A stretch of 64,000 nucleotides of DNA from an uncultured Actinomycetes bacterium (GTDB taxonomy: Bacteria > Actinomycetota > Thermoleophilia > Gaiellales > JAICJC01). The DNA is taken from the NCBI GenBank assembly GCA_963760755.1, contig CAVXEE010000003.1, positions 525,634-589,633 on the forward strand. The letters are read 5' to 3'. Below, in pieces: positions 1 through 64,000 of the stretch. Positions within the stretch are counted from its first letter, which is position 1; each line of letters starts with the position of its first letter. The notes beneath the pieces were generated by a model. The model saw only the letters and a list, made by a program, of their open reading frames with translations, had not been told where the DNA came from and did no database searches. Made by a program: the position numbers and the translations under genes.

Positions 1-1217
1 GTGTTGGCCGGGTCGAGATCCGCGCGGGCCTGGTCGACGTATGCGAGCTGCACCGACGGGCCGACGCGCAGGGCGCCGCCGTCGGCCTCCTCCTGGCCGG
101 CGATCATGCGAAAGAGCGTCGTCTTGCCGGCCCCGTTCGGGCCGATCACGCCGACGATCCCGCCCGCGGGCAGCGAGAAGTCGAGATCGTCGATCAGCAG
201 GCGGTCGCCGTAGCCCTTGCGCAGCCCGTCGGCCTCGACGACCACGTCGCCGAGCCGCGGCCCGGCCGGGATGTGGATCTCGACGGTGTCGAGCTTCACC
301 GCGGCGTCCTCGGCCAGCAGCTGCTCGTAGGCGGCCACGCGGGCACGGCTCTTGGCGTGCCTGGCCCGCGGTGCCATCCGCACCCACTCGAGCTCGCGCT
401 GCAGCGTGCGCCGGCGAGCGGACTCCTGCTTCTCCTCGACCGCCAGGCGGGCCTGCTTCTGCTCGAGCCACGACGAGTAGTTGCCCTGGAACGGGATGCC
501 GTGGCCCCGGTCGAGCTCGAGGATCCAGCCGGCGACGTTGTCGAGGAAGTAGCGGTCGTGCGTGACGGCGAGGACGGTGCCGGAGTACTCGTCGAGGAAG
601 CGCTCGAGCCACGCCACCGACTCGGCGTCGAGGTGGTTCGTCGGCTCGTCCAGGAGCAGCAGGTCGGGCGACTGCAGCAGCAGGCGGCACAGGGCGACGC
701 GACGCCGCTCACCGCCCGAGAGGTTGGTCACCTCGGCGTCGGCCGGCGGCAGGCGCAGCGCGTCCATGGCCACATCGAGCATGCGGTCGAGGCTCCAGGC
801 GTCGGTGCGGTCGATCCGGTCCTGCACCTCTCCCTGCTCGTCGAGCAGCGTCTGCATCTCGTCGTCGGACATCGGCTCGGCGAAGCGCGCCGAGATCTCG
901 TTGAACCGGTCGAGCAGGGCGCGCTTCTCGGCGACGCCCTCCTCGACGTTGCCGCGCACGTCTTTGGCCGGGTCGAGCGCGGGCTCCTGCGGCAGGTAGC
1001 CGACGGTCGCGCCGGGCGCGAGCCGGGCCTCGCCGTTGGACGGCTCGTCCAGGCCGGCCATGATCCGCAGCAGGGTGGACTTGCCCGCGCCGTTGGGGCC
1101 GAGCACGCCGATCTTCGCGCCGGGCAGGAACGACAGCGAGATGTCGCGCAGCACCTGGCGCTCGGGCCCGAAGAACTTGTTGCACCGGTACATGGAGTAG
1201 ACGTACGTCTGGTTCAT
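1..1217 (-). CDS. ettA: ABC-F family ATPase, EttA-like translational throttle (N-terminal ~405 codons; C-terminus runs off the left edge)
   Basis: Absent from the ORF track because there is no stop inside the window. The reverse complement from ATG at 1217 reads MNQTYVYSMYR. Walker A GVLGPNGAGK (~1120-1090), ABC signature LSGGERRR (~722-699) and the second Walker A GVIGPNGAGKTT (~152-117) all lie in one frame. Confidence 0.85.
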   Translation of the reverse strand, partial: MNQTYVYSMYRCNKFFGPERQVLRDISLSFLPGAKIGVLGPNGAGKSTLLRIMAGLDEPSNGEARLAPGATVGYLPQEPALDPAKDVRGNVEEGVAEKRALLDRFNEISARFAEPMSDDEMQTLLDEQGEVQDRIDRTDAWSLDRMLDVAMDALRLPPADAEVTNLSGGERRRVALCRLLLQSPDLLLLDEPTNHLDAESVAWLERFLDEYSGTVLAVTHDRYFLDNVAGWILELDRGHGIPFQGNYSSWLEQKQARLAVEEKQESARRRTLQRELEWVRMAPRARHAKSRARVAAYEQLLAEDAAVKLDTVEIHIPAGPRLGDVVVEADGLRKGYGDRLLIDDLDFSLPAGGIVGVIGPNGAGKTTLFRMIAGQEEADGGALRVGPSVQLAYVDQARADLDPAN

Positions 1218-1266
1218 GCCGGGCAGGATAGGCGCAGGATGAACATCCGGCGTTTGGCACCGGTAT

Positions 1267-1662
1267 TCAGCGCTTGCGGGAGCCCCAGGCGAGGCCGAGC
1301 AGGGCCGCGGCGCTGAAGCCGATCGCGCCGGACAGGACGCCGACCGCGAGGCCGCCGCCGAGGTAGTGGACGCCGACCAGGCCGGGCCCTGCGATCAGGA
1401 AGAGCGGCGTCAGGACGATGATGCGGTCGCGCAGGTAGATGCGCGGGCCCGCCGCCCACGACCAGATGCAGACGACTCCGACGATCATGGCCGTGACGAC
1501 GACGACCCGGCCCGCCGTCAGCTCTGAGATGACGCCGACGCGCGCGGCGATGACGAGCGCGAGCGCCCACATCGCCAGCAGTGCACCGGCGCCGGCCACG
1601 ATCACGTCGCGCCTGACCAACCGCCGGAGCTGGTCGGGGGGCAGCGTCATCGTGGACGCCAC
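1267..1662 (-). CDS. small integral membrane protein, unknown function
   Basis: Track ORF of 131 aa with 3-4 hydrophobic helices (AGAGALLAMWALALVIAA, VVVVTAMIVGVVCIWSW, LTPLFLIAGPGLVGV, GVLSGAIGFSAAALLGLAW). No family recognised. Confidence 0.5.
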   Translation of the reverse strand: MASTMTLPPDQLRRLVRRDVIVAGAGALLAMWALALVIAARVGVISELTAGRVVVVTAMIVGVVCIWSWAAGPRIYLRDRIIVLTPLFLIAGPGLVGVHYLGGGLAVGVLSGAIGFSAAALLGLAWGSRKR

Positions 1663-1678
1663 CCCCCGGACAGCGTGA

Positions 1679-3229
1679 TCAATCGCCCTCGGCCGCGACC
1701 GTCATGTCGGCGCGGTGCTCGGCGAGCACCGTCCCGTGGTACTGCTGGCGGCCGTAATACAGCGCCAGCCCAACGATCGCCACGGTGGCGACACCGATGA
1801 TCGGCCCGTACTGCTGGTACCACTTGGTGCCGTAGAAGTAGTCGCGCGGCCAGGCGAGGTTGACCGCCATCGCTGCCCCGTAGGCGATCGCGATGACGTT
1901 GGTAACGACGCCCCAGCGGCCGAGCTTGAACAACCCGGCTCCATCGTTCAAGGTGCCGGGCCACCCCTTGAGGCGCTGCTGCAGGAGCGGGATCGTCACC
2001 CCGAGGTACGCGAGGTACATGAAGATGATGCCGAGGGCGACGATGACCTCGAACGCGTACTGGTTGTAGATGTTGAACGCCAGGACGACCATCGCGATCA
2101 CCCCCACCAGCACGGCCGGGAACACCGGCACGCGGCGCACGCCGGACACGTGCGCCAGCCGCGCGCCGCCGGGCAGGTTGTCGTCGCGGCCCATCGCGAA
2201 CAGGATCCGCACCGACATGGCATGGATCGCAAGACAGCAGACGAAGATCGCCACGGCCACGTCGGCCAGGAAGATCTTGCCCCAGGTGGATCCGAGCACG
2301 TCCGTCGTAATGACCGTCAGGCCGAGCGATGTGGGCGTCTTGAACAGGGCGCTGCTGACGGCCATGGTGCCGAACAGGATGAGCAGGAAGCCCATCGTGC
2401 CGGCGGTTGCCAGGGCCTGCAGAACCGCCCTGGGCGCCGTGCGGCGGGGGTCGTCGGTCTCCTCGGCCAGCGACCCGGCGCTGTCGAACCCGTACATCAC
2501 GTACAGCGGCATGATCGCGCCGACCAGCAGTGCTCCCAGGTAGCCCCAGGCGTGGTGGACGGGGACGTTGGCGGTGTTGGCGGTCGTCGTCAGCACCGTC
2601 ACCGGGCTGCGGGTGGTGTGAATGAGGAACAGGATGATCAGGCCCGACGCGCCCACGAGCTCGGCGATGACGCCGATGTTGTTGATGCGGGCGAGCAGGC
2701 GCACGCCCGTGGCGTTGATGAGCGTCGTGAAGAACACCATCACCATTGCGAGGATGATCGCGTTCTCGGCGAAGTCCTTGCTGTACAGGTTGAGCGAGTT
2801 GGCCGGCGACCCGACGATCTGGAACTTGGTCGAGATCTGGGGCAGGATCACCTGCCAGGCCAGCGCCACCGCCGGCACCGTGATGATCTGGGCACACAGG
2901 TACATCCAGCCGGTGTTCCACGACCAGGCCTTGGAGGCCAGGTTCTTCGACCACTGATACACGGACCCCGCGAGCGGGTAGTGCGCCGAGAGCTCGGCGA
3001 ACTGGAGCGCGACCATGAACTGGCCGAACATGACGAAGATCCAGGCCCACACGAATGCGGGGCCGGCGAAGAAGAATCCCAGCGCCGACGTCTGGAACAT
3101 GCCGGTCAGGATCGAGATGTAGCTGTAGCCGGCGGCGAACGACGAGAAGCTGCCGAGCGTGCGGTGCAGCTCCTGGCGATACCCGAACTGGGCCAGCTGG
3201 GCGCTGTCCGACTGCGTGCCTTCTTGCAT
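1679..3229 (-). CDS. APC-superfamily amino acid/polyamine permease
   Basis: Track ORF of 516 aa with about 12 hydrophobic segments. N-terminal GSFSSFAAGYSYISILTG and AELSAHYPLAGSVYQW are typical of amino-acid permeases. Confidence 0.85.
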   Translation of the reverse strand: MQEGTQSDSAQLAQFGYRQELHRTLGSFSSFAAGYSYISILTGMFQTSALGFFFAGPAFVWAWIFVMFGQFMVALQFAELSAHYPLAGSVYQWSKNLASKAWSWNTGWMYLCAQIITVPAVALAWQVILPQISTKFQIVGSPANSLNLYSKDFAENAIILAMVMVFFTTLINATGVRLLARINNIGVIAELVGASGLIILFLIHTTRSPVTVLTTTANTANVPVHHAWGYLGALLVGAIMPLYVMYGFDSAGSLAEETDDPRRTAPRAVLQALATAGTMGFLLILFGTMAVSSALFKTPTSLGLTVITTDVLGSTWGKIFLADVAVAIFVCCLAIHAMSVRILFAMGRDDNLPGGARLAHVSGVRRVPVFPAVLVGVIAMVVLAFNIYNQYAFEVIVALGIIFMYLAYLGVTIPLLQQRLKGWPGTLNDGAGLFKLGRWGVVTNVIAIAYGAAMAVNLAWPRDYFYGTKWYQQYGPIIGVATVAIVGLALYYGRQQYHGTVLAEHRADMTVAAEGD

Positions 3230-3259
3230 GCCCCTCCCCTCCTCTACGGAGACAGGTTG

Positions 3260-3271
3260 TGGTCTAGACCA
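3260..3271. promoter_or_regulatory. 12-bp perfect palindrome TGGTCTAGACCA, GntR/HutC-type operator candidate
   Basis: Lies in the 120-bp gap upstream of permease 1679..3229. The core GTcTAgAC fits the HutC-subfamily motif GT-M-TA-K-AC as I recall it. Confidence 0.45.
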
Positions 3272-3278
3272 GGGAAAT

Positions 3279-3301
3279 CTTCCCCGACTTGCGCGGGGAA
3301 G
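3279..3301 (-). terminator. hairpin (8-bp stem CTTCCCCG / CGGGGAAG, 7-nt loop) downstream of permease 3350..4993
   Basis: Read directly from the sequence. Followed on the minus strand by ATTT. The stem is weak. Confidence 0.35.
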
Positions 3302-3349
3302 TCAATACGCTCGGCACCGCTTGCGCCGACTCCGGCCTGCCAGCGTGGG

Positions 3350-4993
3350 CTACTCAACCGGGATCTCCGAGTTGATCATGGCGAGGTCGATGCCCTCGCG
3401 CCTGCGGACGATGCGCGAGCCGACGTAGATCGCGAGCGCGACCGCGTACAGCACGAGCATGTAGATGAGCGAGTTCTTGTGGTTGATGCCGTACGCGTCG
3501 GTCGAGAACCACTTGTACCCGCAGAACGCCAGGAACGCCGCGAAGATGACGCCGGTGAGGGTCACAAGCGGGATCCCCGCGAGCTCGTACTTGGCGATCG
3601 GCGACGCCTTGTAGATGTCGCGCCGGCGCCACGGCAGCACGATGGCGGAGAGCGTCGTGACGAAGTAGGTGATCGCGATCACGACCGTCGCGTCGAGCGT
3701 GTAGCCGTAGAAGTTGGTGTTGTACGCGTACAGGTAGCTGATGGGGATCGAGGGCACGAGCATGAGCAGGAGCGCCGCCACCGGCACGTGGGTGCGGTCG
3801 TCGACCTTGGCCGCCCACTCGGGGAGGATGCGGTCGAACGCAGCCGCGAAGATCACCCGCGTCGAGCTCAGGAACACGCTCCCCGCCCAGCCGAAGAACC
3901 ACAGCGACAGCAGCGTGAGCAGGATCAGCTGAAGGATCTCGTTGTGGAGGAACATCGCCGCGAGCATGCCCGGGTACGGGAACCAGTAGGTCGGTGCCTT
4001 GGTCACCGCCGCCCAGTACTCGCCGCTGAGGACGCCGTAGAAGCGGTAGCCCATGGCGTGCGCCATCGCCGCGAACGTGATGATGACGGTGACGGTGGTG
4101 AAGAGCAGCGCACCGCCCATGGCGTAGATGTTCTTGCGGAAGTCGGACGCGCCGCGCACCTCGCCGTACAGGGTGGCGCCCCAGTTCGGCCACAGGTTGA
4201 AGAACAGCATGAACGGGACGAGCAGGAGCGTCGCCCGCAGCGGGGCCGAGCCGAAGCTCTTGTAGCTCACCCCCGCCGATGCCGCCGCGGCCTTGGTCTT
4301 CGCAAAGGCGTTGGGGTCGTGCGAGCCGTAGATGTCGGTCTGGCGGTTGAACGCCGCGGCGAAGTCGCCCTTGGAGTGGAACAGGAACAGGCCGAGCATG
4401 ATCACGAGCCCCGCCATCGCCCCGTAGAAGCACATCTTCTGGAACCGGGCGTAGTTGCGCATGCCTATCGAGACCACGACCGTCGCGATCGCGGCGGTCG
4501 CAAGCGACGCCACGAAGATGCCGGTGCCGTGGATCGGGTTCCACCAGGCCGCGTGGAACGTGCTCGCGCCGTTGTAGCCCAGCACGTTCAGTACCGGCTG
4601 GATGAACTCGAGGATGAGGATGTTGGCGTAGATGGGGACCCAGTGCCAGAGGATGAACCACCAGCCGGTGGCGGCGAACACGAAGCCGACGCCGCCGCCG
4701 AACACGCGGCTCTGCCACACGTAGTCGCCGCCGGCTCTGGGCATGACCGCGATCAGCGACGCGTAGGTGATGACCTCGAAGACGATGAACAGGCCGGAGA
4801 GGATGATGGCGGCGATCAGGCCACCCTCCGGGAAGACCGCGATGCCCGTGAAGGCGTACCCGAAGCCGAGCGCCATCAGGTTGATGGCGAAGGCCGAGTA
4901 GATGAAGGCGTCGAACACCGACCACCCCTTCACCAGTCCGGTGGCCTTGCGCACGAACATCGTGCGCTCGGCGGGCATGTCTGCTGCAGCCAT
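3350..4993 (-). CDS. APC-superfamily permease (second, divergent paralogue)
   Basis: Track ORF is 3350..5407, but its first 138 codons are Arg/Pro-rich read-through. ATG at 4993 opens MAAADMPAERTMFVRKATGLVKGWSVFDAF, followed by multiple TM helices. Confidence 0.8.
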   Translation of the reverse strand: MAAADMPAERTMFVRKATGLVKGWSVFDAFIYSAFAINLMALGFGYAFTGIAVFPEGGLIAAIILSGLFIVFEVITYASLIAVMPRAGGDYVWQSRVFGGGVGFVFAATGWWFILWHWVPIYANILILEFIQPVLNVLGYNGASTFHAAWWNPIHGTGIFVASLATAAIATVVVSIGMRNYARFQKMCFYGAMAGLVIMLGLFLFHSKGDFAAAFNRQTDIYGSHDPNAFAKTKAAAASAGVSYKSFGSAPLRATLLLVPFMLFFNLWPNWGATLYGEVRGASDFRKNIYAMGGALLFTTVTVIITFAAMAHAMGYRFYGVLSGEYWAAVTKAPTYWFPYPGMLAAMFLHNEILQLILLTLLSLWFFGWAGSVFLSSTRVIFAAAFDRILPEWAAKVDDRTHVPVAALLLMLVPSIPISYLYAYNTNFYGYTLDATVVIAITYFVTTLSAIVLPWRRRDIYKASPIAKYELAGIPLVTLTGVIFAAFLAFCGYKWFSTDAYGINHKNSLIYMLVLYAVALAIYVGSRIVRRREGIDLAMINSEIPVE

Positions 4994-5004
4994 CACGTCT
5001 CCTT

Positions 5005-5943
5005 TCAGCCGCTCGTGAGCACGAAGTTCTTCACCTTCTTGCCGTTCAGCTCGATCAGCGCGCCCATGAGGTCGCCCTGCTCGTATGCGCTGCCCGGGTT
5101 GATGCACAGGGTGCTGCCGATGCGCGTGTGCCCGCGCGCCTCGTGGATGTGCCCGTGCAGCGAGAGCACGGGGTGCGTCTCCTCGATCGCAGTGCGCACG
5201 GCCGTGGAGCCGACGGGCTCGGGCGCGTGGCCGCCGTGCTTGGGCTTCAGGTTCTCGTCGAGGCCGGGGGCGTCGTCGAGGCCGGAGCCGTACGGCGGGC
5301 AGTGCAGGTTCAGGATGGTGCGCTCGGGCGGCGCGGTCAGCTGCGACGTGACCGCCCGGATGCGGGCGAGGAGCACGTCCTCGGGCTCCTCGCGGTAGGT
5401 GTGCCACGGGGTCGGGTTGGCCCAGCCGGTCGACGCCATCTGGAAGTCGCCGATGTCGACCACCCGCCCCTCGGCCAACTCGACGCGCGTCGCATCCGCG
5501 AGGATCTGGTCCACCTCGAACTGGTCGTCGTTGCCGGGGCAGACGAACATGCGCTGCGGCTGGCCGGCCAGCTTCTCGGCGGCCATCTGCATCCAGCGCT
5601 CGACCGTGCCCAGCATGTGGCTGTGGAACAGGTCGTCCAGCCGCTCCGAGTCGGCCTCGAGCTCGGCCAGCTCGTCGGGCGTCGTGCGGAACGGGTAGTA
5701 GCCGCGCCGGATCACGTCCTGCTCGAAGGCGACGACCTGATCGTCGCCCTGTAGGTCGCGGCGCTGCTCCTGCAGCGTGCCGTGCCAGCGCTCGCCGCCG
5801 TCATGGATGACCGGGACGAGCGCCTTCCCGGTCATGTCGCCGCCGAGGATCATCACGTCGGCCTTGTAGTGCGTGCCGGAGTTCAGGAACTTGCGCCAGC
5901 ACGTCTCCGACCCATGGATGTCCGTGGCAAAGAACACACGCAC
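5005..5943 (-). CDS. calcineurin-like metallophosphoesterase
   Basis: Motifs ATDIHG, ILGGDMTGK, CPGNDD, LHCPP and LHGHIHE. Start set at GTG 5943 (VRVFFATDIHG) because codons 5944-6000 have poor third-position GC. ATG 6000 is the alternative start. Confidence 0.8.
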   Translation of the reverse strand: MRVFFATDIHGSETCWRKFLNSGTHYKADVMILGGDMTGKALVPVIHDGGERWHGTLQEQRRDLQGDDQVVAFEQDVIRRGYYPFRTTPDELAELEADSERLDDLFHSHMLGTVERWMQMAAEKLAGQPQRMFVCPGNDDQFEVDQILADATRVELAEGRVVDIGDFQMASTGWANPTPWHTYREEPEDVLLARIRAVTSQLTAPPERTILNLHCPPYGSGLDDAPGLDENLKPKHGGHAPEPVGSTAVRTAIEETHPVLSLHGHIHEARGHTRIGSTLCINPGSAYEQGDLMGALIELNGKKVKNFVLTSG

Positions 5944-6015
5944 GTCTCGGGATTCTGCCCGCCGCGCAGGACGGAAGTCAAGACGGCCCGAACCACCCAT
6001 CCCGCTGGAGTCGGT

Positions 6016-6049
6016 AGGTGCCTGGCACCGCATGCGGTGCCAGGCACCT
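6016..6049. promoter_or_regulatory. 34-bp perfect palindrome AGGTGCCTGGCACCGCA|TGCGGTGCCAGGCACCT between divergent genes
   Basis: Base-by-base check shows 17 + 17 nt with no mismatch and no spacer. It lies between the phosphoesterase start (5943/6000, minus) and the TMADH-like start (6086, plus). Confidence 0.6.
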
Positions 6050-6085
6050 GCAGGGGCCGCAGACGGGCGCGTATAGTCGCGCGTC

Positions 6086-8170
6086 ATGCCACCCGACGGT
6101 CGCTACGACATTCTGTTCGAGCCGGTCCAGATCGGCCCGAAGACGCTGCGCAACCGCTTCTACCAGGTGCCGCACTGCACGGGATTCGGCGTCGAGAAGC
6201 CGTGGTCGCAGGCGGCCCACCGCGCGGTCAAGGCCGAGGGCGGCTGGGCGGCCGTGTGCACCGAGTACTGCACCGTGTCGGCCGACGCCGACGAGACGCC
6301 CTACATCTCGGCGCGGATGTGGGACGACCACGACCTGCGCCACCTGGCGCTCACCTGCGAGGCGGCCCACGCCCACGGCGCGCTCGCCGGGATCGAGCTC
6401 TCGCACTCGGGCGCCCACGGCGAGAACGGCGAGACGCGCCTGCCGCCGCCGGCCCCCTCGCAGATCCCGAGCGACTTCTCCGGGATCACCCCGAAGGCGA
6501 TGGAGCAGGTCGACATCGACCGCATCATCTCGGACTGGGTCACCGCCGCCGTGCGCTCGCGCGACGCCGGCTTCGACATCGTCTACGTCTACGGCGGCCA
6601 CTCCTACCTGCTCGGGCAGATGCTCTCGCCCTTCTACAACCAGCGCACCGACGCCTACGGCGGCTCGCTCGCAAACCGCGCGCGGATGTGGATCGAGACG
6701 CTCGCGGCCGTGCGCGAGGCGGTCGGCTCGGACTGCGCGATCGCCTGCCGCATGGCCGTCTCGGACGGCGGCGGTGCGAGCGTGTCCGTCGAGGAGGGGC
6801 TCGAGTTCGTGCGCATGGCCGACGGCCTGGTCGACCTTTGGGACGTGCACCTGGGATCGATCCTGGAATGGTCGCTCGACTCCGGTGCGTCGCGCTTCTT
6901 CGCGGAGGGCTGGCAGCTCGAGTGGACCGGGCGCATGCGCGAGGCGACGCAGAAGCCGATCGTCGGCGTCGGCCGGCTGACGACGCCTGACCGGATGGTC
7001 GAGATCATCGAGTCGGGCGTGTGGGATCTGATCGGCGCCGCGCGCCCGAACATCGCCGACCCGTTCATCCCCGAGAAGATCCGCACCGGCCGCATCGACG
7101 ACATCCGCGCGTGCATCGGCTGCAACATGTGCATCTCCAAGGGCGACGTGCGCCGCCACATCGGCTGCACCCAGAACGCGACCGCAGGCGAGGAACACCG
7201 CCGCGGCTGGCATCCCGAGCGGTTCGACCGCGCCCGCAACGCCGACCGTGAGGTGCTGGTGGTGGGCGCAGGGCCCGCCGGGATGGAGTGCGCCCTCGTG
7301 CTCGGCCGCCGCGGCATGCGCCGCGTGCGCCTGGTCGACGCTGCCGCCGAGCCGGGCGGGATCACCCGCTGGGTGCCGCGCCTGCCCGGCCTTGCCGAGT
7401 GGGATCGGCTGCGCACGTGGCGGCTGAGCCAGCTCTCCCAGCTCCGAAACGTTGAGATCGAGACCGGCGTGCGCCTCGACGCGGCCGGTGTGCGGGCCGC
7501 CGGCGCCGACCTGGTCGTGGTCGCGACCGGCGCCGCCTGGGCGGGCGACGGCCGAAACGGCATCACCCGCGGGCCGATCCCCGGGGCCGACGCCTCGCTG
7601 GGCCACGTGCTCACCCCGGAGCAGATCATGCTCGCGGGCAAGCGGCCACCCGGCTCGCGGGTGGTCGTGCTCGACTGCGACGGCTACTTCATGGGCGCGG
7701 GCATGGCCGAGCTCCTGCGCGCCGACGGCCACGAGGTCGAGCTCGTGACGTCATGCGAGAAGGTCGCGCCGCGGTGCGACGAGACGCTCGAGGGCCCGCT
7801 CCTGCGCCGCCGCCTGCACGACCTCGGCATCGGCATGCGCGCCGAGACGTGGCTCACACGGATCGAGCCGGGCGGAGTGGCCTGCGAGACCGAGCTCGGC
7901 GACACGTTCGAGCTCGAGGCCGATGCCGTCGTGCTCGTCACCCAGCGCCTCTCGCAGGAGGCGCTCTACCTCGAGCTTGCGGCCGACCCGGGCGCGGCCG
8001 TGGAGCGCGTGCTGCGGATCGGCGACTGCGTCGCGCCGCGGCTGATCGCCGACGCGATCTTCGACGGCCACCGGCTGGGGCGCGAGATCGACTCGCCCGA
8101 CCCCGCGCTGCCGCTGCCGCACCTGCGCGAGCGTCCATCCTTGGAAGCCGACCCGCTCGCGGTGCGATAG
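6086..8170 (+). CDS. trimethylamine/dimethylamine/histamine dehydrogenase-family FMN + [4Fe-4S] + ADP-binding flavoprotein
   Basis: 694 aa. DILFEPVQIGPKTLRNRFYQVPHCTGFG, DAGFDIVYVYGGHSYL, NRARMWIETL, IGAARPNIADPF, CIGCNMCISKGDVRRHIGC (4Fe-4S) and VLVVGAGPAGME match the Methylophilus TMADH sequence as I recall it. This includes the Cys of VPHC that carries 6-S-cysteinyl FMN. Confidence 0.85.
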   Translation: MPPDGRYDILFEPVQIGPKTLRNRFYQVPHCTGFGVEKPWSQAAHRAVKAEGGWAAVCTEYCTVSADADETPYISARMWDDHDLRHLALTCEAAHAHGALAGIELSHSGAHGENGETRLPPPAPSQIPSDFSGITPKAMEQVDIDRIISDWVTAAVRSRDAGFDIVYVYGGHSYLLGQMLSPFYNQRTDAYGGSLANRARMWIETLAAVREAVGSDCAIACRMAVSDGGGASVSVEEGLEFVRMADGLVDLWDVHLGSILEWSLDSGASRFFAEGWQLEWTGRMREATQKPIVGVGRLTTPDRMVEIIESGVWDLIGAARPNIADPFIPEKIRTGRIDDIRACIGCNMCISKGDVRRHIGCTQNATAGEEHRRGWHPERFDRARNADREVLVVGAGPAGMECALVLGRRGMRRVRLVDAAAEPGGITRWVPRLPGLAEWDRLRTWRLSQLSQLRNVEIETGVRLDAAGVRAAGADLVVVATGAAWAGDGRNGITRGPIPGADASLGHVLTPEQIMLAGKRPPGSRVVVLDCDGYFMGAGMAELLRADGHEVELVTSCEKVAPRCDETLEGPLLRRRLHDLGIGMRAETWLTRIEPGGVACETELGDTFELEADAVVLVTQRLSQEALYLELAADPGAAVERVLRIGDCVAPRLIADAIFDGHRLGREIDSPDPALPLPHLRERPSLEADPLAVR

Positions 8171-8179
8171 TTCGGCGCG

Positions 8180-8977
8180 GTGACCCCCGAAGAGCACCCC
8201 GCGCTCACCTACTCCTCGTACCTGCACATCGACGAGCTGCTCGCGTGCCAGGAGCCGCTCTCGGACGGGCCGGAGCACGACGAGCTGCTCTTCATCGTCA
8301 TCCACCAGGTGTACGAGCTGTGGTTCAAGGTGCTGCTGCACGAGCTCGCGCGGCTGCAGGACCGGCTCGAGATCGGCGACCGCGGCTCGGCGCTGCAGAC
8401 GATGAAGCGGATCCTGACGATCCTGAAGACCGTCGTCGCCCAGATCGACGTGCTCGAGACGATGACGCCGCTCGGGTTCTCGAGCTTCCGCGGCCGCCTG
8501 GAGCGAGCGAGCGGCTTCCAGTCGGCCCAGTTCCGTGAGCTCGAGGCCGTGCTCGGCGCCCGCGACGCGCGCGTGCTCACGCACCATCCGCCCGGGCCGG
8601 CCCGCGACCGGATCGAGGCGGCGATGTCGCGCCGCAGCCTGTGGGACTCGTTCCTGCTGCACCTCGACCGGCTCGGCCACTGGATCCCGGCCGAGGTGCT
8701 CGAGCGCGACCCCTCCCAGCCGATCGCGGCATCGGAGAAGGTGCAGGACGTCCTGGTCGAGGTGTACCAGTCAGACCCGGCGAGCGCCCAGGTGAGCGAG
8801 CGCATGGTCGACATCGACGAGGGCGTCCAGGAGTGGCGCTACCGGCACGTGAAGATGGTGGAGCGCACGATCGGCCAGAAGCCGGGCACCGGCGGCTCGT
8901 CCGGGGTCGGCTACCTGGCGACGACGATCGGCCGGCAGTCGTTCCCCGACCTGTGGGCGATCCGGTCGCGGCTCTAG
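8180..8977 (+). CDS. kynA: tryptophan 2,3-dioxygenase
   Basis: 265 aa with a GTG start. YSSYLHIDELL, HDELLFIVIHQVYELWFK, SGFQSAQFRELE, WRYRHVKMVERTIG-KPGTGGSSG are hallmark bacterial TDO motifs. Confidence 0.85.
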   Translation: MTPEEHPALTYSSYLHIDELLACQEPLSDGPEHDELLFIVIHQVYELWFKVLLHELARLQDRLEIGDRGSALQTMKRILTILKTVVAQIDVLETMTPLGFSSFRGRLERASGFQSAQFRELEAVLGARDARVLTHHPPGPARDRIEAAMSRRSLWDSFLLHLDRLGHWIPAEVLERDPSQPIAASEKVQDVLVEVYQSDPASAQVSERMVDIDEGVQEWRYRHVKMVERTIGQKPGTGGSSGVGYLATTIGRQSFPDLWAIRSRL

Positions 8978-9056
8978 CGGCCGCGGCCGCCGAGCGCGCC
9001 CGGCGCTTGGGCTGACGCTGGGCGAGCCCTACCCGCAGGGCGCGGCCGGATACGCG

Positions 9057-9761
9057 GTGCGCGCCACGGCGGCCGACGGGACGCCCGCCGTGCTCAAGCT
9101 GATCCATCCTCACCGCGAGTCCGAGCACGAGGCCGACGCGCTCGCGCTCTGGGGCGGCGCCGGCGCGGTGCGGCTGCTCGACCGCGACGACGAGTCGAAC
9201 GCGATCCTCATCGAGCGGTGCGAGCCCGGGACGCCGCTCTCGGCGGCGGGTCCGGATCGCGCGCTGGACGTCCTCGTAGGCCTGCTGCCGCGGCTGTGGC
9301 TGCCGGCGGGCGAGCCGTTCCACACGCTCGCCGCCGAGGCGGAGTGGTGGATCGGCTACCTGCCGGGTGAGTGGGAGGCCGCCCGGCGCCCGTTCGAGCG
9401 CCGCCTGCTCGACGCCGCGATCGACGCCCTGGCGGCGCTCGCACCGACCCAGGGCGAGCAGGTGCTGCTGCACCAGGATCTGCACGGCGACAACGTCCTT
9501 CGAGCGCAGCGCGAGCCGTGGCTTGCGATCGACCCCAAGCCGCTCACGGGCGAGCGCGAGTTCGCGGTCGCGCCGATCGTGCGCTCGACCGAGCTCGGCC
9601 ACAGCCGCCGCGCCGTCGTGCGTCGCCTCGACAGGCTCACGGCGGAGCTGGGCCTCGACCGCGACCGCGCCCGCGGCTGGACGATCGGGCAGACGATCGC
9701 GTGGGCGATCGGCGGCCCGCCGGAGCACCTGGAGGTCGTGCGCTGGCTGCTCGCCCCGTGA
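9057..9761 (+). CDS. aminoglycoside/streptomycin 6-kinase-like phosphotransferase (APH family); N-terminus probably disrupted by a frameshift
   Basis: DGTPAVLKL, LIERCEPGTPL, LLHQDLHGDNVL (Brenner motif) and WLAIDPKPLTGEREF. No ATG/GTG lies in frame between the upstream stop (8850) and 9057. The expected N-terminal ~20 aa (VGDPVAALAAAAAERARRLG, GTG 8953) sits in another frame, see findings. Confidence 0.7.
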   Translation: MRATAADGTPAVLKLIHPHRESEHEADALALWGGAGAVRLLDRDDESNAILIERCEPGTPLSAAGPDRALDVLVGLLPRLWLPAGEPFHTLAAEAEWWIGYLPGEWEAARRPFERRLLDAAIDALAALAPTQGEQVLLHQDLHGDNVLRAQREPWLAIDPKPLTGEREFAVAPIVRSTELGHSRRAVVRRLDRLTAELGLDRDRARGWTIGQTIAWAIGGPPEHLEVVRWLLAP

Positions 9762-10265
9762 CGATCCGCGCGCCGCAGGCCGGCCGAGCTCGCGCTGCTC
9801 GTCGAGATCGAGCGCGCGGCCGGCCGCGCGTTCGCAGACCACGGCATGCCCGACATCGCCGCCGCCGACCCCGGCAGCGTCGCCGAGCTCGAGCCGTACC
9901 TGGCGGCGGGCGCGGCGTGGGTGGCGGTGGACGACGCGGACGCCCCGATCGCCTACATCCTCACGGCCGCAGTCGACGAGGGCATCCACATCGACCAGGT
10001 GAGCGTCGCCCCCACCCACGCCCGCAGGGGGATCGGCGCGGCGCTGATCGACCACGTCGCCGGCCTCGCCCGGGCGTCTCGCCGCACCGCGCTCACGCTG
10101 ACCACCTTCCGGGACATCCCCTGGAACGCGCCCTACTACGCGCGCCTGGGATTCCGCGAGCTGGCGGAGCAGGAGTGGGGGCCCGATCTGCGTGCGCGCG
10201 TCGCCCACGAGCACGCGGTGATCCCCGGCGACGCCCCGCGGGTCGCGATGAGCCGCCACCTCTAG
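9758..10265 (+). CDS. GNAT family N-acetyltransferase with an apparent 1-nt frameshift near 9778-9783
   Basis: Track ORF 9846..10265 contains the acetyl-CoA motif QVSVAPTHARRGIGAALI. Family-like N-terminal sequence AELALLVEIERAAGRAFADHG continues upstream in frame without a start codon. GTG 9758 (GTGA overlap with the APH stop) opens VTIRAPQA in the +2 frame. Confidence 0.65.
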
Positions 10266-10270
10266 GTGCG

Positions 10271-10882
10271 TCAACCGACCACGCGGCGCACGAAGGCCGC
10301 GGCCGGCTCCGCCAGCGCGGCGGCGTTCACGACGGCGTCGCGCGGGCCGCCGGGCACGCGGAACGAGTGGTCGCCGCCCACCACCTCGACGTACTCGGCC
10401 CGCGGCCCAAGCCGGGCGATCACCGCCGCGAGCAGATCGGGCCGCGCGAACGTGTCGCGCGTGCCCTGCAGGAAGAGCATCGGCACCGGCACGGCGTCCA
10501 GGTGCGTGTCGCGGATCTTGTCCGGCCGCCCCGGCGGGTGCAGGGGATAGCCGAGGAACACGAGCCCCGCAGCCGGCATGCCCTCGGCCACGGCCATCGA
10601 CGCGATCCGGCCCCCCATCGACTTGCCGCCCGCGAACACCGGCCTCCCGCCGGCGCGGCCGACCGCATCGGCGAACGCGTCGTTCCAGGCGGAGAGGAGC
10701 ACCGGCGCGCGATCGGGCGCCTTCCGCCCCGCCCGCATGTACGGGAAGTCGAAGCGCAGCGTGGCCACCCCGAGCTCGCCGATCGCCTCGGCGAAGCCGG
10801 CCATGAAGGGCGAGCGCATGCCGGAGCCGGCGCCGTGGCCGAGCACGAGCACCGCGTCGGCTCCGGGCGGGTCGATCCACAC
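10271..10882 (-). CDS. alpha/beta hydrolase (dienelactone hydrolase / KANL3-Tex30-like)
   Basis: 203 aa. LVLGHGAGSG, nucleophile elbow GKSMGG, FLQGTRD and GGDHSF. Confidence 0.7.
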   Translation of the reverse strand: MWIDPPGADAVLVLGHGAGSGMRSPFMAGFAEAIGELGVATLRFDFPYMRAGRKAPDRAPVLLSAWNDAFADAVGRAGGRPVFAGGKSMGGRIASMAVAEGMPAAGLVFLGYPLHPPGRPDKIRDTHLDAVPVPMLFLQGTRDTFARPDLLAAVIARLGPRAEYVEVVGGDHSFRVPGGPRDAVVNAAALAEPAAAFVRRVVG

Positions 10883-10895
10883 GCGGCGGAATCTA

Positions 10896-11732
10896 CTAGG
10901 CGTGCGCGAGCTTGCCCGACTCGGCCCGGTAGCGGTCGCTCCACTGCCGCGACAGGTCGTCGGACTGCGGCCGCTTGTGCGGCGCCGCGATGGCGGCCGT
11001 CTCGGCCTCGGGGATCTCCAGGTGGCGCAGGATGTCGCGCACGGTCTCCTCGTAGCGCCCGGCGAAGTCCTCGTACACGATCGTGAGCGGCTCGACGCCG
11101 CACTCGCGGAAGTAGGCCCGCCACTCGTACTCGTGGGCCTCGATGTCGCGGATCAGGTGGGCGATGGCGGCATGGCTGTACACGAGGTGCTCGGTGCCGA
11201 CCGCGGGCACCTGGTCGCTCGACCAGCTCCAGGTCTGCAGCGCGCGCCACAGCGAGACGGCCTGGCGCACCTTGTCGCGCCGGGTCACCGAGAGGTAGCG
11301 CAGGTCCGGGAACACGGAGGGCGCGAGCTCGCACACCGACAGCCGCTGCCTGCCGGGCACCGCCCATCGCAGCCCGGTCACGAAGCCGTTGAAGTAGCCC
11401 CACATCACCTTGGCGCCGAAGACGCCGTTGGGCGTCGTGCCCGCGTCGAGCGCCCACGCCAGGTAGCCCTCGTAGCGCTCGAACCGGCTCGGGTCATAGC
11501 TGGCCTCGTCGTCCTCGACCCGCGTCCGCGGCCCCAGGATGTCGAAGATCTCGGCGTCGCCGGCCCCCTCGAAGTACTCCTGCGGCCGGCGCGGGAAGCC
11601 CGTGCGGGCGCGGAACTGGAAGTACTCCTCGGGCCGGCCCGCCACGCCGGTGGCGGTGAGCGCGTCGCAGAGCAGGCTCGAGCCCGTCCGGGGCGTCGAG
11701 CAGATCAGGTAGGACTGGTGCGGAACGGGCAT
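10896..11732 (-). CDS. Stf0-type sulfotransferase (trehalose 2-sulfotransferase family)
   Basis: 278 aa. SYLICSTPRTGSSLLCDAL (PAPS 5'-phosphosulfate loop), GVFGAKVMW, YLSVTRRDKVRQAVS and IVYEDF match the Stf0 family as I recall it. Confidence 0.75.
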   Translation of the reverse strand: MPVPHQSYLICSTPRTGSSLLCDALTATGVAGRPEEYFQFRARTGFPRRPQEYFEGAGDAEIFDILGPRTRVEDDEASYDPSRFERYEGYLAWALDAGTTPNGVFGAKVMWGYFNGFVTGLRWAVPGRQRLSVCELAPSVFPDLRYLSVTRRDKVRQAVSLWRALQTWSWSSDQVPAVGTEHLVYSHAAIAHLIRDIEAHEYEWRAYFRECGVEPLTIVYEDFAGRYEETVRDILRHLEIPEAETAAIAAPHKRPQSDDLSRQWSDRYRAESGKLAHA

Positions 11733-11741
11733 CGCACCGTC

Positions 11742-11779
11742 ACCATACCCACAAGTTTTCCACTATGTCAATAGACATA
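11742..11779 (-). promoter_or_regulatory. sigma70-like promoter of the Stf0 gene (TTGACA-18-TATGGT) with overlapping palindrome TATGTC-AATA-GACATA
   Basis: The -35 is at 11771..11766 and the -10 at 11747..11742. ATG 11732 is 9 nt after the -10, so the mRNA has little or no leader. The palindrome is at 11764..11779. Confidence 0.5.
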
Positions 11780-11787
11780 AAGGAATA

Positions 11788-13098
11788 TTAGCCCGAAGCA
11801 GCGGACGAGACGGTCACCGGATCGCCGGCGGAGCGCTGTCCGGGATCGTTCCACTCGGCCCCCGGCGGCGGGGCGACCGGCCCGTCGAGCAGCGGGTCGC
11901 CGGTGTCGCGCATCCACCGCTCCAGGCGCTCCCCGAGGTCTGTGGCGACGGCAGCGTGCTCGGGCCGATCGACCACGTTGCAGGCCTCGTTGGGGTCGAA
12001 GACCAGGTCGTAGAGCTGCAGCGGCGCGATCTCGCGCTCGGCGTAGCCGTGCCGCAGCCAGAGCTCCTTGCTGGGGCTGTCGTCGATGTTCGGCAGCACC
12101 GGCAGGCGGCGGTCGCCGAACCGGCGCACGAGCTTCCAGCGCTGGGTGCGGATCGCCCGCTGCGGCTCGTAGGCCGCGTGGTAGGTGCCCTCGGCGTAGA
12201 CGGCGTCGCGCACCTCGGCCGCCGAGCCGGTGACGAGGGGCAGGAGCGAATGGCCCTGCAGCCAGCCGGGGCGGCCGATCTCGAGCACGTCGCAGATCGT
12301 CGGGAAGAGGTCGATGTGCGACACGAGCGCGTCCGAGGCCTTCCCGCCCGCAAAGCCGCCCGGCCCGCGCAGGATCAGCATGACGCCGATGCCGCGGTCG
12401 CTCATCGTGGCCTTGGCGCCCGGGAAGGCGATGCCGTGGTCGGTCGTGCAGATGACGAGCGTGTTGCGGGCAAGGCCGGTGTCGTCAAGGGCGTCGAGCA
12501 CGGCCCCCACGCCGCGGTCGAGCGAGCGCGCACTGGCGGTGAACGCGGCCATGTCGGACCGCGTCTCGGCGGTGTCGGGCACGTTCGCGGGCGGGCGCAC
12601 GTAGTGCTCGTCGCCTGCCACGGCCGGGAAGAACTCGCGGTGCGTCTCGAAGAACCCGACCGACAGGAAGAACGGCTCCGCCGGGGCGTTGCGGAGGATG
12701 TCGATCGTGACCGGCGCGACGTCGTCGACGCGCGTCGTCGGGATCTTCACCACCCGGTCGTAGCCGATCACGTCCGGGCGCTTGGAGATGTGCTGCTCCC
12801 CGATCAGGGTCGAGTGATACCCGACGTCGCGCAGGGTGTGGACGATGTGGTGCGTGTAGTCGTGCAACGACCAGCCCCGGTGCGCGAGGCCCAGCATGCC
12901 GTTCGTGTGCGCGTACTGGCCGGTGAGCAGGCAGGCGCGGGCCGCCGAGCAGGTCGACGCGGCGCAGAACGCCTGCCGGAACAGGATCCCCTGCTCGGCC
13001 AGGCCCTGGATGCGCGGAGTGGGGATGCCGAAGCCGTACGGCTGCACGTAGCGGCCGGTGTCGTGCGAGTGCACGTACAGGATGTTGGGACGACTCAC
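11788..13098 (-). CDS. sulfatase (alkaline-phosphatase superfamily)
   Basis: 436 aa. PNILYVHSHDTG and the formylglycine-type motif TCSAARACLLTGQY (C-x-A-x-R instead of C-x-P-x-R). Also TTDHG and DLFPT. Confidence 0.85.
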   Translation of the reverse strand: MSRPNILYVHSHDTGRYVQPYGFGIPTPRIQGLAEQGILFRQAFCAASTCSAARACLLTGQYAHTNGMLGLAHRGWSLHDYTHHIVHTLRDVGYHSTLIGEQHISKRPDVIGYDRVVKIPTTRVDDVAPVTIDILRNAPAEPFFLSVGFFETHREFFPAVAGDEHYVRPPANVPDTAETRSDMAAFTASARSLDRGVGAVLDALDDTGLARNTLVICTTDHGIAFPGAKATMSDRGIGVMLILRGPGGFAGGKASDALVSHIDLFPTICDVLEIGRPGWLQGHSLLPLVTGSAAEVRDAVYAEGTYHAAYEPQRAIRTQRWKLVRRFGDRRLPVLPNIDDSPSKELWLRHGYAEREIAPLQLYDLVFDPNEACNVVDRPEHAAVATDLGERLERWMRDTGDPLLDGPVAPPPGAEWNDPGQRSAGDPVTVSSAASG

Positions 13099-13122
13099 CG
13101 GGCGGGAACCGTACCGGCCGGC

Positions 13123-13320
13123 TCAGGCCGCGGGCGCCGCCACGACGACGGCGGCGGGCGCGAGCCCGGTCGCGACCGCGCCGCACATCGGGCAGTGGTC
13201 GAGCGGCCGGAACACGATCACGCGGTAGCCGCAGGCGTCGCAGGCGTCCTCCGCCGGCCCCGGCTCCACGTGTGGGAGGGCGTACAGCTCAGGGGCCAAC
13301 GGAGACGCCGGCGATCGCAA
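13123..13320 (-). CDS. small zinc-ribbon / rubredoxin-like protein
   Basis: 65 aa containing CDACG-x15-CPMCG. Its stop lies 25 nt upstream of the sulfatase start. The true start is uncertain because the ORF overlaps the micro-ORF 13289..13384. Confidence 0.45.
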   Translation of the reverse strand: MRSPASPLAPELYALPHVEPGPAEDACDACGYRVIVFRPLDHCPMCGAVATGLAPAAVVVAAPAA

Positions 13321-13384
13321 GCAGGACGACGACCGCCACCGAGACGTTCAGGGCGATCGCGAGGGCCCGTCCTGCATTGTTCAT
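13289..13384 (-). CDS. candidate 31-aa hydrophobic micropeptide (MNNAGRALAIALNVSVAVVVLLAIAGVSVGP)
   Basis: Not in the track. ATG at 13384 lies about 20 nt downstream of a TTGACA-17-CATATT promoter. The peptide has a single predicted TM helix and is the first ORF of the sulfatase transcription unit. Confidence 0.35.
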   Translation of the reverse strand: MNNAGRALAIALNVSVAVVVLLAIAGVSVGP

Positions 13385-13404
13385 AAAATCCATGGACATA
13401 GTGC

Positions 13405-13435
13405 ATAATATGCCGCGCCGACACCGGCCTGTCAA
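13405..13435 (-). promoter_or_regulatory. sigma70-like promoter (TTGACA-17-CATATT) for the micropeptide / zinc-ribbon / sulfatase unit
   Basis: The -35 is at 13435..13430 and the -10 at 13412..13407 (or TATTAT at 13410..13405). It sits in an AT-rich island in otherwise GC-rich DNA. Confidence 0.5.
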
Positions 13436-13473
13436 GCCTCACCTGGGCGAACCTCGACCCGGGCGAGGCGGAG

Positions 13474-13508
13474 CGGGGACTGTCCCCGGTTGATGGGGAC
13501 AGTCCCCG
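13474..13508. repeat. paired-palindrome element A: cGGGGACTGTCCCC-ggttgat-GGGGACAGTCCCCg
   Basis: 14-bp inverted arms with a 7-nt loop, 10 nt downstream of the CDO stop codon (13518). Member of a 4-locus family. Confidence 0.8.
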
Positions 13509-13517
13509 TGTTGCCGG

Positions 13518-14075
13518 CTAGCAGAACTCCTCGCGGTAGTCACCCGTGCGGCGGCCGAGCAGGCCGTCGGACGCGACCTCGTAGAAGCCCATCTCGCCCA
13601 GGGGAGGCGAGTAGACGTGCAGCGAGGTGGCGAGGCCGGGGCCGGTCTGGGAGACATCGTGGATGTGGGTCGCCCCGAACGAGAAGCTCGCTCCCGTGGG
13701 GTGGATCGCGGTCGGCGGAGGCGGGCCGCCCACGGCCAGCCGCCGCTCCAGCAGCGCGCCGCCGACCACGGACACGGCCCCGCGGCTGCGGTCGTGATCG
13801 TGGAATCCGGTGTCCTGCCGCTGCGACCAGCAGATCAGCCACACCTCCAGGTGCTCGTCCAGGTGCAGCCGCACGTACAGACGCTCGACCGGTGAATGGC
13901 GGACGTGCTGCCGCCACAGATCCGGCCGCGCGGCGAGCTCGCGGACGAGCTGCTCCAGCTCCTCCCGGGTCGACTCGCGGCCGCGGTCGTGCGCGTCCAT
14001 CCACACGTCCAGCGCGGCGTCCGCCGCGAACATCTCGCTGGCCCCCTGGGCCTGGTCTCGGGCAAACGTCGCCAT
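13518..14075 (-). CDS. cysteine dioxygenase type I-like cupin
   Basis: The last 185 codons of track ORF 13518..14978 are coding and the rest is out-of-frame overlap. ATG 14075 opens MATFARD. Cupin metal motif GFHDHDRSRGAVSVVGG ... ATHIHDV. Confidence 0.75.
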   Translation of the reverse strand: MATFARDQAQGASEMFAADAALDVWMDAHDRGRESTREELEQLVRELAARPDLWRQHVRHSPVERLYVRLHLDEHLEVWLICWSQRQDTGFHDHDRSRGAVSVVGGALLERRLAVGGPPPPTAIHPTGASFSFGATHIHDVSQTGPGLATSLHVYSPPLGEMGFYEVASDGLLGRRTGDYREEFC

Positions 14076-15145
14076 CACGCCACCTCCTTCACGGTCACCG
14101 TCACGCGGTGGACGGCGCTGACCGCGTAGCCACGCCGGTTCCAGGTCGGCTGCTCGGGCTGCACGGCGCCGCTCGCGTCGCGGGCGCGCACGGCGATCGT
14201 GTGCGTGCCCGGGGTCGCCTCCCACTCGTGCTCCCAGAACGTGCGGCCGTGGCGGCCGGTGCGGGCGACGATCGCCGCGCTCGTCCAGGGCCCGCCGTCG
14301 ACGCGTACGTCGACGCGGGTGACGGCGCCCCCGCCGCTCCACGCGATCCCGCGGACGCGGGCCGCCCCGGGGAGCAGAGCGGCCGCGTCGGCGGGGTCGG
14401 TCACGAGCGAGTGCACCGGCATCCGCTCCATCCGCGATCCCGGCCCGGGGTCGTCGAGGGTTGCGAACCGGTAGTCGATCGCCTGGAACGGGCCGTCGAA
14501 CTCGCCGGCCGACACGTGGACACGCTCGAGCCACTTGACCGAGTCGGTGGCGTACCAGCCGGGCACGATCGCGCGCACCGGGCCGCCGTGCTCGGGCGGG
14601 ATCGGGCGGCCGTTCATCTCGAATGCGAGCAGCGTGTCGGGGTCGAGCGCCTTGCGCAGCGGGAGCGCACGGCCGTAGCGGTGCCTGGTCGCGCTGCCCT
14701 CGAACGGGCCCCGGTCGGCGCCGAGCAGGACGACCTCGGCGGCGCGCCCGTCGACGCCCGCGCGCTGCAGGAGATCGCGCAGCGGGACTCCCGTCCAGGT
14801 GGCCTCGGACACGGCGCCCGGCCCCCACTGCAGTCCGGGCGTGGCGGGTACGAGCTCGGCGCGGCGATGGCCGGCGCACTCGAGCACGACGGCGGCCGTC
14901 CGCTGGGGCATGGTCACGAGCTCGGCCAGCGTGATGATCGCCGGAGTGCGCACGGCGCCGGCCAGGCGCAGGCGCCACTCGGCCGGATCGAGATCCGGGA
15001 CGGGGAAGTGCTCGCGGCGGAAGTGGGCCTGCGTGGGCATGTGCCGCTCGCCGAGCGCCGTGAGCGTCGCGGGGAGGTTGTGGACGCCGGGCGCGGGCGA
15101 TTGCCGAAGCGGCGCGGTGGCCGTAGGCTCGAGGTGGGGTTCCAC
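14075..15145 (-). CDS. sulfite oxidase-like molybdopterin oxidoreductase (catalytic + dimerisation domains)
   Basis: 356 aa. FRREHFPVP, VLECAGHRR (Mo-ligand Cys region), LAFEMNGRPIPPEHGGPVRAIVPGWY and SVKWL. The stop overlaps the CDO start by 1 nt (TGATG). GTG start at 15145; ATG 15040 is the alternative. Confidence 0.8.
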   Translation of the reverse strand: MEPHLEPTATAPLRQSPAPGVHNLPATLTALGERHMPTQAHFRREHFPVPDLDPAEWRLRLAGAVRTPAIITLAELVTMPQRTAAVVLECAGHRRAELVPATPGLQWGPGAVSEATWTGVPLRDLLQRAGVDGRAAEVVLLGADRGPFEGSATRHRYGRALPLRKALDPDTLLAFEMNGRPIPPEHGGPVRAIVPGWYATDSVKWLERVHVSAGEFDGPFQAIDYRFATLDDPGPGSRMERMPVHSLVTDPADAAALLPGAARVRGIAWSGGGAVTRVDVRVDGGPWTSAAIVARTGRHGRTFWEHEWEATPGTHTIAVRARDASGAVQPEQPTWNRRGYAVSAVHRVTVTVKEVA

Positions 15146-15181
15146 GGCTAGTTTCCTATAAAGTCGATTGCCATACTTGAG

Positions 15182-15210
15182 AATATAGGTGTGGTCCGGG
15201 AAGCCGTCAA
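15182..15210 (-). promoter_or_regulatory. sigma70-like promoter (TTGACG-17-TATATT) upstream of the sulfite oxidase-CDO operon
   Basis: The -35 is at 15210..15205 and the -10 at 15187..15182, about 37 nt upstream of GTG 15145. Confidence 0.45.
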
Positions 15211-15234
15211 CCTCGAACCGTCAAGAACGGGTGC

Positions 15235-15966
15235 CTAGGCGGTCTGGCGGGCGTGGCCGCCCAGGTAGAGCTGGGCCATGCGCGGGTCGGCCAGGAGCTC
15301 CGCCCCGGTCGCCGCGATGGCCACCGTCCCTGCGTCCATGACCGCCCCGCGGTGGGCGATGCCGAGGCCTGCGCGGGCGTTCTGCTCGACGAGCAGGATG
15401 GTGTGGCCCTCGTCGCGGTTGAGCGCCGTGATCGTCTCGAACACGAGGTGGCGCGCCTTGGGATCGAGCCCCATCGACGGCTCGTCCATCAGGATCAGCC
15501 GCGGCTCGAGCATCAGTGCGCGGGCGATCTCGACGATCTTCTGCTGGCCGCCCGAGAGCGATCCGGCCCGGTCGCCGCGGCGATTGGCCACGAGCGGGAA
15601 GCGCTCGGCCACCGCCTCGGCCCGCCGCCGCACCTCGGCCGAGTCGCGCAGGATGTGCGCGCCCATGAGGATGTTCTCCCACACCGTCATCCCGGCGAAG
15701 AGGCCGCGCTCCTGCGGCACGTGCACGACGCCGCGGCGCAGCACCGCGCCGGGCGAGAGCCCCGCGATGTCCGTGCCGTCGAGCAGGATCTGACCCTGAC
15801 GCGGTCGCAGCAGGCCGGAGATGGTGCGAAGCACGGTCGACTTGCCGGCGCCGTTCGGCCCCACCAGGCATGTGATCGTGCCGGGCGCGAGCGCGAGCTC
15901 GACCCCGCGCAGCACGTCGGCCGCGCCGTAGCCCGCCCGCACCTCGCGCAGCTCGAGGACGCTCAC
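15235..15966 (-). CDS. livF: branched-chain amino acid-type ABC transporter ATP-binding protein
   Basis: GPNGAGKST, LSGGQQKIVEIARAL and LILMDEPSMGL. GTG start at 15966 overlaps the livG stop (GTGA). The track ORF extension to 16068 is read-through. Confidence 0.85.
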   Translation of the reverse strand: MSVLELREVRAGYGAADVLRGVELALAPGTITCLVGPNGAGKSTVLRTISGLLRPRQGQILLDGTDIAGLSPGAVLRRGVVHVPQERGLFAGMTVWENILMGAHILRDSAEVRRRAEAVAERFPLVANRRGDRAGSLSGGQQKIVEIARALMLEPRLILMDEPSMGLDPKARHLVFETITALNRDEGHTILLVEQNARAGLGIAHRGAVMDAGTVAIAATGAELLADPRMAQLYLGGHARQTA

Positions 15967-16694
15967 GTGCCCAGGTACGCGTCGAGGACGGCCGGATCCT
16001 GCTGCACCGCCGCGGGTGGCCCCTCGGCGATCTTGGAGCCGTGGTCGAGCACGATCACCGGATCGCACAGCCGCATGACCGTCGGCATCGCGTGCTCGAC
16101 GATCAGGAGCGTCAGGCCGCGCTCGTGCAGCTCGCGGATGTGGCGCTCCATCGTCTCGACCATCACCGGATTCACACCCGAGGTCGGCTCGTCGAGCAGC
16201 ACCAGGCGCGGCCGGCCCATCAGCACCGACGCGAACTCGAGCAGCTTGCGCTGGCCGAACGAGAGCTGGTCGGCGCGGGCGTCCCGCAGGCCCGCGAGGC
16301 CGAACTCGTCGAGCAGCTCGACGGCGCGCTCGCCGTCCGCGCGCGGTGCGGCGGCACGCAGCAGGCTGCGGCGCGGCTGCTGGATCGCCGCGATCATGTT
16401 CTCGACCAGCGTCAGGGAGCCGAACACGCGCGCCTGCTGGAACGTGCGCGTGAGCCCCCGCCGGCAGAGCGCCGTCGGATCGGCCCGGCGCACGCGCCGC
16501 CCGGCGAACGTGACCGAGCCGGCGTCGGCCTTCATGTAGCCGGTGATCAGGTTGAAGAGCGTCGTCTTGCCCGAGCCGTTGGGGCCGATCAGCGCGGTCA
16601 CGGTGCCCTCGGCAACGGCGAGCGAGCAGCGGTCGACGGCGGCGACGCCGCCGAAGCGCTTCGTCAGGCCCTCGACCTCGAGGATCGCGGTCAC
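15963..16694 (-). CDS. livG: branched-chain amino acid-type ABC transporter ATP-binding protein
   Basis: C-terminal 243 codons of track ORF 15963..17840. GPNGSGKTT, LSFGQRKLLEFASVL and LVLLDEPTSG. GTG 16694 overlaps the livM stop (GTGA). Confidence 0.85.
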   Translation of the reverse strand: MTAILEVEGLTKRFGGVAAVDRCSLAVAEGTVTALIGPNGSGKTTLFNLITGYMKADAGSVTFAGRRVRRADPTALCRRGLTRTFQQARVFGSLTLVENMIAAIQQPRRSLLRAAAPRADGERAVELLDEFGLAGLRDARADQLSFGQRKLLEFASVLMGRPRLVLLDEPTSGVNPVMVETMERHIRELHERGLTLLIVEHAMPTVMRLCDPVIVLDHGSKIAEGPPAAVQQDPAVLDAYLGT

Positions 16695-17710
16695 GTCGCC
16701 GCCCCGGTCATCTCGGCCCTCGGCCCGTCGGCGGTGTGCGCCCCGTTCGGCGAGCGCCGGGCGGCGACCAGATCGCGCAGCGACGGAAGGATCCCGCGCG
16801 GCAGGAGCAGCATGACGACCAGGAAGATGGCCGCGTACGCGACCAGGTAGAGCTCGCTCGCGCCCTGGCTGAACGCCAGGTACTGCTGCGCGGGGACGAG
16901 GATGAGCGCGCCCAGCGTCGGCCCCCAGATCGTGCCGCGACCGCCGAGGAAGGCCATCAGCACGACCCCGATCGTGACGAGCGGGTCGACGGCGAACTGC
17001 GGGTAGATGAAGCCGATGTAGTACGCCCAGATGCCGCCGGCCATCGCCGTCAAGCCCGCGCTGAGCGCGAAGGCGACGAGCTTCGCGTAGGTCACCTGCA
17101 CGCCGAGGCCGCGCGAGCGGTCCTCGTCGTCGCGGATCGTGAAGAGCATCAGGCCGAGCTTGCCCGTTGCGACGTACCACGAGATCAGGACGGCAAGCAC
17201 GTACACGGCCACCATCGCGAGGTAGAACGGCCGCTCGAAGGTCGAGTTGGGGAAGGGCGGCAGCGGCATCACGAGGCCCTGGGCGCCGTTGGTGAGCGAG
17301 TGCAGGTTGAAGGCGAGCTGCTGGACGATGAAGAGCATCGAGATCGTGACGATGGCGAACGTCGCGGCCCGCGTGCGCACCGCCACCCACGCGAACGGCA
17401 GGGCGACGACGGCGACCCCGAACCCGACCGCCGGCAGCACGGCGAACGGGCGGTACCCACCGCCGATGCCGATGTGCTGGAACACGATCGCCTCGCCGTA
17501 GGCGCCCATCCCGAAGAAGGCCGCATTCCCGAGGGACAGGTAGCCCGAGAAGCCACCGAGGATGTTCCAGGCCGTCGCGAGCGCCGCGTACATCACCGTG
17601 AAGATGGCGATGTTCACGACCCACGGCTCGGTGAACAGGAACGGGAACGCCAGGAAGACGGCGGTGAAGCCGATGCCGCGGGCCAATCCGAGCCGGGTCA
17701 GCGGTCTCAC
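16691..17710 (-). CDS. livM: branched-chain amino acid-type ABC transporter permease
   Basis: Track ORF is 16691..17866. Hydrophobic LivM-like sequence starts at VRPLTRLGLARGIGFTAVFLAF (GTG 17710). Codons 17711-17866 have low third-position GC and a junk-like sequence, so the start is uncertain. Confidence 0.75.
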   Translation of the reverse strand: MRPLTRLGLARGIGFTAVFLAFPFLFTEPWVVNIAIFTVMYAALATAWNILGGFSGYLSLGNAAFFGMGAYGEAIVFQHIGIGGGYRPFAVLPAVGFGVAVVALPFAWVAVRTRAATFAIVTISMLFIVQQLAFNLHSLTNGAQGLVMPLPPFPNSTFERPFYLAMVAVYVLAVLISWYVATGKLGLMLFTIRDDEDRSRGLGVQVTYAKLVAFALSAGLTAMAGGIWAYYIGFIYPQFAVDPLVTIGVVLMAFLGGRGTIWGPTLGALILVPAQQYLAFSQGASELYLVAYAAIFLVVMLLLPRGILPSLRDLVAARRSPNGAHTADGPRAEMTGAAT

Positions 17711-17891
17711 AAGAGCACGTCCGCCCGTGGGATTCGTCGTGAGGCGCAGGGTGCGGTGGCTGCGGGAAGGATCGAAAGGCGAGCGGAGCGCAGACGTGGC
17801 CGGAGGCCACGATGAGCACCGCACGCCGCGTGGGACGCACCCGCAGACGGCGCGAACCAGCCGCAACAGAAGCCGACGGGCGGATGGGCTC

Positions 17892-18770
17892 TCACAGCCG
17901 GCCTCTCTCGCTCGTGCCGAAGAGCCCCTGCGGTCGCACGACGAGCACCGCGATCAGGATGACGAAGAACACCATCGACGACCACGTGGGCGAGATCGTC
18001 GCCGCCAGCACCGACTCGGACACGCCCATCACGAGCGCCGCCACGACCGCGCCGGTGAGGCTGCCCAGGCCGCCGAGCACGATGATCGTGAGCAGCCGCG
18101 AGATCAGGTCGTAGTGGCTGCCCGGGTTGAACGGCTCCACCATCCCGAACACCGCGCCCGCGGCCGTCGCCGTGGCGACGCTGATGCCGAAGCCGTAGGC
18201 CGACACGCGCTCGGCGTCGACGCCGAGGAGGCGGGCCGAGGTCGGGTTCTGCACCGTCGCCCTGATCGCCCGGCCGAGCCGCGTGCGGTGCAGGACGAGG
18301 TAGAGGGCCGCCAGGACCACGCCCGACACCCCGAACGCGGCCAGCCGCACGACCGCGATCCGGTAGGCGCCGATCGTCAGCGTGTCGTTCACGTAGCTCG
18401 GCAGGGTCGCCCGGTATGTGGTCGTGTAGATGACGCTGAGGATGCCCTCGAACGCGAGCGCGATCGCCCACGTGACGAGCAGCGACAGCTCCTCGCGCTC
18501 GTCTGAGCGCAGCGGCCGGAGGAAGACGTACTGGAGCACGACCCCGACCGCGAAGGCGGCCGGGGTCATGAGCAGGATCGAGACGAACGGGTCGATGTGG
18601 AAGTCGGTGAAGAGCGTGTAGCTGACGTACGCCCCGGCGACGATCATCGCCCCTTGGGCGACGTTGATCACCCGCATGACCCCGAAGGCCAGGGTCAGGC
18701 CGCTCGCCATCAGGGCATAGACGCCGCCGGTGAGCAGGCCGAGGATGACCGCCTGAATGACGAGGTGCAA
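17892..18770 (-). CDS. livH: branched-chain amino acid-type ABC transporter permease
   Basis: 292 aa. MHLVIQAVILGLLTGGVYALMASGLTLAFGVMRVINVAQG is a typical LivH N-terminus. Confidence 0.85.
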   Translation of the reverse strand: MHLVIQAVILGLLTGGVYALMASGLTLAFGVMRVINVAQGAMIVAGAYVSYTLFTDFHIDPFVSILLMTPAAFAVGVVLQYVFLRPLRSDEREELSLLVTWAIALAFEGILSVIYTTTYRATLPSYVNDTLTIGAYRIAVVRLAAFGVSGVVLAALYLVLHRTRLGRAIRATVQNPTSARLLGVDAERVSAYGFGISVATATAAGAVFGMVEPFNPGSHYDLISRLLTIIVLGGLGSLTGAVVAALVMGVSESVLAATISPTWSSMVFFVILIAVLVVRPQGLFGTSERGRL

Positions 18771-18795
18771 CCGACTTGCCTCGAGCTATGGGTGC

Positions 18796-20061
18796 CTAGC
18801 CGCCCCACGGCGGCTTGGGGATGACCGGGGCCGCCAGCGCCTGGGCGGGCGGGTACACCGGCAGGAGCTTGCCGCCGATCCACTCGGTCAGGATCGCACT
18901 GCCGGACGGCGCGCCGTACTTGTCCCAGCTGAGGTTGCCCTCGACCGTCGGCCACGATCCGGAGTGAAGCGACTTGATGATGGTGGCATTGTCGATCTTG
19001 CCGGTCTTCTTCGCCACCTCGGCCACGACCTCGCCGACGGCGTACGCCTCGGCCGAGCCGGAGTCGATGTTGGCCGGCGTGCCGCCGTACTTGGCGTTGT
19101 AGGCCTTGATGAACGCCTGGTTGCCGGGCGCCTTCGAGTTCGGGAACCAGTCGCCGCAGCTGAAGATGCCGTTGACGTTCTTGGCACCGACCTTGCTGGG
19201 GAACTCCACCGGCGAGTTGGCGCCGTTGGCCTGGAACAGGAACTTCGGGCTGAACCCGAGCTGTACCATCGCGTTCACCATCGAGTAGGCGTCGTCGGAC
19301 TGCGTACCTGCGAACACCATGTCCGGCTTGGCGGCGGCCATCTTCTCGACCACCGGCGTCAGGTCGGACATCTCGGGCGGGTAGACCTCCTTGAACACGG
19401 TCTTGATCCCCGCCGCCTCGAACTGGAGGCGCGCGCGCTCGGCGATCGGCGCCGAGAACGGGTCGTCGAGCTCGGGATATGCGGCCGTCTTCGGCCGCTG
19501 GCTCGCGGGCAGCGAGAGGATGTACTTGACGAACGGGTCGCCGCAGTTCACGACGGGCGCCGGCTGGACGAAGAACACGTTTCCGAGCTTCTCCTGGAAC
19601 ACCAGCGGGCCGCCGCCCGAGGGCTCGGGGAAGGCATAGTTGTACCGCGAAGCGACGCGTGCCGCCGGGGCCGTGAGAAGCGTCGAGAACGGCCCGAAGA
19701 CGAGGTCGACCTTGTCGCGCGTGATCAGGGTCTGGTAGTTCGTGACCACCTGGTTGGGGCTCGATGCGTCGTCGACGATCTTCAGCTGCACCTTGCGCCC
19801 GAGGATGCCCCCGTGGGCGTTCACCTGGTCGGCCCAGAGCTTGTACCCGAGCTCCGCCGCGTGGCCCGGATCCGAGAAGTCGCCGGAGAACGACAGCGAG
19901 ATGCCGATCACGAGCGGCTTCGTCGTGCCCGCGCTCGAGCCGCCCCCCGATCCCCCGCCGCACGCCGCAGTTGCCACGATGGCCAGTGCGGCCAGCGCCA
20001 GTGAGACCTTGTGTGATGCGACCCTCACGACGACTCCTCTCCCGTCGGGGAGGCGACGCAC
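18796..20061 (-). CDS. ABC transporter substrate-binding lipoprotein (LivK/Leu-Ile-Val-binding family fold)
   Basis: 421 aa. Lipobox LAIVATAAC-GGG, then PLVIGISLSFSG, GGILGRKVQL and DLVFGPFST. A start at a downstream GTG (near 20025) is possible. Confidence 0.8.
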   Translation of the reverse strand: MRRLPDGRGVVVRVASHKVSLALAALAIVATAACGGGSGGGSSAGTTKPLVIGISLSFSGDFSDPGHAAELGYKLWADQVNAHGGILGRKVQLKIVDDASSPNQVVTNYQTLITRDKVDLVFGPFSTLLTAPAARVASRYNYAFPEPSGGGPLVFQEKLGNVFFVQPAPVVNCGDPFVKYILSLPASQRPKTAAYPELDDPFSAPIAERARLQFEAAGIKTVFKEVYPPEMSDLTPVVEKMAAAKPDMVFAGTQSDDAYSMVNAMVQLGFSPKFLFQANGANSPVEFPSKVGAKNVNGIFSCGDWFPNSKAPGNQAFIKAYNAKYGGTPANIDSGSAEAYAVGEVVAEVAKKTGKIDNATIIKSLHSGSWPTVEGNLSWDKYGAPSGSAILTEWIGGKLLPVYPPAQALAAPVIPKPPWGG

Positions 20062-20090
20062 CGGGTGGTGACGCCGCCTGCAACACGTCT

Positions 20091-20104
20091 TGCAATCGGT
20101 TGCA
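20091..20104. promoter_or_regulatory. LacI-type operator O1 TGCAATCGGTTGCA
   Basis: 6 of 7 symmetric pairs. It starts 2 nt downstream of a TTGACA(20135..20130)-17-TAGGGT(20112..20107) promoter that reads into the liv-type operon. Confidence 0.6.
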
Positions 20105-20149
20105 TAACCCTAGTTCCTTGGCCCGTGCATGTCAACGGCATCCGCATGT

Positions 20150-21112
20150 CTACGCCCGCACGCCGCTTGCGGGGGTGCCGAGACCGTCTGCGACAGGGTC
20201 GGCGTCATCCGCCATCTCGAACCCGGACCGGCCCGCCTCGACCTCGAGCAGCGAGGCGAAGTCGACGCCCGTGTGGCCGGCGTCGATCGCCTCCTGCACC
20301 AGCCCGCGCACGAGCTGCATCGTCGGCAGAGGGACGCCCATCTCGGCGCCGGCGTCGAGGCCGAGGTCGAAGTCCTTGCGCAGGAGCTCGAGGGTGAACG
20401 TGGGCGTGTAGGTGCGGTTGACATAGGCGGGCGTCTTGTAGCGCGTGAAGGTGGAGCCCATCACGCTCGCGTTGAGGAACTCAAAGAACTCCCGCCGCGG
20501 CACTCCGCCCCGCTCCGCCAGCACCGCGATCTCGGCCAGCGACTCGGCGACGACGCCGAGGAACAGGTTGTGGCAGATCTTCACCAGCCGGGCGGCATCG
20601 CCCTCGCCGACGTAGGTCACGCCCTCGCCGAAGTGCTCCAGGTACGGCAGGGCGGCCTCGTAGGCGCCCCGCGGCCCGGACGCCACCACGGTCAGGCGGC
20701 CGGCCGCGACGACCTTCGGGTTGCCGCTCACCGGCGCTGCCAAAAGCGCCGTCCCGCGCGTGCTGGCGACGGCGCGCACGGCCGCCGACGCATCCGCCGA
20801 CACCGTCGAGGAGTCGACCAGCACGGCCGGCGCCGCGTCGGCCCGCGTGAGCACGCCGCCAGGCCCCGTCGTGACCGCCTCGAAGTCGTCCGAGCCGGCC
20901 ACCATCGTGAAGACGATGTCGCGGTCGGCGAGATCGGCCGGCGTGTCGACGATCGTGGCGCCGAGCCCGGCCAGGGGCTCCGCCTTCTCGCGGGTGCGGT
21001 TCCACACCGCCACGTCGCAGCCCGCGGCCAGCAGCCGCTCGGCCAGCCGGTACCCCATCCTGCCGGCGCCGATCCAGCCGACCGCCCCGGTTGCCGCCCT
21101 TCCGTCGTTCAC
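20150..21112 (-). CDS. beta-hydroxyacid dehydrogenase family oxidoreductase (3-hydroxyisobutyrate / 6-phosphogluconate dehydrogenase-like)
   Basis: Rossmann motif VGWIGAGRMGYRLAERLLAAG and the downstream PVSGNP. Start set at GTG 21112, preceded by GGGGAGGGGAG. The track ATG 21196 adds 28 unlikely codons. Confidence 0.75.
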   Translation of the reverse strand: MNDGRAATGAVGWIGAGRMGYRLAERLLAAGCDVAVWNRTREKAEPLAGLGATIVDTPADLADRDIVFTMVAGSDDFEAVTTGPGGVLTRADAAPAVLVDSSTVSADASAAVRAVASTRGTALLAAPVSGNPKVVAAGRLTVVASGPRGAYEAALPYLEHFGEGVTYVGEGDAARLVKICHNLFLGVVAESLAEIAVLAERGGVPRREFFEFLNASVMGSTFTRYKTPAYVNRTYTPTFTLELLRKDFDLGLDAGAEMGVPLPTMQLVRGLVQEAIDAGHTGVDFASLLEVEAGRSGFEMADDADPVADGLGTPASGVRA

Positions 21113-21150
21113 GTCCTCGATCTCCCCTCCCCGGACGCGGCCGGTGTCGC

Positions 21151-21164
21151 AGCAATCGATTGCA
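21151..21164. promoter_or_regulatory. LacI-type operator O2 AGCAATCGATTGCA (12-bp perfect core)
   Basis: Lies in the divergent region between the dehydrogenase (start 21112, minus) and the lacI-family gene (21229, plus). Confidence 0.6.
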
Positions 21165-21228
21165 ACTACTATATCGATGGCGCTCGCGGGCGTCAAACAC
21201 CCTGTTCCCGGCGAAAGTAGAGTGAGGC

Positions 21229-22326
21229 ATGTCGCAAAGGCCGGTCACGATGCGCGACGTCGCCCGTACGGCCGGGGTGCACCCCGGCACGGTCTCGCGC
21301 GTGCTCAACCCGCGCACACGCGCCCTCGTGAACCCGGCCACCGCCGACCGCGTCGAGCGCGTCGCCCGCGAGATGGGCTACTCGCTGAACCCGATCGCAC
21401 GCGGCCTGAAGACGCGGCGCACGTTCAGCGTCGGCGTCCTCATCCCCGATCTGACGAACCCGCTCTTCCCGCCGATCATCCGCGGCATCGAGCGCGTGCT
21501 CGACGCCGCCGGCTACACGGCGCTCGTCGCCTCGACCGACGGCGAGCCCGCCCGCGAGCGCCAGCGGCTCGAGGCGCTGATTGCGCGCCAGGTGGACGGC
21601 TTCGTGATCGCGACCGCCGTGCGCCACCACCCCGTGGTGGCCGAGGCGATCGCGTCCGACCTGGCCGTGGTGCTCGTGAACCGCACGATCGAGGGCGAGG
21701 GCGTCTTCGCGGTCGTCCCCGACGACCGCCGCGGCTCGGCGCTCGCGGTCGACCACCTGGCGACGCTCGGCCATGCCCGTATCGCGCACATCGCCGGCCC
21801 GCAGGCGACCACGACCGGCCTCCTGCGGTACCGCGGCTTCGTCGAGGCGATGGAGGACGCTGGCCTGCCGGTCGACCGCACCCTGATCGCGCAGGGGGAG
21901 GCGTTCACGATCGCCGCCGGCACGACGGCCGCGCGCGACCTCCTGGCCGCGGCCGACCCGCCGACCGGGATCGTGGCGGCAAACGACCTGCTCGCGCTCG
22001 GCGCCTACACCGCGCTGCACGAGGCCGGTCTGCGCTGTCCGCACGACGTCTCGGTGGTCGGCTTCAACGACATGCCCTTCGCCGATCGCTTCGCCCCGCC
22101 GCTCACGACCATCCACATCCCCCACGGCCAGATCGGCGCCCGCGCCGCCGAGCTCCTGCTCGAGCGGATCGAGGACCCGGCCGCGACCCCGCAGACGCTC
22201 GTGTTCGAGCCGACCGTCAGGGTGCGGGGGTCGACGGCGGCGCCGCCGCGGGCCCGGCGTCCGCGCCCGGGCGGTTCAGGTGCGACTGCGTCTCGCGGAT
22301 CCCCGGAAGCTGGCCCGACACGGTGA
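21229..22326 (+). CDS. LacI/GalR family transcriptional regulator
   Basis: 365 aa. N-terminal HTH VTMRDVARTAGVHPGTVSRVLN followed by a periplasmic-binding-fold sugar-binding-like domain. Confidence 0.9.
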   Translation: MSQRPVTMRDVARTAGVHPGTVSRVLNPRTRALVNPATADRVERVAREMGYSLNPIARGLKTRRTFSVGVLIPDLTNPLFPPIIRGIERVLDAAGYTALVASTDGEPARERQRLEALIARQVDGFVIATAVRHHPVVAEAIASDLAVVLVNRTIEGEGVFAVVPDDRRGSALAVDHLATLGHARIAHIAGPQATTTGLLRYRGFVEAMEDAGLPVDRTLIAQGEAFTIAAGTTAARDLLAAADPPTGIVAANDLLALGAYTALHEAGLRCPHDVSVVGFNDMPFADRFAPPLTTIHIPHGQIGARAAELLLERIEDPAATPQTLVFEPTVRVRGSTAAPPRARRPRPGGSGATASRGSPEAGPTR

Positions 22327-23557
22327 AGTAGTTGCTGCGGCCGGCCACGAGCAGATCCTCGGCCGGGAAGCGCGTGATCACCTCGCAGCCGGTGTCGGTG
22401 ACCACGAGCTGCTCCTCGATCCGGGCGGCGCCGAAGCCGTCGGACGTGGGCCAGAACGTCTCGAGCGCGAACACCATCCCCTTCTCGATCACCTCGGGGT
22501 GGTCGAGCGACACGAGCCGGCTGATGATCGGCTTCTCCCAGATCGAGAGACCCACGCCGTGCCCGAACTGGAGCGCGAAGGCGGCCTCCTCGTTCGGGAA
22601 GCCGAACTCCTGCGCGCGCGGCCACACGCTCGCCACCTCGCCGGTGGTGACGCCCGGCTTGACCAGGGCGATCGCACGGTCGAGCAGGTCGCGGCAGCGG
22701 CGGTAGGCGTCGACCTGCGCGCGCGAGGCGCTGCCGATCGCAAACGTGCGGTAGTAGCAGGTGCGGTAGCCGAGGTGGCTGTGCAGGATGTCGAAGTAGG
22801 CCGGGTCGCCGGGCCGCAGAACACGGTCGGAGTAGACGTGCGGGTGCGGGTTCGCGCGCTCGCCCGAGATGGCGTTCACGCCCTCGACGTGCTCGGAGCC
22901 GAGGTCGTAGAGCACCTTGCTGACGAGGCCGACGCACTCGTTCTCGCGCATGCCCGGCCGCATGCTGCGGTAGAGCTCGTCGTAGGCGGCGTCGACCATC
23001 ATGCACGCCGTGTCGAGCAGGGTGATCTCGTCGGCCGTCTTGATCACCCGCGCGGACTGCATCAGCTGCTGGCCGTCGACGACCTGCAGGCCGCGGGCCT
23101 GGAGGGCGAAGAGCACGGCCGGCTCGACCACGTCGACGCCGACGGGCTCTGCCTGCAGCCCGCGCTCCTCGAGCGCACGCCAGATCTTCTCGGCCACGTC
23201 CTCCGCGCGTCCGCTCTCGGGCGACATCGCCCCGCGCATCGTCGAGATGCCGGCGGGCGTGCGCCCCTCGAGCCACGGGCAATAGAGCTCGTGGTGGCGG
23301 GCGGCCGACCCGAAGTCCCACACGATCGGCTCGGCGCCGCGGGCAAGCAGCGAGAAGCGGGCCAGCTTGTCCATCGCCCAGGTGCCGATGTGCGTGGCGG
23401 TGACGTAGCGGATGTTCACCATGTCGAAGCAGAGCAGTGAGCCCATCTCGGAGCGCTCGAGCAGGCCGCCGATCCGCTCGAGTCGCTGCCGCCGCAGCCG
23501 GTCGACGTCGACCCGCTGCTCCCAGTCGACCGCGTTCAGCCCGAACGTCTTGCCCAT
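22217..23557 (-). CDS. M24 (pita-bread fold) hydrolase, creatinase / Xaa-Pro dipeptidase / ectoine-hydrolase-like
   Basis: 446 aa. GDPAYFDILHSHLGYRTCYYRTF, FGHGVGLSIWE and VFALETF ... ARIEEQLVVT (metal ligands of M24). Confidence 0.75.
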   Translation of the reverse strand: MGKTFGLNAVDWEQRVDVDRLRRQRLERIGGLLERSEMGSLLCFDMVNIRYVTATHIGTWAMDKLARFSLLARGAEPIVWDFGSAARHHELYCPWLEGRTPAGISTMRGAMSPESGRAEDVAEKIWRALEERGLQAEPVGVDVVEPAVLFALQARGLQVVDGQQLMQSARVIKTADEITLLDTACMMVDAAYDELYRSMRPGMRENECVGLVSKVLYDLGSEHVEGVNAISGERANPHPHVYSDRVLRPGDPAYFDILHSHLGYRTCYYRTFAIGSASRAQVDAYRRCRDLLDRAIALVKPGVTTGEVASVWPRAQEFGFPNEEAAFALQFGHGVGLSIWEKPIISRLVSLDHPEVIEKGMVFALETFWPTSDGFGAARIEEQLVVTDTGCEVITRFPAEDLLVAGRSNYFTVSGQLPGIRETQSHLNRPGADAGPAAAPPSTPAP

Positions 23558-23573
23558 CGTGCCACCTCTCCAG

Positions 23574-24551
23574 TCAGGCCGGCTCGCCGACGCCGAGCCG
23601 CTCGCGCACGCTGCGGGCGATCGCGTCGGGGCCCGGCAGGTATGCGTCCTCGAGCGGGGGGCTGTAGGGAATGGGCGTGTCCGGTGTCGTCAGCGTCCAC
23701 ACGTCGTCGAGGTCGCCGAGCGCGCGCTCGGCCACGGCCCCCACGAGGCCGCTCGCCCAGCCGCCGAGCTCGGGCCCCTCCTCGACGGCGACCATCCGGC
23801 TCGTCTTGCGCACCGACGCGACGACCGTGTCGTGGTCGAGCGGGCGCAGGCTGCGCAGATCGATCACCTCGGCGTCGACGCCGGCGGCCGCGAGCGTCTC
23901 GGCGGCCGCGAGCGCGTCGTGCACGCCCCGCATCACCGAGACGATCGTGACGTCGGTTCCCGGCCGCACCACCCGCGCGGCGCCGATCGGCACGGGCGCG
24001 TCGCCCACATCGCCGGTCACCGGGTAGAGGCGCTTGTGCTCGAGCACGATCACCGGATTGTCGTCGCGGACCGCGGCCTCGATCAGGCCGCGGGCGTCGT
24101 CGGGGAACGCCGGGGCGACGATCTTCAGGCCGGAGACGCCCTGCAGCCACGTCGCCGGCGTCTGCGAGTGGATCGCGCCGAACCGGCCGCCGCCGCCGAC
24201 CGCGCAGCGCACGACGAGCGGCACGGGCGCCTGCTCGTTGGACATGTACCAGTACTTGGCGGACTGGTTGACGAGGCTGTCCATCGCCAGGGCCATGAAG
24301 TCGCCGAACATGATCTCGACCACCGGGCGCAGGCCGGTGACGGCGCTGCCGAAGGCCGCGCCGGCGAGCGCGAGCTCCGAGATCGGCGTGTCGAACACGC
24401 GCTCGTCGCCGAACTCCTCGGCCAGGCCGGGGGTGGCCTTGAAGACGCCGCCGGCGGCCGCGATGTCCTCTCCGAAGAGCACGACGCGCTCGTCGCGACG
24501 CATCTCGGCCGCCAGCGCGTCGCGCACGGCGGTGCGCATATCGGTGCTCAT
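23574..24551 (-). CDS. thiamine-diphosphate-dependent 2-oxoacid/acetoin dehydrogenase E1 component, beta subunit
   Basis: C-terminal 325 codons of track ORF 23574..25361. MSTDMRTAVRDALAAEM, VFDTPISELALAG and the transketolase-like pyrimidine and C-terminal domains. ATG 24551 overlaps the E1-alpha stop (ATGA). Confidence 0.85.
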   Translation of the reverse strand: MSTDMRTAVRDALAAEMRRDERVVLFGEDIAAAGGVFKATPGLAEEFGDERVFDTPISELALAGAAFGSAVTGLRPVVEIMFGDFMALAMDSLVNQSAKYWYMSNEQAPVPLVVRCAVGGGGRFGAIHSQTPATWLQGVSGLKIVAPAFPDDARGLIEAAVRDDNPVIVLEHKRLYPVTGDVGDAPVPIGAARVVRPGTDVTIVSVMRGVHDALAAAETLAAAGVDAEVIDLRSLRPLDHDTVVASVRKTSRMVAVEEGPELGGWASGLVGAVAERALGDLDDVWTLTTPDTPIPYSPPLEDAYLPGPDAIARSVRERLGVGEPA

Positions 24552-25534
24552 CCGGCGTACTCCGCGGCGGCGACGGCCGGATCGGGGTACGGGTCGCCGA
24601 CCGCGGCCGCGACACCCGCCTCGACCTCGGCGCGCACGGCGGCCTCGCAGGCCGTGATCTCCTCGAGCGCGACCCCGGCCTCGGAGAGCCGGGCGGCGGC
24701 AACGGTGAGCGGGTCGCGCACGAGCCACTCGTCCAGCTCGCCCTCGGGGCGGTAGACGCCCGGGTCGGTCTTGGAGTGGCCCAGGTGGCGGTAGGTGAGG
24801 CACTCGAGGAACGCGGGCCCGTCGCCGCGGCGGGCGTGGTCGACCGCCCGCTCGGCCACCGCGTGCACCAGCTCGACGTCGTTGCCGTCGACCTTCTCGG
24901 CCGGGATGTCGTAGGCGGCGGCGCGGGCGCGGATGTCGCCGCCGGCCGTGACCGCTGCCATCGGCGTGAACTCGCCGTAGAGGTTGTTCTCGCACACGAA
25001 CAGCACCGGCAGGCGGCGCACACGGGCGAAGTTCAGGCACTCGTGGAAGTAGCCGTGGTTGGTCGCGCCGTCGCCGAAGAAGGCGACCGCGACGCCGCCG
25101 GTGCGCTGCAGCGAGAGCCCGGCGCCGGTGGCGGCGGCGATGCTCCCGCCGACGATTCCGAAGCAGCCGATCAGGCCGTGGTCGAGGTCGATCACGTTCA
25201 TCGACCCGGCCCGGCCACCGCAGACACCGGTGCTGCGCCCCATCAGCTCGGCCGCGAGCGCGCGCGGCTCGGTGCCCATCGCGAGCGCCGCGCCATGGCC
25301 GCGGTAGGTCGCGGCCACGCGGTCGCCGGGCGCGAGCGCGGCACAGACGCCGACGGCGCACGCCTCCTGGCCCGTGTACAGGTGCACCGTGCCGTGCACC
25401 TCGCCGCGCAGGAACAGGCGCTGCATCTCGTCCTCGAACGCGCGGATGCGCACCATCTGCCCGTACAGGTCGAGCGGGCTGCCCCGCTCTGCGGCCGCCA
25501 CGGCGGGGCTCGCCCCACCCGAAGCTTCACTCAC
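24548..25534 (-). CDS. thiamine-diphosphate-dependent dehydrogenase E1 component, alpha subunit
   Basis: YRGHG and the TPP motif GDGATNHGYFHECLNFA ... ENNLYG. Start set at GTG 25534, preceded by GGAAGGAGA. The track ATG 25573 would lie inside the operator. Confidence 0.85.
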   Translation of the reverse strand: MSEASGGASPAVAAAERGSPLDLYGQMVRIRAFEDEMQRLFLRGEVHGTVHLYTGQEACAVGVCAALAPGDRVAATYRGHGAALAMGTEPRALAAELMGRSTGVCGGRAGSMNVIDLDHGLIGCFGIVGGSIAAATGAGLSLQRTGGVAVAFFGDGATNHGYFHECLNFARVRRLPVLFVCENNLYGEFTPMAAVTAGGDIRARAAAYDIPAEKVDGNDVELVHAVAERAVDHARRGDGPAFLECLTYRHLGHSKTDPGVYRPEGELDEWLVRDPLTVAAARLSEAGVALEEITACEAAVRAEVEAGVAAAVGDPYPDPAVAAAEYAG

Positions 25535-25568
25535 CCGGTCTCCTTCCGCGGTTGCGGCCTGACGTCCA

Positions 25569-25582
25569 TGCAAACGATTGCA
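25569..25582. promoter_or_regulatory. LacI-type operator O3 TGCAAACGATTGCA
   Basis: 6 of 7 symmetric pairs. It lies 35 nt upstream of the E1-alpha GTG (25534, minus), in the divergent region towards the lyase-like gene. Confidence 0.6.
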
Positions 25583-25746
25583 AAGCGCTCCCGGGTTGTC
25601 AAGCCGCCAACCGCAACGCGACTCCGGTTGCGGCCGGCGCGAGCACCGCGAAAGCGCGTGCGTGTGCGATCAAGAACTAGATTGCGGCCATCGCCGCGCC
25701 GCCGAACACGCTGCTCGTCTCCGGGCACACGCTGACACCGGCCGAC

Positions 25747-27231
25747 GTGGCCGACGTCGCGCTGCGCGGCCGCCCGGTGCAGATCGCCCCGGCGGCGCGC
25801 GGGCGCATCGAGGCTGCTCGGGGCATGCTCGAGCGCGCGCTGGCCGAGGGCCGCCCCGTCTACGGCCTGACGACGGGACTCGGCGCGCGTGTGAGCGAGC
25901 CGGTGGCGCCCGAGCACGCGGCCGCGCAGGCCGCCCGGATCGTGCGCGGCCGGGCGACGGCCGTCGGCGAGCCGCTGCCCACAGCCGCCGTGCGGGCGAC
26001 GCTGCTCGCCCGCCTGAACGGACTCTGCGCGGGCGGGGCCGGGGTCTCGCCGGCGGTCGCCGACACGCTGGCCGCCATGCTCAACGCCGGCGTGCACCCG
26101 GTCGTGCCGCGGACAGGCTCGATCGGCGCCGGCGACCTGTGCCTGCTCGCCCACGTCGCGCTCGTGGTGCTCGGCGAGGGCGAGGCCGATGTGGGCGGGA
26201 CGCGCCTGGCGGGCGCCGAGGCGCTGCGGCGGGCGGGGATCGCGCTCCCCGTCGTCGGCGCCGGCGACGGCCTGGCGCTCTGCAACGCCTCGTCGGTCTC
26301 GGCCGGGGCGGCGGCGCTCGCAGTCGATGCGGCCGACCACCTGCTCGACGCCGTCCAGATCGCGGCGGCGCTCTCGATGGAGGGCTTCCGCGCGGCGGCG
26401 ACGCCGATCCACGCCGACGTGGCCGGCGCGCATCCGGCCCCGGGACAGGAGTGGGAGGCAGCCGGCCTGCGCGAGCTCCTGCGCGGCGGCAGCCTGCTCG
26501 ACGCGGGCGCCTCGCGGCGGCTGCAGGATCCGCTCAGCTTCCGCTGTGCGAGCCACGTGCACGGCGCCCTGCGCTGGGCGCTCGACGTGCTCGCGACGGC
26601 CGTGCTCGGCGCCCTGAACGGCGCGGGCGATAACCCGCTCGTGCTCGGCACGGGGGGTGTCGTGTCGACCGGCAACTTCCACACGCCGGCGCTCGCGCTC
26701 GCACTCGACACGGCCGCGATCGCGGTCGCCCAGACCGCCGGCCCCGCCGCCGAGCGGCCGGCGCGACTGGCCACCGAGCGCCTGAGCGACCTGCCCGCCA
26801 ACCTCACCCGGGGCGGCGAGGGCCGCTCGGGCATCGCGCCGCTCTTGAAGACTGCGCAGGCGATCGCGGTCGAGATCCGCCACCTCGCCGCACCGCTCGC
26901 CATCGACCCCCGCTTCGGGGCCGACGGTGTCGAGGACGACTCGACGAACGCCGCCGCGGGGGCGCTGCGGCTGCAGGCGCAGCTCGGGCTGCTCGAGCGC
27001 CTGATCGCGCTCGAGCTCCTGTGCGCGGCGCAGGCGGTCGACCTGGCGGCGCCCGATCGGCTCGGCAACGGCACGGCGGCAGCGCAGGCCTGCGTACGCG
27101 AGCTGGTGGCGCCGCTCGACGACGACCGGCCGCTCGGCGCCGAGGTCGAGCGGGTGGCGCGCGAGCTCGTGGCGTCGGGCGTCCTGCGCGAGCGCGTCCG
27201 CGAGGCGGTGCGGTGGCCGGACTCGAGCTGA
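25747..27231 (+). CDS. histidine/phenylalanine ammonia-lyase-family protein lacking the canonical Ala-Ser-Gly (MIO) triad
   Basis: 494 aa. VYGLTTGLG, GSIGAGDLCLLAH (HAL has GSVGASGDLAPLA), QDPLSFRC, GDNPLV and TGNFH. Family-like N-terminal residues (TLLVSGHTLTPADV) continue upstream to 25681 with no canonical start. Confidence 0.75.
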   Translation: MADVALRGRPVQIAPAARGRIEAARGMLERALAEGRPVYGLTTGLGARVSEPVAPEHAAAQAARIVRGRATAVGEPLPTAAVRATLLARLNGLCAGGAGVSPAVADTLAAMLNAGVHPVVPRTGSIGAGDLCLLAHVALVVLGEGEADVGGTRLAGAEALRRAGIALPVVGAGDGLALCNASSVSAGAAALAVDAADHLLDAVQIAAALSMEGFRAAATPIHADVAGAHPAPGQEWEAAGLRELLRGGSLLDAGASRRLQDPLSFRCASHVHGALRWALDVLATAVLGALNGAGDNPLVLGTGGVVSTGNFHTPALALALDTAAIAVAQTAGPAAERPARLATERLSDLPANLTRGGEGRSGIAPLLKTAQAIAVEIRHLAAPLAIDPRFGADGVEDDSTNAAAGALRLQAQLGLLERLIALELLCAAQAVDLAAPDRLGNGTAAAQACVRELVAPLDDDRPLGAEVERVARELVASGVLRERVREAVRWPDSS

Positions 27232-28217
27232 CCTATCTGAGCGGGGCAGACATCGACCGCCTGGCGCTCGGCGCCGACGAGATCCTGGCGGCCGTGTCAG
27301 ACGTGCTCGCCGCGCACGGCCGCGGCGAGACCGTGATCGAGCCGCGCGTGCACCTGTTCCCCGGCGGCGGTGCCGACGGGCACTTCAACGTGCTCCGCGG
27401 CGCGCTGCCGCGTGCGGGCGTCGCCGGCGTGAAGGTCGTCGGCGACTACGTCGGAAACGGCGCGCGCGGGCTGCCGTCGGAGCTCGCGCTGCTGACGCTC
27501 CACGACACGGCCACCGGCGCCCCGACGGCGATCCTCGACGCGACCGCCATCACCGCGATGCGCACGGGCGCCGTGACCGCGATCGGCGCCCGCCACCTCG
27601 CCCGGCGCTCGAGCCGCGTGCTCGCCCATATCGGCAGCCGCGGGACGGCCGAGTGGAACGTGCGCCTGCTCTGCGCCGTCCTGCCCGGGATCGAGGAGGT
27701 GCGCATCCACTCGAGCACGCACGAGAACCGCACCGCGCTCGCCGGGCGCCTTGCCGCCGAGCTCGGCCCGCGCGTGCACGCCGTGGACGGCTGGGAGGAG
27801 TGCGTGCGCGGCGCCGACGTCGTGGTCGAGGCCACCCGCCTGGTGACACCCGAGCCGCTGCTGCGCACCGAGTGGATCGCCCCGGGCGCGCTCGTCGTCC
27901 CCTACGGCACGGTGAGCGCCGTCGCCCTCGACCTGACCGACGTGATGGACAAGGTGGTCGTCGACGACTGGGGCCAGGCGCGGTCGGGCCCGCTCGGCGC
28001 GCTGCGGGCGCATGTCGACTCCGGCCGCCTGTCGCAGGACACCCTGCACGCCGAGCTCGGCCAGATCGTGGCCGGCCTGCGGCCGGGCCGCGAGACCGAC
28101 TCCGAGCGCATCCTGCTGTGGCACCGCGGGCTCAGCCTGACCGACATCGCGCTCGGCCGGGCGATGCTCGCGCGGGCGCAGGAGCGGGGCATGGGGACGC
28201 GGCTGCCCTACCGCTGA
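27213..28217 (+). CDS. ornithine cyclodeaminase / mu-crystallin family protein
   Basis: Part of track ORF 27021..28217. GTG 27213 overlaps the lyase gene by 19 nt. AITAMRTGAVTAIGARHLA and LAHIGSRGTAEW (Rossmann). Confidence 0.8.
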   Translation: MAGLELTYLSGADIDRLALGADEILAAVSDVLAAHGRGETVIEPRVHLFPGGGADGHFNVLRGALPRAGVAGVKVVGDYVGNGARGLPSELALLTLHDTATGAPTAILDATAITAMRTGAVTAIGARHLARRSSRVLAHIGSRGTAEWNVRLLCAVLPGIEEVRIHSSTHENRTALAGRLAAELGPRVHAVDGWEECVRGADVVVEATRLVTPEPLLRTEWIAPGALVVPYGTVSAVALDLTDVMDKVVVDDWGQARSGPLGALRAHVDSGRLSQDTLHAELGQIVAGLRPGRETDSERILLWHRGLSLTDIALGRAMLARAQERGMGTRLPYR

Positions 28218-28224
28218 AATGCCA

Positions 28225-28258
28225 AGGCCGGCCGGGGAGCGGACTCCCCGGCCGGCCT
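28225..28258. terminator. bidirectional hairpin (15-bp GC-rich stem, loop CGGA) between convergent genes
   Basis: AGGCCGGCCGGGGAG-cgga-CTCCCCGGCCGGCCT, between the OCD stop (28217) and the beta-propeller stop (28272). Confidence 0.7.
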
Positions 28259-28271
28259 CGTTGGCTCTGGG

Positions 28272-29795
28272 CTAGAAGGTCGCCCGGGCCGCGGGCGAGA
28301 AGCCCGACGAGTTGCCGCCCTTGTTCGTGCGAACCTGGAACTTGTACACCCCGGTGCCTGCGCTGGGCGTGTACGTGTAGGTCAGGCTCGTCAGGCCGGT
28401 GCCGGCCGGCGCCGGGTTGAACGTGGTGCTACCAGGAAGCGCGACCTGGACGTCCAGCGTGACCCCGGCGGGCACGGAGGTCGCGATCGTGACGGTGATC
28501 GCCGTGTGGGCGCCGTTCACCGTCGCAGAAGGCGTCACCTTGATCTGCGGGGTGCCGCCGAACGCCGTGCCGACGGTCGAGTTGTAACCGAACGTCCCCG
28601 CCGTGGTGAAGGTGAACGGGAACGAAGTCCCCGGCGCCTGGGAGCCGGAGTCGAACAGGTTCATGCCGCTCGTGTCGGTGATGCTGTGCGCATCGCCGGT
28701 CGCGAACACCCACCGCACCGTGGTCGGCTTCTTCGTCGTACCGGTCGCGAGCGGGATGCCCTGCTGCGACGGCACGGGGCCGCCGTCGTGCACGATCACG
28801 TAGCTCGAGTGGCCCTGCAGAGACGTGAGCCGGCCGATCTTGTTGCCGACGTTCTCGCTGAACCAGGTGTTGCCGTCGGCCCCGGTCACGATGCCGCCCG
28901 GGGACGAGCCCTTCGTCGTAATGCCGAACGACGTCACGGCGCCGGCCGTGGTGACACGGGCGATCGCGTTGGCGCCCTGCTCGGTGACCCAGAGGTTGCC
29001 GTCGGGGCCGCTCGTGATGCCGGTCGGCTTGCCGGGGACCGAGATCTGGGTCACGACCGGGGTTGCGGCGGTCGTGATCTTCGCGACGTGGTTGATGCCG
29101 GGCTCGGCGACCCAGATGTTGCCGTCGGGGCCGCTCGTGATCCGCGCGGGCGATGCCGAGCCGGCAAGGGCGACCCGAGTCTGGACGCCTGCGGGGGTGA
29201 CCCGGAAGACGTCGTTCTTCGAGGTGCCGCTGACCCACAGGTTGCCGTCGGGGCCTGCAGCGATCCGGGTCGGACCGGTGCCCGCGGGCAGCTGCGCCAG
29301 CAGGGTGAACGCATGCGTGTGCACGTCGAACTTGACGACCCTGCTCTGCGCATTCGACACGAAGTAGAGGAAGCCGCCGGGCCCGGCCGTGATGCCGCGC
29401 GGGCTGGTGCCGTCGGCCGCCGGGATTGCGAACGACGTGAACGTCGGCCCGCCGACAACGCGGCCGATGCGGTTGGATGCCGACTCGGTGAACCAGACGG
29501 CGCCGTCGGATCCGGTCGTGATCCCGACCGGGTTGCTCTTGGCCGTCGGGATCGTCGCGAGGGTCACCGCGCCCGTCTTGTTGATGTGGCCGAGCTTGTT
29601 GCTGCCGGCGTTGACGAACCACACATTGCCGTCGCCGCCGACCGTCAGGTCGCCGGGCTGGTTGTTTGTGCCTGGAATCTTGAAATCCACGATCGCGTGC
29701 GTTGCAGCCCCCGCTGGGCCTGCCGAGGCGACCGCGGCCACCGCGAGCAACACGATCGACGCCAGCGCTTTGCCGGCGTGTCGACGATGCGACAT
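28272..29795 (-). CDS. secreted beta-propeller protein with Vgb (virginiamycin B lyase)-like repeats plus a C-terminal beta-rich (cupredoxin/Ig-like) region
   Basis: ATG 29795 is preceded by AGGAGGGAAGG, with signal peptide MSHRRHAGKALASIVLLAVAAVASAGPAGA. Seven or more repeats of G(S/P)DG(N/A)(V/L/I)W(F/V). Confidence 0.7.
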   Translation of the reverse strand: MSHRRHAGKALASIVLLAVAAVASAGPAGAATHAIVDFKIPGTNNQPGDLTVGGDGNVWFVNAGSNKLGHINKTGAVTLATIPTAKSNPVGITTGSDGAVWFTESASNRIGRVVGGPTFTSFAIPAADGTSPRGITAGPGGFLYFVSNAQSRVVKFDVHTHAFTLLAQLPAGTGPTRIAAGPDGNLWVSGTSKNDVFRVTPAGVQTRVALAGSASPARITSGPDGNIWVAEPGINHVAKITTAATPVVTQISVPGKPTGITSGPDGNLWVTEQGANAIARVTTAGAVTSFGITTKGSSPGGIVTGADGNTWFSENVGNKIGRLTSLQGHSSYVIVHDGGPVPSQQGIPLATGTTKKPTTVRWVFATGDAHSITDTSGMNLFDSGSQAPGTSFPFTFTTAGTFGYNSTVGTAFGGTPQIKVTPSATVNGAHTAITVTIATSVPAGVTLDVQVALPGSTTFNPAPAGTGLTSLTYTYTPSAGTGVYKFQVRTNKGGNSSGFSPAARATF

Positions 29796-29953
29796 GTGCC
29801 CTTCCCTCCTGTATGTGCTCGACCCGTCCAATCGCGCCGAGAATGTCCACCTCAAGGGTACGTCCGACTTGACGCAGGGCAACCCCCTGCCAACGAACCC
29901 TTAACAGACGCGGTGGCCCGCCCGCGCCGGTGGTGTTAGCCTGGATAGCCGAG

Positions 29954-30274
29954 ATGCCGTTCCAGCTGGGCCTTCCCGAAATCGTCCTCGTCCTCGTGAT
30001 CGCCCTCGTGTTCCTGGGGCCGAAGCGGCTGCCAGAGGCGGGCCAGGCGCTCGGCAAGGGCATGCGCGAGTTCCGACACGGGCTCGACAGCGTGAACCCT
30101 CTGCACGACTCCCAGCCTGCGGCCGAGCTGCCGCCGGCGCTGCCCGTGTACACCCCGCCGCCGGCCTATCTGCCGCCGCCCGGCGAGCAGTCCGCGGTCT
30201 ACACGCCGCCGGCCGCCCACCCCGCTGCGGCGCCCGCCGCCGGCGAGGGCACGCGCCAGCGCGAGAGCCAGTAG
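29954..30274 (+). CDS. tatA: twin-arginine translocase subunit TatA/E
   Basis: MPFQLGLPEIVLVLVIALVFLGPKRLPEAGQALGKGMREFR followed by a Pro/Ala-rich tail. The track start 29930 adds 8 codons. Confidence 0.85.
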   Translation: MPFQLGLPEIVLVLVIALVFLGPKRLPEAGQALGKGMREFRHGLDSVNPLHDSQPAAELPPALPVYTPPPAYLPPPGEQSAVYTPPAAHPAAAPAAGEGTRQRESQ

Positions 30275-31005
30275 ACGAGCTCGAGCCGGCGCCCGTCCGG
30301 CCCATCGACCACGCGGAAGACCTCGGGCGCGGGCACCTGCTCGGCCAGGGCGGCGGCGATCAGGCCGCGGGCGGCCTCGCCGCCGCTGCCGCGGGCGATC
30401 CACTCCTCGAAGTCGATCCGAAGCGGCGCCGTCGCGGCATGCTCGAGCACCAGGCCGGCCCGCTCGCCCAGCGCACGCAGGCGGGCCGGGGTCAGGCAGG
30501 CCCAGTGGGAGGGGTCGCGCAGGCGCTCGATCTCCTCGTGCCAGGCGGCCACGTCGGCGTCGGCCGCGGTGACGTGGTCGGCCAGGACGACCGCACCGCC
30601 GGGCCGCACGACCCGCGCGAGCTCGGCCACGACGCGGCCGGGCCGGGGGATGTGGTGCAGGCTGAAGCGGGTCACGGCGCCGTCGAAGCTGTTCGCCTCG
30701 AACGCGAGCGCAGTGGCGTCGCCGAGCGAGAACGACGCGTTGCGCGCGCCCTCGCGCTCGGCCTCACGGCGGGCGAGCTCGACCATCGCCGGCGTCATGT
30801 CGACGCCGTGCACCTCGGCCACCCGCGCCGCGAGGCCGCGGGCGACGAGCCCCGGCCCGCAGGCCGCGTCGAGCCAGCGCTCGTCGGGCGCGGCGGGGAT
30901 CAGCTCGAGCAGGCGCCCGAGAGCCTCCTCCGAGCGCATCGCCGGGGCGGCGTTGAACGCCTCTGACTGGTGCGTGAACTCGCGCACGATCGGGTCTTCG
31001 TCCAC
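30199..31005 (-). CDS. class I SAM-dependent methyltransferase
   Basis: 268 aa. Motif I WLDAACGPGLVA and post-I VHGVDMTPAMV. Methyltransf_11-like. Confidence 0.8.
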   Translation of the reverse strand: MDEDPIVREFTHQSEAFNAAPAMRSEEALGRLLELIPAAPDERWLDAACGPGLVARGLAARVAEVHGVDMTPAMVELARREAEREGARNASFSLGDATALAFEANSFDGAVTRFSLHHIPRPGRVVAELARVVRPGGAVVLADHVTAADADVAAWHEEIERLRDPSHWACLTPARLRALGERAGLVLEHAATAPLRIDFEEWIARGSGGEAARGLIAAALAEQVPAPEVFRVVDGPDGRRLELVYWLSRWRVPSPAAGAAAGWAAGGV

Positions 31006-31042
31006 GCCCGTGTTCTACCGCCGCGCGTCATACTGGGCGGCG

Positions 31043-31876
31043 ATGACGGAGGAGCGCTTCACCGTCTCGACGCCCGCGGGCGAGATCGCCGCCTGGCGCG
31101 GCGGACGCGGGCCCGAGACCGCCGTGCTCCTGCACGGCGGGCCGGGCATGAGCGACTACCTGGAGACGCTCACGCCGCTGCTCGGCGACCGCTTCCGCAC
31201 GATCCGCTACCAGCAGCGCGGCGTGCCGCCGACCACCATCGGCCCGCCGTTCGCCGTCGAGGCGCACGTCGAGGACGCGATCGCCGTGATCGACCACGAG
31301 GCCGCCGGCCGGGCCTGGATCGTCGGCCACTCGTGGGGCGGGCACCTCGCCCTGCACATGCTCGTGGCGTGCCCGGATCGGCTCGCCGGCGCGGTGATCG
31401 TCGATCCGCTGGGCCCTTACCTGGACGTGATGGAGCCGTTCGGCGCCCGGCTCCAAGCCGGCCTCACGGATGCGCAGCGGCAGCGGTCCGACGAGATCGA
31501 GGCGCGCGAGGACGCCGGCGAGGCGACCTCCGAGGACTCGCGCGAGGCGCTCGCGATGGTCTGGCCGAACTACTTCGCAGACCCCGCGACCGCGCCGTCG
31601 ATGCCGCCGCTGGAATTCGGCGGGGCCGTGTACGCCGAGACGATGGCGTCGATCGCCGGGCACGCCGAGCGCGGCACGCTGGTGGACGGCCTGCCGCACG
31701 TGCCGGCGAGCATCCCCGTCGTCTTCATCCACGGGGAGCGCAGCCCGATGCCGGTGCGGGCGAGCACCGCGTCCGCAGCGCTGATCCCGCACGCACGGGT
31801 GGCCGTGATCGCCGACGCCGGCCACTTCCCGTGGCTCGAGCAACCCGAGGCGTGCATGTCGGCGCTTGACATGTGA
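31043..31876 (+). CDS. alpha/beta hydrolase (proline iminopeptidase-like)
   Basis: ATG 31043 lies within track ORF 30569..31876. LLHGGPG, nucleophile elbow GHSWGG and C-terminal AGHFPWLEQP. Confidence 0.8.
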   Translation: MTEERFTVSTPAGEIAAWRGGRGPETAVLLHGGPGMSDYLETLTPLLGDRFRTIRYQQRGVPPTTIGPPFAVEAHVEDAIAVIDHEAAGRAWIVGHSWGGHLALHMLVACPDRLAGAVIVDPLGPYLDVMEPFGARLQAGLTDAQRQRSDEIEAREDAGEATSEDSREALAMVWPNYFADPATAPSMPPLEFGGAVYAETMASIAGHAERGTLVDGLPHVPASIPVVFIHGERSPMPVRASTASAALIPHARVAVIADAGHFPWLEQPEACMSALDM

Positions 31877-31895
31877 CTATTTAGTCACCTATTAT
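31866..31895 (+). promoter_or_regulatory. sigma70-like promoter TTGACA-18-TATTAT with ArsR operator palindrome GTGACT-ATTT-AGTCAC in the spacer
   Basis: The -35 is at 31866..31871, the palindrome at 31873..31888 and the -10 at 31890..31895. The arsR ATG at 31902 implies a leaderless mRNA. Confidence 0.6.
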
Positions 31896-31901
31896 CCGGC
31901 C

Positions 31902-32216
31902 ATGGACGACGACCTGGTCTTCAAGGCGCTCGCCGACCCCAGCCGCCGGCTCCTGCTCGACCGGCTCTTCGAGCGTGACGGCCGCACGCTCACCGAGCTC
32001 GAGTCGCAGCTCGACATGACGCGGTTCGGGGTCATGAAGCATCTGAAGGTGCTCGAGCAGGCCGGACTCGTCGTTCCCCGTAAACAGGGCCGGAAGAAGC
32101 TGCACTACCTGAACCCGGTGCCGATCCGCCAGATCCTCGACCGCTGGATCGGCAAGTACCGGGAGCGCGAGGTGTCGGCGCTTCTCGACCTCAAGGCCAC
32201 GCTGGAGGGAACATGA
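31902..32216 (+). CDS. ArsR/SmtB family transcriptional regulator
   Basis: MDDDLVFKALADPSRRLLLDRL ... LTELESQLDMTRFGVMKHLKVLEQAGLV. ATG 31902 lies 6 nt after a -10 box, so the transcript looks leaderless. Confidence 0.85.
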   Translation: MDDDLVFKALADPSRRLLLDRLFERDGRTLTELESQLDMTRFGVMKHLKVLEQAGLVVPRKQGRKKLHYLNPVPIRQILDRWIGKYREREVSALLDLKATLEGT

Positions 32217-32674
32217 CCACCATGACCGCAAGCACGACGCAGGTGTACCAGCTCTACATCCGGGCGACGCCCGAGCAGGTGTGGGACGCGATCACGAACC
32301 CGGACACGATCGCGCGCTACTTCCACGGGGCACAGATCGACGCCGGCCCGCTCGAGGCCGGCGCGCCGTTCCGGAGCTGGTCTCCCGACCGCACCCGCAT
32401 GTGGGGCGACAACACCATCCTCGAGTGCGATCCGCCCCGCCGGTTCGTGCACACCTGGCGGAGCCTGTACGACGACGAGATGGCCGCCGAGGACGAGAGC
32501 CGGGTGACGTGGGAGATCGAGCCCGCCGACGGCGGCACGTCGCGGCTGACGCTCGTCCACGACCGGCTCGAGGGCGCGCCGAAGACCGCGGCGAGCGTCA
32601 CCGGGTGGACGTACATCCTGAGCAACCTGAAGACGCTGCTCGAGACGGGCGAGGCCTTCCCCGTCGCCGAGTAG
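32213..32674 (+). CDS. SRPBCC / AHSA1-domain protein
   Basis: 153 aa with an ATGA overlap with arsR. ATPEQVWDAITNPD and TRLTLVHD. This is the typical ArsR partner. Confidence 0.75.
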   Translation: MTTMTASTTQVYQLYIRATPEQVWDAITNPDTIARYFHGAQIDAGPLEAGAPFRSWSPDRTRMWGDNTILECDPPRRFVHTWRSLYDDEMAAEDESRVTWEIEPADGGTSRLTLVHDRLEGAPKTAASVTGWTYILSNLKTLLETGEAFPVAE

Positions 32675-32780
32675 CCGGGGCGATGACAGGTTCATGACAC
32701 CGGCCGTGCGCCGGTTTCGCGGCCTCCCGGGGCGGGTAGGCACCAGTGATTCCACCACTCCACCCCGGGAGGTCATCCAC

Positions 32781-33071
32781 ATGCAGGCCACGATCAGGAT
32801 CTACAACCAGCCCGAGCTCGCCGACGAGCTGGCCGCGCACGCCGACGAGATCCAGGCGCTGATGGCGGGCGTCGACGGCGTGCGCTGGTACTGCCTGTTC
32901 CGCACCGATGCGGGCTGCGCGAGCGTGTCGGTGTGCGAGACCGCGGCGGCCGCCGAGGCGTCGACCGACACCGCCGCGGCCTGGTTCCGGGAGCGCACCG
33001 GCGAGATCACCGAGCCCGAGCCGATGATCGCCCGCGGCGAGGTGATCGCCGCCGTCGCCGCGGGCATATGA
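32781..33071 (+). CDS. small dimeric alpha/beta-barrel (ABM-like) protein, unknown function
   Basis: ATG 32781 is preceded by GGGAGG, within track ORF 32694..33071. 96 aa. Confidence 0.45.
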   Translation: MQATIRIYNQPELADELAAHADEIQALMAGVDGVRWYCLFRTDAGCASVSVCETAAAAEASTDTAAAWFRERTGEITEPEPMIARGEVIAAVAAGI

Positions 33072-33078
33072 TCGGCCG

Positions 33079-33474
33079 ATGCAGCCACGCCGGGCGGCGG
33101 ATCTGAAGGACGGCCCGGTCGGCCTCCCCGACGGCGACGTCGTCATGGTCGAGTGGGGCGACCCGGGCGGCGTCACCGGACCCGACCGGCCGATCGCGGG
33201 CCTGCACGTCCACCACTCGGACGACGAGGCCTGGTACGTGCTCTCAGGCACGCTCGGCTTCCGCCTCGGCGACGACACGGTCGAGGCGGGGCCGGGAGCG
33301 GTCGTCCTCGCCCGCCGCGGCACGGCCCACAGCTTCTGGAACGCGCGGCCGGAGCCCGCCCGCTACGTGCTCGTGACGGCGCCGCGGATCCACCGGCTGG
33401 TCGCCGCCCTGCACGCCGAGGGCGCGACCGACTACGCCGCCATCTTCCGCGACCATGCGTCCGAGCTCCTCTGA
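33079..33474 (+). CDS. cupin domain protein
   Basis: 131 aa. GLHVHHSDDEAWYVLSGTL ... GTAHSFWN is a cupin two-motif signature. Confidence 0.7.
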   Translation: MQPRRAADLKDGPVGLPDGDVVMVEWGDPGGVTGPDRPIAGLHVHHSDDEAWYVLSGTLGFRLGDDTVEAGPGAVVLARRGTAHSFWNARPEPARYVLVTAPRIHRLVAALHAEGATDYAAIFRDHASELL

Positions 33475-33508
33475 CGCCTGCGGGCGGCGGCCTGGATAGG
33501 CTGGGCCC

Positions 33509-34363
33509 GTGCTCGTCGTCACCGGATCGACCGGTCACGTCGGCCGCCTCGTGGCCGAGGAGGTGGCCGTGCGCGGCCATCCCCAGCGGCTGCTGGTGCG
33601 CGACCCCGGCCGGGCGCCGCAGCTGCCCGGAGCCGAAGTCGTCGCCGCCGACTACGCCGACCCGGCGTCGCTGCGGGCCGCGCTCGGCGAGGGCGATCGC
33701 GTCTTCATGGTCTCGCTGCACGAGGGCCCGGCAGACCGCGTGCCCCAGCACCGCAACTTCGTCGAGGCGGCCGCCGCCGCCGGGGTGGCCCAGGTCGTCT
33801 ACCTGTCGTTCGTCGCCGCCGGCCCTGACGCGATCTTCCTGCACGCGCGCTCGCACGGCGAGACCGAGCGCATGCTGGCCGACGCGGGCCTGCAGTTCAC
33901 CGCGATCCGAAACTCGATGTACGCAGACGACATCCCCGGCTGGTTCGACACCGAGGGCACAAACACGGTCCCGGGCGGGGACGGCCGCATGAGCTTCTCC
34001 TACCGGCCCGAGCTCGCCCGCGCGATCGCGGTCACCCTCACCGAGCCCGGCCACGGCGGGAAGGTCTACAACATCGTCACGCCGCAGTCGGTGAGCATGA
34101 CCGAGCTGGCCGAGATCGCCTGGGCCGTGAGCGGCGCCAACTACCGCTACGCGCCGACCAGCGACGCGGCGTGGGAGGTGCGCTGGCGGGCGCGCGGCAA
34201 GGAGGAGTGGGCGATCGAGGCCGGGCTGTCCTCGTATGCCGCCCTGCGCGCCGGCGAGTTCGACGTGACGAGCGACGACTACCGCACCCTGACGGGCGAG
34301 GATCCGCTGTCGGTCTCGGACATCGCCGCCCTCCTGGCCGACCGCCTGCCGCTGCACGCATGA
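33509..34363 (+). CDS. NmrA-like / atypical SDR NAD(P)-binding protein
   Basis: 284 aa with a GTG start. VVTGSTGHVGRLVAEEV is the Rossmann motif. Confidence 0.8.
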   Translation: MLVVTGSTGHVGRLVAEEVAVRGHPQRLLVRDPGRAPQLPGAEVVAADYADPASLRAALGEGDRVFMVSLHEGPADRVPQHRNFVEAAAAAGVAQVVYLSFVAAGPDAIFLHARSHGETERMLADAGLQFTAIRNSMYADDIPGWFDTEGTNTVPGGDGRMSFSYRPELARAIAVTLTEPGHGGKVYNIVTPQSVSMTELAEIAWAVSGANYRYAPTSDAAWEVRWRARGKEEWAIEAGLSSYAALRAGEFDVTSDDYRTLTGEDPLSVSDIAALLADRLPLHA

Positions 34364-35604
34364 GCCTCGCCGAGGCGCTCGGCGTGCGCAGCTACCGCGA
34401 CCTGTTCGCCGGCGGCGAGGCCCGGCGGGTGGTGTCGTGGGGGCTCCTGGCGCGGATGCCGATGGGCATGAGCTCGCTCGCGTTCGTGCTGCTCGTGCGC
34501 AGCGAGGGCGGCTCCTACACCGCCGCCGGCATCGTGACCGGCGCGTACACCGTGGCGGCAGGCGCAGGCGCGGTGGTCGGCGGGCGCCTGGTCGACCGCC
34601 GCCGGCCCGCGCCCGTGCTGATGGTCTACGGCATCGCCTACGCGGTCGCGCTGGCCGGCCTGCTCGCGCTCGCCCACGCGCGCGTGCCCGAGGCGGCGCT
34701 CGTCGGCGCGGCGCTCGTGGCGGGCGTGCTCGCGCCGCCGATCGGGCCGACGATCCGGATGATGTGGCCGGCGATGCTGCCGCGGCCCGACCTGCGCACG
34801 ACGGCGTTCGCGCTCGAGGCGACGATCCAGGAGGTGATCTTCGTGGTCGGGCCGTTGCTCGTGGCGGTGCTGGCGGCGACAGTCTCGGCGAGCGCGGGCG
34901 TCATCGCCGCGGCGCTCGCCTGCCTGGTCGGCACGCTCGGATTCATCGCCACGCCGGCCGTGCGGGCGCGACGGCCCGACCCGGGCCACGACCGCTCCGG
35001 CCACCACGTGTTCGAGGCGCTCATCCCCTGGGGCGTGCGCCGCATCCTCCTGCTCGGCGGCGCGTACGGGATCGCGTTCGGCGCCGCCGAGGTGTCGATG
35101 CCGGCGTTCGCCGAGGGCCACGGCGGCCGCTCGCTGGGCGGGATCGCCCTGGCGGCGTTCTCGGGCGGCAGCCTGACCGGCGGCATCCTGGCCGGGGCGG
35201 CGTCGTCGCAGGAGGGCGGCCTCAACCGCCGCCTGCAGCTCGTGAGCGCGGCGTTCGCGGTCGTGCTCGTGCCCCCGCTCCTGGCCGGGTCGATGGCGCA
35301 GATGGCGGTGGTCATGTTCGTCGCCGGCCTGCCGATCGCGCCCAGCGTCGCCATCGCCTACAACCTGATCGAACGGGCCGCGGTGGCAGGCACGCAGGCC
35401 GAGGTGTTCGGGTGGCTCTCGACGGCCGTGACGGCCGGCATCGCGGTCGGCACGGCCGGCGGCGGCAGCCTGATCGCGCACGGGAGCGTGCACCGCGCGC
35501 TCGCGCTTGCGATCGTCGGTGCGACGCTCGGCTGGGCGATCTCGCTCACCCGCGAGAGCGGGGACAGTCCCCGCCGTAGCGGGGACTGTCCCCGGGTCGC
35601 CTAG
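34360..35604 (+). CDS. MFS transporter
   Basis: ATG 34360 (ATGA overlap with the previous stop) lies within track ORF 34171..35604, with about 12 TM segments. The last 15 codons (ESGDSPRRSGDCPRVA) are supplied by repeat element B. Confidence 0.8.
   Translation: MSLAEALGVRSYRDLFAGGEARRVVSWGLLARMPMGMSSLAFVLLVRSEGGSYTAAGIVTGAYTVAAGAGAVVGGRLVDRRRPAPVLMVYGIAYAVALAGLLALAHARVPEAALVGAALVAGVLAPPIGPTIRMMWPAMLPRPDLRTTAFALEATIQEVIFVVGPLLVAVLAATVSASAGVIAAALACLVGTLGFIATPAVRARRPDPGHDRSGHHVFEALIPWGVRRILLLGGAYGIAFGAAEVSMPAFAEGHGGRSLGGIALAAFSGGSLTGGILAGAASSQEGGLNRRLQLVSAAFAVVLVPPLLAGSMAQMAVVMFVAGLPIAPSVAIAYNLIERAAVAGTQAEVFGWLSTAVTAGIAVGTAGGGSLIAHGSVHRALALAIVGATLGWAISLTRESGDSPRRSGDCPRVA
35559..35594. repeat. 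paired-palindrome element B: cGGGGACAGTCCCCgc-cgta-gcGGGGACTGTCCCCg
   Basis: 16-bp inverted arms with a 4-nt loop. It lies inside the last codons of the MFS gene and 7 nt from the stop of the convergent phosphoesterase gene. Confidence 0.8.
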
Positions 35605-36431
35605 TTGATCGGGAGCGGCGTCGCCGTCTGGGCGGCGTTTACGAGCGGGAGCCCGAAGTCGTCCTCGAGCCCGGCCAGAAGGCCGAAGTGCGTGTAGGCG
35701 GTGCCGTCCTTCACGCCCGCCTTGGCGCTGCCGCCGATCGCGATCGTCGCGATGTGCTCGTTGCTCCGCGTGCCCTCGTCCCAGGTCACGATCACCTCGG
35801 CCCCACCCGCCAGCATGGCGGGGACGTTGCCCTTGAGCCAGGCGTCGCCGGCCTTGATCTGCGCCGTCTTGCTCGACCCGTCGTGCATGTCGTCCGCGTC
35901 GTTCGGGACGACGTAGGAGAAGGCGCGCAGGTGCGCCGGATCGAACGCCGCGTAGGGCAGCATGTTGGCGCAGGCGGCCTTGTTCGAGGTGATGTCCTGG
36001 TACCAGACAGCCGCGTTGTGGTTCTTGTCGTAGGGCGCCGGCCCGGACTTCGAGTAGCAGGCGCTCGGCATCGCCTCGTTGTACTGCCCCCAGCTGATGT
36101 CGGCCTTCTGGAGCTGGTCGAAGATATTCTCGGAGTTCTTCGCCTGCGAGGTCGTTGCGATCCCGCCGGTCATGCGCAGGTAGTCGGGCAGGCTGCCAGG
36201 CGCGGCCTGGTAGTTCGTGTAGAGCGTGCCGGCCGCGATCAGCGACTGGATGTAGGGCGCGTTCGCGTTGCCGACGATCGTGTCGTACGTCTTGTTCTCG
36301 AGCACGATCACCACGATCGGATGCGACGGCGCCGCCTGGGCGACCGCCGTCCCGATGCCCGCCGGAGCCGCCACCACGCACATGAGCCCCGCGGCGGCCG
36401 CCGCCGCCCGTCTCCGCATGCCACCACTCAT
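35601..36431 (-). CDS. secreted phosphoesterase-family protein (AcpA / phospholipase C-like)
   Basis: 276 aa. Signal MRRRAAAAAAGLMCVVAAPAGIGTAVAQA, then HPIVVIVLENKTYD, PNDADDMHDG and VTWDEG. Confidence 0.75.
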   Translation of the reverse strand: MSGGMRRRAAAAAAGLMCVVAAPAGIGTAVAQAAPSHPIVVIVLENKTYDTIVGNANAPYIQSLIAAGTLYTNYQAAPGSLPDYLRMTGGIATTSQAKNSENIFDQLQKADISWGQYNEAMPSACYSKSGPAPYDKNHNAAVWYQDITSNKAACANMLPYAAFDPAHLRAFSYVVPNDADDMHDGSSKTAQIKAGDAWLKGNVPAMLAGGAEVIVTWDEGTRSNEHIATIAIGGSAKAGVKDGTAYTHFGLLAGLEDDFGLPLVNAAQTATPLPIN

Positions 36432-36525
36432 CGCACGACCTCCCCGGTCACCCGCCGAATGTCCCCCCGGTCCACGGTACTCGCTGCAAGCGAAGTTGCA
36501 ACCACACCACCCCGGCTGGGTGGGG

Positions 36526-37476
36526 TCACTCCCGGCCCAGGTCGGCCCCGATCCGCTCCATCACCGCGGCGGCCGGCTCGATCGACGTGATCGCCCCCGC
36601 GCCCGTGCCGGCGTAGAGGCACATCGCCTCGATGTCGCCGGTCGTCTCGCGCCTGGGGTCGTCGGCCGAGTAGCGCGGGATCGGGACGCCCGCGTGCTCG
36701 CCGAGGATCTCGCCCTCTCCCGGGCGCTCGCCCGGCGGTTTGCGGCCGAGCCGCGCCCAGCGCTCGTAGGTGCTGTTCACGAGCACCCGGTGCGGCGCGT
36801 CCGGCCAGCCTCCGTCGAAGAGGAGCGTATGCACGGTGTCGGAGCCGGCCACGACCCGCGCGGCGTACTGCGGATGCACGTCCGCCTCGTCGGTGGCGAC
36901 GAACCGCGTGCCCATCATCGCCCCGGCCGCGCCGGCCGCGATGGCCGTCTGGACGCCGGCGGCGTCGACCAGCCCGCCGGCGGCGATCACGGGGAAGCCG
37001 ACGGCCGCGGTCACCTGGCCGATCAGCGCCGCGCGCGCGGTCGTGCCCTGCACGTGCCCGCCCGCCTCGACGCCCTGGGCGATGACGACGTCGCATCCGG
37101 CCTGTGCACCCGCCACCGCCTCGGCGACCGAGCCGGCCTGGACGAGCACGCGGCAGCCCGCAGCATGCGCGCGCGCCACGAGCTCCGGCGCGACGCCCCA
37201 CGAGAACGACACGAGCGCGACGCGCTCCTGGGCGCACACCTCGAGCCGCTCCGCCTGCTCGAACGCGAGCACGAGGTTGACGGCGAACGGCCGGTCGGTC
37301 AGCCGCCGCACCGCGCCGATCTGCTCACGCAGCCCGGCGGGATCCGTCCACGACGCGCCTAGGCAGCCGATGCCGCCCGCGCCGCTGACGGCGGCCACGA
37401 GCTCCGGGGTCGCGGCGGGTCCGATCGGTGCCTGCATGACCGGCACCGTCCAGGGGAGCTGCGCGGCGGTCGGCAT
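36526..37476 (-). CDS. nitronate monooxygenase (NMO / 2-nitropropane dioxygenase family, FMN)
   Basis: The last 316 codons of track ORF 36526..39111 are coding. ATG 37476 opens MPTAAQLPWTVPVMQAPIG. Also VIAQGVEAGGH and GTRF. Confidence 0.8.
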   Translation of the reverse strand: MPTAAQLPWTVPVMQAPIGPAATPELVAAVSGAGGIGCLGASWTDPAGLREQIGAVRRLTDRPFAVNLVLAFEQAERLEVCAQERVALVSFSWGVAPELVARAHAAGCRVLVQAGSVAEAVAGAQAGCDVVIAQGVEAGGHVQGTTARAALIGQVTAAVGFPVIAAGGLVDAAGVQTAIAAGAAGAMMGTRFVATDEADVHPQYAARVVAGSDTVHTLLFDGGWPDAPHRVLVNSTYERWARLGRKPPGERPGEGEILGEHAGVPIPRYSADDPRRETTGDIEAMCLYAGTGAGAITSIEPAAAVMERIGADLGRE

Positions 37477-37515
37477 CGCTGCGATCGTAGCGGCGCCCAC
37501 CCGGCCTGGCAGGAT

Positions 37516-39024
37516 GTGCGCGTGAACCGGCGTGAGCTCCTCCTGCGCGCGGCCGCCGTGCCGATGGCGGGCGGCCTCGCCGCGTGCTCCTCGGGCGGGT
37601 CGTCGTCGAGCCCCGCGAAGGTCGCGCCGCCCACCACGGGGCAGATGACGCTCGCCGATCTCGCGGCGCGGCTGCAGGGCCCGCTGCTGCGGCCGGGGAC
37701 GTCGCACTACGACACGGCGCGCGTGATCTCGAACGAGCGCTACACGGCCCGGCCGCAGGCGATCGCGCGCGTCGTCTCCGAGGCGGACGTCGTCCAGTGT
37801 GTGCGCTTCGCGGCCGGCGGGACGCTGCCCTTTGCGGCCCGCTGCGGCGGGCACAGCTACGCGGGCTACTCCACGAACCGGGGCCTCGTGTGCGACGTGC
37901 GCCGGCTGAACGCGATCGCCGTCGCCGCCGACGGGCGGTCGGTCACGGTGGGCGCGGGCGTGCTCGCGATCGATCTCGTCACCGCCCTCGCGGCCAGGGG
38001 CCTGGCGGTGCCGACCGGGTCGTGCCCAACGGTCGGCATCTCGGGCCTCGCCCTCGGCGGCGGCGTCGGGTTCGCCGCCCGCGTCCTCGGGGCGACGTGC
38101 GACAACATCCTCGCCGTGCGGATCGTCACGGCCGCCGGCCGCGTCGTCACCGCCGATCCGGCGACGAACTCCGACCTCTACTGGGCCTGCCGCGGGGGCG
38201 GCGGCGGCAACTTCGGCGTCGTCACCGCGCTCACGCTCGCCACCCACCCCGTCAGCACGGCCGCCTACGGCTTCTGCGACTTCCCCTGGTCGCAGGCCGG
38301 CGCCGCGCTGGCCGCGTGGCAGGCGCTCGCCCCGCACGGGCCTGACGACCTGTACCTGATCTGCGCCCTCGAGACGGGGACGAGCGCGCCGGTCGTGCGC
38401 GTCTTCGGGCAGCTGCTCGGAGGCAGCGAGGCGGCGCTGCGCACGGCGATGGCGCCCATCACCGCGGTCGCGGGCGCGTCGCTTCGGACCGGCCACGGCG
38501 GCTACCTCGACGTGCAGCGGATCTGGGCCGGATGCGCGACCGAGACCGCCGCCCAGTGCCGCACGATCCAGCCGGCCAGCTTCGCCGCCCGGTCGGCCTA
38601 CGTCGCCGACCCGCTGCCGGCGCGGGCCGCACAGGCGATCGTGACAGCGGTCGAGGCCCGCCAGGCGCAGGGCGCAGGATCGGGCGCCGTGCTGCTCGAC
38701 CCCTACGGCGGCGCGCTCAACCGCGTCGCCCCCGACGCGACCGCGTTCGTCCACCGCGACCAGCTCTTCTCTGCGCAGATGCTCGCCTACTGGGGCTCGG
38801 CCGGCGGCGGCTCGCCGGCCGGCGCGTGGCTCAACTCGCTGCACGCGTCGCTCGCGCCGTTCACCTCGGGCCAGGCCTACCAGAACTACATCGACCCCGG
38901 CCTGGCCGGCTGGCAGGAGGCCTACTACGCAACCAACCTGGCGCGGCTGCGCGCGGTCAAGCGCACGTGGGATCCCGACCAGGTGTTCCGGTTCCGCCAG
39001 GGCATCCGCCCCGCCGCCGCCTGA
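37516..39024 (+). CDS. Tat-exported FAD-binding oxidase, berberine-bridge-enzyme-like
   Basis: 502 aa. Tat signal VNRRELLLRAAAVPMAGGLAAC, ARCGGHSYAGYS (covalent FAD His) and C-terminal BBE motif YQNYID ... VFRFRQGI. Confidence 0.8.
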   Translation: MRVNRRELLLRAAAVPMAGGLAACSSGGSSSSPAKVAPPTTGQMTLADLAARLQGPLLRPGTSHYDTARVISNERYTARPQAIARVVSEADVVQCVRFAAGGTLPFAARCGGHSYAGYSTNRGLVCDVRRLNAIAVAADGRSVTVGAGVLAIDLVTALAARGLAVPTGSCPTVGISGLALGGGVGFAARVLGATCDNILAVRIVTAAGRVVTADPATNSDLYWACRGGGGGNFGVVTALTLATHPVSTAAYGFCDFPWSQAGAALAAWQALAPHGPDDLYLICALETGTSAPVVRVFGQLLGGSEAALRTAMAPITAVAGASLRTGHGGYLDVQRIWAGCATETAAQCRTIQPASFAARSAYVADPLPARAAQAIVTAVEARQAQGAGSGAVLLDPYGGALNRVAPDATAFVHRDQLFSAQMLAYWGSAGGGSPAGAWLNSLHASLAPFTSGQAYQNYIDPGLAGWQEAYYATNLARLRAVKRTWDPDQVFRFRQGIRPAAA

Positions 39025-39050
39025 GCCCGGGGCGGCGATACCCTGGCGGC

Positions 39051-39557
39051 ATGCACGAGACCGCCGCCGACCTGGCCGCGCTGCAGCGCCTGCTCGACCA
39101 GAGCTATGCACACGCCGGCCGCCACCTGCGCGACGTCATCTCGCCCGAGCGGCGGGTCACCGCGGCGCAGCTGGCCGCCCGGCTGACCGGGATGCGGCTG
39201 CTGGTGCTCGCGACCGTGACGGCGGACGGGCGGCCGATCGCCGGGCCGGTCGACGGCATCTTCTACCGCGGCGCGTTCTGGTTCGGGTCGGCGCCCGACT
39301 CGCTGCGCTTCCGCCATATCCGCGCCCGCCCCGACGTGAGCGCGACGCACCTCGAGGGCGAGCCGTTCGCCGTCACCGTCCACGGCCGCGCGCACGAGGT
39401 CGACCTGCGCGACCCGGACGTCGCCGCGTTCCGCGCGACGCTCGCGGAGGTGTACGCGCCGCGGTACGGCGCCGCCTGGATCGAGTGGGCCGAGCGCAAC
39501 CCCTACGCCCGCATCGACGCGCGGCGGATGTTCACGTTCAGCTTCGACGAGCCCTGA
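39051..39557 (+). CDS. pyridoxamine 5'-phosphate oxidase-like split-barrel flavin/deazaflavin-binding protein
   Basis: ATG 39051 lies within track ORF 38532..39557. 168 aa, [19 protein letters not shown]. Confidence 0.6.
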
Positions 39558-39576
39558 GCACCTATCCTCCCGGTCG

Positions 39577-40608
39577 ATGCGCGCGCTGCGTAAGAGCCGG
39601 GCCGAGCCGGGTCTCTGGCTGGAGGACGTCCCCGAGCCCGAGCACGGCATCAACGACGTCCTGATCCGGGTGCGCCGCACCGGCATCTGCGGCACCGACG
39701 TGCACATCGAGCGGTGGGATCCGTGGGCGCAGCGGACGATCCCGGTGCCGCTGGTGATCGGCCACGAGTTCGTCGGCGAGGTGGTCGCCGTCGGCTCGAA
39801 CGTGAGCGACTTCCACCCCGGCGACCTCGTCAGCGGCGAGGGCCATGTCGTCTGCGGCCGCTGCCGCAACTGCATGGCCGGCCGCCGGCACCTGTGCGCG
39901 CACTCCCAGGGCGTCGGCGTGAGCCGCCCGGGGGCGTTCGCCGAGCTGATCGCCCTGCCGATGACGAACATCTGGCACCACTGGCCGGGCGTCGACGAGG
40001 ACGTCGCCGCGATCTTCGACCCGTTCGGAAACGCGGTGCACACCGCGCTCGCATTCCCGGTGCTGGGCGAGGACGTGCTCATCACCGGCGCCGGCCCGAT
40101 CGGCTGCATGGCGGCGGCGGTCGTGCGCCACGCCGGCGCGCGCCACGTCGTCGTCAGCGACCCCAACGCCTACCGGCGCGACCTGGCCGAGCGCATGGGC
40201 GCGAGCCTGACGGTCGACCCGGCCGCGCGCGGCCTCGATGACGTGCAGCGCGAGCTCGGCATGACCGAGGGCTTCGACGTCGGCCTCGAGATGTCGGGCA
40301 GCTCCGCGGCCCTGCACCAGCTGCTCGCGAACATGTCCCACGGCGGCCGCATCGCCCTGCTCGGGATCCCCACCGAGGAGATCGCGATCGACTGGACGCA
40401 GGTCGTCTTCAACATGCTCACGCTGCGCGGGATCTACGGGCGCGAGATGTACGAGACGTGGTACCAGATGACCGTGATGCTGCAGTCGGGCCTCGACATC
40501 ACGCCGGTCATCACCCACCGCATGCCCTATACCGACTTCGCCGAGGGGTTCGCGATCGCGGGCTCCGGCCAGTCCGGCAAGGTCGTCCTCGACTGGACAG
40601 GAGCCTGA
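39577..40608 (+). CDS. tdh: L-threonine 3-dehydrogenase
   Basis: 343 aa. [18 protein letters not shown], the structural zinc motif [15 protein letters not shown] and [12 protein letters not shown]. It is followed directly by kbl. Confidence 0.9.
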
Positions 40609-40610
40609 CG

Positions 40611-41792
40611 ATGGATGGAGCGCTTCGCGACGACCTGCGCAGCCGCCTGGAGGAGCTGCGCACGGCCGGCCTGTACAAGGGCGAGCACCTGATCCAGACG
40701 CCCCAGTCGGCCCACGTCCGGGTGGCCGACCAGGGCGAGGTGCTGAACCTCTGCGCGAACAACTACCTCGGACTGGCCGACCACCCCGAGATCGTGGCGG
40801 CCGCGCGCGAGGCGCTCGAGCGGTGGGGCTACGGCATGGCGTCGGTGCGCTTCATCTGCGGCACCCAGCAGGTGCACCGCGAGCTCGAGGAGCGGCTCGC
40901 GACGTTCCTGGGCAGCGAGAGCGCGATCCTGTACGGATCGTGCTTCGACGCCAACGGCGGCCTCTTCGAGGCGCTGCTCGGGCCCGAGGACGCCGTCATC
41001 TCCGACGCGCTCAACCACGCCTCGATCATCGACGGCATCCGCCTGTGCAAGGCCCGCCGCCTGCGCTTCGCAAACGGCGACATGGACGAGCTCGAGGCGC
41101 GCCTGCGCGAGGCGGCGGACGCCCGCCACCGGCTGATCGCGACCGACGGCGTTTTCTCGATGGACGGCTACCTGGCGAAGCTGCCCGAGATCTGCGACCT
41201 GGCCGAGCGCCACGACGCGATCGTGATGGTCGACGACTCGCACGCGGTCGGCTTCATGGGCGCGGGCGGCCGCGGCACGCACGAGCTGCACGACGTGATC
41301 GGCCGCGTGGACATCCTCACCGGCACGCTCGGAAAGGCGATGGGCGGGGCCAGCGGCGGCTACGTGGCGGCGCGCTCCGAGGTCGTCGAGCTGCTGCGCC
41401 AGCGCTCGCGGCCGTACCTCTTCTCGAACAGCCTGGCGCCGCCGATCGCGGCCGCGAGCCTGCGCGCGCTCGACCTGATCGAGCGCTCGAGCGAGCTGCG
41501 CGAGCAGCTGTCTGCGAACACCGCCCGCTTCCGCGCCCGCATGGCCGACCTGCGGTTCGACATCCTGCCGGGCTCGCACCCGATCGTGCCGGTGATGGTC
41601 GGCGACGCCGTCCGCGCCGCGAGCCTCGCCGACGGCCTGATCCGCCGCGGCGTCTACGCCGTCAGCTTCTCCTATCCCGTGGTGCCGCAGGGCACCGCCC
41701 GGATCCGCACGCAGATGTCGGCGGCGCACACGGCGGCCGACATCGACTTCGCGGCCGACCAGTTCGCGGCCGCGCGCGCCGAGCTCGCCTAG
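40611..41792 (+). CDS. kbl: glycine C-acetyltransferase (2-amino-3-ketobutyrate CoA ligase)
   Basis: ATG 40611 lies within track ORF 40458..41792. [27 protein letters not shown] and [14 protein letters not shown] (PLP lysine). Confidence 0.9.
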
Positions 41793-41801
41793 AGACGACG
41801 C

Positions 41802-41842
41802 GGGGCCTGGCCCCGGTTCGCGAGGAACCGGGGCCAGGCCCC
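41802..41842. terminator. bidirectional hairpin (17-bp perfect stem, 7-nt loop) after kbl
   Basis: GGGGCCTGGCCCCGGTT-cgcgagg-AACCGGGGCCAGGCCCC, between the kbl stop (41792) and the convergent beta-propeller remnant (41864). Confidence 0.75.
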
Positions 41843-41863
41843 AGTGCTACCTATGCCGAGCAG

Positions 41864-43130
41864 CTACTCGTGGAAGAGCGTGAAGTGCTGCTGGGTGACA
41901 CCGCCGGCCTTCGTGAGCTCGCCGCCGATGGCAACCACGCCCGTGCCGGCCGAGCCGCCCGTCGCGACGGCCTCGATGCCGAGCGTCGTGTTCACGGCCG
42001 GATTCCACGTGGAGAGCGTGGTGCCGAAGGTCTCGTCGACGGCCGTCAGCTTGTCGCGGGTTGCGACCGGGGTGAGGAAGTTGCTCCCCGGGATCGGCCC
42101 GTCATAGCCGGTGAAGTGGCCGCCCATGTAGAGGATGCCGTCCGCCACGCCAACGCCGACGACGTTGCCGTTGAAGCCCTCGATGTAGTTGAGCTGGCCC
42201 GTCTCGATGTTCCAGGACATGGCCGAACCGCCGTTGCCGGTGCCGGCGCCGAACAGGTTCTCGCCGTCCTGCGAGAAGGCGAGCAGCTGGAACGGCCGGA
42301 ACGTCTGCAGGTCACTGGTGTGCCAGGCCAAATGGGAGCGATGCTCCGGTGTTGGCATCGACCGCGCCGACGCCGAGGTTCGTCGTGTTCGGATCGCCGG
42401 GCGCGCCGCTGTTCAGCTGGTTGAAGAATCCGCCCAGGATCACCCGGGTGCTGGTCGGGTTGACGGCGATCGCGCGCACCTCGGGGCTCGTGCCCAGCGA
42501 GTTCGAGATCACGGGCGCGAACGCCGGGATCAGCGTGCCGGAGGTCGCATTGGCCTCGAGCGCGTAGTGCCGCGGGGTGGTGAACGCGCCGCCGACGTAC
42601 AGGTTGCCCGCCGACGAGACGGTCAGACCGCGCACCGCCTTGTTCGGCTTGAGCGAGTTGCCGAACGCTGCGACCGGCGCACCGCTCGTCCCGTCGACCT
42701 CGACCAGGTTCTTGTGAGCCGCGTTCGTGGCGCCCGCGGTGGTGAACGTGCCGCCGATGTAGATGTCCCCGTTGGGGTTCGCGGCCAGCGCGTACACGTT
42801 GCCGTTCACGTTCGGATCCCACGAGAGCAGCGCGCCGGTGGCGGTGTTCACCGCGGCGACGTGGTTGCGCGTGACGGCCGTGCCGCCGGCGTTCGGCACC
42901 ATCGCCGTGAACTGTCCGCCCAGGTACGTCACGTTGCCGACGATCAGGATCGTCCGCACCGTTCCGTTCGCCCCGTAGAGCGAGGAAGGCTTCTTCTGGA
43001 CGACGGCCGCGGATGCCGCAGACGCGAGCACACCCATCGTCACCAGCACAGCCACCGCCGTGCCACACCAGCCAAAGATCCTGCGCCTGCCTGCGAGCAG
43101 GGTCTCTGCTCCGCTACCCATCTGCCTCAT
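41864..43130 (-). pseudogene. secreted beta-propeller (delta-60/PQQ-like repeat) protein interrupted by a single frameshift at 42330-42332
   Basis: Track ORFs 42312..43130 and 41864..42358 are two halves of one repeat protein. Deleting one base of the run ccAAAtgg joins ...VDANTGASLP to LAWHTSDLQTF. Confidence 0.7.
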
Positions 43131-43293
43131 GTCCAGCCTCTCGTCGAAGGAACGCGCCGCTTACACATTATCGAATGTACCGCCTGCAACACGGCTGTCA
43201 ATCTCACCCAGCCCGCGGTCGCGCCAAAATGCGGACTCAACCGCCGCCCGGGAAGGCCGATGACCCTCCAATGCCCTCTCCCGCTCGTGCCGC

Positions 43294-44382
43294 GTGATCA
43301 ACCTGCGCGCCTTCGCCGCCGCCCTCGACTGGAGCGACCCCGCCGCGCCGGCGTTGCTGACCGGCTTCGCGGCCCGGTTCGGGCCGGCCGACGACGCCAC
43401 GCTCGTCATCCACGGCGGCGCGGAGGCCGAGGTTGTCGCGGCCGCCGACGCGCTCGGCGAGGACAGTCCCGACATGGTGCTCGTGGCCGCCGAGGGCCTG
43501 ACCGCAACGGCGCCCCACCTGGCGGCCGTGCTCGGCAGCGGGCGGCCGCAGGGCGACCTGGCCGACCTGCCGTGGGTGGCGCCGGCCGAGCTGCGCAGCC
43601 TCTACGACCTGCGCATGACCGGCCCGTACCCGCGCCTGCACCGGTTCACGTGCAACCTGTGCGGCTCGGAGGGGGTCGCCGAGAATCGCGGCTGGCCGCG
43701 CGACACGGCCACCTGCACGGTGTGCGGATCGGCGGCCCGGTTCCGCTGCCTGGCGGACATCATCGCCCGCGAGCTGTTCGGAGCCGATGTCCCGATCTCA
43801 GCGCTCCCGCACCGGCCCGACCTGGTCGGCGCCGGGATGAGCGACCACCACGCGCTCGCCGCCGCGCTCGGCCGCCGGATGACCTACACGAACACCTTCT
43901 ACCACTGCGAGCCGCGCCTCGACGTGTCGGCCCCCGGCGAGCACGCCGGCCGCTACGACCTGGTCGTCTGCAGCGAGGTGCTCGAGCACGTGCCGCCGCC
44001 GGTCGATCCGGCGTTCACGGGCCTCTTCGAGCTCCTGCGCCCCGGCGGCCTGCTCGTGTTCAGCGTCCCCTACGCCGCCGACGGCGAGACGCGCGAGTTC
44101 TTCCCCGACCTGCACCGGTACGAGGTCGTCGCCGTCGACGGCGGTCACGTGCTGCGCAACACCACGAGCGACGGGCGGGTGCAGGAGTTCTCCGACCTGG
44201 TGTTCCACGGCGGCCCGGGCGAGACGCTCGAGCTGCGCGCGTTCGCCCTCCCCGACCTGCTCGCGCGGTTCGCCGCCGCGGGCTTCACCGACGTCCAGGT
44301 GCGGCGCGAACCGAACTTCGCGCACGGCGTGTGGTGGCCGGGGTGGGACGGCTGGCCGATCACGGCCCGCCGTCCCGCCTGA
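43294..44382 (+). CDS. class I SAM-dependent methyltransferase with an N-terminal extension and a zinc ribbon
   Basis: 362 aa with a GTG start. CNLCG-x17-CTVCG, then DLVVCSEVLEHV and GGLLVFSVP (Methyltransf_23-like). Confidence 0.65.
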   Translation: MINLRAFAAALDWSDPAAPALLTGFAARFGPADDATLVIHGGAEAEVVAAADALGEDSPDMVLVAAEGLTATAPHLAAVLGSGRPQGDLADLPWVAPAELRSLYDLRMTGPYPRLHRFTCNLCGSEGVAENRGWPRDTATCTVCGSAARFRCLADIIARELFGADVPISALPHRPDLVGAGMSDHHALAAALGRRMTYTNTFYHCEPRLDVSAPGEHAGRYDLVVCSEVLEHVPPPVDPAFTGLFELLRPGGLLVFSVPYAADGETREFFPDLHRYEVVAVDGGHVLRNTTSDGRVQEFSDLVFHGGPGETLELRAFALPDLLARFAAAGFTDVQVRREPNFAHGVWWPGWDGWPITARRPA

Positions 44383-44389
44383 CCTCTCG

Positions 44390-44902
44390 CTAGCTCGTGG
44401 TCGCCGCCGAGGCGATCTCGGTCTCGGGCGCAGGAGCGGTGTCGCCGGCGAACAGGTCGTCGACGTTCGAGTCGAGGTCCTCGACCACGATCTGCTTCGC
44501 CCCGAGCACGGTGAGCAGCTGCTTGGCGGTGTCGACGGCGTCGGCCGAGATCTCGAGCACGGTGGCCGAGCTGCCCGGCGTCATCGACTTGCCGAGCGCC
44601 TCGAGCTGGTCGTTCTTGAACCCGGAGTCGCGCAGCTTCGACGCGAGCGCCCCGATGCTGCCGCCGGCGAGGATGCCGATCGGGCCGCCGAGGATGCCGA
44701 TCACGCCGCCGACGAGCGCGCCGCGGCCGGCGCCCCAGTCCTTCGACTCGACGAACTTGACGTGGCCGTCCTCGCGGACGACCAGGACGGCGGTGTTTCC
44801 GACCCGGTCGGGGAAGGCGCCGCCGACGGAGCCGGCGCCCCGTGAGCCCGCCTCGACGGTCGAGAAGCTTGCGGCCAGGATCTTGCGGTTGGAGTCAGCC
44901 AT
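44390..44902 (-). CDS. DUF1269-like membrane protein
   Basis: ATG 44902 is preceded by GGAGG. Glycine-zipper segment GALVGGVIGILGGPIGILAGGSIGALAS. Confidence 0.6.
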   Translation of the reverse strand: MADSNRKILAASFSTVEAGSRGAGSVGGAFPDRVGNTAVLVVREDGHVKFVESKDWGAGRGALVGGVIGILGGPIGILAGGSIGALASKLRDSGFKNDQLEALGKSMTPGSSATVLEISADAVDTAKQLLTVLGAKQIVVEDLDSNVDDLFAGDTAPAPETEIASAATTS

Positions 44903-44984
44903 GGTCGGCCTCCGGTTTCGATTGGGAAGCCACACCTTAGCCCCCGCTCGTTGAATCCGGCATTAGGATCGGGACCGTCCGCGC

Positions 44985-45974
44985 GTGAAGATCGACGCCT
45001 TCGCACACATCTCTCCCATCCGCCACCTGGAGCGGGTCGAGCGCATCCTGGCGAGCCCCGGTGTGAGCGCCGCCGTGCGCGAGCACGGCCCGTGGCTGCG
45101 CGCCGACCCGGTGCTCTTCGACCTGGACGCTCGGTGGCGTGCGCTCGAGCCGTTCGACGACTACCGCCAGGTGCTCGTGCTCGCCGCGCCGCCGCTCGAG
45201 GAGCTCGGCCCTCCCGCCGCCACGGGCGACCTCGCGCGGGCGGTGAACGACGACATGGCGGCGCTCGTCGCCGCTCACGACCGCTTCGTGGGCTTCGCCG
45301 CCGGCCTGCCGCTGAACGACGTCGACGCGAGCCTCGCCGAGCTCGATCGCGCCGTCTCCGAGTTGGGCGCGCTCGGCTTCCAGGTCTCGTCCAATATCAA
45401 CGGCCGGCCGCTCGACGACGCCCGCTACGCGCCGCTCTTCGCCCGCGCGGAGCAGCTCGGTGCGGCGATCTGGCTGCACCCGACCCGCAGCCCGGCGTGG
45501 CCCGACTACCCCTCCGAACACGAGTCGCAGCACGGCATCTGGTGGTCGATCGGCTGGCCGTACGAGACGGCCGCGGCGATGTGCCGCCTGGTCTACTCCG
45601 GCGTGCTCGAGGCCCATCCCGGGCTGCGCATCGTCACCCACCACGCCGGTGCGATGATCCCGTACTTCTCGGGCCGCTTCCGCGAGATCCAGACCGAGGA
45701 TCAGCGGCCCGCGCTCGCACGGCTGCCGCACGAGCCGCTCGACTACTTCCACCGCTTCTACGCCGACACGGCCCTCTTCGGCGCGCCGCACGCCCTGCGC
45801 TGCGCGATCGACTTCTTCGGCGCCGGCCACGTCCTCTTCGGCACCGACATGCCGCTCGGCGGGCCGGGGGTCGTCGGCGAGACGATCGCCGACATCGAGT
45901 CGCTCGGCCTCGCCGCGGCCGACCGCGAGCGCATCTACGCGGGCAACGCGCGCGAGGTGCTCGGCGTCGGCTGA
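44985..45974 (+). CDS. amidohydrolase-2 family protein (ACMSD-like decarboxylase/hydrolase)
   Basis: 329 aa with a GTG start. IDAFAHI, WLHP, VTHHAGAMIP and LFGTDMP. Confidence 0.75.
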   Translation: MKIDAFAHISPIRHLERVERILASPGVSAAVREHGPWLRADPVLFDLDARWRALEPFDDYRQVLVLAAPPLEELGPPAATGDLARAVNDDMAALVAAHDRFVGFAAGLPLNDVDASLAELDRAVSELGALGFQVSSNINGRPLDDARYAPLFARAEQLGAAIWLHPTRSPAWPDYPSEHESQHGIWWSIGWPYETAAAMCRLVYSGVLEAHPGLRIVTHHAGAMIPYFSGRFREIQTEDQRPALARLPHEPLDYFHRFYADTALFGAPHALRCAIDFFGAGHVLFGTDMPLGGPGVVGETIADIESLGLAAADRERIYAGNAREVLGVG

Positions 45975-45994
45975 GGCGTGGCAGCGCAGCCGCT

Positions 45995-46028
45995 GGGGAC
46001 AGTCCCCGCCGAAGCGGGGACTGTCCCC
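45995..46028. repeat. paired-palindrome element C: GGGGACAGTCCCCgc-cgaa-gcGGGGACTGTCCCC
   Basis: 15-bp inverted arms with a 4-nt loop, between the convergent amidohydrolase (stop 45974) and VOC gene (stop 46037). Differs from element B at one loop position. Confidence 0.8.
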
Positions 46029-46036
46029 GGTTGTCG

Positions 46037-46453
46037 CTAGCCCATCTGCGCCATGCGCATCTGGTTGCCGGACGGGTCGCGGAAGCCGGCGTCGATGCCG
46101 TACGGCTGCTGCGTCGGCTCCTGGCTGAACTCGACGCCGCGCGCGCGCAGCTCCTCGAAGCTCTTCTGGCAGTCGTCGACGCTGAAGAAGAGCCCGCCCG
46201 CGGCCCCCTTGGCGAGCAGCGCGTGCAGCTGGTCGCGCGTCTCCTCGTCGAACACCGGCGGGCCCGGCACCGGCAGCAGCGCGAGCGCGACGTCGTCCTG
46301 GCCGGGCAGGCCGACGGCGAGCCAGCGGAAGCCGCCCATCTCGGGCACGGTCACGTCGGCGCGCACCTCCATCCCCAGCTTCTCGGTGTAGAAGGCGAGC
46401 GCCTCGTCCTGGTCGTGCACCCACACGTTCACGTTGGTCAGCTTGCTCAGCAC
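46037..46453 (-). CDS. VOC (glyoxalase/bleomycin-resistance) family protein
   Basis: GTG 46453 is preceded by GAGGAGGGA. 138 aa, VNVWVHDQDEALAFYTEKLG ... FRDPSGN. Confidence 0.75.
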   Translation of the reverse strand: MLSKLTNVNVWVHDQDEALAFYTEKLGMEVRADVTVPEMGGFRWLAVGLPGQDDVALALLPVPGPPVFDEETRDQLHALLAKGAAGGLFFSVDDCQKSFEELRARGVEFSQEPTQQPYGIDAGFRDPSGNQMRMAQMG

Positions 46454-46491
46454 GTGTCCCTCCTCGGGGTCGGTCCGTTTCGAGAGGGACG

Positions 46492-46926
46492 CTAACCAGC
46501 CGCCGCGGCCCTGTCTTCTCGAAAGCTGCTCGACCGCGGCCGCCCCCATGCGAGCAGCAGGCAGCCCGGGATCGGCACCTGCCAGGCGCCCGGCGGATGC
46601 ATGGCCCGGTAGGCGGTCGGCGTGACGCCGTACGCGCGGCCGAAGCTCGTCGTGAACGAGCCGACGCTGCGCAGGCCGACGGTCATGCAGATGTCGGCCA
46701 CCGAGTGGTCGGTGTTGCGCAGGAGCGCCGCGGCCCGCTCGAGCCGGCGCGTGAGCAGGTACTGGTGCGGCGTCTCGCCGAACGCGCGCTTGAACTCGCG
46801 GCTGAAGTGCGCCGGCGAGCAGTGCGACGTCCGCGCGAGCGCCTCGACGTCGAGGCGCTCGCGATAGCGGGCGTCGATCAGATCCTTCGCCCGCAGGAAG
46901 TGTCTGGCGGGTGGGACGGCGCTCAT
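46492..46926 (-). CDS. AraC family transcriptional regulator (HTH domain only)
   Basis: 144 aa. LDVEALARTSHCSPAHFSREFKRAFGETPHQYL ... VADICMTVGLRSVGSFTTSFGRAYGVTP. Confidence 0.8.
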   Translation of the reverse strand: MSAVPPARHFLRAKDLIDARYRERLDVEALARTSHCSPAHFSREFKRAFGETPHQYLLTRRLERAAALLRNTDHSVADICMTVGLRSVGSFTTSFGRAYGVTPTAYRAMHPPGAWQVPIPGCLLLAWGRPRSSSFREDRAAAAG

Positions 46927-47516
46927 GCGGCGGTGGGGGCGTCTCCTTCGCGGACCGTGTGCAGGGTCATGATCGCAACCGCGCCGGTCTGGCGGGCCTC
47001 GGCCACCGAGTAGGCGGCGGGCCGGGCGCCGTCGCGGAAGAGCCGCTTGCCGCTGCCGAGCACGGTCGGGTACACCATCAGCCGGTACTCGTCGATCAGG
47101 TCGGCGTCCTGCAGGGCGTGCACGAGGCTCGTGCTGCCCGCGACCAGCAGGTCGCCGGCGATCGACGCGCGCAGCTTGCCGACCTCGGTGGCGACATCAC
47201 CGCGCACGATCGTCGAGTTCTCCCACTCGGCCTTCTCGAGCGTGGAGGAGACGACGTACTTCGGCATGCCGTTCATCTTCGCGGCGAAGCCGACCTCGTC
47301 GGTCATCGACGGCCAGGCCTTGGCGAACCCTTCGTAAGTGACGCGGCCGAGCAGCATGACCTCGGCGCTCATGAGCTCGTCGAGCTTGTAGCGGTCACCG
47401 TCGGCTCCGCGCTCGAACTTGAACGCCCAGCCTCCGTACGACGTGCCCTCGGCGCCGCCAGGGTCCTCCATGACGCCGTCGAGCGAGACGAACTCCGATA
47501 CGACGATCCTTCCCAT
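46923..47516 (-). CDS. dihydrofolate reductase-like / RibD C-terminal domain protein
   Basis: ATG 47516 is preceded by GAGGAGGG. IVVSEFVSLDGV, LLGRVTYEGF and DEYRLMVYPTVLGSGKRLF. The stop overlaps the AraC start (ATGA). Confidence 0.75.
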   Translation of the reverse strand: MGRIVVSEFVSLDGVMEDPGGAEGTSYGGWAFKFERGADGDRYKLDELMSAEVMLLGRVTYEGFAKAWPSMTDEVGFAAKMNGMPKYVVSSTLEKAEWENSTIVRGDVATEVGKLRASIAGDLLVAGSTSLVHALQDADLIDEYRLMVYPTVLGSGKRLFRDGARPAAYSVAEARQTGAVAIMTLHTVREGDAPTAA

Positions 47517-47614
47517 GAGCCCTCCTCGAAATTGTCTGCGTGCCGGGAAGAGACTCACTCACCCGGGGGAACTCATCGTCGCCGATCTCGCGCGATGCCG
47601 TAGGCTTCACCGTT

Positions 47615-47631
47615 GATGAATTTGCGATGAA
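47615..47631 (+). promoter_or_regulatory. direct repeat GATGAA-tttgc-GATGAA (11-bp period), candidate response-regulator box
   Basis: Lies 25-40 nt upstream of the RR GTG (47656). OmpR-family regulators typically bind direct repeats at 10-11 bp spacing. Confidence 0.35.
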
Positions 47632-47655
47632 CGCCGACGGAGAGGAGGGAGGGCC

Positions 47656-48336
47656 GTGCGCGTGCTGGTGGTCGAGGACGAGCCCCACATGGCAGACCTG
47701 ATCCGGCTCGGCCTCTCCAAAGAGGGCCTGGCGGTCGACGTCGCCGGCGACGGCGAGCAGGGCATGACGATGGCCGCCGCGACCGGCTACGACGCGGTCG
47801 TCCTCGACATCATGCTCCCCGGGATCAGCGGGTTCGAGGTCTGCCGACGCATCCGTGCGGCCGGGGTGTGGACGCCGGTGCTGATGCTGACGGCGCGCGA
47901 CTCCGTGTCCGACCGCGTCACCGGCCTCGATGCCGGCGCCGACGACTACCTGGTGAAGCCGTTCGCCTGGCCGGAGCTGCTCGCTCGGCTGCGCGCGCTG
48001 ATCCGCCGGGGGGAGCCCGAGCGGCCCACCGTGCTCGCCGTCGGCGACCTGCGCCTCGACCCGGCCACCCGCACGGTCCACCGCGGCGACGTCGAGATCC
48101 ACCTGTCGGCCAAGGAGTTCGCGCTGCTCGAGGCGTTCATGCGCCGCCCGGGGGACGTGCTGCCACGGGCGCACCTCCTCGAGCACGCGTGGGACGTGAG
48201 CTACCGCAACCGCTCGAACGTCGTCGACGTCTACATCGGCCACCTGCGCGCGAAGATCGACACCCCGTTCGGGCTGCGGACGCTCGAAACCGTGCGCGGC
48301 GCCGGCTACCGGCTGCGGGCCGAGCGCGACCCGTGA
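47656..48336 (+). CDS. OmpR/PhoB-family response regulator (CusR/CopR-like)
   Basis: 226 aa with a GTG start. Receiver domain VLVVEDE ... DAVVLDIMLPG ... DDYLVKPF and winged helix LSAKEFALLE ... VRGAGYRL. Confidence 0.9.
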   Translation: MRVLVVEDEPHMADLIRLGLSKEGLAVDVAGDGEQGMTMAAATGYDAVVLDIMLPGISGFEVCRRIRAAGVWTPVLMLTARDSVSDRVTGLDAGADDYLVKPFAWPELLARLRALIRRGEPERPTVLAVGDLRLDPATRTVHRGDVEIHLSAKEFALLEAFMRRPGDVLPRAHLLEHAWDVSYRNRSNVVDVYIGHLRAKIDTPFGLRTLETVRGAGYRLRAERDP

Positions 48337-49718
48337 TGAGCCTGCCGATCCGCGTGCGCGTCGCGGCCGCGTTTGCCGCGGCGATGACGCTCGTGCTGCT
48401 CGGCACCGGCTGGTTCCTGTACGTGCGCATCGGCGCCGAGCTCGAGACGGCCCTCGACCGCGAGCTCGAGCTGCGGGCGTTCGATCTCACCGCCGTCGTC
48501 CGCGACCCCGACGCCTCGCTCGCAGCGGCCGGAGGGCGCCGGTTCGTCGAGAAGGGCGAAGCCTACGCGCAGCTGCTGGACGCGCGCGGGCACGTGGTCG
48601 ACGCGACGGCACCGCTCACGACGGCCGTGGTGCTCCCGCCGGCCGACCTGCGTGCCGCCCGTCGCGGCACCGTGTTCGCGAACGTCCCCGCGCTGCCGGG
48701 CCTGAACGAGCCGTCCCGGCTGCTGGCGACGCCGGTCGTCCGCGGCGGCCGCCGGCTCGTGCTCGTGGTCGGCGCCACGCGCGAGAACCGCGCCGAGACG
48801 CTCGCCCGCCTCCGCGACGAGCTCCTGATCGCCGGGCCGGTCGCGCTCGTCCTCGCCACCCTGTCGGGGTACCTGCTCGCCGGCCTCTCGCTGCGCCAGG
48901 TGGACTCGATGCGGCTGCGGGCCGCGTCGATCTCGGCGGCGACGCCGGGCGAGCGCCTGCCGGTGCCGCACACGCGTGACGAGATCGAGCGCCTCGGCGA
49001 GACCCTGAACGCCATGCTTCAGCGGCTCGAGGCGGGGCTCGAGCGTGAGCGCGGGTTCGTGGCCGACGCCGGCCACGAGCTGCGCACGCCGCTCGCGCTC
49101 CTGCGCACCGAGCTCGAGCTGGCGCTGCGCCACGCCGAGTCGGCCGACGAGCTGCGCGAGGCCGTGCGGCGCAGCTCGATCGAGGTCGACCGGCTCGCCC
49201 AGCTGGCCGAGGACCTGCTGCTGATGGCGCAGTCGCATGCCGGCCGGCTCGCGCTGCGGGTCGAGCCGCTCGACGCCGCCGACGTGGTCGTGTCCACGGC
49301 CAGCCGATTCGAGTGGCGGGCGCAGGAGACGGGCCGGGCGATCACGCTCGCGTCGAGCCCGGCGGTCTCGCTGCAGGGCGACCGGGTGCGGCTCGAGCAG
49401 GCGCTCGGGAACCTGATCGACAACGCCCTGCGCCACGGCGAGGGCGACGTGGGCCTCGCGGTCGTCGAGTCGGGCAGGGCGGTCGAGTTGCACGTCGCCG
49501 ACTCAGGCCCAGGCCTGCCGCCTGACTTCCTCGATCGCGCGTTCGAGCGGTTCTCACGCCCCGACGCGGCCCGCGGGCCGGGCGGCGGCGCCGGCCTCGG
49601 GCTCTCGATCGTGCGCATGATTGCCGAGGCCCACGGCGGCAGCGCGCACGCACGCAACCGTCCCGAGGGCGGGGCGGACGTGTGGGTGGCGCTGCCGCGG
49701 GACGGCCCGGCCGTTTGA
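48336..49718 (+). CDS. sensor histidine kinase (two TM segments, HAMP, HisKA, HATPase_c)
   Basis: ATG 48336 overlaps the RR stop (TGATG). H-box ADAGHELRTPL, N-box LIDNALRH, DSGPGL and GGAGLGLSIV. Confidence 0.9.
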   Translation: MSLPIRVRVAAAFAAAMTLVLLGTGWFLYVRIGAELETALDRELELRAFDLTAVVRDPDASLAAAGGRRFVEKGEAYAQLLDARGHVVDATAPLTTAVVLPPADLRAARRGTVFANVPALPGLNEPSRLLATPVVRGGRRLVLVVGATRENRAETLARLRDELLIAGPVALVLATLSGYLLAGLSLRQVDSMRLRAASISAATPGERLPVPHTRDEIERLGETLNAMLQRLEAGLERERGFVADAGHELRTPLALLRTELELALRHAESADELREAVRRSSIEVDRLAQLAEDLLLMAQSHAGRLALRVEPLDAADVVVSTASRFEWRAQETGRAITLASSPAVSLQGDRVRLEQALGNLIDNALRHGEGDVGLAVVESGRAVELHVADSGPGLPPDFLDRAFERFSRPDAARGPGGGAGLGLSIVRMIAEAHGGSAHARNRPEGGADVWVALPRDGPAV

Positions 49719-49766
49719 CGCGCAGGCGCCGGCCGAATATCGTTCGGCCAAGGAAGATGAAGATTC

Positions 49767-50495
49767 ATGAATGCAGCTACCCTCCAGCTGCTGCACTGCT
49801 TCCACCTCGCCGTCGCCGGCCGCACCGTCGCGCTGCCGATGAGCGCGCAGCGGGTGCTCGCCTTCCTCGCTCTGCATCCGCACGCGCTTCGGCGCGTGCA
49901 CGTGGCCGGGTCGCTGTGGCTCGACAGCCCCGAGGAGCGCGCGTCCGCGAGCCTGCGCTCTGCGCTCTGGCGGCTGCAGCAGGCGGGCGGCGACGTCGTC
50001 GAGGCAAACGGCGCCCTGCTCGGCCTGGCGCCGTGGGTGCGGGTGGACTTCCGCGAGGCCGCCTGCCTCTCGCGCGCGCTGCTCGACGCGGGCGGCGCCG
50101 ATCCGCGGCCGCAGGTGGAGTGGGGCGTGCTCTCGGGCGAGCTCCTGCCCGACTGGGACGACGAGTGGGTGATCGTCGAGCGCGAGCACCACCGCGGCCT
50201 CTCGCTGCAGGCGATGGAGCGGCTGTCGGAGCGCCTGCTCGGCGCCGGCGCGCTCGCCCAGGCGCTCGAGGTGGCGCTGGCCGTGTACGTGCGCGAGCCG
50301 CTGCGCGAGACGGCGCACCGGCTGATGATCCGCGTGCACCTGGCCGAGGGCAACGCCTACGAGGCGATCCGCCAGTACCGCCTGTACGAGCGGCTCGCGC
50401 TCACCCAGCTCGGCCTGCCGCCCTCGGCGCAGATGGCCGCGCTCGTGCGCGACCTCCTGCCCGGCGACGTGCTCGTGCCGGGCGCCGCCGCCTGA
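49767..50495 (+). CDS. SARP/AfsR-type transcriptional regulator (winged helix + BTAD)
   Basis: 242 aa. RVLAFLALHP, SLRSALWRLQ, and the BTAD region ETAHRLMIRVHLAEGNAYEAIRQYRLYERLALTQLGLPPS. Confidence 0.75.
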   Translation: MNAATLQLLHCFHLAVAGRTVALPMSAQRVLAFLALHPHALRRVHVAGSLWLDSPEERASASLRSALWRLQQAGGDVVEANGALLGLAPWVRVDFREAACLSRALLDAGGADPRPQVEWGVLSGELLPDWDDEWVIVEREHHRGLSLQAMERLSERLLGAGALAQALEVALAVYVREPLRETAHRLMIRVHLAEGNAYEAIRQYRLYERLALTQLGLPPSAQMAALVRDLLPGDVLVPGAAA

Positions 50496-50510
50496 TCAGC
50501 GTCGTGGTAT

Positions 50511-50537
50511 GGGACTGTCCCCTGGGGGACAGTCCCC
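50511..50537. repeat. paired-palindrome element D (compressed): tGGGACTGTCCCC-tg-GGGGACAGTCCCC
   Basis: Lies between the SARP stop (50495) and the RND start (50584/50611). There are only 2 nt between the two 13-mers, and the left copy matches 12 of 13. Confidence 0.75.
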
Positions 50538-50610
50538 GGTTCTCGGCCGCCCAACACCCCGGTGACGGCACCGTGACGGCGCGGTGACGGCGGCCTGGTA
50601 CGACCTGCGC

Positions 50611-53600
50611 ATGTTGCGCTGGGTGGTGGATGCGAGCATGCGGTTCCGGCTGCTCGTGGTCGCGGTCGCGGCCGGCGTGCTGGTGGCCGGCGTGCAGCAG
50701 TCGCGGACGATGGCGGTCGACGCGCTGCCCGAGTTCGCACCGCCGTCGATCGAGGTGCAGACCGAGGCCCTGGGCCTCTCGGCGCCCGAGGTCGAGAGCC
50801 TGGTGACCCTGAACCTCGAGGAGCTCCTGAACGGCACCCCGTGGCTGCGGTCGATCCACTCCACCTCGGTGCCGGGGCTCTCGTCGATCGTGCTCACGTT
50901 CGAGCCGGGCACCGACGTGCTGCGCGCCCGCCAGCTCGTGCAGGAGCGGCTCACGCTCTCGTTCGCGATCCCCAACGTCGCCAAGCCGCCGATCATCATC
51001 CAGCCGCTCTCGACGACGAACCGGGTAATGATGGTGGGCCTCTCGTCGCGGACGGTCTCGCCGATCGAGATGGGCGTCCTCGCCCGCTGGAACATCCGCC
51101 CAGCGCTGCTGGCCGTCCCCGGCGTCGCCAACGTCGCTATCTGGGGCCAGCGCGAGCGCCAGCTGCAGGTGCAGGTGCAGCCGCAGAAGCTGCTCGCCGC
51201 GGACGTCACCCTCGACCAGATCGTGCGCACGACCGGCAACGCGATGTGGGTGTCGCCGCTGACGTTCCTGCAGGCCTCGACGCCGGGCAGCGGCGGCTGG
51301 ATCGACACGCCCCAGCAGCGGCTCGAGGTGCGGCACATCTTCCCGATCTCGACAGCCGCCGACCTGGCGAAGGTCGGCGTCGACGGGGCGGCGCCGCTGC
51401 GCCTGAGCGACGTCGCAAACGTCGTCGCCGACCACCAGCCCCTGATCGGCGACGCGCTGCTCGGAGGCGACGAGGACAGCATGCTCGTGATCGAGAAGTT
51501 CCCGAACGCGAACACGCTCGAGGTCACGCGCGGCGTCGACGAAGCGCTCGCTCAGCTGCAGCCGGGCCTCGCGGGCATCCAGATCGACACGTCGGTGTCG
51601 CGCCCCGCGACCTACATCGACGACTCGATCTCGAACCTCGAGATCGCCCTGCTGATCGGCGCCGTGCTCCTGATCGCGTGCCTCGCGGCGCTCGTGCGCG
51701 GCTGGCGCAGCGCGCTCATCGCCGTCGTCGCGATCCCGCTCTCACTCGCGGCGGCGCTGCTCGTGCTCGACCTGGCCGGGCACGGCGCGAACCTCATGAT
51801 CTTCGCGGGCCTGCTGGTCGCGCTCGCCGTGCTCGTCGACGACGCGGTCACCTGCTCGACGGCGGCGGCCGGTGGACGCGAGCGCCTGCTGGCGGCGCGC
51901 CGCAGCGTCGTCTACGTGACCCTCGTCGCGCTCGCGCCGCTCCTGCCGTACCTGTTCGCCGAGGACGTCGCCCAGGCGGTCGCCGAGCCGCTCGTGCTCG
52001 CCTACCTGCTGGCCATCATCGCATCGGTGGTCGTCTCGGTCACCGTCACGCCGGCGCTCGCCCTGCTCCTGCGCCCGCGCACCCCGGGCGCGGAGGCGGG
52101 CGGCTCGCCGCTCCTGCGCCGGCTCGAGGCGCGCTACACCCCGCTCGTCCAGCGGGTCGTGCGCGCGCCGCGGCCGGCGTTCGGGGCCTCGGCCGCCGTG
52201 CTCGTGCTGGCGCTCGTCCTGACTCCGGTGCTCCCGCAGTCGCTCTTGCCGTCGTTCCGCGACCGCGATCTCGTGGTGCGCTGGGAGGCGGCCCCGGGGA
52301 CGTCCGAGCCCGAGATGGCGCGGCTGACGGCGCGCGCAAGCGACGAGCTGCGGGCGATCCCGGGCGTGAGCCACGTCGGCGCGCATCTGGGCCGGGCCGT
52401 GCTCGGCGACCAGATCGTCGACGTCAACTCGGCCGAGCTGTGGGTGACCGTCTCGGGCTCGGCCGATTACGGCGCAACGGTCGCCGCCGTCAAGGACGCC
52501 GTTGCCGGGTACCCGGGCGTCACCCAGAGCGTCAGCACCTACCTCGACGACCGCGTGAAGCAGTTCGACACCGGCGCCACCCACGACATCACCGTGCGCG
52601 TGTTCGGGCCGGCCTTCGGGACGCTGCGCGCGACGGCGGCCCACGTGCGCGACATGCTCACCCACGTCGACGGCACGGCCGACGTGCGCATGGAGCAGCC
52701 GCCCGAGCAGCCGAACATCGAGGTCGAGGTCAACCTCGCCCGGGCCAAGCGCTATGGCCTGAAGCCCGGCGACGTGCGCCGCGCCGCGGCGACGATGCTC
52801 GCCGGGCTCGAGGTGGGGAGCCTGTTCGAGGAGCAGAAGGTGTTCCAGGTCGTCGTGTGGAGCACGCCGGATGCGCGCAGCAGCCTGACGGGGATCAAGA
52901 ACCTCCTGATCGATACGCCCACGGGCGGGCACGTGCGGCTCGAGGACGTCGCGGACGTGCGCATCAGCCCGACGCCGACGGTGATCGAGCGCGACGCCGT
53001 CTCGCGCCGCATCGACATCGGCGTGAACGCGCACGGGCGCGATCCGGGCGCCGTCGCGGCCGACATCGACCGCCGGCTGGCCGCGACCCCGATGCCGCTC
53101 GAGTACCACGCCGAGGTCGTCGGCTCCTACCGCACCGCCGAGACCCTGCACCGGCGCATGCTCGCGTCGGGCCTCGCGGCCGCGATCGCGATCTTCCTGC
53201 TGCTGCAGGCGGCGTTCGGGAGCTGGCGGCTCGCGGCCCTCCTCACCCTCACGCTGCCCGTGTCGCTCTCGGGCGGCGTGCTGGCCGCGGTCATCACGAG
53301 GGCGGACATGTCGCTGGGCGCGCTGGCCGGCTTCCTGGCGGTGCTCGCGATCGCGGCGCGCGGCGGCGTCACCGTCATCACGCGCGCCCAGGAGCTCGAG
53401 CGCGACGGCGGCGCGGCGCGGGCCGCGGCGGTCGTGCAGGCGGCCGGCGAACGGCTGGGGGCGACCGTCACGACGGCCCTCGCCACCGCCGTCGCGCTCG
53501 TGCCACTGATCGTCACCGGGACGGTCCCGGGCCAGGAGATCGCACAGCCGATCGCCGTCGTCGTCGCGGGCGGCCTGGTGACGGCGGCGCTCGTGACGGC

Positions 53601-53679
53601 GTTCCTCGTGCCAGCCGTCTATGCCGCCTCCGGTCGGCGCCCGGCGGCCCGCAGCCACTCCACCGACCCCGCCACATAA
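50611..53679 (+). CDS. RND superfamily efflux permease (CzcA/CusA-like by sequence pattern and context)
   Basis: Track ORF is 50584..53679 and the likely start is MLRWVVDASMRFRLL (50611). 12-TM RND architecture with LPEFAPPSIEVQTEALG, FPNANTLEV and LVDDAV (TM4). Paralogous to the remnant at 54424..57545. Confidence 0.85.
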   Translation: MLRWVVDASMRFRLLVVAVAAGVLVAGVQQSRTMAVDALPEFAPPSIEVQTEALGLSAPEVESLVTLNLEELLNGTPWLRSIHSTSVPGLSSIVLTFEPGTDVLRARQLVQERLTLSFAIPNVAKPPIIIQPLSTTNRVMMVGLSSRTVSPIEMGVLARWNIRPALLAVPGVANVAIWGQRERQLQVQVQPQKLLAADVTLDQIVRTTGNAMWVSPLTFLQASTPGSGGWIDTPQQRLEVRHIFPISTAADLAKVGVDGAAPLRLSDVANVVADHQPLIGDALLGGDEDSMLVIEKFPNANTLEVTRGVDEALAQLQPGLAGIQIDTSVSRPATYIDDSISNLEIALLIGAVLLIACLAALVRGWRSALIAVVAIPLSLAAALLVLDLAGHGANLMIFAGLLVALAVLVDDAVTCSTAAAGGRERLLAARRSVVYVTLVALAPLLPYLFAEDVAQAVAEPLVLAYLLAIIASVVVSVTVTPALALLLRPRTPGAEAGGSPLLRRLEARYTPLVQRVVRAPRPAFGASAAVLVLALVLTPVLPQSLLPSFRDRDLVVRWEAAPGTSEPEMARLTARASDELRAIPGVSHVGAHLGRAVLGDQIVDVNSAELWVTVSGSADYGATVAAVKDAVAGYPGVTQSVSTYLDDRVKQFDTGATHDITVRVFGPAFGTLRATAAHVRDMLTHVDGTADVRMEQPPEQPNIEVEVNLARAKRYGLKPGDVRRAAATMLAGLEVGSLFEEQKVFQVVVWSTPDARSSLTGIKNLLIDTPTGGHVRLEDVADVRISPTPTVIERDAVSRRIDIGVNAHGRDPGAVAADIDRRLAATPMPLEYHAEVVGSYRTAETLHRRMLASGLAAAIAIFLLLQAAFGSWRLAALLTLTLPVSLSGGVLAAVITRADMSLGALAGFLAVLAIAARGGVTVITRAQELERDGGAARAAAVVQAAGERLGATVTTALATAVALVPLIVTGTVPGQEIAQPIAVVVAGGLVTAALVTAFLVPAVYAASGRRPAARSHSTDPAT

Positions 53680-53690
53680 CGGAGGCAGCC

Positions 53691-54413
53691 GTGTCGCGCC
53701 GCACACCCACCATCCTGCTCCTGACCGCGGCGGCGCTCGTGCTGCCCGCATGCGGCTACTCGGCGGCGGCGGACGAGGAGGGCGACGGGCCGGCCAGCGT
53801 CGAGCAGGTCGACGGATCCGACCAGGCCCGGGTCGTCGTGAAGCCGGCCGCCGCGAGGCGGATCGGCCTCGAGACCGCGCCGGTGGCGCTGGGGCAGGTC
53901 GACCGCAACCTGGTCGTGCGGGGGACGGTGGTGGCAGGCGACGGGGGCACGTTATCGGTGCGGGTGGCACTGCCGAGCGCTTCGGCAGGGAGCGTCGATG
54001 CGTCACGTCCGGCGCGCATCCTCGACCTGGGCGGCCGGGCAGGCCTGGTCGCACCGGCGACAGCGCCGCCCTCGGGCCCCGGAGTGCCCGGGGGCGGCGG
54101 CGCGCGCTACTACCGGCTCGCCGGCGCGGGCGCCGGCCTGCACGCGGGCGCGCGGCTGCGGGTGCAGCTCGCGCTGCACGGCAGCGGCCAGCGCAAGACC
54201 GTGCCGTACTCGGCCGTGATCTACTGGATCGACGGCGGCACGTGGGTGTACGCGCGCACCGGGCCGCTCACCTTCATGCGCCGGCCGATCGCAGTCGACG
54301 AGGTCGACGGCGACGTCGCCGTGCTCACGAGCGGCCCGCCCGCGGGAACGCAGATCGTGAGCGTCGGCGGCGAGGAGCTGCTCGGCACCGAGTTCGAGAT
54401 CGAAGGGGAGTGA
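53691..54413 (+). CDS. short lipoprotein resembling an RND periplasmic adaptor (beta-barrel / membrane-proximal parts only)
   Basis: GTG 53691 is preceded by ACGGAGG, and the ORF is the last 240 codons of the artefactual track ORF 50841..54413. Lipobox LVLPAC-G. The C-terminal KTVPYSAVIYWIDGGTWVYART ... RPIAV ... GTQIVSVGGEELLG is adaptor-like. Confidence 0.6.
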   Translation: MSRRTPTILLLTAAALVLPACGYSAAADEEGDGPASVEQVDGSDQARVVVKPAAARRIGLETAPVALGQVDRNLVVRGTVVAGDGGTLSVRVALPSASAGSVDASRPARILDLGGRAGLVAPATAPPSGPGVPGGGGARYYRLAGAGAGLHAGARLRVQLALHGSGQRKTVPYSAVIYWIDGGTWVYARTGPLTFMRRPIAVDEVDGDVAVLTSGPPAGTQIVSVGGEELLGTEFEIEGE

Positions 54414-54423
54414 CCCCGCAGCC

Positions 54424-57400
54424 GTGATGCGCTTCGTCGTCCGGTCGAGCCTGCGCTTCCGCTTCATTGTGGTGGCGCTCGCCGTGGGGATGATGGCGCT
54501 CGGGGCGACGCGTGTGAAGGACATGCCGGTGGACGTGTTCCCCGAGTTCGCACCGCCGTTTGTGGAGGTGCAGATCGAGGGCCTCGGCATGTCCACGCAG
54601 GAGGTCGAGCAGCTGATCACGATCCCGATGGAGCAGTCGCTGAACGGCACGCCCGATCTCGACGTGATGCGGTCGAAGACGGTCCCGGCCTCTCGTCGAT
54701 CACGCTGTTCTTCAAGCGCGGCACCGACAGCCTGGTCGCCCGACAGCTCGTGAAGGAGCGCGTGGCGATCGCGATCCCCGGCCTGCCACGTGGCCGGCAC
54801 CCGTGGGTTCTGCAGCCGCTCTCGGCCACGAGCCGGGTGATCAAGATCGGACTCTCGTCGACCTGCTACAACCTGACCGACCTCTCGATGATCGCCTACT
54901 GGACGATCCGGGCGTCTGATGGCGGTGCCCGGCGTCGCCAACGTGAACATCTGGGGCGACCGCTGGAACCAGCTGCAGGTGCAGGCTCGACCCCGAGAAG
55001 CTGCGCGCCCACCACGTCACGCTCGACGACGGCCATGCCGGTCACATCCGACGCGCTGGACTTCGGCCTGCTCCAGTACACCGACGGCGCGAAGAACCGC
55101 ATCGGCGGGTTCATCGAGACCGCCAACCAGCGACTGGCATCCACCCGTGCGCCAGTTCGTCGAGCCGGCCGAGCTGGCCCAGATGCCGGATAGCGACAGC
55201 CGCAAGGCCGACGGCACGCCGCTGCCGCTCGGCGACGTCGGCACGATGACGTGCCGCCGCTGTTCGGCGACGCGGTCATCAACGACGGCCCCGGCCTGCT
55301 GCTCGTGGTCGAGAAGTTCCCGTGGGCGAACACACTCGAGGTCACCCGCGGCGTCGAGCGGCGCTGATGAGATGCGCCCCGGGCTACACGGGCATCCACA
55401 TCGACCCCACATCTTCCGGCCGGCCGACTTCATCGAGCAGTCGATCGACAATCTGCCCGAGGCGCTGTTGTTCGGCTGCCTGCTGGTCTGGTCGTGCTCG
55501 TCCGCGTTCCTGTTCGAGTGGCGAACGGCACTCATCAGTCTGGTGGCGATCCCGCTGTCGCTGGTCGCGGGGGCGGTGGTGCTGCAGGTGCGGGCGCGAC
55601 GATCAACACGATGATCCTGGCCGGGTTCGTGATCGCGATCGGAGTGGTCGTCGACGACGCGATCATCGACGTCGAGAATATCGTGCGCCGATTACGCCAG
55701 CATCGCGGCGACGGGCAGCCGCGCCACGTCCGTCGGCGGTCGTCCTCGAGGCGTCGCTCGAGGTGCGCCAGGCCATCGTCTACGCCACGCTGATCGTCGC
55801 GGTGGTGCTGATGCCGGTGTTCTTCATGGGCGGCGTGTCGGCCGCGTTCTTCCGGCCGCTGGCGGTGTCCTACGGCCTGGCCGTCCTGGCGTCGATGGTG
55901 GTCGCGCTCACGGTCACGCCGGTGTGCGTCTGTTGCTGCTCTCGAAGGTGCAGCTCGAGCAGCGGCGATCGCCGCTGGTGCAGTGGCTGCAGCGGGTTTA
56001 CGGGTCGTGCTGGCCACATCATCCGCCGGCCGCGACCGTGTCTGGTCGCGACGGCGGTGCTGGTGGGCATCGTGGTGCTGCCCGGCCCTGGGCGAGTCGC
56101 TGTTCCCGGACTTCAAGGAGCGGGACTTCCTGATGCACTTCGTGAACAAGCCCGGCACGGGCGGATCAGGAGGATGATGCGCATCACCGAGCGCGTCAGC
56201 CGCGAGTTCGCGCGCCATCCCGGGCGTGCGCAACTTCGGCTCCCACATCGGCCAGGCCGTCTGGCGAGGAGATCAACGGCGTCAACTTCGCCGAGGACTG
56301 GATCAGCCTCGACCCCAAGGCCGACTACGCGAAGACGCTCGACCGGATCGCGGGTGGTCGCCGCATACCCGGGCATCTTCCGTCGAACGTCGACGACGTA
56401 CCTGAACGAGCGCATCGACGAGGTGCTCGCCGGGTCGAGCGACGCGGTCGACCGTGCGCATCTTCGGTCACGACCTGAACGTCCTTCGCGACGAGGCAGC
56501 GGAGGTGCACGACGCTCTGCGCGGGATCCCGGGCGTCGTCGACCTGCGCACCGAGCTCCAGGTCGAGGTGCCCTTCAGTCAGCGTCAAGCCCGACCTCGA
56601 GAAGGCGGCCCCGTACGGCTTAAGCCCGGCGACATCCGCCGCGACGCGGCCACGATCGTCGCCGGCGAGGAGGTCTCCGACCTGCATTTCGGAACGACAA
56701 GGTCTACGACGTGATCGTCGTGGAGCACGCCGAGCGCGCGCCGCGACGTGCAGAGCATCCGCGATCTGCTCCTGGACACGCCGAGCGGTGGCCACGTGCG
56801 CCTGGCCGACGTCGCCGACGTGCACATCGGCTCGACGCCGAACCAGATCTCGCGCGAGGACGACTCGCGCCGCATCGACGTCGGCCTGAACGTGAAGGGC
56901 CGCGACCTCGGCGCCGTCGTGCACGACGTGAACGAGCGCCTCGGCGAGCTGGGCTTCCCGCGCGAGCTACCACGCCGAGGTGCTCGGCGAGTTCGCCGAG
57001 CGCCAGGCGGCCGCAGGGCGCATCTTCGTCGTTCGGGATCGCCGCGGCGATCGGGATCTTCCTGCTGCTGCAGACGTGCGTCGGCAGCTGGCGGGTGGCG
57101 ACGTTCTCGTTCCTGACGCTGCCGCTCGCGCTCGTCGGCGGCCTGCTCGCTGCCTTCGCGACCGGCGGCCTCGATCTCTCTCGGCTCGCTGGTCGGCTTC
57201 CTGACGGTGTTCGGCATCGCGGCCCGCAACGGCATCCTGCTCATCAACCACTACCAGCACCTCGAGCGCGAGGAGGGCGAGCCCTTCGGCGCCGGGCTCG
57301 TGCTGCGCGGCTCGCGCGAGCGCCTGGCGCCGATCCTGATGACCGCGCTCGCGACCGGCCTCGCGCTCGTGCCGCTCGTGATCTCGGGCGAGATCCCCGG

Positions 57401-57545
57401 GGCCGAGATCGAGTATCCGATGGCGATTGTGATCCTCGGCGGCCTGGTCACCTCGACGCTCCTGAACCTGTTCCTCGTGCCGGCGCTCTACCTGCGCACG
57501 CGCCGCCCCAGCGCCTCGGCGATCGACCCCCAGCCCGCCTCGTAG
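54424..57545 (+). pseudogene. RND efflux permease remnant broken by at least 20 frameshifts
   Basis: Track fragments 54424..54753, 54750..55193, 54919..55614, 55494..55793, 55322..56623, 55924..56133, 55983..56177, 56454..56714, 56748..57116 and 57207..57545 each carry RND segments. Examples are [31 protein letters not shown] and [18 protein letters not shown]. They are collinear with 50611..53679 but hop between frames. Confidence 0.85.
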
Positions 57546-57913
57546 GACGAGAGCCACTCCCGCGGCAGGCGGGTGTGGGTGATCGTCATGCGCGTCTCGG
57601 CCTCGCCGTACGGCTCGAGGGCGACCGTGACCACGCTGTCGAAGCCGGCCCGCAGCGGCCGCCAGCTGAAGCTGATGCGGTGCGGCCGGTCGAGCACGAG
57701 GTACTCACCCTCGATCTCGGTGGTGCGGTCGGGGAAGGTCATCACGATCCGCAGGCGCCCGCCGACGCGCGGGTCGAGCTCGACCGCCGCCGTCCCCTGC
57801 GGCGCGATGAAGCGGGCCAGGACGGCCGGATCGACCCAGGCCGCGTAGGCCTCGGCGGGCGAGGCCTCGAGGACGCACTCGACGCGCGCGGTGGCGAGGT
57901 CGTCCGCCGTCAC
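57488..57913 (-). CDS. SRPBCC / AHSA1-domain protein
   Basis: 141 aa. [19 protein letters not shown] and [16 protein letters not shown]-type overlap with the upstream arsR. Confidence 0.7.
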
Positions 57914-58251
57914 GCGCGCTTCTCGGCCAGCTGCTCGGCCAGGGCGTCGGCGCGCAGGCCCCAGAACGCGGTCTGCTGCGCGATCCAGCGCTCGGCGTCG
58001 GTGAGCGCCCCGGCGCGCACCGTCAGCCAGTGCTCGCGCCCGCGCACGTGACGCTCGATCAGCCCCGCACGCTCGAGCACCGAGACGTGCCGGGCGACGG
58101 CGGCAAACGACATCGGCAGCGGCGCGGCCAGGTCGGTGATGCGGGCGGCGCCGGCGTCGAGCTGCGCCAGCAGCCTCCGCCGGGTGGCATCGCCCAGGGC
58201 GCGGTAGACACGGTCGAGCGTGGCGGTATCCTCAACCATCCGGTTGAACAT
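57910..58251 (-). CDS. ArsR/SmtB family transcriptional regulator
   Basis: LDRVYRALGDATRRRLLAQL ... ITDLAAPLPMSFAAVARHVSVLERAGLI. ATG 58251 is chosen; the track uses TTG 58257 and ATG 58239 is also possible. Confidence 0.8.
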   Translation of the reverse strand: MFNRMVEDTATLDRVYRALGDATRRRLLAQLDAGAARITDLAAPLPMSFAAVARHVSVLERAGLIERHVRGREHWLTVRAGALTDAERWIAQQTAFWGLRADALAEQLAEKRA

Positions 58252-58287
58252 TACCAAGCGGCGTGATATTTAACCCTGATGTTGAAC
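58243..58287. promoter_or_regulatory. divergent arsR / DUF899 control region: two GTTGAAC boxes and a TTGAAC-17-TATTTA promoter
   Basis: GTTGAAC occurs at 58243..58249 and 58281..58287. The -35 is at 58244..58249 and the -10 at 58267..58272. The DUF899 ATG at 58279 is 6 nt after the -10, so the transcript looks leaderless. Confidence 0.4.
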
Positions 58288-58986
58288 GACTCCGCACACA
58301 CCGTCGTCCCGCACGGGGACTGGATCGCCGCCCGCACCGCCCTGCTCGCGAAGGAGAAGGAGTTCACCCGCCTGCGCGACGAGCTCTCGCAGGCCCGCCG
58401 CGACCTGCCGTGGGAGGAGGTCACCAAGGAGTACGTGCTCACCGGGCCGGACGGCCCCGAGACGCTCGCGGACCTCTTCGCCGGCCGCAGTCAGCTGATC
58501 GTCTACCACTTCATGTACCCCGAGGACTGGGACGACGGCTGCAGCCACTGCTCGTTCTGGGCCGACAACTTCGACCCGATCATCGTGCACCTGAACGCGA
58601 ACGACGTGTCGATGGTCGCCGTGTCCATCTCCCCCATCGCAAAGCTCGAGGCCTATCGCAAGCGCATGGGCTGGAGCTTCCACTGGGCCTCGGCGCACGG
58701 CAGCGACTTCAGTCGCGATTGCGGCGTCTCGTTCACGCCGGAGGAGCTCGCGGGCGAGGTCGTCTTCAACTACCGGCCCCAGCAGGTCGGGATCAGCGAG
58801 CGCGAGGGCATGAGCGTCTTCTTCAAGGACGCCGACGGCCGCATCTTCCACACCTACTCCGCCTATGCGCGCGGCATCGACATGTTCAACACCGCCTACC
58901 ACTACCTCGACACCGTGCCGCTCGGCCGCCGGGAGGACGAGGGCCGCGGCAACCAGTGGTGGGTGAAGCGGCACGACGAGTACTGA
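58279..58986 (+). CDS. DUF899 thioredoxin-fold protein
   Basis: 235 aa. WIAARTALLAKEKEFTRLRDELSQARRDLPW, LIVYHFMY, CSHCSFWADNF and FHTYS match DUF899 as I recall it. Confidence 0.75.
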   Translation: MLNDSAHTVVPHGDWIAARTALLAKEKEFTRLRDELSQARRDLPWEEVTKEYVLTGPDGPETLADLFAGRSQLIVYHFMYPEDWDDGCSHCSFWADNFDPIIVHLNANDVSMVAVSISPIAKLEAYRKRMGWSFHWASAHGSDFSRDCGVSFTPEELAGEVVFNYRPQQVGISEREGMSVFFKDADGRIFHTYSAYARGIDMFNTAYHYLDTVPLGRREDEGRGNQWWVKRHDEY

Positions 58987-59050
58987 GCGGGTGTAAGCGG
59001 CGCGCGCCGTCCCGCGACCTCTGCGGTATGTGCCCTAGCATCTGCCCATC

Positions 59051-59644
59051 GTGGGCACCGGCAGGCCACTCTCGCATGAGGAGCTCGAGCGCATGTCCGA
59101 CGCGGCGCTCGTCGCCCGCGCCCGCGCCCGCGAGCTCTACGGCACGGGCGAGCCCGGCCACGAGACGGCCAGACGCTGCGTCGCCCTCGTCTACGAGCGC
59201 CACCGCAACCTCGTGCGGGCCACCATCGCGTCCAGGGTGCCGCTGCAGGCGGTCGACGACCTGGAGGGCGAGGTGTACCTGCGGTTCGTGCGCACGGTCT
59301 ACCTGCGGCGCAGGCCGATCGACGTCCCGGCCGGGCTGCTCGTGATCATGGCGCGCCGGGTCGTCGCCACCTTCCACGACCGGCGCAAGCCGACGCCCGC
59401 CTCGCTCGACGAGCTCGACGACGTCGCGGCCGGCGAGGACGGGTATGACGAATTGGCGGCGGCAGAGGTTGCCGAACAGCTGCTGTCCGTCCTCTCCGAC
59501 CGCCAGCGGGAGGTCGTGTGGGGGCGGCTGTGGCAGGGACTCACGAGCGCCGAGGTCGCACAGCGCCTGGAGACGACGCCCGGCAACGTCGATGTGATCT
59601 TCTTCCGGGCGATGCGGCGGCTACGCGAGGAGCTCGAGCGGTGA
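59051..59644 (+). CDS. sigma-70 family (ECF-like) RNA polymerase sigma factor
   Basis: 197 aa with a GTG start (ATG 59093 is the alternative). Region 2-like VYERHRNLVRATI ... DDLEGEVYLRF and region 4 LSDRQREVVWGRLWQGLTSAEVAQRLETTPGNVDVIFFRAMRRLRE. Confidence 0.75.
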   Translation: MGTGRPLSHEELERMSDAALVARARARELYGTGEPGHETARRCVALVYERHRNLVRATIASRVPLQAVDDLEGEVYLRFVRTVYLRRRPIDVPAGLLVIMARRVVATFHDRRKPTPASLDELDDVAAGEDGYDELAAAEVAEQLLSVLSDRQREVVWGRLWQGLTSAEVAQRLETTPGNVDVIFFRAMRRLREELER

Positions 59645-60237
59645 GCGCGGAGCGCGGCTTCGCCGACTTCACGGCCGCGTGGGAGCGCGGCGAGCGGCCC
59701 GACCCGGCGGCGGCGATCGCCGCGGCGCCCGCGGGCGAGCGCGAGCCGCTCGCGGCGATGATCGCCGCCTACCTGGCCGCGCACCCCCGCACCGACGTCT
59801 CCGCCGCCGAGGTGGCCGCGCGCGCCGCCGATCCCGCGAGCGCGCCGCCGGTCGCGTGGCCGGAGCTGCTGCCGGCCCTGCGCGAGCGCACCGGCACGAC
59901 CAGGGGAGTGCTCGTGACCGAGCTGGCCGCAGCGCTCGGACACCCCGAGGCGCACGCGCAGGTCGAGGAGCACGTTCACGGCCTCGAGACCGGACAGCTG
60001 CCGGCCCGGCGCGTGCGCCCGCCGGTGGTCGCCGCGCTCGCGCGCATCCTGCACGTCCCCGAGGCGGTGCTCGAGCTGGGCCGGCGGATGCCGCCGCAGC
60101 GGCCGGCGTTCGACCTGGCCGCGCCGATGTTCCAGCGCCAGGCGCCGCTCGGCGCTCCCGAGCCGGCCGCGGCGGCGCCTGAGCCGGCCGAGCGGGTGGC
60201 GGCGATCGACGACCTCTTCACCGGCGCCGATGGATGA
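59641..60237 (+). CDS. XRE-type helix-turn-helix protein with Ala/Pro-rich flanks
   Basis: GTG 59641 overlaps the sigma stop (GTGA), within track ORF 59518..60237. HTH-like LRERTGTTRGVLVTELAAALG ... VEEHVHGLETGQLP ... VVAALARILHV. Confidence 0.6.
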   Translation: MSAERGFADFTAAWERGERPDPAAAIAAAPAGEREPLAAMIAAYLAAHPRTDVSAAEVAARAADPASAPPVAWPELLPALRERTGTTRGVLVTELAAALGHPEAHAQVEEHVHGLETGQLPARRVRPPVVAALARILHVPEAVLELGRRMPPQRPAFDLAAPMFQRQAPLGAPEPAAAAPEPAERVAAIDDLFTGADG

Positions 60238-60774
60238 GATCGCGGCGGCCCGGGCGGCGCTCGCACGGTTCACGACCACATACCGCGCCTCCGTCCCGCC
60301 CGTCGACGTCGAGGAGCTCGCTGCGAGCCTGTGCCGCCTGCGCGTGTGCGACGCCGACGACCTGTGCCCGATCGCGGGCATCGCGCCGCCGACGCCGCTC
60401 TCGGGCCTGCTGCTGCCGGCGCGGTGGGAGATCTGGGTGCGCCGCGGCGGCGCTTCACCGTCGCGCACGAGGTCGGCCACCACCTGCTGCACTCCGACGG
60501 GGCGGCGGTGCTGTGCCGGCCGGCCGACGTCGAGACCGCCGCAGGCCACGAGCGGACGCGCGAGCGCGAGGCAAACCGCTTCGCCGCCGAGCTCTTGATG
60601 CCCGAGCCGCTCGTGCGCGATGCGGCCGACCGGGACGGGCCTGACCCGATCGCGCTCGCGGAGCGCTTCGGCGTCTCCGACGTCGCCATGGGCTTTCGCC
60701 TGGTCACGCTCCGCTACCTGGAGGCGCTCCCGGTCGCGCTCCAGGCCGAGGTCGACCGCTGGCGGGGCATGTAA
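60230..60774 (+). CDS. ImmA/IrrE (COG2856) HEXXH zinc metallopeptidase with an apparent frameshift at about 60434-60456
   Basis: Track ORF 60230..60598 gives the N-terminal VDVEELAASLCRLRV ... LSGLLLPARWEIWV. Track ORF 60331..60774 gives RRRFTVAHEVGHHLLH ... EREANRFAAELLMP. Together they make a normal ImmA protein. Confidence 0.7.
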
Positions 60775-60829
60775 GGACTGGGCCTCCGGCGCGGACGTCT
60801 CCTGCACACGAACGAGGAGACGCCGCACC

Positions 60830-61714
60830 ATGCCGATGCCGCTGCCCGCCCAGCTCGACGAGCCCACCATCCACCGGGGGATCGCGGTCGTGCCGCTCTT
60901 CCCGCGCCGCGACCCGGTCGCGGCCTACACGACGCTCGACCCGGCGCTCCGACGCGGCCTGCGCATCACCGAGACGAGCGCGGCCGGCAGCGTGCCCGAG
61001 CTCGTGGTCGCAAACCCGCTCGACGAGTGGGTGCTGCTCTACGACGGCGAGGAGCTCGTCGGCGCCAAGCAGAACCGCATCCTCAACCTGACCGTGCTCG
61101 TGGCGGCCGGCTCCGTGACGCCGATCCCGGTGAGCTGCGTCGAGGCGGGCCGCTGGGATCGCCGCTCGCAGGCGTTCGCCGCCGCCCGCCACACCGCGGG
61201 GCCAGGGCTTCGGCTGCGCAAGGCGCGGGCGCTGGGCGCAGACGCGCTCGAGCGCGGCCGCGGCCAGCACGAGGTGTGGGACGCGGTGGCCGAGCAGGCA
61301 ACCCGGCGCGGCGTCGCCTCGCCGACCGCCGCGCACGCCGACATGTTCGCCCAGCACGAGGGGACGCTGGCCGAGCTGCGCGAGGCCTTCCCGGCCAGGC
61401 CGGGGCAGTGCGGCGTGATCCTCGTCCTGCCCGACGGCCATGTGTGCCTCGACTACCTGTCGCGGCCCGACGCCTACGCCGAGCACCACCGCAAGCTCGT
61501 CGACGGCTACCTCATGGACGCGCTCGACCAGCTCGATCTGCCCGCGGCCGGCATCGAGCCGGCGAACCGGCTGCTGCACCGGCTCTCGCTCGTGCCGCTC
61601 ACGCGGAGCCCGTCAGCGGGCCTCGGCATCGACCTGCGCGCCCAGACGAAGAGCGTCTCTGCGACCGGTCTCGAGCACGAGGGCGAGCTGCTGCAGCTCT
61701 CGGCATACGCCTGA
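60830..61714 (+). CDS. DUF6569 / ARPP-1-like protein (assignment from memory)
   Basis: ATG 60830 is preceded by ACGAGGAGA, within track ORF 60620..61714. HRGIAVVPLF, LRITETSAAGSVPELVVANP, VLLYDGEELVGAKQNRILNLTVLV and IPVSCVEAGRW. Confidence 0.55.
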   Translation: MPMPLPAQLDEPTIHRGIAVVPLFPRRDPVAAYTTLDPALRRGLRITETSAAGSVPELVVANPLDEWVLLYDGEELVGAKQNRILNLTVLVAAGSVTPIPVSCVEAGRWDRRSQAFAAARHTAGPGLRLRKARALGADALERGRGQHEVWDAVAEQATRRGVASPTAAHADMFAQHEGTLAELREAFPARPGQCGVILVLPDGHVCLDYLSRPDAYAEHHRKLVDGYLMDALDQLDLPAAGIEPANRLLHRLSLVPLTRSPSAGLGIDLRAQTKSVSATGLEHEGELLQLSAYA

Positions 61715-61776
61715 GCAGGGGTTTCTGATAACCCGTCATGCTGAGCCCGGGCCGATGCTAGAGTCTGGCCCCTCTC

Positions 61777-62469
61777 ATGCAGAGCCGCCTCGAAGAGCTG
61801 CTGGGCCGCGTCGAGGAGCTGACGAGTCGGCTCCTCGGGCGGGCCCAGGGGGTGCGCGGCCGCCGGCCGAACCTCGACGGCGTGCGCGACCGGCTGCACG
61901 ACCGCTCGCGCGGGTTCCCCGACCTCGGCCCCAAGCTCGGCGACGTCAAGGAGCGGCTGCGCGAGAGCGACGGCTGGCTGCTTGCGCTGCGGGCACGCGT
62001 GCGGCCGTGGCACGCCCTGCCGGCGGCGCTCGCGGCGCTGGCGCTGATCGTGGGCGGCTTCTGGCTCGGTGGCGCGGTGGGTGGCCATGCGAGCGCGGCG
62101 GCGCTCACGCGCACGGTCAAGATCAAGGGCAAGGTGATCACGATCGACGGCGCCCGCTACGTCTCGACGCCGGCGCTGACCGTGAAGGTCAAGGGCAAGA
62201 CCGTGCACATCCCCGCGCGCACGGTGAAGCTGCCCGCGAGCACCGTGATCTCCGGGACGACCGTCGCGGTCAAGGTGAACCACACCGTCTCGGTGCCGCT
62301 GACGATCTCGGTGCCGACCACGCGGACGAACACGACCACGATCAACAACACGGTCGTGACGACCGTGTTCCGCACGCAGACGCAGACTCAGACCGTCACC
62401 GGCACGACGACCGCCATCATCACCGTCACCGGCCCGACGACCACGGTCACGGTCACCGTGACGACGTAG
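61777..62469 (+). CDS. single-pass membrane protein with a coiled-coil head and a Thr/Val-rich beta tail
   Basis: 230 aa. MQSRLEELLGRVEELTSRLLG, TM helix ALPAALAALALIVGGFWLGGAVGG, then TVKIKGKVITIDG ... TVTGTTTAIITVTGPTTTVTVTVTT. Confidence 0.55.
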   Translation: MQSRLEELLGRVEELTSRLLGRAQGVRGRRPNLDGVRDRLHDRSRGFPDLGPKLGDVKERLRESDGWLLALRARVRPWHALPAALAALALIVGGFWLGGAVGGHASAAALTRTVKIKGKVITIDGARYVSTPALTVKVKGKTVHIPARTVKLPASTVISGTTVAVKVNHTVSVPLTISVPTTRTNTTTINNTVVTTVFRTQTQTQTVTGTTTAIITVTGPTTTVTVTVTT

Positions 62470-62499
62470 CTCCCGGCGCCGTCTAGGATCGGAGGCGGC

Positions 62500-64000
62500 A
62501 TGGAGAGTCGTAACGGCGAGCTGCGGTTCTCGCCCTCTGACCTGACCGAATACCTCGCCTGCGAACACGCCTCGGCGATGTCGCGCGCGGCGGCGAGGGG
62601 CGAACGGGCAAAGGCGTATGTCGGGAGCGCGTACGCCAGGCTGATCTTCGACAAGGGCGACGACCACGAGGCCGCGTATCTCGCGCGACTGCAAGCCGCT
62701 GGCCGCGACGTAGTCGAGGTGGGGCGATCCGGCGACTTCGCGGTCGGCGCGGCGCGCACGGCGGAGCTGATGCGCCGGGGCGTCGATGTGATCTACCAGG
62801 GCACCTTCGTCGTCGGCGCGTGGCGCGGTCTGGCCGACTTCGTCGAGCGCGTGGAGGCGCCCTCGGATCTGGGCGGCTGGTCATACGAGGTCGTCGACAC
62901 GAAGCTCGCCCGCGCGCACGCGGCGCCGTCGCACGTGCTCCAGCTGTGCTTCTACAGCGAGGGGGTTGCGGGCGTTCAGCGTGTGGCGCCGACGTACGCG
63001 CACCTCGAGCTCGGCTCGGGCCTGCGAGAGACGATCCGGCTGCACGAGGTGGCGCCGTACTTCCGGCGGGCCCGAGCAGGGTTCGAGGAGGCAGTCCGAT
63101 CGGAGCGGCCGACCGAGCCGTTTCCGTGCGAGCATTGCGGGTTCTGCGCGTTCCGGCGCGAGTGCGGCGAGTGGTGGCGCGCCGAGGACCACCTCTCGCT
63201 CGTCGCGTGGATCGGCCGTGGGCAGATTGGCCGGCTGACCGCCGCGGGCATCTGCACCCGTCGGGCGCTCGCGGCGCTGCCCGATGGAACGAGCGTTCCC
63301 GACCTGCGTGCACCGACGCTCGCGAACCTGCACATGCAGGCCCGGCTCCAGGTCGAGGCCGACACGGCCGAGCGCACACCGTACGAGGTGCTTCCACTCG
63401 ACCCCGATCGTGGCTTCGCGCGCCTGCCGGGCCCCTCACCGGGCGATGTCATGTTCGACCTCGAGGGTGACCCTCTGTGGACGCCGAGCCGGGAGCTGAC
63501 GTTCCTGTTCGGCCTGCTGCTTGCCGAGGAGGGCGGCTGGCGCTACGAGCCCGTGTGGGGCCACTCGGTGGACGAGGAGCGCGCGGCGTTCCAGCGCGTC
63601 GTCGATCTGCTGACGCAGCGCCTTGCCACGTATCCCGACATGCACGTCTATCACTACAGCCCTGCCGAGCCGGGTGCCCTCCAGCGCCTGATGGCCGAGC
63701 ACGCCACCCGCGAGCTCGAGATCGACGACCTGCTCCGCCGCAAGGTCATGGTCGACCTGCTCACCATCGTCCGGCAGTCGATGCGCGTCGGCGTGGAGTC
63801 GTACTCGCTGAAGCAGATCGAGCACCTTGCGGGCTTCGTGCGCGCGGCCGACATGGGCTCGGGCGCGGATGCCGTGCTCGGGTACGAGCGCTGGATCGAC
63901 TCTCGGGACGGCGCCGAGCTTGAAGGGATCGCCAGATACAACGAGGAAGACTGCCGAGCCACGCTCGCCCTGCGCGACTGGCTCGTCTCGATCCGGCCGG
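62500..64000 (+). CDS. RecB/Cas4-like PD-(D/E)xK nuclease with a 4-Cys cluster fused to an RNase H-like (DEDD) exonuclease domain; continues beyond the window (TM0106-type, usually helicase-fused)
   Basis: Absent from the ORF track because there is no stop before the window end. ATG 62500 is preceded by GGAGG. YLACEH, DFVERV, YEVVDTKLAR, CEHCGFCAFRRECGEWW, MFDLEGDP, HVYHYSPAEP and YNEEDCRAT. Confidence 0.8.
   Translation, partial: MESRNGELRFSPSDLTEYLACEHASAMSRAAARGERAKAYVGSAYARLIFDKGDDHEAAYLARLQAAGRDVVEVGRSGDFAVGAARTAELMRRGVDVIYQGTFVVGAWRGLADFVERVEAPSDLGGWSYEVVDTKLARAHAAPSHVLQLCFYSEGVAGVQRVAPTYAHLELGSGLRETIRLHEVAPYFRRARAGFEEAVRSERPTEPFPCEHCGFCAFRRECGEWWRAEDHLSLVAWIGRGQIGRLTAAGICTRRALAALPDGTSVPDLRAPTLANLHMQARLQVEADTAERTPYEVLPLDPDRGFARLPGPSPGDVMFDLEGDPLWTPSRELTFLFGLLLAEEGGWRYEPVWGHSVDEERAAFQRVVDLLTQRLATYPDMHVYHYSPAEPGALQRLMAEHATRELEIDDLLRRKVMVDLLTIVRQSMRVGVESYSLKQIEHLAGFVRAADMGSGADAVLGYERWIDSRDGAELEGIARYNEEDCRATLALRDWLVSIRP

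Follow-up and report, generated by a model that had tools for sequence, protein, structure and literature searches.

Paired 13-nt palindromes after genes of an uncultured Gaiellales-like actinobacterium: a probable REP-type hairpin family with candidate Y1 transposases

Four sites in a 64-kb stretch of genomic DNA from an uncultured actinobacterium carry two copies each of a GC-rich, 13-nt palindrome, mostly behind genes. What are these pairs: intrinsic terminators that happen to look alike, binding sites for a protein, or members of a dispersed, REP-type repeat family? The stretch (hereafter the window; G000:C3:525634-589633, where G000 is this genome) belongs to an assembly of 3.71 Mb in 12 contigs with 72% GC, rated 79% complete. 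The evidence makes it highly probable that the palindrome, F1, is a REP-type (REPIN-like) hairpin family, one of four in the genome, which has been spread and reshuffled by Y1 transposases of the TIRYT/RAYT kind and whose doublets are likely terminators or 3' stabilisers.

The palindrome families in the window and across the genome

The window contains seven exact matches to the F1 13-mer GGGGACWGTCCCC, at 13475, 13495, 35560, 35581, 45995, 46016 and 50525, and an eighth copy with one mismatch, the left partner at locus D (50510-50522, TGGGACTGTCCCC). In all 100 of 100 dinucleotide-preserving shuffles of the window sequence, GGGGACWGTCCCC was absent. These eight copies bear out the paired palindromes at four loci of a preliminary description of the window, but the F3 and F4 doublets that also lie there had been missed (Table 1). 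Its centre-to-centre spacings of 20, 21, 21 and 15 at loci A to D were reproduced, and its two arrangements, which differ in whether the T-centred or the A-centred copy comes first, were recovered at the same loci; they are truly distinct because each is its own reverse complement. The flank CCCCGGTT follows a copy at loci A, C and D and is not found at B, and there is no unpaired F1 copy within the window, again as described.

Table 1. Palindrome doublets in the window, with positions counted from its first nucleotide
Feature	Coordinates	Composition	Arrangement	Gene context
Locus A (F1)	13475-13507	GGGGACTGTCCCC-GGTTGAT-GGGGACAGTCCCC	T-centred copy first	Minus-strand CDO_I gene (13518-14078), with the doublet 10 nt past its stop
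Locus B (F1)	35560-35593	GGGGACAGTCCCC-GCCGTAGC-GGGGACTGTCCCC	A-centred copy first	Between MFS (34360-35604, +) and phosphoesterase (35601-36419, -) genes, which converge
Locus C (F1)	45995-46028	GGGGACAGTCCCC-GCCGAAGC-GGGGACTGTCCCC	A-centred copy first	20 nt past the stop of an amidohydrolase gene (44985-45974, +) and 8 nt past the stop of a convergent glyoxalase-family gene (46037-46549, -)
Locus D (F1, compressed)	50510-50537	TGGGACTGTCCCC-TG-GGGGACAGTCCCC	T-centred copy first	BTAD/SARP-type regulator gene (49767-50495, +), with the doublet 14 nt past its stop; 46 nt further on, the start of an RND transporter gene (50584, +)
F3 doublet	41802-41842	GGGGCCTGGCCCC-15 nt-GGGGCCAGGCCCC		Convergent genes 40611-41792 (+) and 41864-42331 (-)
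F4 doublet	6017-6048	GGTGCCTGGCACC-GCATGC-GGTGCCAGGCACC		Divergent genes 5005-5943 (-) and 6086-8170 (+)

The motif is not confined to these four places. Counted genome-wide, GGGGACWGTCCCC is the top 13-mer of the genome, with 120 exact copies at 71 loci positioned after gene ends, and its central base is nearly always A or T. The loci comprise 37 exact pairs, five larger clusters and 29 apparent singles, 17 of which have a degenerate partner no more than 35 nt away; with degenerate partners included, 59 of the 71 loci are doublets or larger. Inverted doublets, a REPIN-type feature, are thus the common form of F1. The central bases of the paired copies are complementary in most cases (TA in 26 pairs and AT in eight, vs TT in four and AA in four), and the spacing has modes at 17 and 20-21, with loops of ~4 and ~7-8 nt when the flanking G...C pairs are counted as part of the stem. 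Spacers within doublets differ from locus to locus. The outer flank G[CG]TTCTC recurs at F1 copies, and neither the flank consensus nor the flank k-mer counts contained GTAG or GTGG, the 5' GT[AG]G foot of classical REPs. We also sought a unit orientation in the association of the central base (A/T) with a GGTT or GCTT outer flank and found no link (15 vs 14).

Three further families share the genome with F1: F2 (GGGGTCWGACCCC, 67 copies), F3 (GGGGCCWGGCCCC, 25 copies) and F4 (GGTGCCWGGCACC, 58 copies). F1, F3 and F4 occur mainly as doublets, and F2 takes the form of single 31-nt palindromes (TGAATAaACGGGGTCWGACCCCGTtTATTCA). The four families differ by compensatory base-pair changes only, at stem positions 5/9 and 3/11.

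Two side observations concern the way in which copies are arranged. Doublets with the T-centred copy first are preferred in F1 (26:8), F3 (5:0) and F4 (16:0); the stem is equally perfect in either order, and transposase genes are bracketed in the opposite order (A...T). Outside the window there is also a composite element of ~250 nt (G000:C3:259971-260211, C7:561793-562047 and C9:140765-141016), in which three hairpin modules are bracketed by a total of four F1 13-mers; the stems of the modules (TTCACAAA.../...TTTGTGA, TGCTCCATCT.../...AGATGGAGCA and GAACAACCC.../...GGGTTGTTC) are conserved, and their loops vary. Partial copies lie at C4:465441-465541, C3:463386, C3:495779 and C5:8691, and the first module has the TTMAC flank also present at the 182-aa transposase gene described below. 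Scanned against Rfam, the composite elements matched nothing but microRNA models, by chance and below threshold.

Placement after genes and hairpin folding

Genes were called with a simple third-position-GC caller of our own, which is crude (3737 genes, 89% coding). By these calls, 59 of the 71 F1 loci are intergenic and 10 lie inside a gene, of which seven are caller artefacts. About three copies are apparently in frame within genes (G000:C4:209359, C4:771700 and C11:25053), where third-position GC is high in one and the same frame before and after the copy. F1 loci were found 26, 32 and 1 times in convergent, tandem and divergent spacers, vs 8.6, 33 and 17.5 expected from the number of intergenic bases (p = 9e-12), and in tandem spacers they lie a median of 17.5 nt past the preceding stop and 47.5 nt ahead of the following start. 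F2, F3 and F4 are placed in the same way, just 3' of stops and rarely between divergent genes. A reading of the sites as operators of a regulon was rejected, as they lie after genes, not before them, and are far too numerous.

Within the window, the gene context was as the preliminary description had given it, including the sulfite oxidase-CDO operon ahead of locus A, where the CDO_I gene, of cysteine-dioxygenase type, is preceded by a molybdopterin oxidoreductase gene (Oxidored_molyb/Mo-co_dimer). The exception is locus B, which does not strictly follow a stop codon because the MFS reading frame crosses the doublet; the last ~15 codons of this gene are the translated doublet itself. In the related genome G041 the locus B doublet is present at the orthologous site with a TGA stop just 5' of it, a stop that has been lost in this genome, and the C-terminal tail of the MFS protein is therefore best seen as a recent, secondary read-through.

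On either strand, doublets form perfect stems of 14-16 bp, with energies of -30 to -53 kcal/mol for segments of 57-66 nt. At locus A the hairpin has 16 bp and energies of -46.5 (+ strand) and -37.6 (- strand) kcal/mol (z of -7.2 and -6.3, respectively), the compressed doublet at locus D is weaker (-30.2 kcal/mol, z of -2.6), and the F3 doublet of the window folds at -49 kcal/mol. A single copy, folded as single-stranded DNA, forms a stem of 6 bp, one of them the flanking C-G pair, and a loop of 3 nt. The doublets thus have the GC-rich hairpin and the position after a gene of an intrinsic terminator, but no T-run that would encode a U-tract follows them, and a scan of positions 35000-52000 for consensus terminators returned 0 terminator-like sites vs 3.2 in shuffled sequence. 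U-less terminators are common in high-GC actinobacteria, so the missing U-tract is compatible with terminator function, and a terminator role for the doublets is plausible. Their persistence nearly only past stop codons would fit either tolerance of the hairpin at such places or its use as a bidirectional, U-less terminator or 3' stabiliser.

Could the loci be ordinary intrinsic terminators whose GC-rich stems have converged, with no mobile origin at all? Strong hairpins directly past stop codons are what such an origin would produce. It would not produce 120 copies of an identical 13-mer where none is expected, Y1 transposase genes flanked by the same palindromes, or a range of 0 to 238 copies between species of one genus (both below), and the absence of a U-tract and the presence of a few copies between divergent genes or in frame within genes also speak against it. 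We consider convergence of this kind extremely unlikely. Mere chance similarity of GC-rich terminators is excluded by the 120 copies, the transposase flanks and the copy-number range.

Y1 transposase genes and variation among relatives

The preliminary description had raised the possibility of a REP element or a RAYT-type target and had suggested a search for a REP-associated tyrosine transposase. Such a search found two Y1 HUH genes, palindrome-flanked here and in relatives, and together with the genome-wide count it supports that reading. The two are PF01797 (Y1_Tnp) genes and are 44% identical to each other. Against the NCBIfam model REP_Tyr_transpos (NF047646, cut-off 80) they score 87.6 and 65.9 bits, and the IS200 model gives 16.6. 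Relatives of these proteins carry the automatic annotation "REP element-mobilizing transposase RayT", and profile matches to them occur in 60 of 301 sampled Actinomycetota genomes. The HUH and Y...NP motifs (H60, H62, Y119, N123 and P124) are invariant in the genus alignment. Searched against the PDB as a single sequence, the 182-aa protein gave no match; a profile search with the genus proteins had as its sole match 4ER8, the E. coli TnpA_REP, with the HUH and Y...NP motifs aligned. An AlphaFold model of the Y1 enzyme (pLDDT 94.7) also found its best fold match in 4ER8 (TM 0.68/0.74), followed at ranks 2-30 by the ISDra2 and IS608 transposases of IS200/IS605 type.

The 238-aa gene (C7:196301-197017) encodes a C-terminal helix-turn-helix, with HTH_23 and Sigma70_r4 matches at residues 201-237, and is flanked on both sides by TGAATAAACGGGGTC[A/T]GACCCCG..TATTCA, which is exactly the 31-nt consensus of the F2 family with its 67 dispersed copies. 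The 182-aa protein has no helix-turn-helix match. Its gene (C7:217579-218127) has GGGGACAGGCCCC-TTAAC, one base from F1, on either side; the T-to-G change introduces a stem mismatch, and the flanks are in direct, not inverted, orientation. The same GGGGACAGGCCCC-TTAAC stands at the head of a dispersed hairpin module (C4:465445). No transposase gene in this genome was found to have exact F1 flanks, and the cognate gene may simply be missing because the assembly is only 79% complete. The enzyme serving F1 here is probably the product of the 182-aa gene, to judge by flanks that are a single base off. Alternatively, the F1 gene has been lost or was not assembled, and F1 may be an orphan family in this genome.

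Homologues of the Y1 proteins were found in 28 of 31 genomes of the genus, with one to six in each, and one of them occupies a conserved slot next to upp, the uracil phosphoribosyltransferase gene. In nine genomes the Y1 gene lies between F1 copies in the form AACC-GGGGACAGTCCCC-GAACG ... CGTTC-GGGGACTGTCCCC-GGTT, most of them in the upp slot; the flanks are F2 in six genomes, F3 in two and other palindromes elsewhere, and the hybrid flank occurs in this genome and G041. In a maximum-likelihood tree of 21 Y1 proteins, flank type is monophyletic within well-supported subclades. Since the compensatory pairs at positions 5/9 and 3/11 are tracked by transposase subclades, the data fit a model in which the identity of the stem sets hairpin specificity.

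These stem changes also bear on the possibility that a dimeric protein (a nucleoid-associated protein, gyrase or a global regulator, for example) binds the 13-mer as double-stranded DNA, with the pairs serving as tandem sites and the hairpin being incidental. Each 13-mer is two-fold symmetric, which a hairpin between two copies would not need, and the 13-mers are conserved while their spacers vary. E. coli BIMEs are bound by IHF and gyrase. Compensatory changes between families, however, are expected of a hairpin as well, the sites lie after genes and not before them, and their direct link is to Y1 enzymes, which act on single-stranded hairpins. Protein binding might be an added role, but it would leave the spread of the copies unexplained, and we regard a dimer site as the primary nature of F1 as improbable.

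The number of F1 copies varies from 0 to 238 among the 31 genomes of the genus. Outside the family, 11 of 12 genomes from other families of the order have none, and G024 has three. High counts mostly, but not always, coincide with an F1-flanked transposase gene: G009 and G018 have such a gene and only 8 and 4 copies, respectively, and G036 has 194 copies with no F1-flanked gene in its upp slot. This mismatch between copy number and gene in G009, G018 and G036 counts against the main reading, as do the lack of a gene with exact F1 flanks, the mismatched, direct flanks of the 182-aa gene and the broken state of its G041 orthologue, in a genome that nonetheless has 110 F1 copies. The missing GT[AG]G foot and the unconserved spacers count against it as well, unlike Pseudomonas REPINs, which copy as whole units.

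Comparison with G041, which is collinear with the window at 90-95% identity, shows how the loci have changed. In place of locus A, G041 has ~870 nt of other sequence and no element; locus C is common to both genomes, though decayed in G041; and locus D belongs to a 10-kb segment (47578-57519) that G041 lacks at this place. F1 doublets in G041 occupy the exact sites of the F3 and F4 doublets of the window, with the same outer flanks at the F3 site, and another G041 F1 doublet corresponds to an empty site at window position ~10265. Over 34 G000 loci with alignable flanks (~0.6 Mb), ~19 hold the same family in G041, 10 are empty there and five hold another family. Insertion boundaries and target sites could not be read from filled and empty sites of this pair of genomes, whose flanks are too diverged.

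Collinearity between the window and G041 breaks at 13436-13520, 25632-25666, 39010-39029, 44384-44403, 45975-45995 and 47578-57519. These breaks are indels of 0.5-10 kb, and two of them fall at repeat loci (A and C). In most other genomes of the genus, 7-15 kb separate the two genes that flank locus C.

It is possible, if rather doubtful, that F1 is a fossil family, in which the transposase that spread it has been lost or has changed its specificity by drift and the copies are immobile, kept as useful or harmless hairpins at gene ends. The lack of a gene with exact F1 flanks, the nearest candidate flank being mismatched, would follow from such a loss. The G041 orthologue of the 182-aa gene (C6:533050-533568) has a TGA stop, looks frameshifted and appears to be a pseudogene, and its genome retains its F1 copies; more than half of the compared loci are common to the two genomes; and orphan REP families are documented (PMC3686654). 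On the other side, perfect copies outnumber one-mismatch copies by 120 to 29, a ratio that points to recent copying or strong maintenance, several F1 loci occur in just one of the two genomes, and the cognate gene may be among the part of the genome that the 79%-complete assembly lacks.

The main reading, a REP-type family spread by Y1 enzymes, suggests the following mechanism, modelled on E. coli TnpA_REP and the IS200/IS605 enzymes, to which the catalytic steps are assigned by homology. A REP-associated HUH/Tyr (Y1) enzyme would recognise the small hairpin of each palindrome on single-stranded DNA and would cut and rejoin beside it through the catalytic tyrosine, so that copies could be mobilised in trans. 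Two inverted copies would then make a doublet, which can form a 14-16-bp GC-rich hairpin on either strand. Copies would persist almost solely past stop codons, where the hairpin is tolerated, and there a doublet would most likely act as a bidirectional terminator without a U-tract or as a stabiliser of mRNA 3' ends.

Some loci differ in content but not in position. In 12 genomes of the genus, the locus C slot variously holds F1 (in one arrangement or the other), F3, F4, F2 and F3 as a spaced pair, a lone copy or a private hairpin. At G000:C3:325860 and its G041 counterpart (C4:990705-990746), an F2-type long palindrome with TGAATAAAC...TATGCA flanks has the core GGGGTCTGACCCC in this genome and CGGGCCTGGCCCG, which is F3-like, in G041; the flanks are otherwise conserved, and the specificity base pair is altered on both sides of the palindrome.

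One speculative account, which we think unlikely, is that slots after genes persist while their content is exchanged, with Y1 enzymes acting as site-specific cassette exchangers that replace a resident doublet in place or convert its specificity base pair. A family swap was seen at five of 15 non-shared G000/G041 sites, vs ~6% expected from occupancy, which favours such exchange, as do the presence of at least four families at one locus across 12 genomes of the genus and the change of core within the same flanks at C3:325860. If exchange does take place, terminator hairpins would be rewritten to match the current transposase specificity.

Significance and relation to known systems

REP-type repeats with dedicated Y1 transposases would be active shapers of intergenic DNA in this uncultured genus of high-GC soil actinobacteria. 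The genus amounts to a compact natural experiment, with four families separated by single compensatory pairs and tracked by transposase subclades, with 0 to 238 copies and with turnover between close relatives, and it should be useful for working out how Y1 enzymes read hairpins. For annotation, the families would explain many "terminator-like" palindromes, some spurious C-terminal extensions such as that at locus B, and several synteny breakpoints.

The closest known type is the TIRtron, or TIRYT. Di Nocera et al. (2013; PMC3733652) described RAYT-like genes with GGGGWSAS terminal repeats under these names and reported that some of the repeats flanking TIRYT genes belong to dispersed, self-complementary families that form dimers. 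The likeness is close: the starts of F1 (GGGGACAG) and F2 (GGGGTCAG) fit GGGGWSAS exactly, flanks of this type lie at Y1 genes here and in relatives, and the repeats are self-complementary, dispersed and arranged as dimers. Quentin et al. (2018; PMC6006769) classed TIRYT as subclass 2.1 of TnpAY1, with a C-terminal helix-turn-helix, a feature of the 238-aa protein and not of the 182-aa protein. They found no REP-like sequences beside subclass 2.1 genes, and the Actinobacteridae in their sample of complete genomes, the subclass with the best sampling in this phylum, had only IS200-type (subclass 1.1) enzymes. The present system differs in that four related families coexist at high copy number in 3.7 Mb, in that the starts of F3 (GGGGCCAG) and F4 (GGTGCCAG) depart from GGGGWSAS, with the F3-flanked genes of G004 and G014 (GGGGCCAG) off at the W position, and in its host, an uncultured Gaiellales-like actinobacterium.

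With the REP/REPIN-RAYT systems of Escherichia, Pseudomonas and Stenotrophomonas, the families share short extragenic palindromes that are mostly inverted doublets after genes, and low-copy HUH/Tyr genes with repeat flanks, which here match the dispersed family exactly for F2 and the 238-aa gene and differ by one base from F1 at the 182-aa gene. In Pseudomonas and Stenotrophomonas, Nunvar et al. (2013; PMC3686654) found syntenic RAYT genes associated with different REP classes (orthogroups), switches of the flanking class (orthoswitch), orphan REPs and very uneven copy numbers. Here, too, orthologous transposase genes of related strains carry different repeat classes, copy numbers are uneven and F1 may be an orphan family. 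In contrast to these systems, the unit is a perfect 13-nt palindrome and not an imperfect one of ~25-35 nt, there is no 5' GT[AG]G foot, and the doublet spacers of 4-8 nt are not conserved between copies. E. coli TnpA_REP, the best structural match of the Y1 model, has only ~13% sequence identity to it.

The IS200/IS605 elements resemble the system in their Y1 HUH fold and in subterminal hairpins that are recognised on single-stranded DNA. Here, however, the two genes are not multi-copy identical elements, at least the 182-aa gene occupies a syntenic slot by upp, and it is the hairpin alone that is dispersed, not the gene. A REP/TIRYT-type system as such is already known, and the one in this genus is one more member of it, with an unusually clean family structure.

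Follow-up and report, generated by a model that had tools for sequence, protein, structure and literature searches.

The stretch of DNA analysed (64 kb, here called the window) very probably carries a regulon controlled by a local LacI-family repressor that acts on three palindromes; it is predicted to serve the breakdown of a small polar organic acid rather than of an ordinary sugar. According to our prediction, the product of the lacI-family gene (21229–22326) would bind as a dimer to three 16-bp palindromes (cTGCAAWCGWTTGCAg), each overlapping or directly following a core promoter. The three units so controlled would be (i) the Liv-type ABC importer operon, from 20028 down to 15235, (ii) the β-hydroxyacid dehydrogenase gene together with the divergent lacI itself (autoregulation), and (iii) the operon E1α-E1β-M24. 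With inducer absent, the repressor would block RNA polymerase, and we infer that the imported compound or one of its first intermediates would cause its release. This would be an ordinary regulatory mechanism set over an unusual, probably undescribed non-sugar pathway. The coordinates of all features are listed in Table 1; the initial annotation had bounded the island at 18796, but the importer operon continues beyond that point.

Table 1. Genes, predicted operators and promoter elements of the regulon and the adjacent module
Feature	Position	Strand	Remarks
ABC ATPases, livG/livF-like (two genes)	15963-16694 and 15235-15966	-	Pfam ABC_tran, BCA_ABC_TP_C; distal operon end
Liv-type permeases (two genes)	livM-like 16691-17710/17866; livH-like 17892-18770	-	Pfam BPD_transp_2
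Periplasmic substrate-binding protein (SBP)	18796-20028	-	first importer gene; Pfam Peripla_BP_6, 179.5 bits
Operator O1 (predicted)	20091-20104	.	TGCAATCGGTTGCA; 2 nt downstream of importer-promoter -10
Importer promoter	20107-20135	-	TTGACA (20135-20130), 17 nt, TAGGGT (20112-20107), 2 nt, then O1
β-Hydroxyacid dehydrogenase	20150-21112	-	Pfam NAD_binding_2 and NAD_binding_11; start revised to GTG 21112
Operator O2 (predicted)	21151-21164	.	AGCAATCGATTGCA; divergent dehydrogenase/lacI region
Dehydrogenase promoter	21168-21196	-	TTGACG-17-TATAGT; ends 3 nt before O2; conserved in alignment
LacI-family repressor (predicted)	21229-22326	+	Pfam LacI HTH 45.5 bits, Peripla_BP_3/1
M24-fold enzyme	22217-23557	-	Cys-variant DddP-like subfamily; last gene of E1 operon
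TPP-dependent dehydrogenase E1β	23574-24551	-	NCBIfam PDH E1 beta, 325 bits
E1α	24548-25534	-	Pfam E1_dh, 220 bits; TPP motif GDG...NN present
Operator O3 (predicted)	25569-25582	.	TGCAAACGATTGCA; 14 nt downstream of -35 element, E1 operon
-35 element TTGACA, E1α-E1β-M24 promoter	25597-25602	-	conserved
MIO-less ergothionase-like lyase	~25705-27231	+	homologous from ~25705; GTG 25747 is the first canonical start
Ornithine-cyclodeaminase-family gene	27213-28217	+	Pfam

Operators, promoters and the regulator

The three palindromic 14-mers of the initial annotation, described as LacI/GalR-type half-sites around a central CG and as lying each in a promoter region, were recovered on all these counts. 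The search with up to 2 mismatches returned exactly three matches in the window (O1, O2 and O3) versus 0.08 expected by chance, none of 100 dinucleotide shuffles reached this number, and the scan at 3 mismatches revealed no further sites in the 64 kb. The weight matrix, derived exclusively from sites of other genomes and from none in the window, assigned 25.0 bits to O1, 26.2 bits to O2 and 28.5 bits to O3, no other position in the window exceeding 10.5 bits. All three are even palindromes with CG at the center, 41–72 bp 5' of start codons, and their sequences identify them as predicted LacI/GalR-type operators of the neighboring repressor.

O1 indeed follows the TTGACA-17-TAGGGT promoter by 2 nt (read at 20135–20107 on the minus strand), and in the alignment of nine relatives the -35, the -10 and O1 stand out as conserved islands; the -10 was not listed by the generic promoter scan because TAGGGT fits only the actinobacterial TANNNT rule. 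O2 was correctly placed between the dehydrogenase gene and lacI, in a gap of 116 bp once the dehydrogenase start is corrected. The dehydrogenase promoter matches at 10 of 12 positions (0.2 expected in the generic promoter scan), and the conserved CTACTATA block could have a second role as the lacI -10 (TACTAT) on the plus strand. O3 likewise retains its annotated position between the E1α/β-M24 operon and the lyase-like gene after the E1α start is moved to GTG 25534, which is preceded by the ribosome-binding site GGAAGGAG. The -35 region of the E1 operon, TTGTCAAG, is invariant across 10 relatives in the footprint alignment. Since O3 lies 14 nt past this element, it covers the -10 region of the promoter; no -10 hexamer is recognizable at O3, so the promoter assignment is based on the conserved -35 only.

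The regulator possesses an HTH, a hinge Leu and a sensor domain, and 117 homologs share the HTH and the hinge (NPIARGL); all NCBIfam equivalog scores lie far under the cut-offs. The regulator resembles local LacI/GalR/PurR systems (RbsR, PurR, LacI-type GntR) in the combination of HTH, hinge helix and periplasmic-binding-protein-like sensor, in the even palindrome with central CG that overlaps core promoters, and in the location of the regulator gene beside its targets, with autoregulation predicted here. Unlike those systems, the regulon in the window has no recognizable sugar enzyme or sugar-type transporter, and comprises an amino-acid-type Liv importer, an M24 enzyme, a β-hydroxyacid dehydrogenase and a PDH-type E1. 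As carbohydrate pathways are the target of 96% of LacI-family groups and non-carbohydrate ones of only about 4%, the substrate could still be sugar-acid-like.

Conservation of the motif and the regulon

The 16-bp palindrome occurs 240 times in 159 related loci (2.84 Mb) versus 4 times in 1.16 Mb of unrelated loci, an about 24-fold excess. Intergenic positions account for 226 of 234 sites; the genes that follow encode the SBP (67), LacI (67), the dehydrogenase (57), NMT1-like SBPs (18), M24 (16), a C-C hydrolase (16) and E1α (12). The footprint alignment limits conservation at the operators to 14–16 bp, the flanks having diverged. That the matches are random palindromes or repeat-element copies, a reading for which only the short length of the motif speaks, is already refuted by this pattern, by the excess over control loci and by the count of three against 0.08, and we regard its probability as negligible.

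A site is present in 104 of the 115 loci with a LacI homolog, and in 59 loci it precedes the regulator's own gene. One Streptomyces plasmid with LacI has a single site, in the SBP/dehydrogenase gap; the Phaeobacter plasmids carry the enzyme cluster with no LacI homolog within the 19 kb examined and no palindrome, even at 3 mismatches. It appears very improbable that the palindromes belong to a global LacI-family regulator (CcpA-, PurR- or FruR-like) and that the adjacent lacI is incidental: although TGCAANCGNTTGCA is near the generic LacI-family consensus and a paralogous subgroup shares the same motif, the sites accompany the local regulator in different phyla and are missing where it is missing, they include those before its own gene, and no others exist in the window. 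These LacI paralogs (57–60% identical) have the motif before a different gene set, so that cross-talk with the local repressor is possible.

The conserved regulon consists of lacI, the importer, the dehydrogenase and the operon E1α-E1β-M24, kept together with the motif in Thermoleophilia, Streptomyces, Rhodococcus, freshwater Nanopelagicales and Proteobacteria. Further genes found in relatives encode a succinate-semialdehyde-type aldehyde dehydrogenase, a PDH-type E2 and sometimes E3, a VOC protein and a C-C hydrolase. The single regulon proposed initially holds for this set, but probably not for the lyase and cyclodeaminase, which adjoin it only in close Gaiellales. The gene families named at that stage were all confirmed by Pfam.

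Transporter, enzymes and the predicted pathway

The SBP start was moved to GTG at 20028, preceded by the ribosome-binding site GGAGAGGAG, both conserved in the alignment; comparison of the SBP with solved structures yielded no close homolog with a ligand. The two permeases score 98.8 and 124.7 bits against BPD_transp_2, and the ATPase genes are syntenic with SBP-livH-livM among relatives. The dehydrogenase belongs to the tartronate-semialdehyde reductase/3-hydroxyisobutyrate/γ-hydroxybutyrate dehydrogenase family (top NCBIfam match 151.6 bits, under every cut-off; top PDB match 3pef) and, among the 74 M24-anchored loci, has the M24 gene as a neighbor in 63.

E1α (top PDB match: human PDH E1α) and E1β are closest to the PDH type of the acetoin/pyruvate dehydrogenase complexes. 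They are orphans, as initially described, only within the window, where no E2 or E3 gene is found, so that E1 is perhaps a plain decarboxylase or carboligase; relatives encode E2, sometimes E3, beside the E1 genes. The PDH-type E2 of relatives scores 435 bits (cut-off 445), and in Phaeobacter there are also LpdA and an acetoin-reductase-like SDR. The system differs from those complexes in that the window has no E2 or E3 and that the complex genes are embedded with M24 and an SSADH-like dehydrogenase, an arrangement that we know from no described Aco or Pdh operon.

The M24 enzyme had been regarded as ectoine-hydrolase-like, an assignment that fails at 52–54 bits on DoeA models (cut-offs 575–613). 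Its nearest characterized and solved relative is the DMSP lyase DddP of marine Roseobacters (4s00, 4rzy and 4b28 in the PDB), with a full-length match spanning the N-terminal and catalytic domains, albeit at 119 bits versus a cut-off of 600. Judged by sequence, the enzyme is a distinct subfamily, 70–87% identical across phyla, in which a metal-binding Asp is replaced by an invariant Cys (motif GYRTCYYRT) at the position of Pyrococcus prolidase D220, i.e. the third Asp of the DddP FDTD...D segment; a second DddP Asp aligns to a gap, so two DddP Asp ligands are missing. It differs from DddP also in its genomic partners (dehydrogenase, E1/E2 and aldehyde dehydrogenase) and in its hosts, mostly soil and freshwater Actinomycetota.

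After import, the M24 enzyme would cut a C-N or C-S bond, either hydrolytically or by β-elimination, the dehydrogenase would oxidize a hydroxyl group, and E1, with E2/E3 encoded elsewhere in the genome, would convert a 2-oxo or α-hydroxyketo acid to acyl-CoA; in relatives, the succinate-semialdehyde-type enzyme would oxidize an aldehyde fragment. We infer this order from chemical reasoning only, and the literature search on the substrate of the regulon found no match.

Could the substrate be an organosulfur compound, i.e. DMSP, S-methylmethionine or a C3 sulfonate (DHPS, sulfolactate), with M24 as a DddP-like β-eliminating lyase and the PDH-type E1 taking a pyruvate-like product? We consider this rather unlikely. 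The kinship with DddP suggests it, as do the NMT1/TauA-type binding proteins of many relatives, their aldehyde dehydrogenase of the GabD/SSADH group (which also includes sulfolactaldehyde dehydrogenases), a weak match of the dehydrogenase to the sulfolactaldehyde reductase model (86–103 bits), a flavin reductase and LLM oxygenase adjoining the cluster in 5–6 loci, and, in the window directly downstream of the importer, genes for a cysteine dioxygenase, a sulfite-oxidase-like Mo enzyme, a sulfatase and a sulfotransferase. However, each of these links is weak: DddP is matched far under the cut-off with two Asp ligands gone, at 30 bits the LLM protein does not resemble SsuD, the sulfur genes of the window, confined to close relatives, have their own conserved promoter without operator, no recurring sulfite exporter was found, and the literature search found no M24-sulfonate link.

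The neighboring lyase-cyclodeaminase module

The lyase and cyclodeaminase genes probably form a separate two-gene module outside the core pathway. Adjacency of the pair to the regulon is limited to about 10 close relatives within the Gaiellales, and every regulon locus beyond the close Gaiellales lacks it. About 30 other genomes have it with OpuAC-type betaine transporters, HutF or MttB also being linked, and with no LacI, operator, M24 or dehydrogenase found near it. Two relatives (L003, L012) carry an unrelated gene for a secreted M23-like protein between O3 and the lyase, and the O3-to-lyase sequence shows no conservation in the footprint alignment. The initial reasoning that M24 plus cyclodeaminase is reminiscent of ectoine thus joins two unrelated modules.

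We therefore hold it unlikely, if less so than organosulfur catabolism, that all nine enzymes and transporters of 18796–28217, lyase and cyclodeaminase included, serve one pathway, with ectoine or a cyclic amino acid as a possible substrate. In its favor, O3 occupies the divergent E1α/lyase region not only of the window but also of L002, L005, L006 and L068, and might for that reason also affect lyase transcription; M24 with the SSADH-like dehydrogenase recalls DoeA/DoeC of ectoine degradation. Against it stand the distribution of the pair, the intervening M23-like gene, the unconserved interval and the low ectoine hydrolase scores, and the DoeB and DoeD homologs and the EnuR/AsnC regulator are absent here.

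The lyase lacks MIO, as annotated, the Ala-Ser-Gly triad being lost (GSIGAGDL). Its top PDB match (6s7j, 218 bits) belongs to the ergothionase/histidine-betaine trimethylammonia-lyases (Shewanella SO_3057, Swoo_3913), in which the same one-residue deletion takes out the triad. The literature search found no mention of such a lyase paired with an ornithine-cyclodeaminase-family gene; unlike ergothionase-type lyases, the window lyase is cytoplasmic and always so paired. It retains the catalytic Tyr and a Lys aligned with Td_ETL Lys384.

Operators and promoters in the window

A consensus scan of the 64 kb identified three LacI-type palindromes, O1 (TGCAATCGGTTGCA at 20091), O2 (AGCAATCGATTGCA at 21151) and O3 (TGCAAACGATTGCA at 25569), as the sole matches, exactly where the initial annotation had placed them. 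Three matches with at most 2 mismatches compare with 0.08 expected from shuffled sequences, and a scan of the 64 kb with 3 mismatches allowed returned no extra site. A weight matrix trained solely on sites of other genomes scores O1–O3 at 25.0–28.5 bits versus 10.5 bits for the runner-up position in the window. The matrix of 218 unique sites reads cTGCAAWCGWTTGCAg, with the central C and the central G each present in 215 of them, in agreement with the norm for LacI/GalR operators, an even palindrome of 16–22 bp with a central CG (PMC4052901). The location also agrees with that of known operators, 30–140 bp upstream of the regulated start codon: the centre of O1 is ~70 bp from the start codon of the gene for the importer's binding protein, that of O2 ~45 bp from the dehydrogenase and ~72 bp from lacI, and that of O3 ~41 bp from E1alpha. 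A weak half-site at 15158 (10.5 bits), before the Mo-oxidoreductase/cysteine dioxygenase genes, was dropped, as it is unconserved and these genes possess a conserved promoter of their own.

The G+C content of the window is 72%, so that most long ORFs are spurious. Genes were called from codon-position composition with a log-odds caller and checked with Pfam and NCBIfam; the caller is unreliable below ~58% GC, and low-GC loci from other genomes were read by tblastn. Each start revised relative to the longest ORF (see the table) is preceded by a purine-rich ribosome-binding site, and relatives conserve this site.

Genes of the regulon and its surroundings (window coordinates)
Feature	Position	Strand	Remark
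Stf0 sulfotransferase	10896-11732	minus	
Sulfatase	11788-13098	minus	
Cysteine dioxygenase type I	13518-14078	minus	
Sulfite-oxidase-like Mo enzyme	14075-15145	minus	
Two ABC ATPases	15235-16694	minus	
Two Liv-type permeases	16691-18770	minus	
Peripla_BP_6 binding protein	18796-20028	minus	start revised
Beta-hydroxyacid dehydrogenase	20150-21112	minus	start revised
LacI-family gene	21229-22326	plus	
M24-fold protein	22217-23557	minus	
E1beta	23574-24551	minus	
E1alpha	24548-25534	minus	start revised
Aromatic-lyase homologue	about 25705/25747-27231	plus	
Ornithine-cyclodeaminase-family gene	27213-28217	plus	

O1 sits 2 nt after the promoter TTGACA-17-TAGGGT, as had been described initially. O2 sits 3 nt after TTGACG-17-TATAGT, the dehydrogenase promoter, which the initial annotation lacked and which is the sole promoter-like site found in 19900–25900 by a generic scan. 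O3 starts 14 nt past the TTGACA of the E1alpha-E1beta-M24 promoter and thus covers its -10 region. When the three operator regions were aligned for nine relatives with regulators 70–98% identical, the operators, the -35/-10 elements and the ribosome-binding sites emerged as conserved islands in diverged flanks. The conserved block CTACTATA of the O2 region could double as the lacI -10 element on the opposite strand, in which case O2 would fall in the spacer of the lacI promoter. Judged from the sequence, the operators lie where a repressor would block RNA polymerase.

The window contains single operators only, in contrast to the pairs of many relatives. Six loci from other genomes (L014, L022, L028, L032, L038 and L043) exhibit two operators in a single divergent intergenic region, spaced by 56–80 bp and probably serving one promoter each. 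A block located between O1 and the ribosome-binding site for the binding protein, CGCCTGCAAC (20075–20084), is invariant in eight relatives and holds a TGCAA-like half-site ~10 bp from O1.

The regulator comprises an N-terminal LacI-type helix-turn-helix (PF00356, 45.5 bits with a cut-off of 27, residues 7–52) and a periplasmic-binding-protein-like effector domain (PF13377, 140.1 bits; PF00532, 123.5 bits). In the structures of PurR and LacI, the Leu of the hinge helix inserts at the central CpG of the operator. The hinge helix of the regulator reads NPIARGLKT; its A, R, G and L are kept in 80–90% or more of 117 homologues, across which the helix-turn-helix and the NPIARGL segment are strongly conserved. 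All sequence-level tests of membership agree in predicting a local repressor-operator system of the standard LacI-family kind. The lacI and M24 genes are convergent and their 3' ends overlap by 110 bp (22217–22326), an overlap called likewise in four close relatives (L001, L002, L005 and L006).

Conservation of the operator in other genomes

Two sets of loci were compared, 79 fetched via the regulator and 80 via the M24 protein. The first set contains 132 sites in 1.38 Mb, 128 of them intergenic; all 159 loci together (2.84 Mb) contain 240 sites with at most 2 mismatches, i.e. 85 per Mb, against 4 sites in 1.16 Mb (3.5 per Mb) in a control of 74 unrelated loci fetched for another purpose. Among the well-called loci 226 of 234 sites are intergenic, and they precede most often the genes for the binding protein (67), the regulator (67) and the dehydrogenase (57), followed by NMT1-like binding proteins (18), M24 (16), a C-C hydrolase (16) and E1alpha (12). 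At least one site is present in 104 of the 115 loci with a LacI homologue. Two annotated records act as natural controls. A Streptomyces megaplasmid carries the regulator and a single site in the gap between the binding-protein and dehydrogenase genes. Phaeobacter plasmids possess the enzyme cluster but neither a LacI homologue, within the 19 kb examined, nor a site, even with 3 mismatches allowed.

A paralogous LacI subgroup (L015, L017, L019, L025, L027, L035 and L070), 55–61% identical to the regulator from the window, uses the same palindrome before a different operon, which encodes a Liv-type importer, an EamA-like protein, an Amidohydro_2 protein, an FAD amine-oxidoreductase-like protein and a DHPON-hydrolase-like C-C hydrolase.

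Content of the regulon

Clustering of gene families over all 159 loci revealed that the regulator co-occurs with the dehydrogenase, M24, a transporter and E1alpha/E1beta in Thermoleophilia, Streptomyces, Streptacidiphilus, Actinocrinis, Kibdelosporangium, Rhodococcus, Burkholderiales and Sphingomonadales. Partners were counted in the 74 M24-anchored loci where the M24 gene was called: they include the dehydrogenase (63), the regulator (41), the Liv importer (about 34), a split E1 (26–28) or a fused E1alpha-beta of 728 aa (22), a succinate-semialdehyde-type aldehyde dehydrogenase (31; 571 bits versus a cut-off of 646), a PDH-type E2 (30; 435 bits versus 445), a VOC protein (24) and a GntR regulator (19). 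An early assignment of the 169-, 728- and 418-aa partner genes to a Mo-hydroxylase was discarded, as they encode the VOC protein, the fused E1alpha-beta and E2. In 34 loci there is also an alpha/beta hydrolase clearly homologous to the C-C bond hydrolase acting on 2,6-dihydroxy-pseudo-oxynicotine (PDB 2jbw; 166 bits). The transporter differs among genomes (Liv, NMT1/TauA-like, TTT or MFS), and the streamlined freshwater Nanopelagicales retain only the regulator, the importer, the dehydrogenase and M24, sometimes with VOC and the fused E1. Beyond the families named here, none recurs beside the operators.

In the window, E1alpha (PF00676, 220 bits) possesses the TPP-binding GDG...NN motif and is accompanied by E1beta (325 bits). 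Lipoyl-bearing E2, like E3, adjoins the cluster in relatives; here E1 has no E2 encoded with it, and a search of the 64 kb for E2, the aldehyde dehydrogenase and VOC yielded no homologue. On the Phaeobacter plasmids the order is binding protein, acetoin-reductase-like SDR, M24, E1alpha, E1beta, lipoyl protein, SSADH-type dehydrogenase, E2 and LpdA. PLSDB contains the cluster on 12 Phaeobacter, 3 Tritonibacter and 3 other Roseobacter-group plasmids, e.g. pP92_e of Phaeobacter inhibens P92 (L239), and these marine carriers are genetically tractable hosts for the discovery of the substrate.

Through the operator the gene set can be defined precisely and in a form that experiments can use. It consists of the importer, the dehydrogenase, M24 and E1/E2, with the aldehyde dehydrogenase in relatives, is kept from phylum to phylum and reaches very high abundance in metagenomes of soil and freshwater. 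While the regulatory logic is textbook, the controlled gene set is not: 96% of LacI-family groups control carbohydrate use, and the regulon is unusual in that it includes no recognisable sugar enzyme.

The M24 protein

The closest named relative of the M24 protein is the DMSP lyase DddP, to which it is similar over the full length, whereas prolidases match it in the catalytic domain only. In a search with the family profile the DddP structures rank first (105.7 bits), above prolidases, and ectoine hydrolase and creatinase are far more distant. Against the DddP model (NF043017) the protein nevertheless scores 119.1 bits with an equivalog cut-off of 600, i.e. outside DddP proper. The analogy with ectoine catabolism drawn in the initial annotation has to be abandoned, as the scores against the models of the ectoine hydrolase DoeA, 54.5 bits versus 575 and 52.7 versus 613, are far under the cut-offs. 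Four of the five canonical M24 metal ligands are kept (D256, H333, E366 and E381), while the position of the second Asp is occupied by Cys267, part of a GYRTCYYRT motif that is the same in 40 of 40 members, and one Asp of DddP aligns to a gap; the full acidic/His ligand set of the binuclear centre, as present in DddP, is thereby incomplete. With both the DddP and the DoeA assignments failing, the protein defines a subfamily of its own.

This family comprises at least 8000 database proteins at an E-value of 1e-30 or better and at least 584 genomic matches. Among the matches listed, members from Streptomyces, Nanopelagicales, Eremiobacterota and Proteobacteria are 70–87% identical, and an identity this high between Streptomyces and the streamlined Nanopelagicales of freshwater suggests that the compound is common in the environment. 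The members from Thermoleophilia possess a C-terminal extension of ~40 residues.

Putative pathway and substrate

It is established that the three sites lie on promoters, that they are conserved along with the regulator, and to which families the regulated genes belong. As to function, it is conceivable, if somewhat short of an even chance, that the regulon marks an undescribed catabolic pathway, widespread in soil and freshwater Actinomycetota, Eremiobacterota and Proteobacteria as well as on Roseobacter plasmids, whose signature enzyme, the Cys-containing DddP-like M24 protein, cleaves an abundant small polar compound and whose products enter a dedicated acetoin/PDH-type complex and a succinate-semialdehyde-type dehydrogenase. 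The regulator would repress in its ligand-free form, the ligand being perhaps the transported compound or an early intermediate. A bond of a small polar acid would be cleaved by M24 and the product oxidised by the dehydrogenase; E1 would then catalyse a thiamine-dependent cleavage or decarboxylation, for which E2 and E3 would come from other parts of this genome, and in relatives the SSADH-type enzyme would oxidise the aldehyde fragment. By chemical reasoning, an acetoin-type C-C cleavage yielding an acyl-CoA and a semialdehyde acid fits the PDH/acetoin character of E1/E2, the acetoin-reductase-like SDR of Phaeobacter and the constant presence of an aldehyde-oxidising enzyme.

Candidate substrates of M24 in such a pathway are an organosulfur compound, an onium compound or a hydroxy-acid amide such as pantothenate; organosulfur compounds, S-methylmethionine and pantothenate or pantoate were considered individually, and each of them must be rated improbable. 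The kinship of M24 with DddP, the TauA-like binding proteins, the occasional flavin-dependent oxygenases and the sulfur-metabolism island beside the importer would agree with an organosulfur compound, but none of these links is strong, and the island is served by a promoter of its own. As to pantothenate or pantoate, the gene for pantothenase (pantothenate hydrolase) is still unidentified (PMC10393543); the route would need a BCKDH-type E1, and the E1 found here is nearer to the PDH type, which weakens the idea. Full-text literature searches found no link of M24 to sulfonates, S-methylmethionine or pantothenate, and no paper on the gene cluster or on the Cys-variant enzyme. A desulfonation of the SsuD type is not supported either, the LLM protein reaching only 30 bits.

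The sulfur-metabolism island itself (10896–15145, minus strand) lies directly downstream of the importer operon. Its Mo enzyme and cysteine dioxygenase genes have a conserved promoter, TTGACGG and TATATT separated by about 16 nt, near 15170–15205, with no LacI operator.

Whatever the compound, the repressor and the binding protein are direct handles for ligand screening; among solved structures, the latter has no close homologue with an informative ligand. Identification of the inducer would give a function to thousands of proteins annotated as 'Xaa-Pro peptidase' and supply the LacI family with a rare member outside carbohydrate control.

The neighbouring lyase and cyclodeaminase

The lyase exhibits the aromatic-lyase fold (PF00221, 402 bits) but lacks the Ala-Ser-Gly triad, with GSIGAGDL in place of the GSVGASGDL of HAL, which bears out its initial description as MIO-less. 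The same one-residue deletion is present in ergothionase (SSIGEGDI; PDB 6s7j), the top PDB match, and a Lys of the lyase aligns with the ergothionase residue that binds the thiolate of ergothioneine. Absence of MIO is characteristic of trimethylammonia-lyases (bioRxiv preprint 10.64898/2026.04.22.720169); a cyclodeaminase partner is not mentioned in the literature retrieved on these enzymes.

Among 79 loci fetched via the lyase protein (L160–L238), MIO-less homologues 41–86% identical were found in Rhizobium, Mesorhizobium, Neorhizobium, Bosea, Burkholderiales, Actinomadura and NC10. A homologue of the cyclodeaminase (58–88% identical; 58–69% in the genomes of Rhizobiales, Burkholderiales, Actinomadura and NC10) is adjacent or within a few kb in about 38 of the 53 MIO-less loci, while true ASG-containing histidine ammonia-lyases have no such partner. 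An OpuAC-type betaine ABC transporter adjoins the MIO-less homologues in 25 loci, and HutF or MttB in some; the LacI operator, the M24 gene and the dehydrogenase are all absent from the MIO-less loci of those genomes. Conversely, the pair is missing from the regulon outside close Gaiellales relatives, and in two loci (L003 and L012) an unrelated secreted M23-like gene separates O3 from the lyase. Since the pair occurs mostly elsewhere without the operator and can be split from O3 by such a gene, we treat it as a separate, presumably betaine-catabolic module, which adjoins the regulon here by happenstance; an influence of O3 on it is conceivable. The lyase may release trimethylamine from a betaine, for which the OpuAC neighbours are indirect support. 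Of the single regulon proposed in the initial annotation the operator and the core are retained, whereas its boundaries and the membership of the lyase and the cyclodeaminase, like the ectoine analogy, are not.

Upstream of the GTG at 25747 the lyase frame offers none of the codons ATG, GTG and TTG, just ATT (25681), ATC (25690) and CTG (25711). The segment TLLVSGHTLTPADV, from about 25705, aligns with ergothionase residues 2–14, so either the gene would use a non-canonical start codon or the first ~14 residues would be missing. Convergent to the cyclodeaminase gene is a gene for a Vgb-lyase-family beta-propeller protein (28272–29753, minus strand; 225 bits), whose position is kept in close relatives.

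Follow-up and report, generated by a model that had tools for sequence, protein, structure and literature searches.

Ergothioneine and hercynine are abundant metabolites of fungi and actinobacteria, and their consumption by soil bacteria is only partly known. Nalivaiko, Vasseur and Seebeck are said to have described, in 2024, an actinobacterial ergothioneine dioxygenase which, together with a metal-dependent sulfinic-acid desulfinase, leads to hercynine. To our knowledge, hercynine is the end product of this published oxidative pathway, and neither a lyase nor an enzyme of the OCD family takes part in it.

The absence of the Ala-Ser-Gly triad is the hallmark of the trimethylammonia-lyases, and the histidine-betaine lyases Swoo_3913 from Shewanella woodyi and SO_3299 from S. 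oneidensis (N-pi-methyl histidine betaine), both MIO-less members of PF00221, release trimethylamine, form urocanate-type products and are linked to urocanate-using enzymes (bioRxiv 10.64898/2026.04.22.720169, 10.1101/2025.08.13.670108). In the ergothionase of T. denticola (6s7j/6s7q), Lys384 has a thiolate/sulfonate-binding role; the histidine-betaine lyases, whose substrates are free of sulfur, have Asn or Gln at its position (bioRxiv 10.64898/2026.04.22.720169 and 10.1101/2025.08.13.670108).

A related gene was analysed in 64,000 nt (the window) of contig CAVXEE010000003.1, assembly GCA_963760755.1, from an uncultured Actinomycetes bacterium (Gaiellales; JAICJC01). The genes considered here are the following:

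13521..14075, reverse strand: ergothioneine-dioxygenase-like gene, CDO_I fold (PF05995)
14075..15220, reverse strand: molybdopterin sulfite-dehydrogenase-like gene related to SorA/SoxC/SorT (Pfam Oxidored_molyb and Mo-co_dimer)
25690..27231, forward strand: MIO-less PF00221 lyase gene ("lyase A", R/K type), with its probable start (Pfam, AF2 model, upstream conservation)
27213..28217, forward strand: OCD/mu-crystallin family NAD(P) oxidoreductase gene (PF02423, E 7e-49)

The lyase gene and its shortened loop

The first canonical start codon of the lyase reading frame (25747..27231, forward strand) is the GTG at 25747, which gives a protein of 494 aa. The true start is probably the ATC at 25690, upstream of this GTG, and the product would then have 513 aa. 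The in-frame peptide AAPPNTLLVSGHTLTPAD upstream of GTG 25747 is conserved among lyase orthologues, 13 of 14 of which keep the ATC codon (L013 has ATG), and stop codons occur 1-4 codons 5' of the ATC in several of them.

The protein matches PF00221 (Lyase_aromatic) in a Pfam profile search with an E value of 3.6e-120 over residues 3-452. With the NCBIfam hutH model it reaches 337 bits, short of the cut-off of 539, and it falls far under every cut-off of the curated equivalog models PAL, TAM and PAM. Its AF2 model (pLDDT 83.8) has a HAL-type fold, with Foldseek TM values of 0.86-0.89 to HAL 6v6h/1gk2 and ergothionase 6s7j and 0.88 to HutH of P. putida (1b8f/1gkm), a comparison that does not distinguish HAL from ergothionase. 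By sequence, the top PDB match is ergothionase 6s7j (E 9e-61), with about 29% identity in tblastn. No signal peptide was predicted for the lyase.

The loop that forms MIO in the canonical enzymes is altered:

26116..26136, forward strand: loop G-S-I-G-A-G-D in place of the MIO-forming GS(V/I)GASGD (codons and alignment)

The codons at 26116-26136 read GGC TCG ATC GGC GCC GGC GAC, that is, G124 S125 I126 G127 A128 G129 D130. An earlier note on this DNA had claimed that the triad is absent through loss of its Ser, and the HMMER alignment bears this out, pairing 'prtgsiga.gdlcllahv' of the lyase with 'PLKGSVGAsGDLAPLAHM' of P. putida HAL and placing a one-residue gap at Ser143. No ASG, TSG or CSG was found elsewhere in the aligned loop, and an intact triad elsewhere in the lyase was ruled out by alignment. 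Having no Ala-Ser-Gly, the protein is, as judged from its sequence, unable to form MIO. The deletion is common to all 109 motif-bearing proteins among the 120 closest homologues (59-100% identity), which carry the shortened loop GS[VIL]G-x-x-D[LI], and relatives are encoded at 412 loci of GTDB species genomes with the same short loop; a sequencing error is thus ruled out. Since two loop residues differ among the homologues (AA, AG, SG, AS, PA, TA), Ser is not selected at this site.

The same loop length is found in 111 of 150 family representatives, and in the phylogenetic tree all short-loop proteins form a single clade with support 1.0, which also includes TdETL. Within it the R/K clade, to which the lyase belongs, has support 1.0, as does its sister relationship to the H/K group of ergothionase-like proteins. 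The R/K clade is large: at 50% clustering, about 79 of the 150 representatives closest to the lyase fall into it, as do the 412 GTDB loci. Database sources name its members "histidine ammonia-lyase" throughout, which is a wrong name for them, and searches of the literature and of family databases found no characterised R/K-type member. Cultured carriers include Virgifigura deserti SYSU D60014, Methylobacterium terricola, Martelella mediterranea DSM 17316 and Streptomyces chartreusis NBC_00851.

Active-site residues

Residues of the lyase were compared with those of characterised relatives and within alignment A1, which consists of 25 clade members with 59-84% identity:

25861..25863, forward strand: Tyr39, equivalent of HAL Tyr53, the catalytic base taking the beta-proton (P. 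putida HAL alignment; invariant in A1)
25951..25953, forward strand: Arg69, at the position of HAL His83 and of the equivalent ergothionase His, binder of imidazole N-tau (alignment)
26533..26535, forward strand: Leu263, at the position of HAL Tyr280 (alignment)
26848..26850, forward strand: Lys368, equivalent of the thiolate/sulfonate-binding Lys384 of T. denticola ergothionase (HMMER, MAFFT)
26932..26934, forward strand: Glu396, equivalent of HAL Glu414, binder of imidazole N-pi (alignment; invariant in A1)

Y39, R69 (with its neighbour, as G68-R69), Q260, R266, N296, F311, K368 and E396 are invariant in A1, and for the catalytic Tyr, carboxylate triad and Glu this invariance extends to the 79 representative clusters. 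The lyase thus retains the equivalents of Tyr53, Gln277, Arg283, Asn313, Phe329 and Glu414 of P. putida HutH but differs from this enzyme in lacking Ala-Ser-Gly and in the changes of Tyr280 to Leu and of His83 to Arg. Nearly all short-loop proteins have Leu, Ile or Val at the position of Tyr280, a residue that lies next to MIO in the MIO-dependent enzymes. The blocks YGLTTGLG, QDPLSFRC, GDNPLV and TGNFH, listed in the earlier note as kept, and CNASS and GVEDDST, listed as altered, were all found in the lyase.

T. denticola ergothionase shares with the lyase its fold, a Ser-less loop shorter by one residue (SIGEGD, against SIGAGD in the lyase), an identical QDPLSFRC block with Leu for Tyr280, the catalytic Tyr and Glu, and Lys384, which corresponds to K368 in both HMMER and MAFFT alignments (LLKTAQ of the lyase opposite IQKTFT of ergothionase). 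The two differ in the ring-binding residue, His in ergothionase and Arg in the lyase, and Arg69 marks the R/K subclade. Swoo_3913 and SO_3299 keep His83 and have Asn or Gln for the Lys, whereas the lyase is of the Arg/Lys type. The lyase shows the trimethylammonia-lyase combination of a missing ASG with retained Tyr and Gln/Arg/Asn, as well as the Lys of ergothionase sensu stricto, but only half of the His/Glu pair that binds imidazole, with E396 kept and His replaced by Arg69. The earlier note does not mention the change of His83 to Arg, the retained ergothionase Lys or the subfamily-wide association with OCD genes; the same holds for the connections with hut genes, with betaine transporters and with a homologue of ergothioneine dioxygenase.

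Genes around the lyase

The lyase TGA stop, ending at 27231, overlaps the OCD GTG start at 27213 by 19 nt, as had been noted before, and GAGG lies upstream of this GTG. The OCD protein is under every NCBIfam equivalog cut-off and therefore no specific function was assigned to it. Its best PDB matches, at about 1e-34, are pyrroline-2-carboxylate reductase 6t3e, AlaDH 1omo and SbnB 4m54; the carboxylate-binding K74 (VKVV) and R117 (RTGA) are conserved with respect to 6t3e, and the Rossmann motif GSRGTA is found at residues 141-146. An OCD gene adjoins the lyase gene in 57 of 80 GTDB loci (53 directly downstream and 4 directly upstream), usually with overlap, and is nearby in 6 more, as counted by tblastn, since gene calling by a crude GC3 method found too few OCD genes. 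This operon coupling is kept across phyla. The OCD gene was absent from the two H/K-type lyase contexts examined, and a literature search for ergothioneine and ornithine cyclodeaminase found nothing.

The dioxygenase homologue has 8qfl/8qfp as best PDB match (E 2.8e-34, 45% identity), while ordinary CDOs reach only about 1e-5; entry 8qfp is described as the ergothioneine dioxygenase of Thermocatellispora tengchongensis. The single-sequence AF2 model of the homologue in the window is poor (pLDDT 41), and a literature search for ETDO found nothing. The product of the adjacent molybdenum gene scores 206 bits against the NCBIfam SorA model, under the cut-off. As in the oxidative ergothioneine pathway, the window thus has a dioxygenase, here beside a sulfite-dehydrogenase-like gene. 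A 10-kb LacI-regulated island lies between the dioxygenase and the lyase in the window. Island-free relatives have the dioxygenase and molybdenum genes directly divergent from the lyase-OCD pair, the molybdenum gene being next to the lyase in L002, L003, L015, L016, L018 and L020. Homologues of the dioxygenase were found beside the lyase in three actinobacterial lineages: Gaiellales, Solirubrobacteraceae (L069) and Streptomyces (L090). The last two loci have genes for the lyase, a protein X and the dioxygenase in a row, in this order; protein X is conserved and resembles metal-dependent decarboxylases of the ACMSD/IDCase type.

The 10-kb block, with E1-alpha, E1-beta and M24 genes and three LacI operators, is present in some Gaiellales genomes only. 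It is regarded as an insertion because close relatives are devoid of it and have the molybdenum enzyme gene abutting the lyase. A coupling of the lyase to this divergent E1-alpha/E1-beta/M24 operon and to Liv-type ABC genes was rejected as a general link. An M24/creatinase-like gene recurs once elsewhere, in L094.

Canonical hutU, hutI and hutF genes adjoin R/K lyases in Solirubrobacterales, in Alphaproteobacteria and in one relative with 38% identity. Urocanases encoded beside the lyases score above the hutU cut-off (890-986 bits; cut-off 375) but below those of thiourocanate hydratase (655-691 bits; cut-off 930) and of the S-methyl-thiourocanate model (679-731 bits; cut-off 880), and a thiourocanate-hydratase route was rejected on these NCBIfam cut-offs. 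The partners of the lyase are an OCD gene and canonical HutU, whereas those of ergothionase are thiourocanate hydratase, hydantoinase and carbamoylase genes, and Swoo_3913 and SO_3299 are periplasmic and coupled to urocanate reductase in anaerobic respiration.

Betaine-type ABC transporters recur near R/K lyases, and operons of Martelella and Methylobacterium contain HutC along with OpuAC and PhnD/SsuA-like binding proteins. In Alphaproteobacteria, 7 of the 8 loci have an MttB-family gene divergent from the lyase, whereas no such gene lies beside the lyase in the actinobacterial clusters of the 80-locus census; a literature search for MttB and hercynine found nothing. In Virgifigura deserti a DAO-family oxidase gene overlaps the lyase start, at the usual site of the OCD gene. 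Solirubrobacterales also encode another MIO-less paralogue, which contains the His and whose gene neighbours a transporter gene.

Possible functions of the R/K lyases

The lyase is tentatively regarded, from its loop, fold, residues, phylogeny and gene context, as an active enzyme of the ergothionase lineage, a C-N lyase that works without MIO on a histidine betaine derived from ergothioneine. The identity of the leaving group and of the substrate, the sequence of steps and the reaction of OCD are inferred; release of trimethylamine has indirect support only, from the betaine-type transporters and hut genes nearby. Tyr39 would take the beta-proton of the substrate while Gln260, Arg266 and Asn296 would grip its carboxylate, and the quaternary trimethylammonium group could depart without an MIO electrophile. 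The invariant Lys368 and the clade-defining Arg69 suggest an anionic sulfur group on the imidazole C2, which might be a thiolate or, more likely, a sulfinate or sulfonate generated by the ergothioneine-dioxygenase homologue nearby. The OCD/mu-crystallin enzyme, whose translation is coupled to that of the lyase, would act in this route too, and its carbon would finally reach the ordinary Hut enzymes as urocanate. The lyase-OCD pair would then be a missing continuation, or a branch, of the oxidative ergothioneine pathway. Against this reading, the change of His to Arg breaks one defining trait of the characterised trimethylammonia-lyases, the role of OCD is unexplained because the known ergothioneine routes have no enzyme of this family, and dioxygenase neighbours occur in few lineages, with the 10-kb island intervening in the window.

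The enzyme might instead be a plain hercynine (N-alpha-trimethylhistidine) trimethylammonia-lyase yielding urocanate and trimethylamine, with OCD as a peripheral function, which we consider possible but rather unlikely. Arg69 could bond the unprotonated N-tau of plain hercynine, which would come from ergothioneine desulfurised by dioxygenase and desulfinase or from direct import. The canonical HutU as the conserved downstream enzyme, the gene order in L069 and L090 with the decarboxylase-like protein X, and the betaine-type transporters and HutC agree with this substrate, as does the dioxygenase/desulfinase pair that, according to Nalivaiko and Seebeck in 2024, reportedly gives hercynine. However, characterised hercynine lyases keep His83 and have Asn or Gln for Lys, the opposite of the invariant Arg69 and Lys368; minimal operons of OCD, transporter and lyase genes would have no need of an oxidoreductase; and the His-containing paralogue of Solirubrobacterales could itself be the hercynine enzyme. 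Non-quaternary N-substituted histidines (N-alpha-dimethyl-histidine, monomethyl-histidine or an opine-like N-alkyl histidine) are improbable substrates, since secondary and tertiary amines, when protonated, leave poorly without MIO, and a reaction of this kind has no precedent. Here MttB would demethylate the betaine, and OCD or DAO would oxidise the secondary or tertiary amine; the alphaproteobacterial MttB and the Virgifigura DAO in fact fit demethylation of N-methylated histidine at least as well as they fit the favoured reading, and among the closest solved relatives of OCD is SbnB, an enzyme that splits an N-alkylated glutamate. The invariant Lys368/Arg69 pair and the dioxygenase neighbours would be left unexplained, however, and actinobacterial clusters have no MttB beside the lyase.

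It is very unlikely that the lyase and OCD replace histidase, converting L-histidine into urocanate where hut clusters lack canonical HutH. In L093, L086 and Solirubrobacterales the only PF00221 genes with hutU, hutI and hutF within 8-10 kb are indeed MIO-less, but a chemical route is not evident, the betaine transporters, MttB and dioxygenase indicate modified histidines, and canonical hutH may be located elsewhere in the same genomes. Least probable of all is a non-catalytic remnant or ligand-binding protein on the lyase fold, as might be thought from the lost cofactor and the changes in several substrate blocks. The earlier note had proposed either different, MIO-independent chemistry or a binding protein. 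Lyase chemistry appears most likely given the invariance of Y39, Q260, R266, N296, F311 and E396, and a binding role is improbable because these active-site residues are conserved, the gene stays coupled in operons with that of an enzyme across phyla, and the nearest relatives are active enzymes. Chemistry of this kind also has precedent, ergothionase 6s7j, Swoo_3913 and SO_3299 being already known to work without the triad.

Within the favoured reading of a lyase for ergothioneine-derived betaines, a more speculative and rather doubtful proposal is that lyase and OCD constitute an undescribed two-enzyme route from histidine betaines with a sulfur group at C2 to urocanate. The lyase would remove trimethylamine from the ergothioneine thiolate or from a sulfinate or sulfonate made by the dioxygenase; the OCD-family enzyme would then deliver a hydride to the imidazole C2, and sulfite or sulfide would be expelled. 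A 2-sulfo- or 2-sulfino-imidazole is similar in shape and charge to pyrroline-2-carboxylate. If true, this route would represent a new type of reaction for the OCD/mu-crystallin family and, in Actinobacteria and Alphaproteobacteria of soil, the missing link from ergothioneine oxidation to the Hut pathway.

The lyase probably helps soil bacteria to break down histidine betaines of the ergothioneine type. Identification of the substrate of R/K lyases would correct the annotation of hut-like clusters and probably tie the oxygen-dependent degradation of ergothioneine to central metabolism; it would also add a further microbial source of trimethylamine and might expose new chemistry in the OCD/mu-crystallin family.

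The lyase gene and its shortened loop

The aromatic-amino-acid-lyase family PF00221 spans the full length of the lyase (E 3.6e-120), and the NCBIfam hutH model scores it at 337 bits, under the 539-bit cut-off. The gene and loop are placed as follows:

25747..27231, + strand: lyase reading frame, 494 aa from the first GTG
26116-26136, + strand: shortened loop G124-S-I-G-A-G-D130, codons read directly

In the HMMER alignment with Pseudomonas putida histidine ammonia-lyase (HAL; GSVGAsGDLAPLAH) a one-residue gap falls at Ser143, confirming the loss of the MIO serine reported in the earlier note, and the other family blocks quoted there were all found. The motif can be read in 109 of the 120 database proteins closest to the lyase (59-100% identity), and all 109 share the loop length, which, together with 412 related loci from a scan of GTDB species genomes, rules out a sequencing error. 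The two loop residues vary freely among close homologues (AA, AG, SG, AS, PA, TA), so the serine is not selected. The 19-nt overlap with the OCD/mu-crystallin-family oxidoreductase gene (OCD gene) is also real, since the latter starts at GTG 27213, preceded by GAGG, and the lyase TGA ends at 27231.

The true lyase start is very probably a non-canonical ATC at 25690 rather than GTG 25747. The in-frame peptide AAPPNTLLVSGHTLTPAD encoded upstream of that GTG (window 25681-25746) is conserved and matches the HAL N-terminal strand. The ATC is kept in 13 of 14 Gaiellales orthologues (ATG in L013), and in several genomes in-frame stops lie 1-4 codons 5' of it, here TAG at 25678.

Active site and family position

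The best PDB sequence match of the lyase is Treponema denticola ergothionase (TdETL; 6s7j, E 9e-61), not a histidase, and its AF2 model (pLDDT 83.8) overlays both HAL and ergothionase with TM 0.86-0.89. Ergothionase, too, has a loop of this length without the serine (SIGEGD); the MIO-independent chemistry proposed earlier was thus right in kind but not unprecedented. Trimethylammonia-lyases are marked by the loss of the Ala-Ser-Gly triad; in them the base is a Tyr, the carboxylate is held by Gln, Arg and Asn, the imidazole is contacted by His at N-tau and by Glu at N-pi, and Lys384 binds the ergothioneine thiolate, being replaced by Asn/Gln in sulfur-free betaine lyases (bioRxiv 10.64898/2026.04.22.720169; 10.1101/2025.08.13.670108).

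Table. HAL residues (P. putida numbering) and their counterparts in the lyase
Tyr53: Y39
Ser82-His83: G68-R69
Ala-Ser-Gly: A-G
Gln277: Q260
Tyr280: L263
Arg283: R266
Asn313: N296
Phe329: F311
Val386 (= TdETL Lys384): K368
Glu414: E396

Every mapped position is invariant in 25 clade members (59-84% identity), which favours an enzyme over the binding protein offered as an alternative in the earlier note, whose observation is confirmed and whose interpretation is partly supported. Lys368 is shared with ergothionase and lost from sulfur-free betaine lyases, and Arg69 is a pure hydrogen-bond donor at a site usually holding a His acceptor. Because that His is absent, the lyase is strictly neither an ergothionase nor a histidine-betaine lyase.

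Among the 150 best representatives from a library of 1.8 billion proteins clustered at 50% identity, about 70 combine the short loop with Arg83, Lys386 and Leu/Ile280, about 12 combine it with His83 and Lys386 as in TdETL, and about 35 are true MIO histidases. One FastTree clade (support 1.0) holds all short-loop proteins. The window lyase belongs there to a monophyletic Arg/Lys clade of 79 representatives (support 1.0), whose sister is the His/Lys ergothionase-like group. The only name given to Arg/Lys members in database sources is 'histidine ammonia-lyase'.

Three His/Lys representatives (P0146, P0153, P0170) are 680-696 aa long; P0153 has an N-terminal cNMP-binding domain and adjoins CoA-transferase and enoyl-CoA hydratase genes. 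Genes coupled to a His/Lys lyase in Sporosarcina jiandibaonis (L095:6631-9560) encode a UbiD-family decarboxylase, cyclases, an OpuA-type transporter, an amidohydrolase and an M20 peptidase.

Genomic neighbours

Of 80 loci from GTDB species genomes, 53 have the OCD gene directly after the lyase, 4 have it directly before, and in a further 6 it is close by. The two genes overlap by 4 nt in 29 loci and, in the window's own group, by 19 nt. The pairing is kept in distant Arg/Lys members, including those of Streptomyces chartreusis (53-54% identity), Methylobacterium terricola (46%) and Martelella plasmid pMM593 (42%) and relatives at 49% and 38% identity, and the OCD gene is absent from the two His/Lys-type contexts examined. 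The carboxylate-binding Lys and Arg typical of the family are retained in the OCD protein, whose nearest solved relative is pyrroline-2-carboxylate reductase. The minimal operons comprise no more than the lyase-OCD pair and a transporter.

On the contig that also carries L023, a 60%-identical Arg/Lys lyase (L009:8001-16423, loop GSVGPADL) has no OCD partner; P450, Amidohydro_2 and NRPS condensation/adenylation genes follow it, a context suggestive of biosynthesis rather than catabolism. Immediately downstream of the window's OCD gene (28272-29882, - strand) is encoded a probably secreted, Vgb-lyase-like beta-propeller protein whose N terminus carries a hydrophobic segment; being syntenic in all Gaiellales relatives and not elsewhere, its gene probably reflects lineage synteny only.

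A link to ergothioneine is suggested by a second set of genes:

13521-14075, - strand: CDO_I-fold dioxygenase homologue, best PDB match 8qfl/8qfp (E 2.8e-34, 45% identity)
13521-15220, - strand: the dioxygenase with an adjoining SorA/SoxC-like molybdenum sulfite dehydrogenase homologue
L069:11505-12473 and L090:10392-11318, + strand: protein X, 308-322 aa, VDVHQHL (HxH) start

PDB 8qfp is titled ergothioneine dioxygenase (Thermocatellispora tengchongensis), and ordinary cysteine dioxygenases match only at about 1e-5. In six close relatives (L002, L003, L015, L016, L018, L020) the dioxygenase and Mo-enzyme genes abut the lyase-OCD pair and are transcribed away from it. Further on, the minus strand of the window also encodes a sulfatase (11788-13122) and an Stf0 sulfotransferase (10896-11762).

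Only in the window and some Gaiellales genomes does a block of about 10 kb (15200-25600) separate the Mo enzyme from the lyase. It encodes a Liv-type ABC transporter, a 3-hydroxyisobutyrate-dehydrogenase-like protein, LacI, an M24 DddP/creatinase-like hydrolase and E1-beta/E1-alpha without E2. Three LacI operators with the palindrome TGCAAnCGnTTGCA (20091-20104, 21151-21164, 25569-25582; at least three copies in 0 of 100 shuffles) are present in block-bearing genomes only, so the block is an insertion that does not belong to the lyase system.

Two further actinobacterial lineages independently have a dioxygenase homologue beside the lyase, in the order lyase, protein X, dioxygenase in a Solirubrobacteraceae MAG (L069) and OCD, lyase, protein X, dioxygenase in S. 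chartreusis (L090). The two X proteins share 63% identity, match nothing in Pfam or NCBIfam and are faintly similar to ACMSD/IDCase-type metal-dependent decarboxylases. The oxidative route reportedly proceeds through ergothioneine sulfinate to hercynine and SO2 via a metal-dependent desulfinase, and protein X is a candidate for this second enzyme.

Canonical hutU, hutI and hutF lie near the lyase in Solirubrobacterales, Alphaproteobacteria and L093, and the neighbouring urocanases reach 890-986 bits with the hutU model and stay below the thiourocanate-hydratase cut-offs. Martelella and Methylobacterium operons add HutC and betaine-type uptake genes (permeases together with OpuAC-type and PhnD/SsuA-like binding proteins). 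Of 8 alphaproteobacterial loci, 7 have an MttB-family methyltransferase gene (non-equivalog, 333 bits against a 525 cut-off) in divergent orientation to the lyase. In Virgifigura deserti OCD's place is taken by a gene for a DAO-family FAD oxidase, which overlaps the lyase start. L034, L075 and L093 each have a membrane FA_desaturase-family gene next to these genes. Solirubrobacterales hut-like clusters carry two further MIO-less PF00221 paralogues, namely 'lyase B' (loop GSLGTGDL, His83 and Tyr280 kept, basal within the MIO-less clade, adjoining a DHA2-type MFS transporter gene) and 'lyase C' (NGGAGE, after hutF).

L034:6817-8343 (-), L034:8547-9884 (+), L034:2902-3849 (+), L075:7257-9788, L093:7278-8198: MttB, DAO oxidase and FA_desaturase contexts
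L004:8225-9745 (-), L006:6422-7957 (-), L007:6440-7969 (-), L008:6428-7957 (-), L008:16361-17521 (+): MIO-less paralogues of Solirubrobacterales

Proposed function

Together, the invariant Lys368 and Arg69 suggest a substrate with an anionic group (thiolate, sulfinate or sulfonate) at imidazole C2. Cleavage of plain hercynine is a strong alternative, and a role with MttB, DAO or OCD enzymes in N-methyl-histidine demethylation would suit the alphaproteobacterial contexts. Solirubrobacterales hut-like clusters have no MIO-bearing hutH within 8-10 kb of the lyase; a replacement of histidase by the lyase is improbable.

With an anionic C2 substrate, a histidine betaine from ergothioneine breakdown would be cleaved by the MIO-free lyase, the OCD-family enzyme would remove the C2 group, and the carbon skeleton would end in the Hut pathway. 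Canonical HutU, not thiourocanate hydratase, following the lyase and the minimal operons make the OCD enzyme the obvious candidate for this removal. A 2-sulfo-imidazole is similar to pyrroline-2-carboxylate in shape and charge; with the retained Lys/Arg and the pyrroline-2-carboxylate-reducing relative, this makes transfer of a hydride to C2, with sulfite then expelled, a chemically attractive, if entirely inferred, step.

Annotation of the lyase as a histidase should be avoided. Among known MIO-less lyases it represents a new variant with a wide distribution, paired with a putative reductase, and the evidence supports an active, MIO-free member of the ergothionase lineage that would act on an ergothioneine-linked histidine betaine and deliver its carbon to the Hut pathway.
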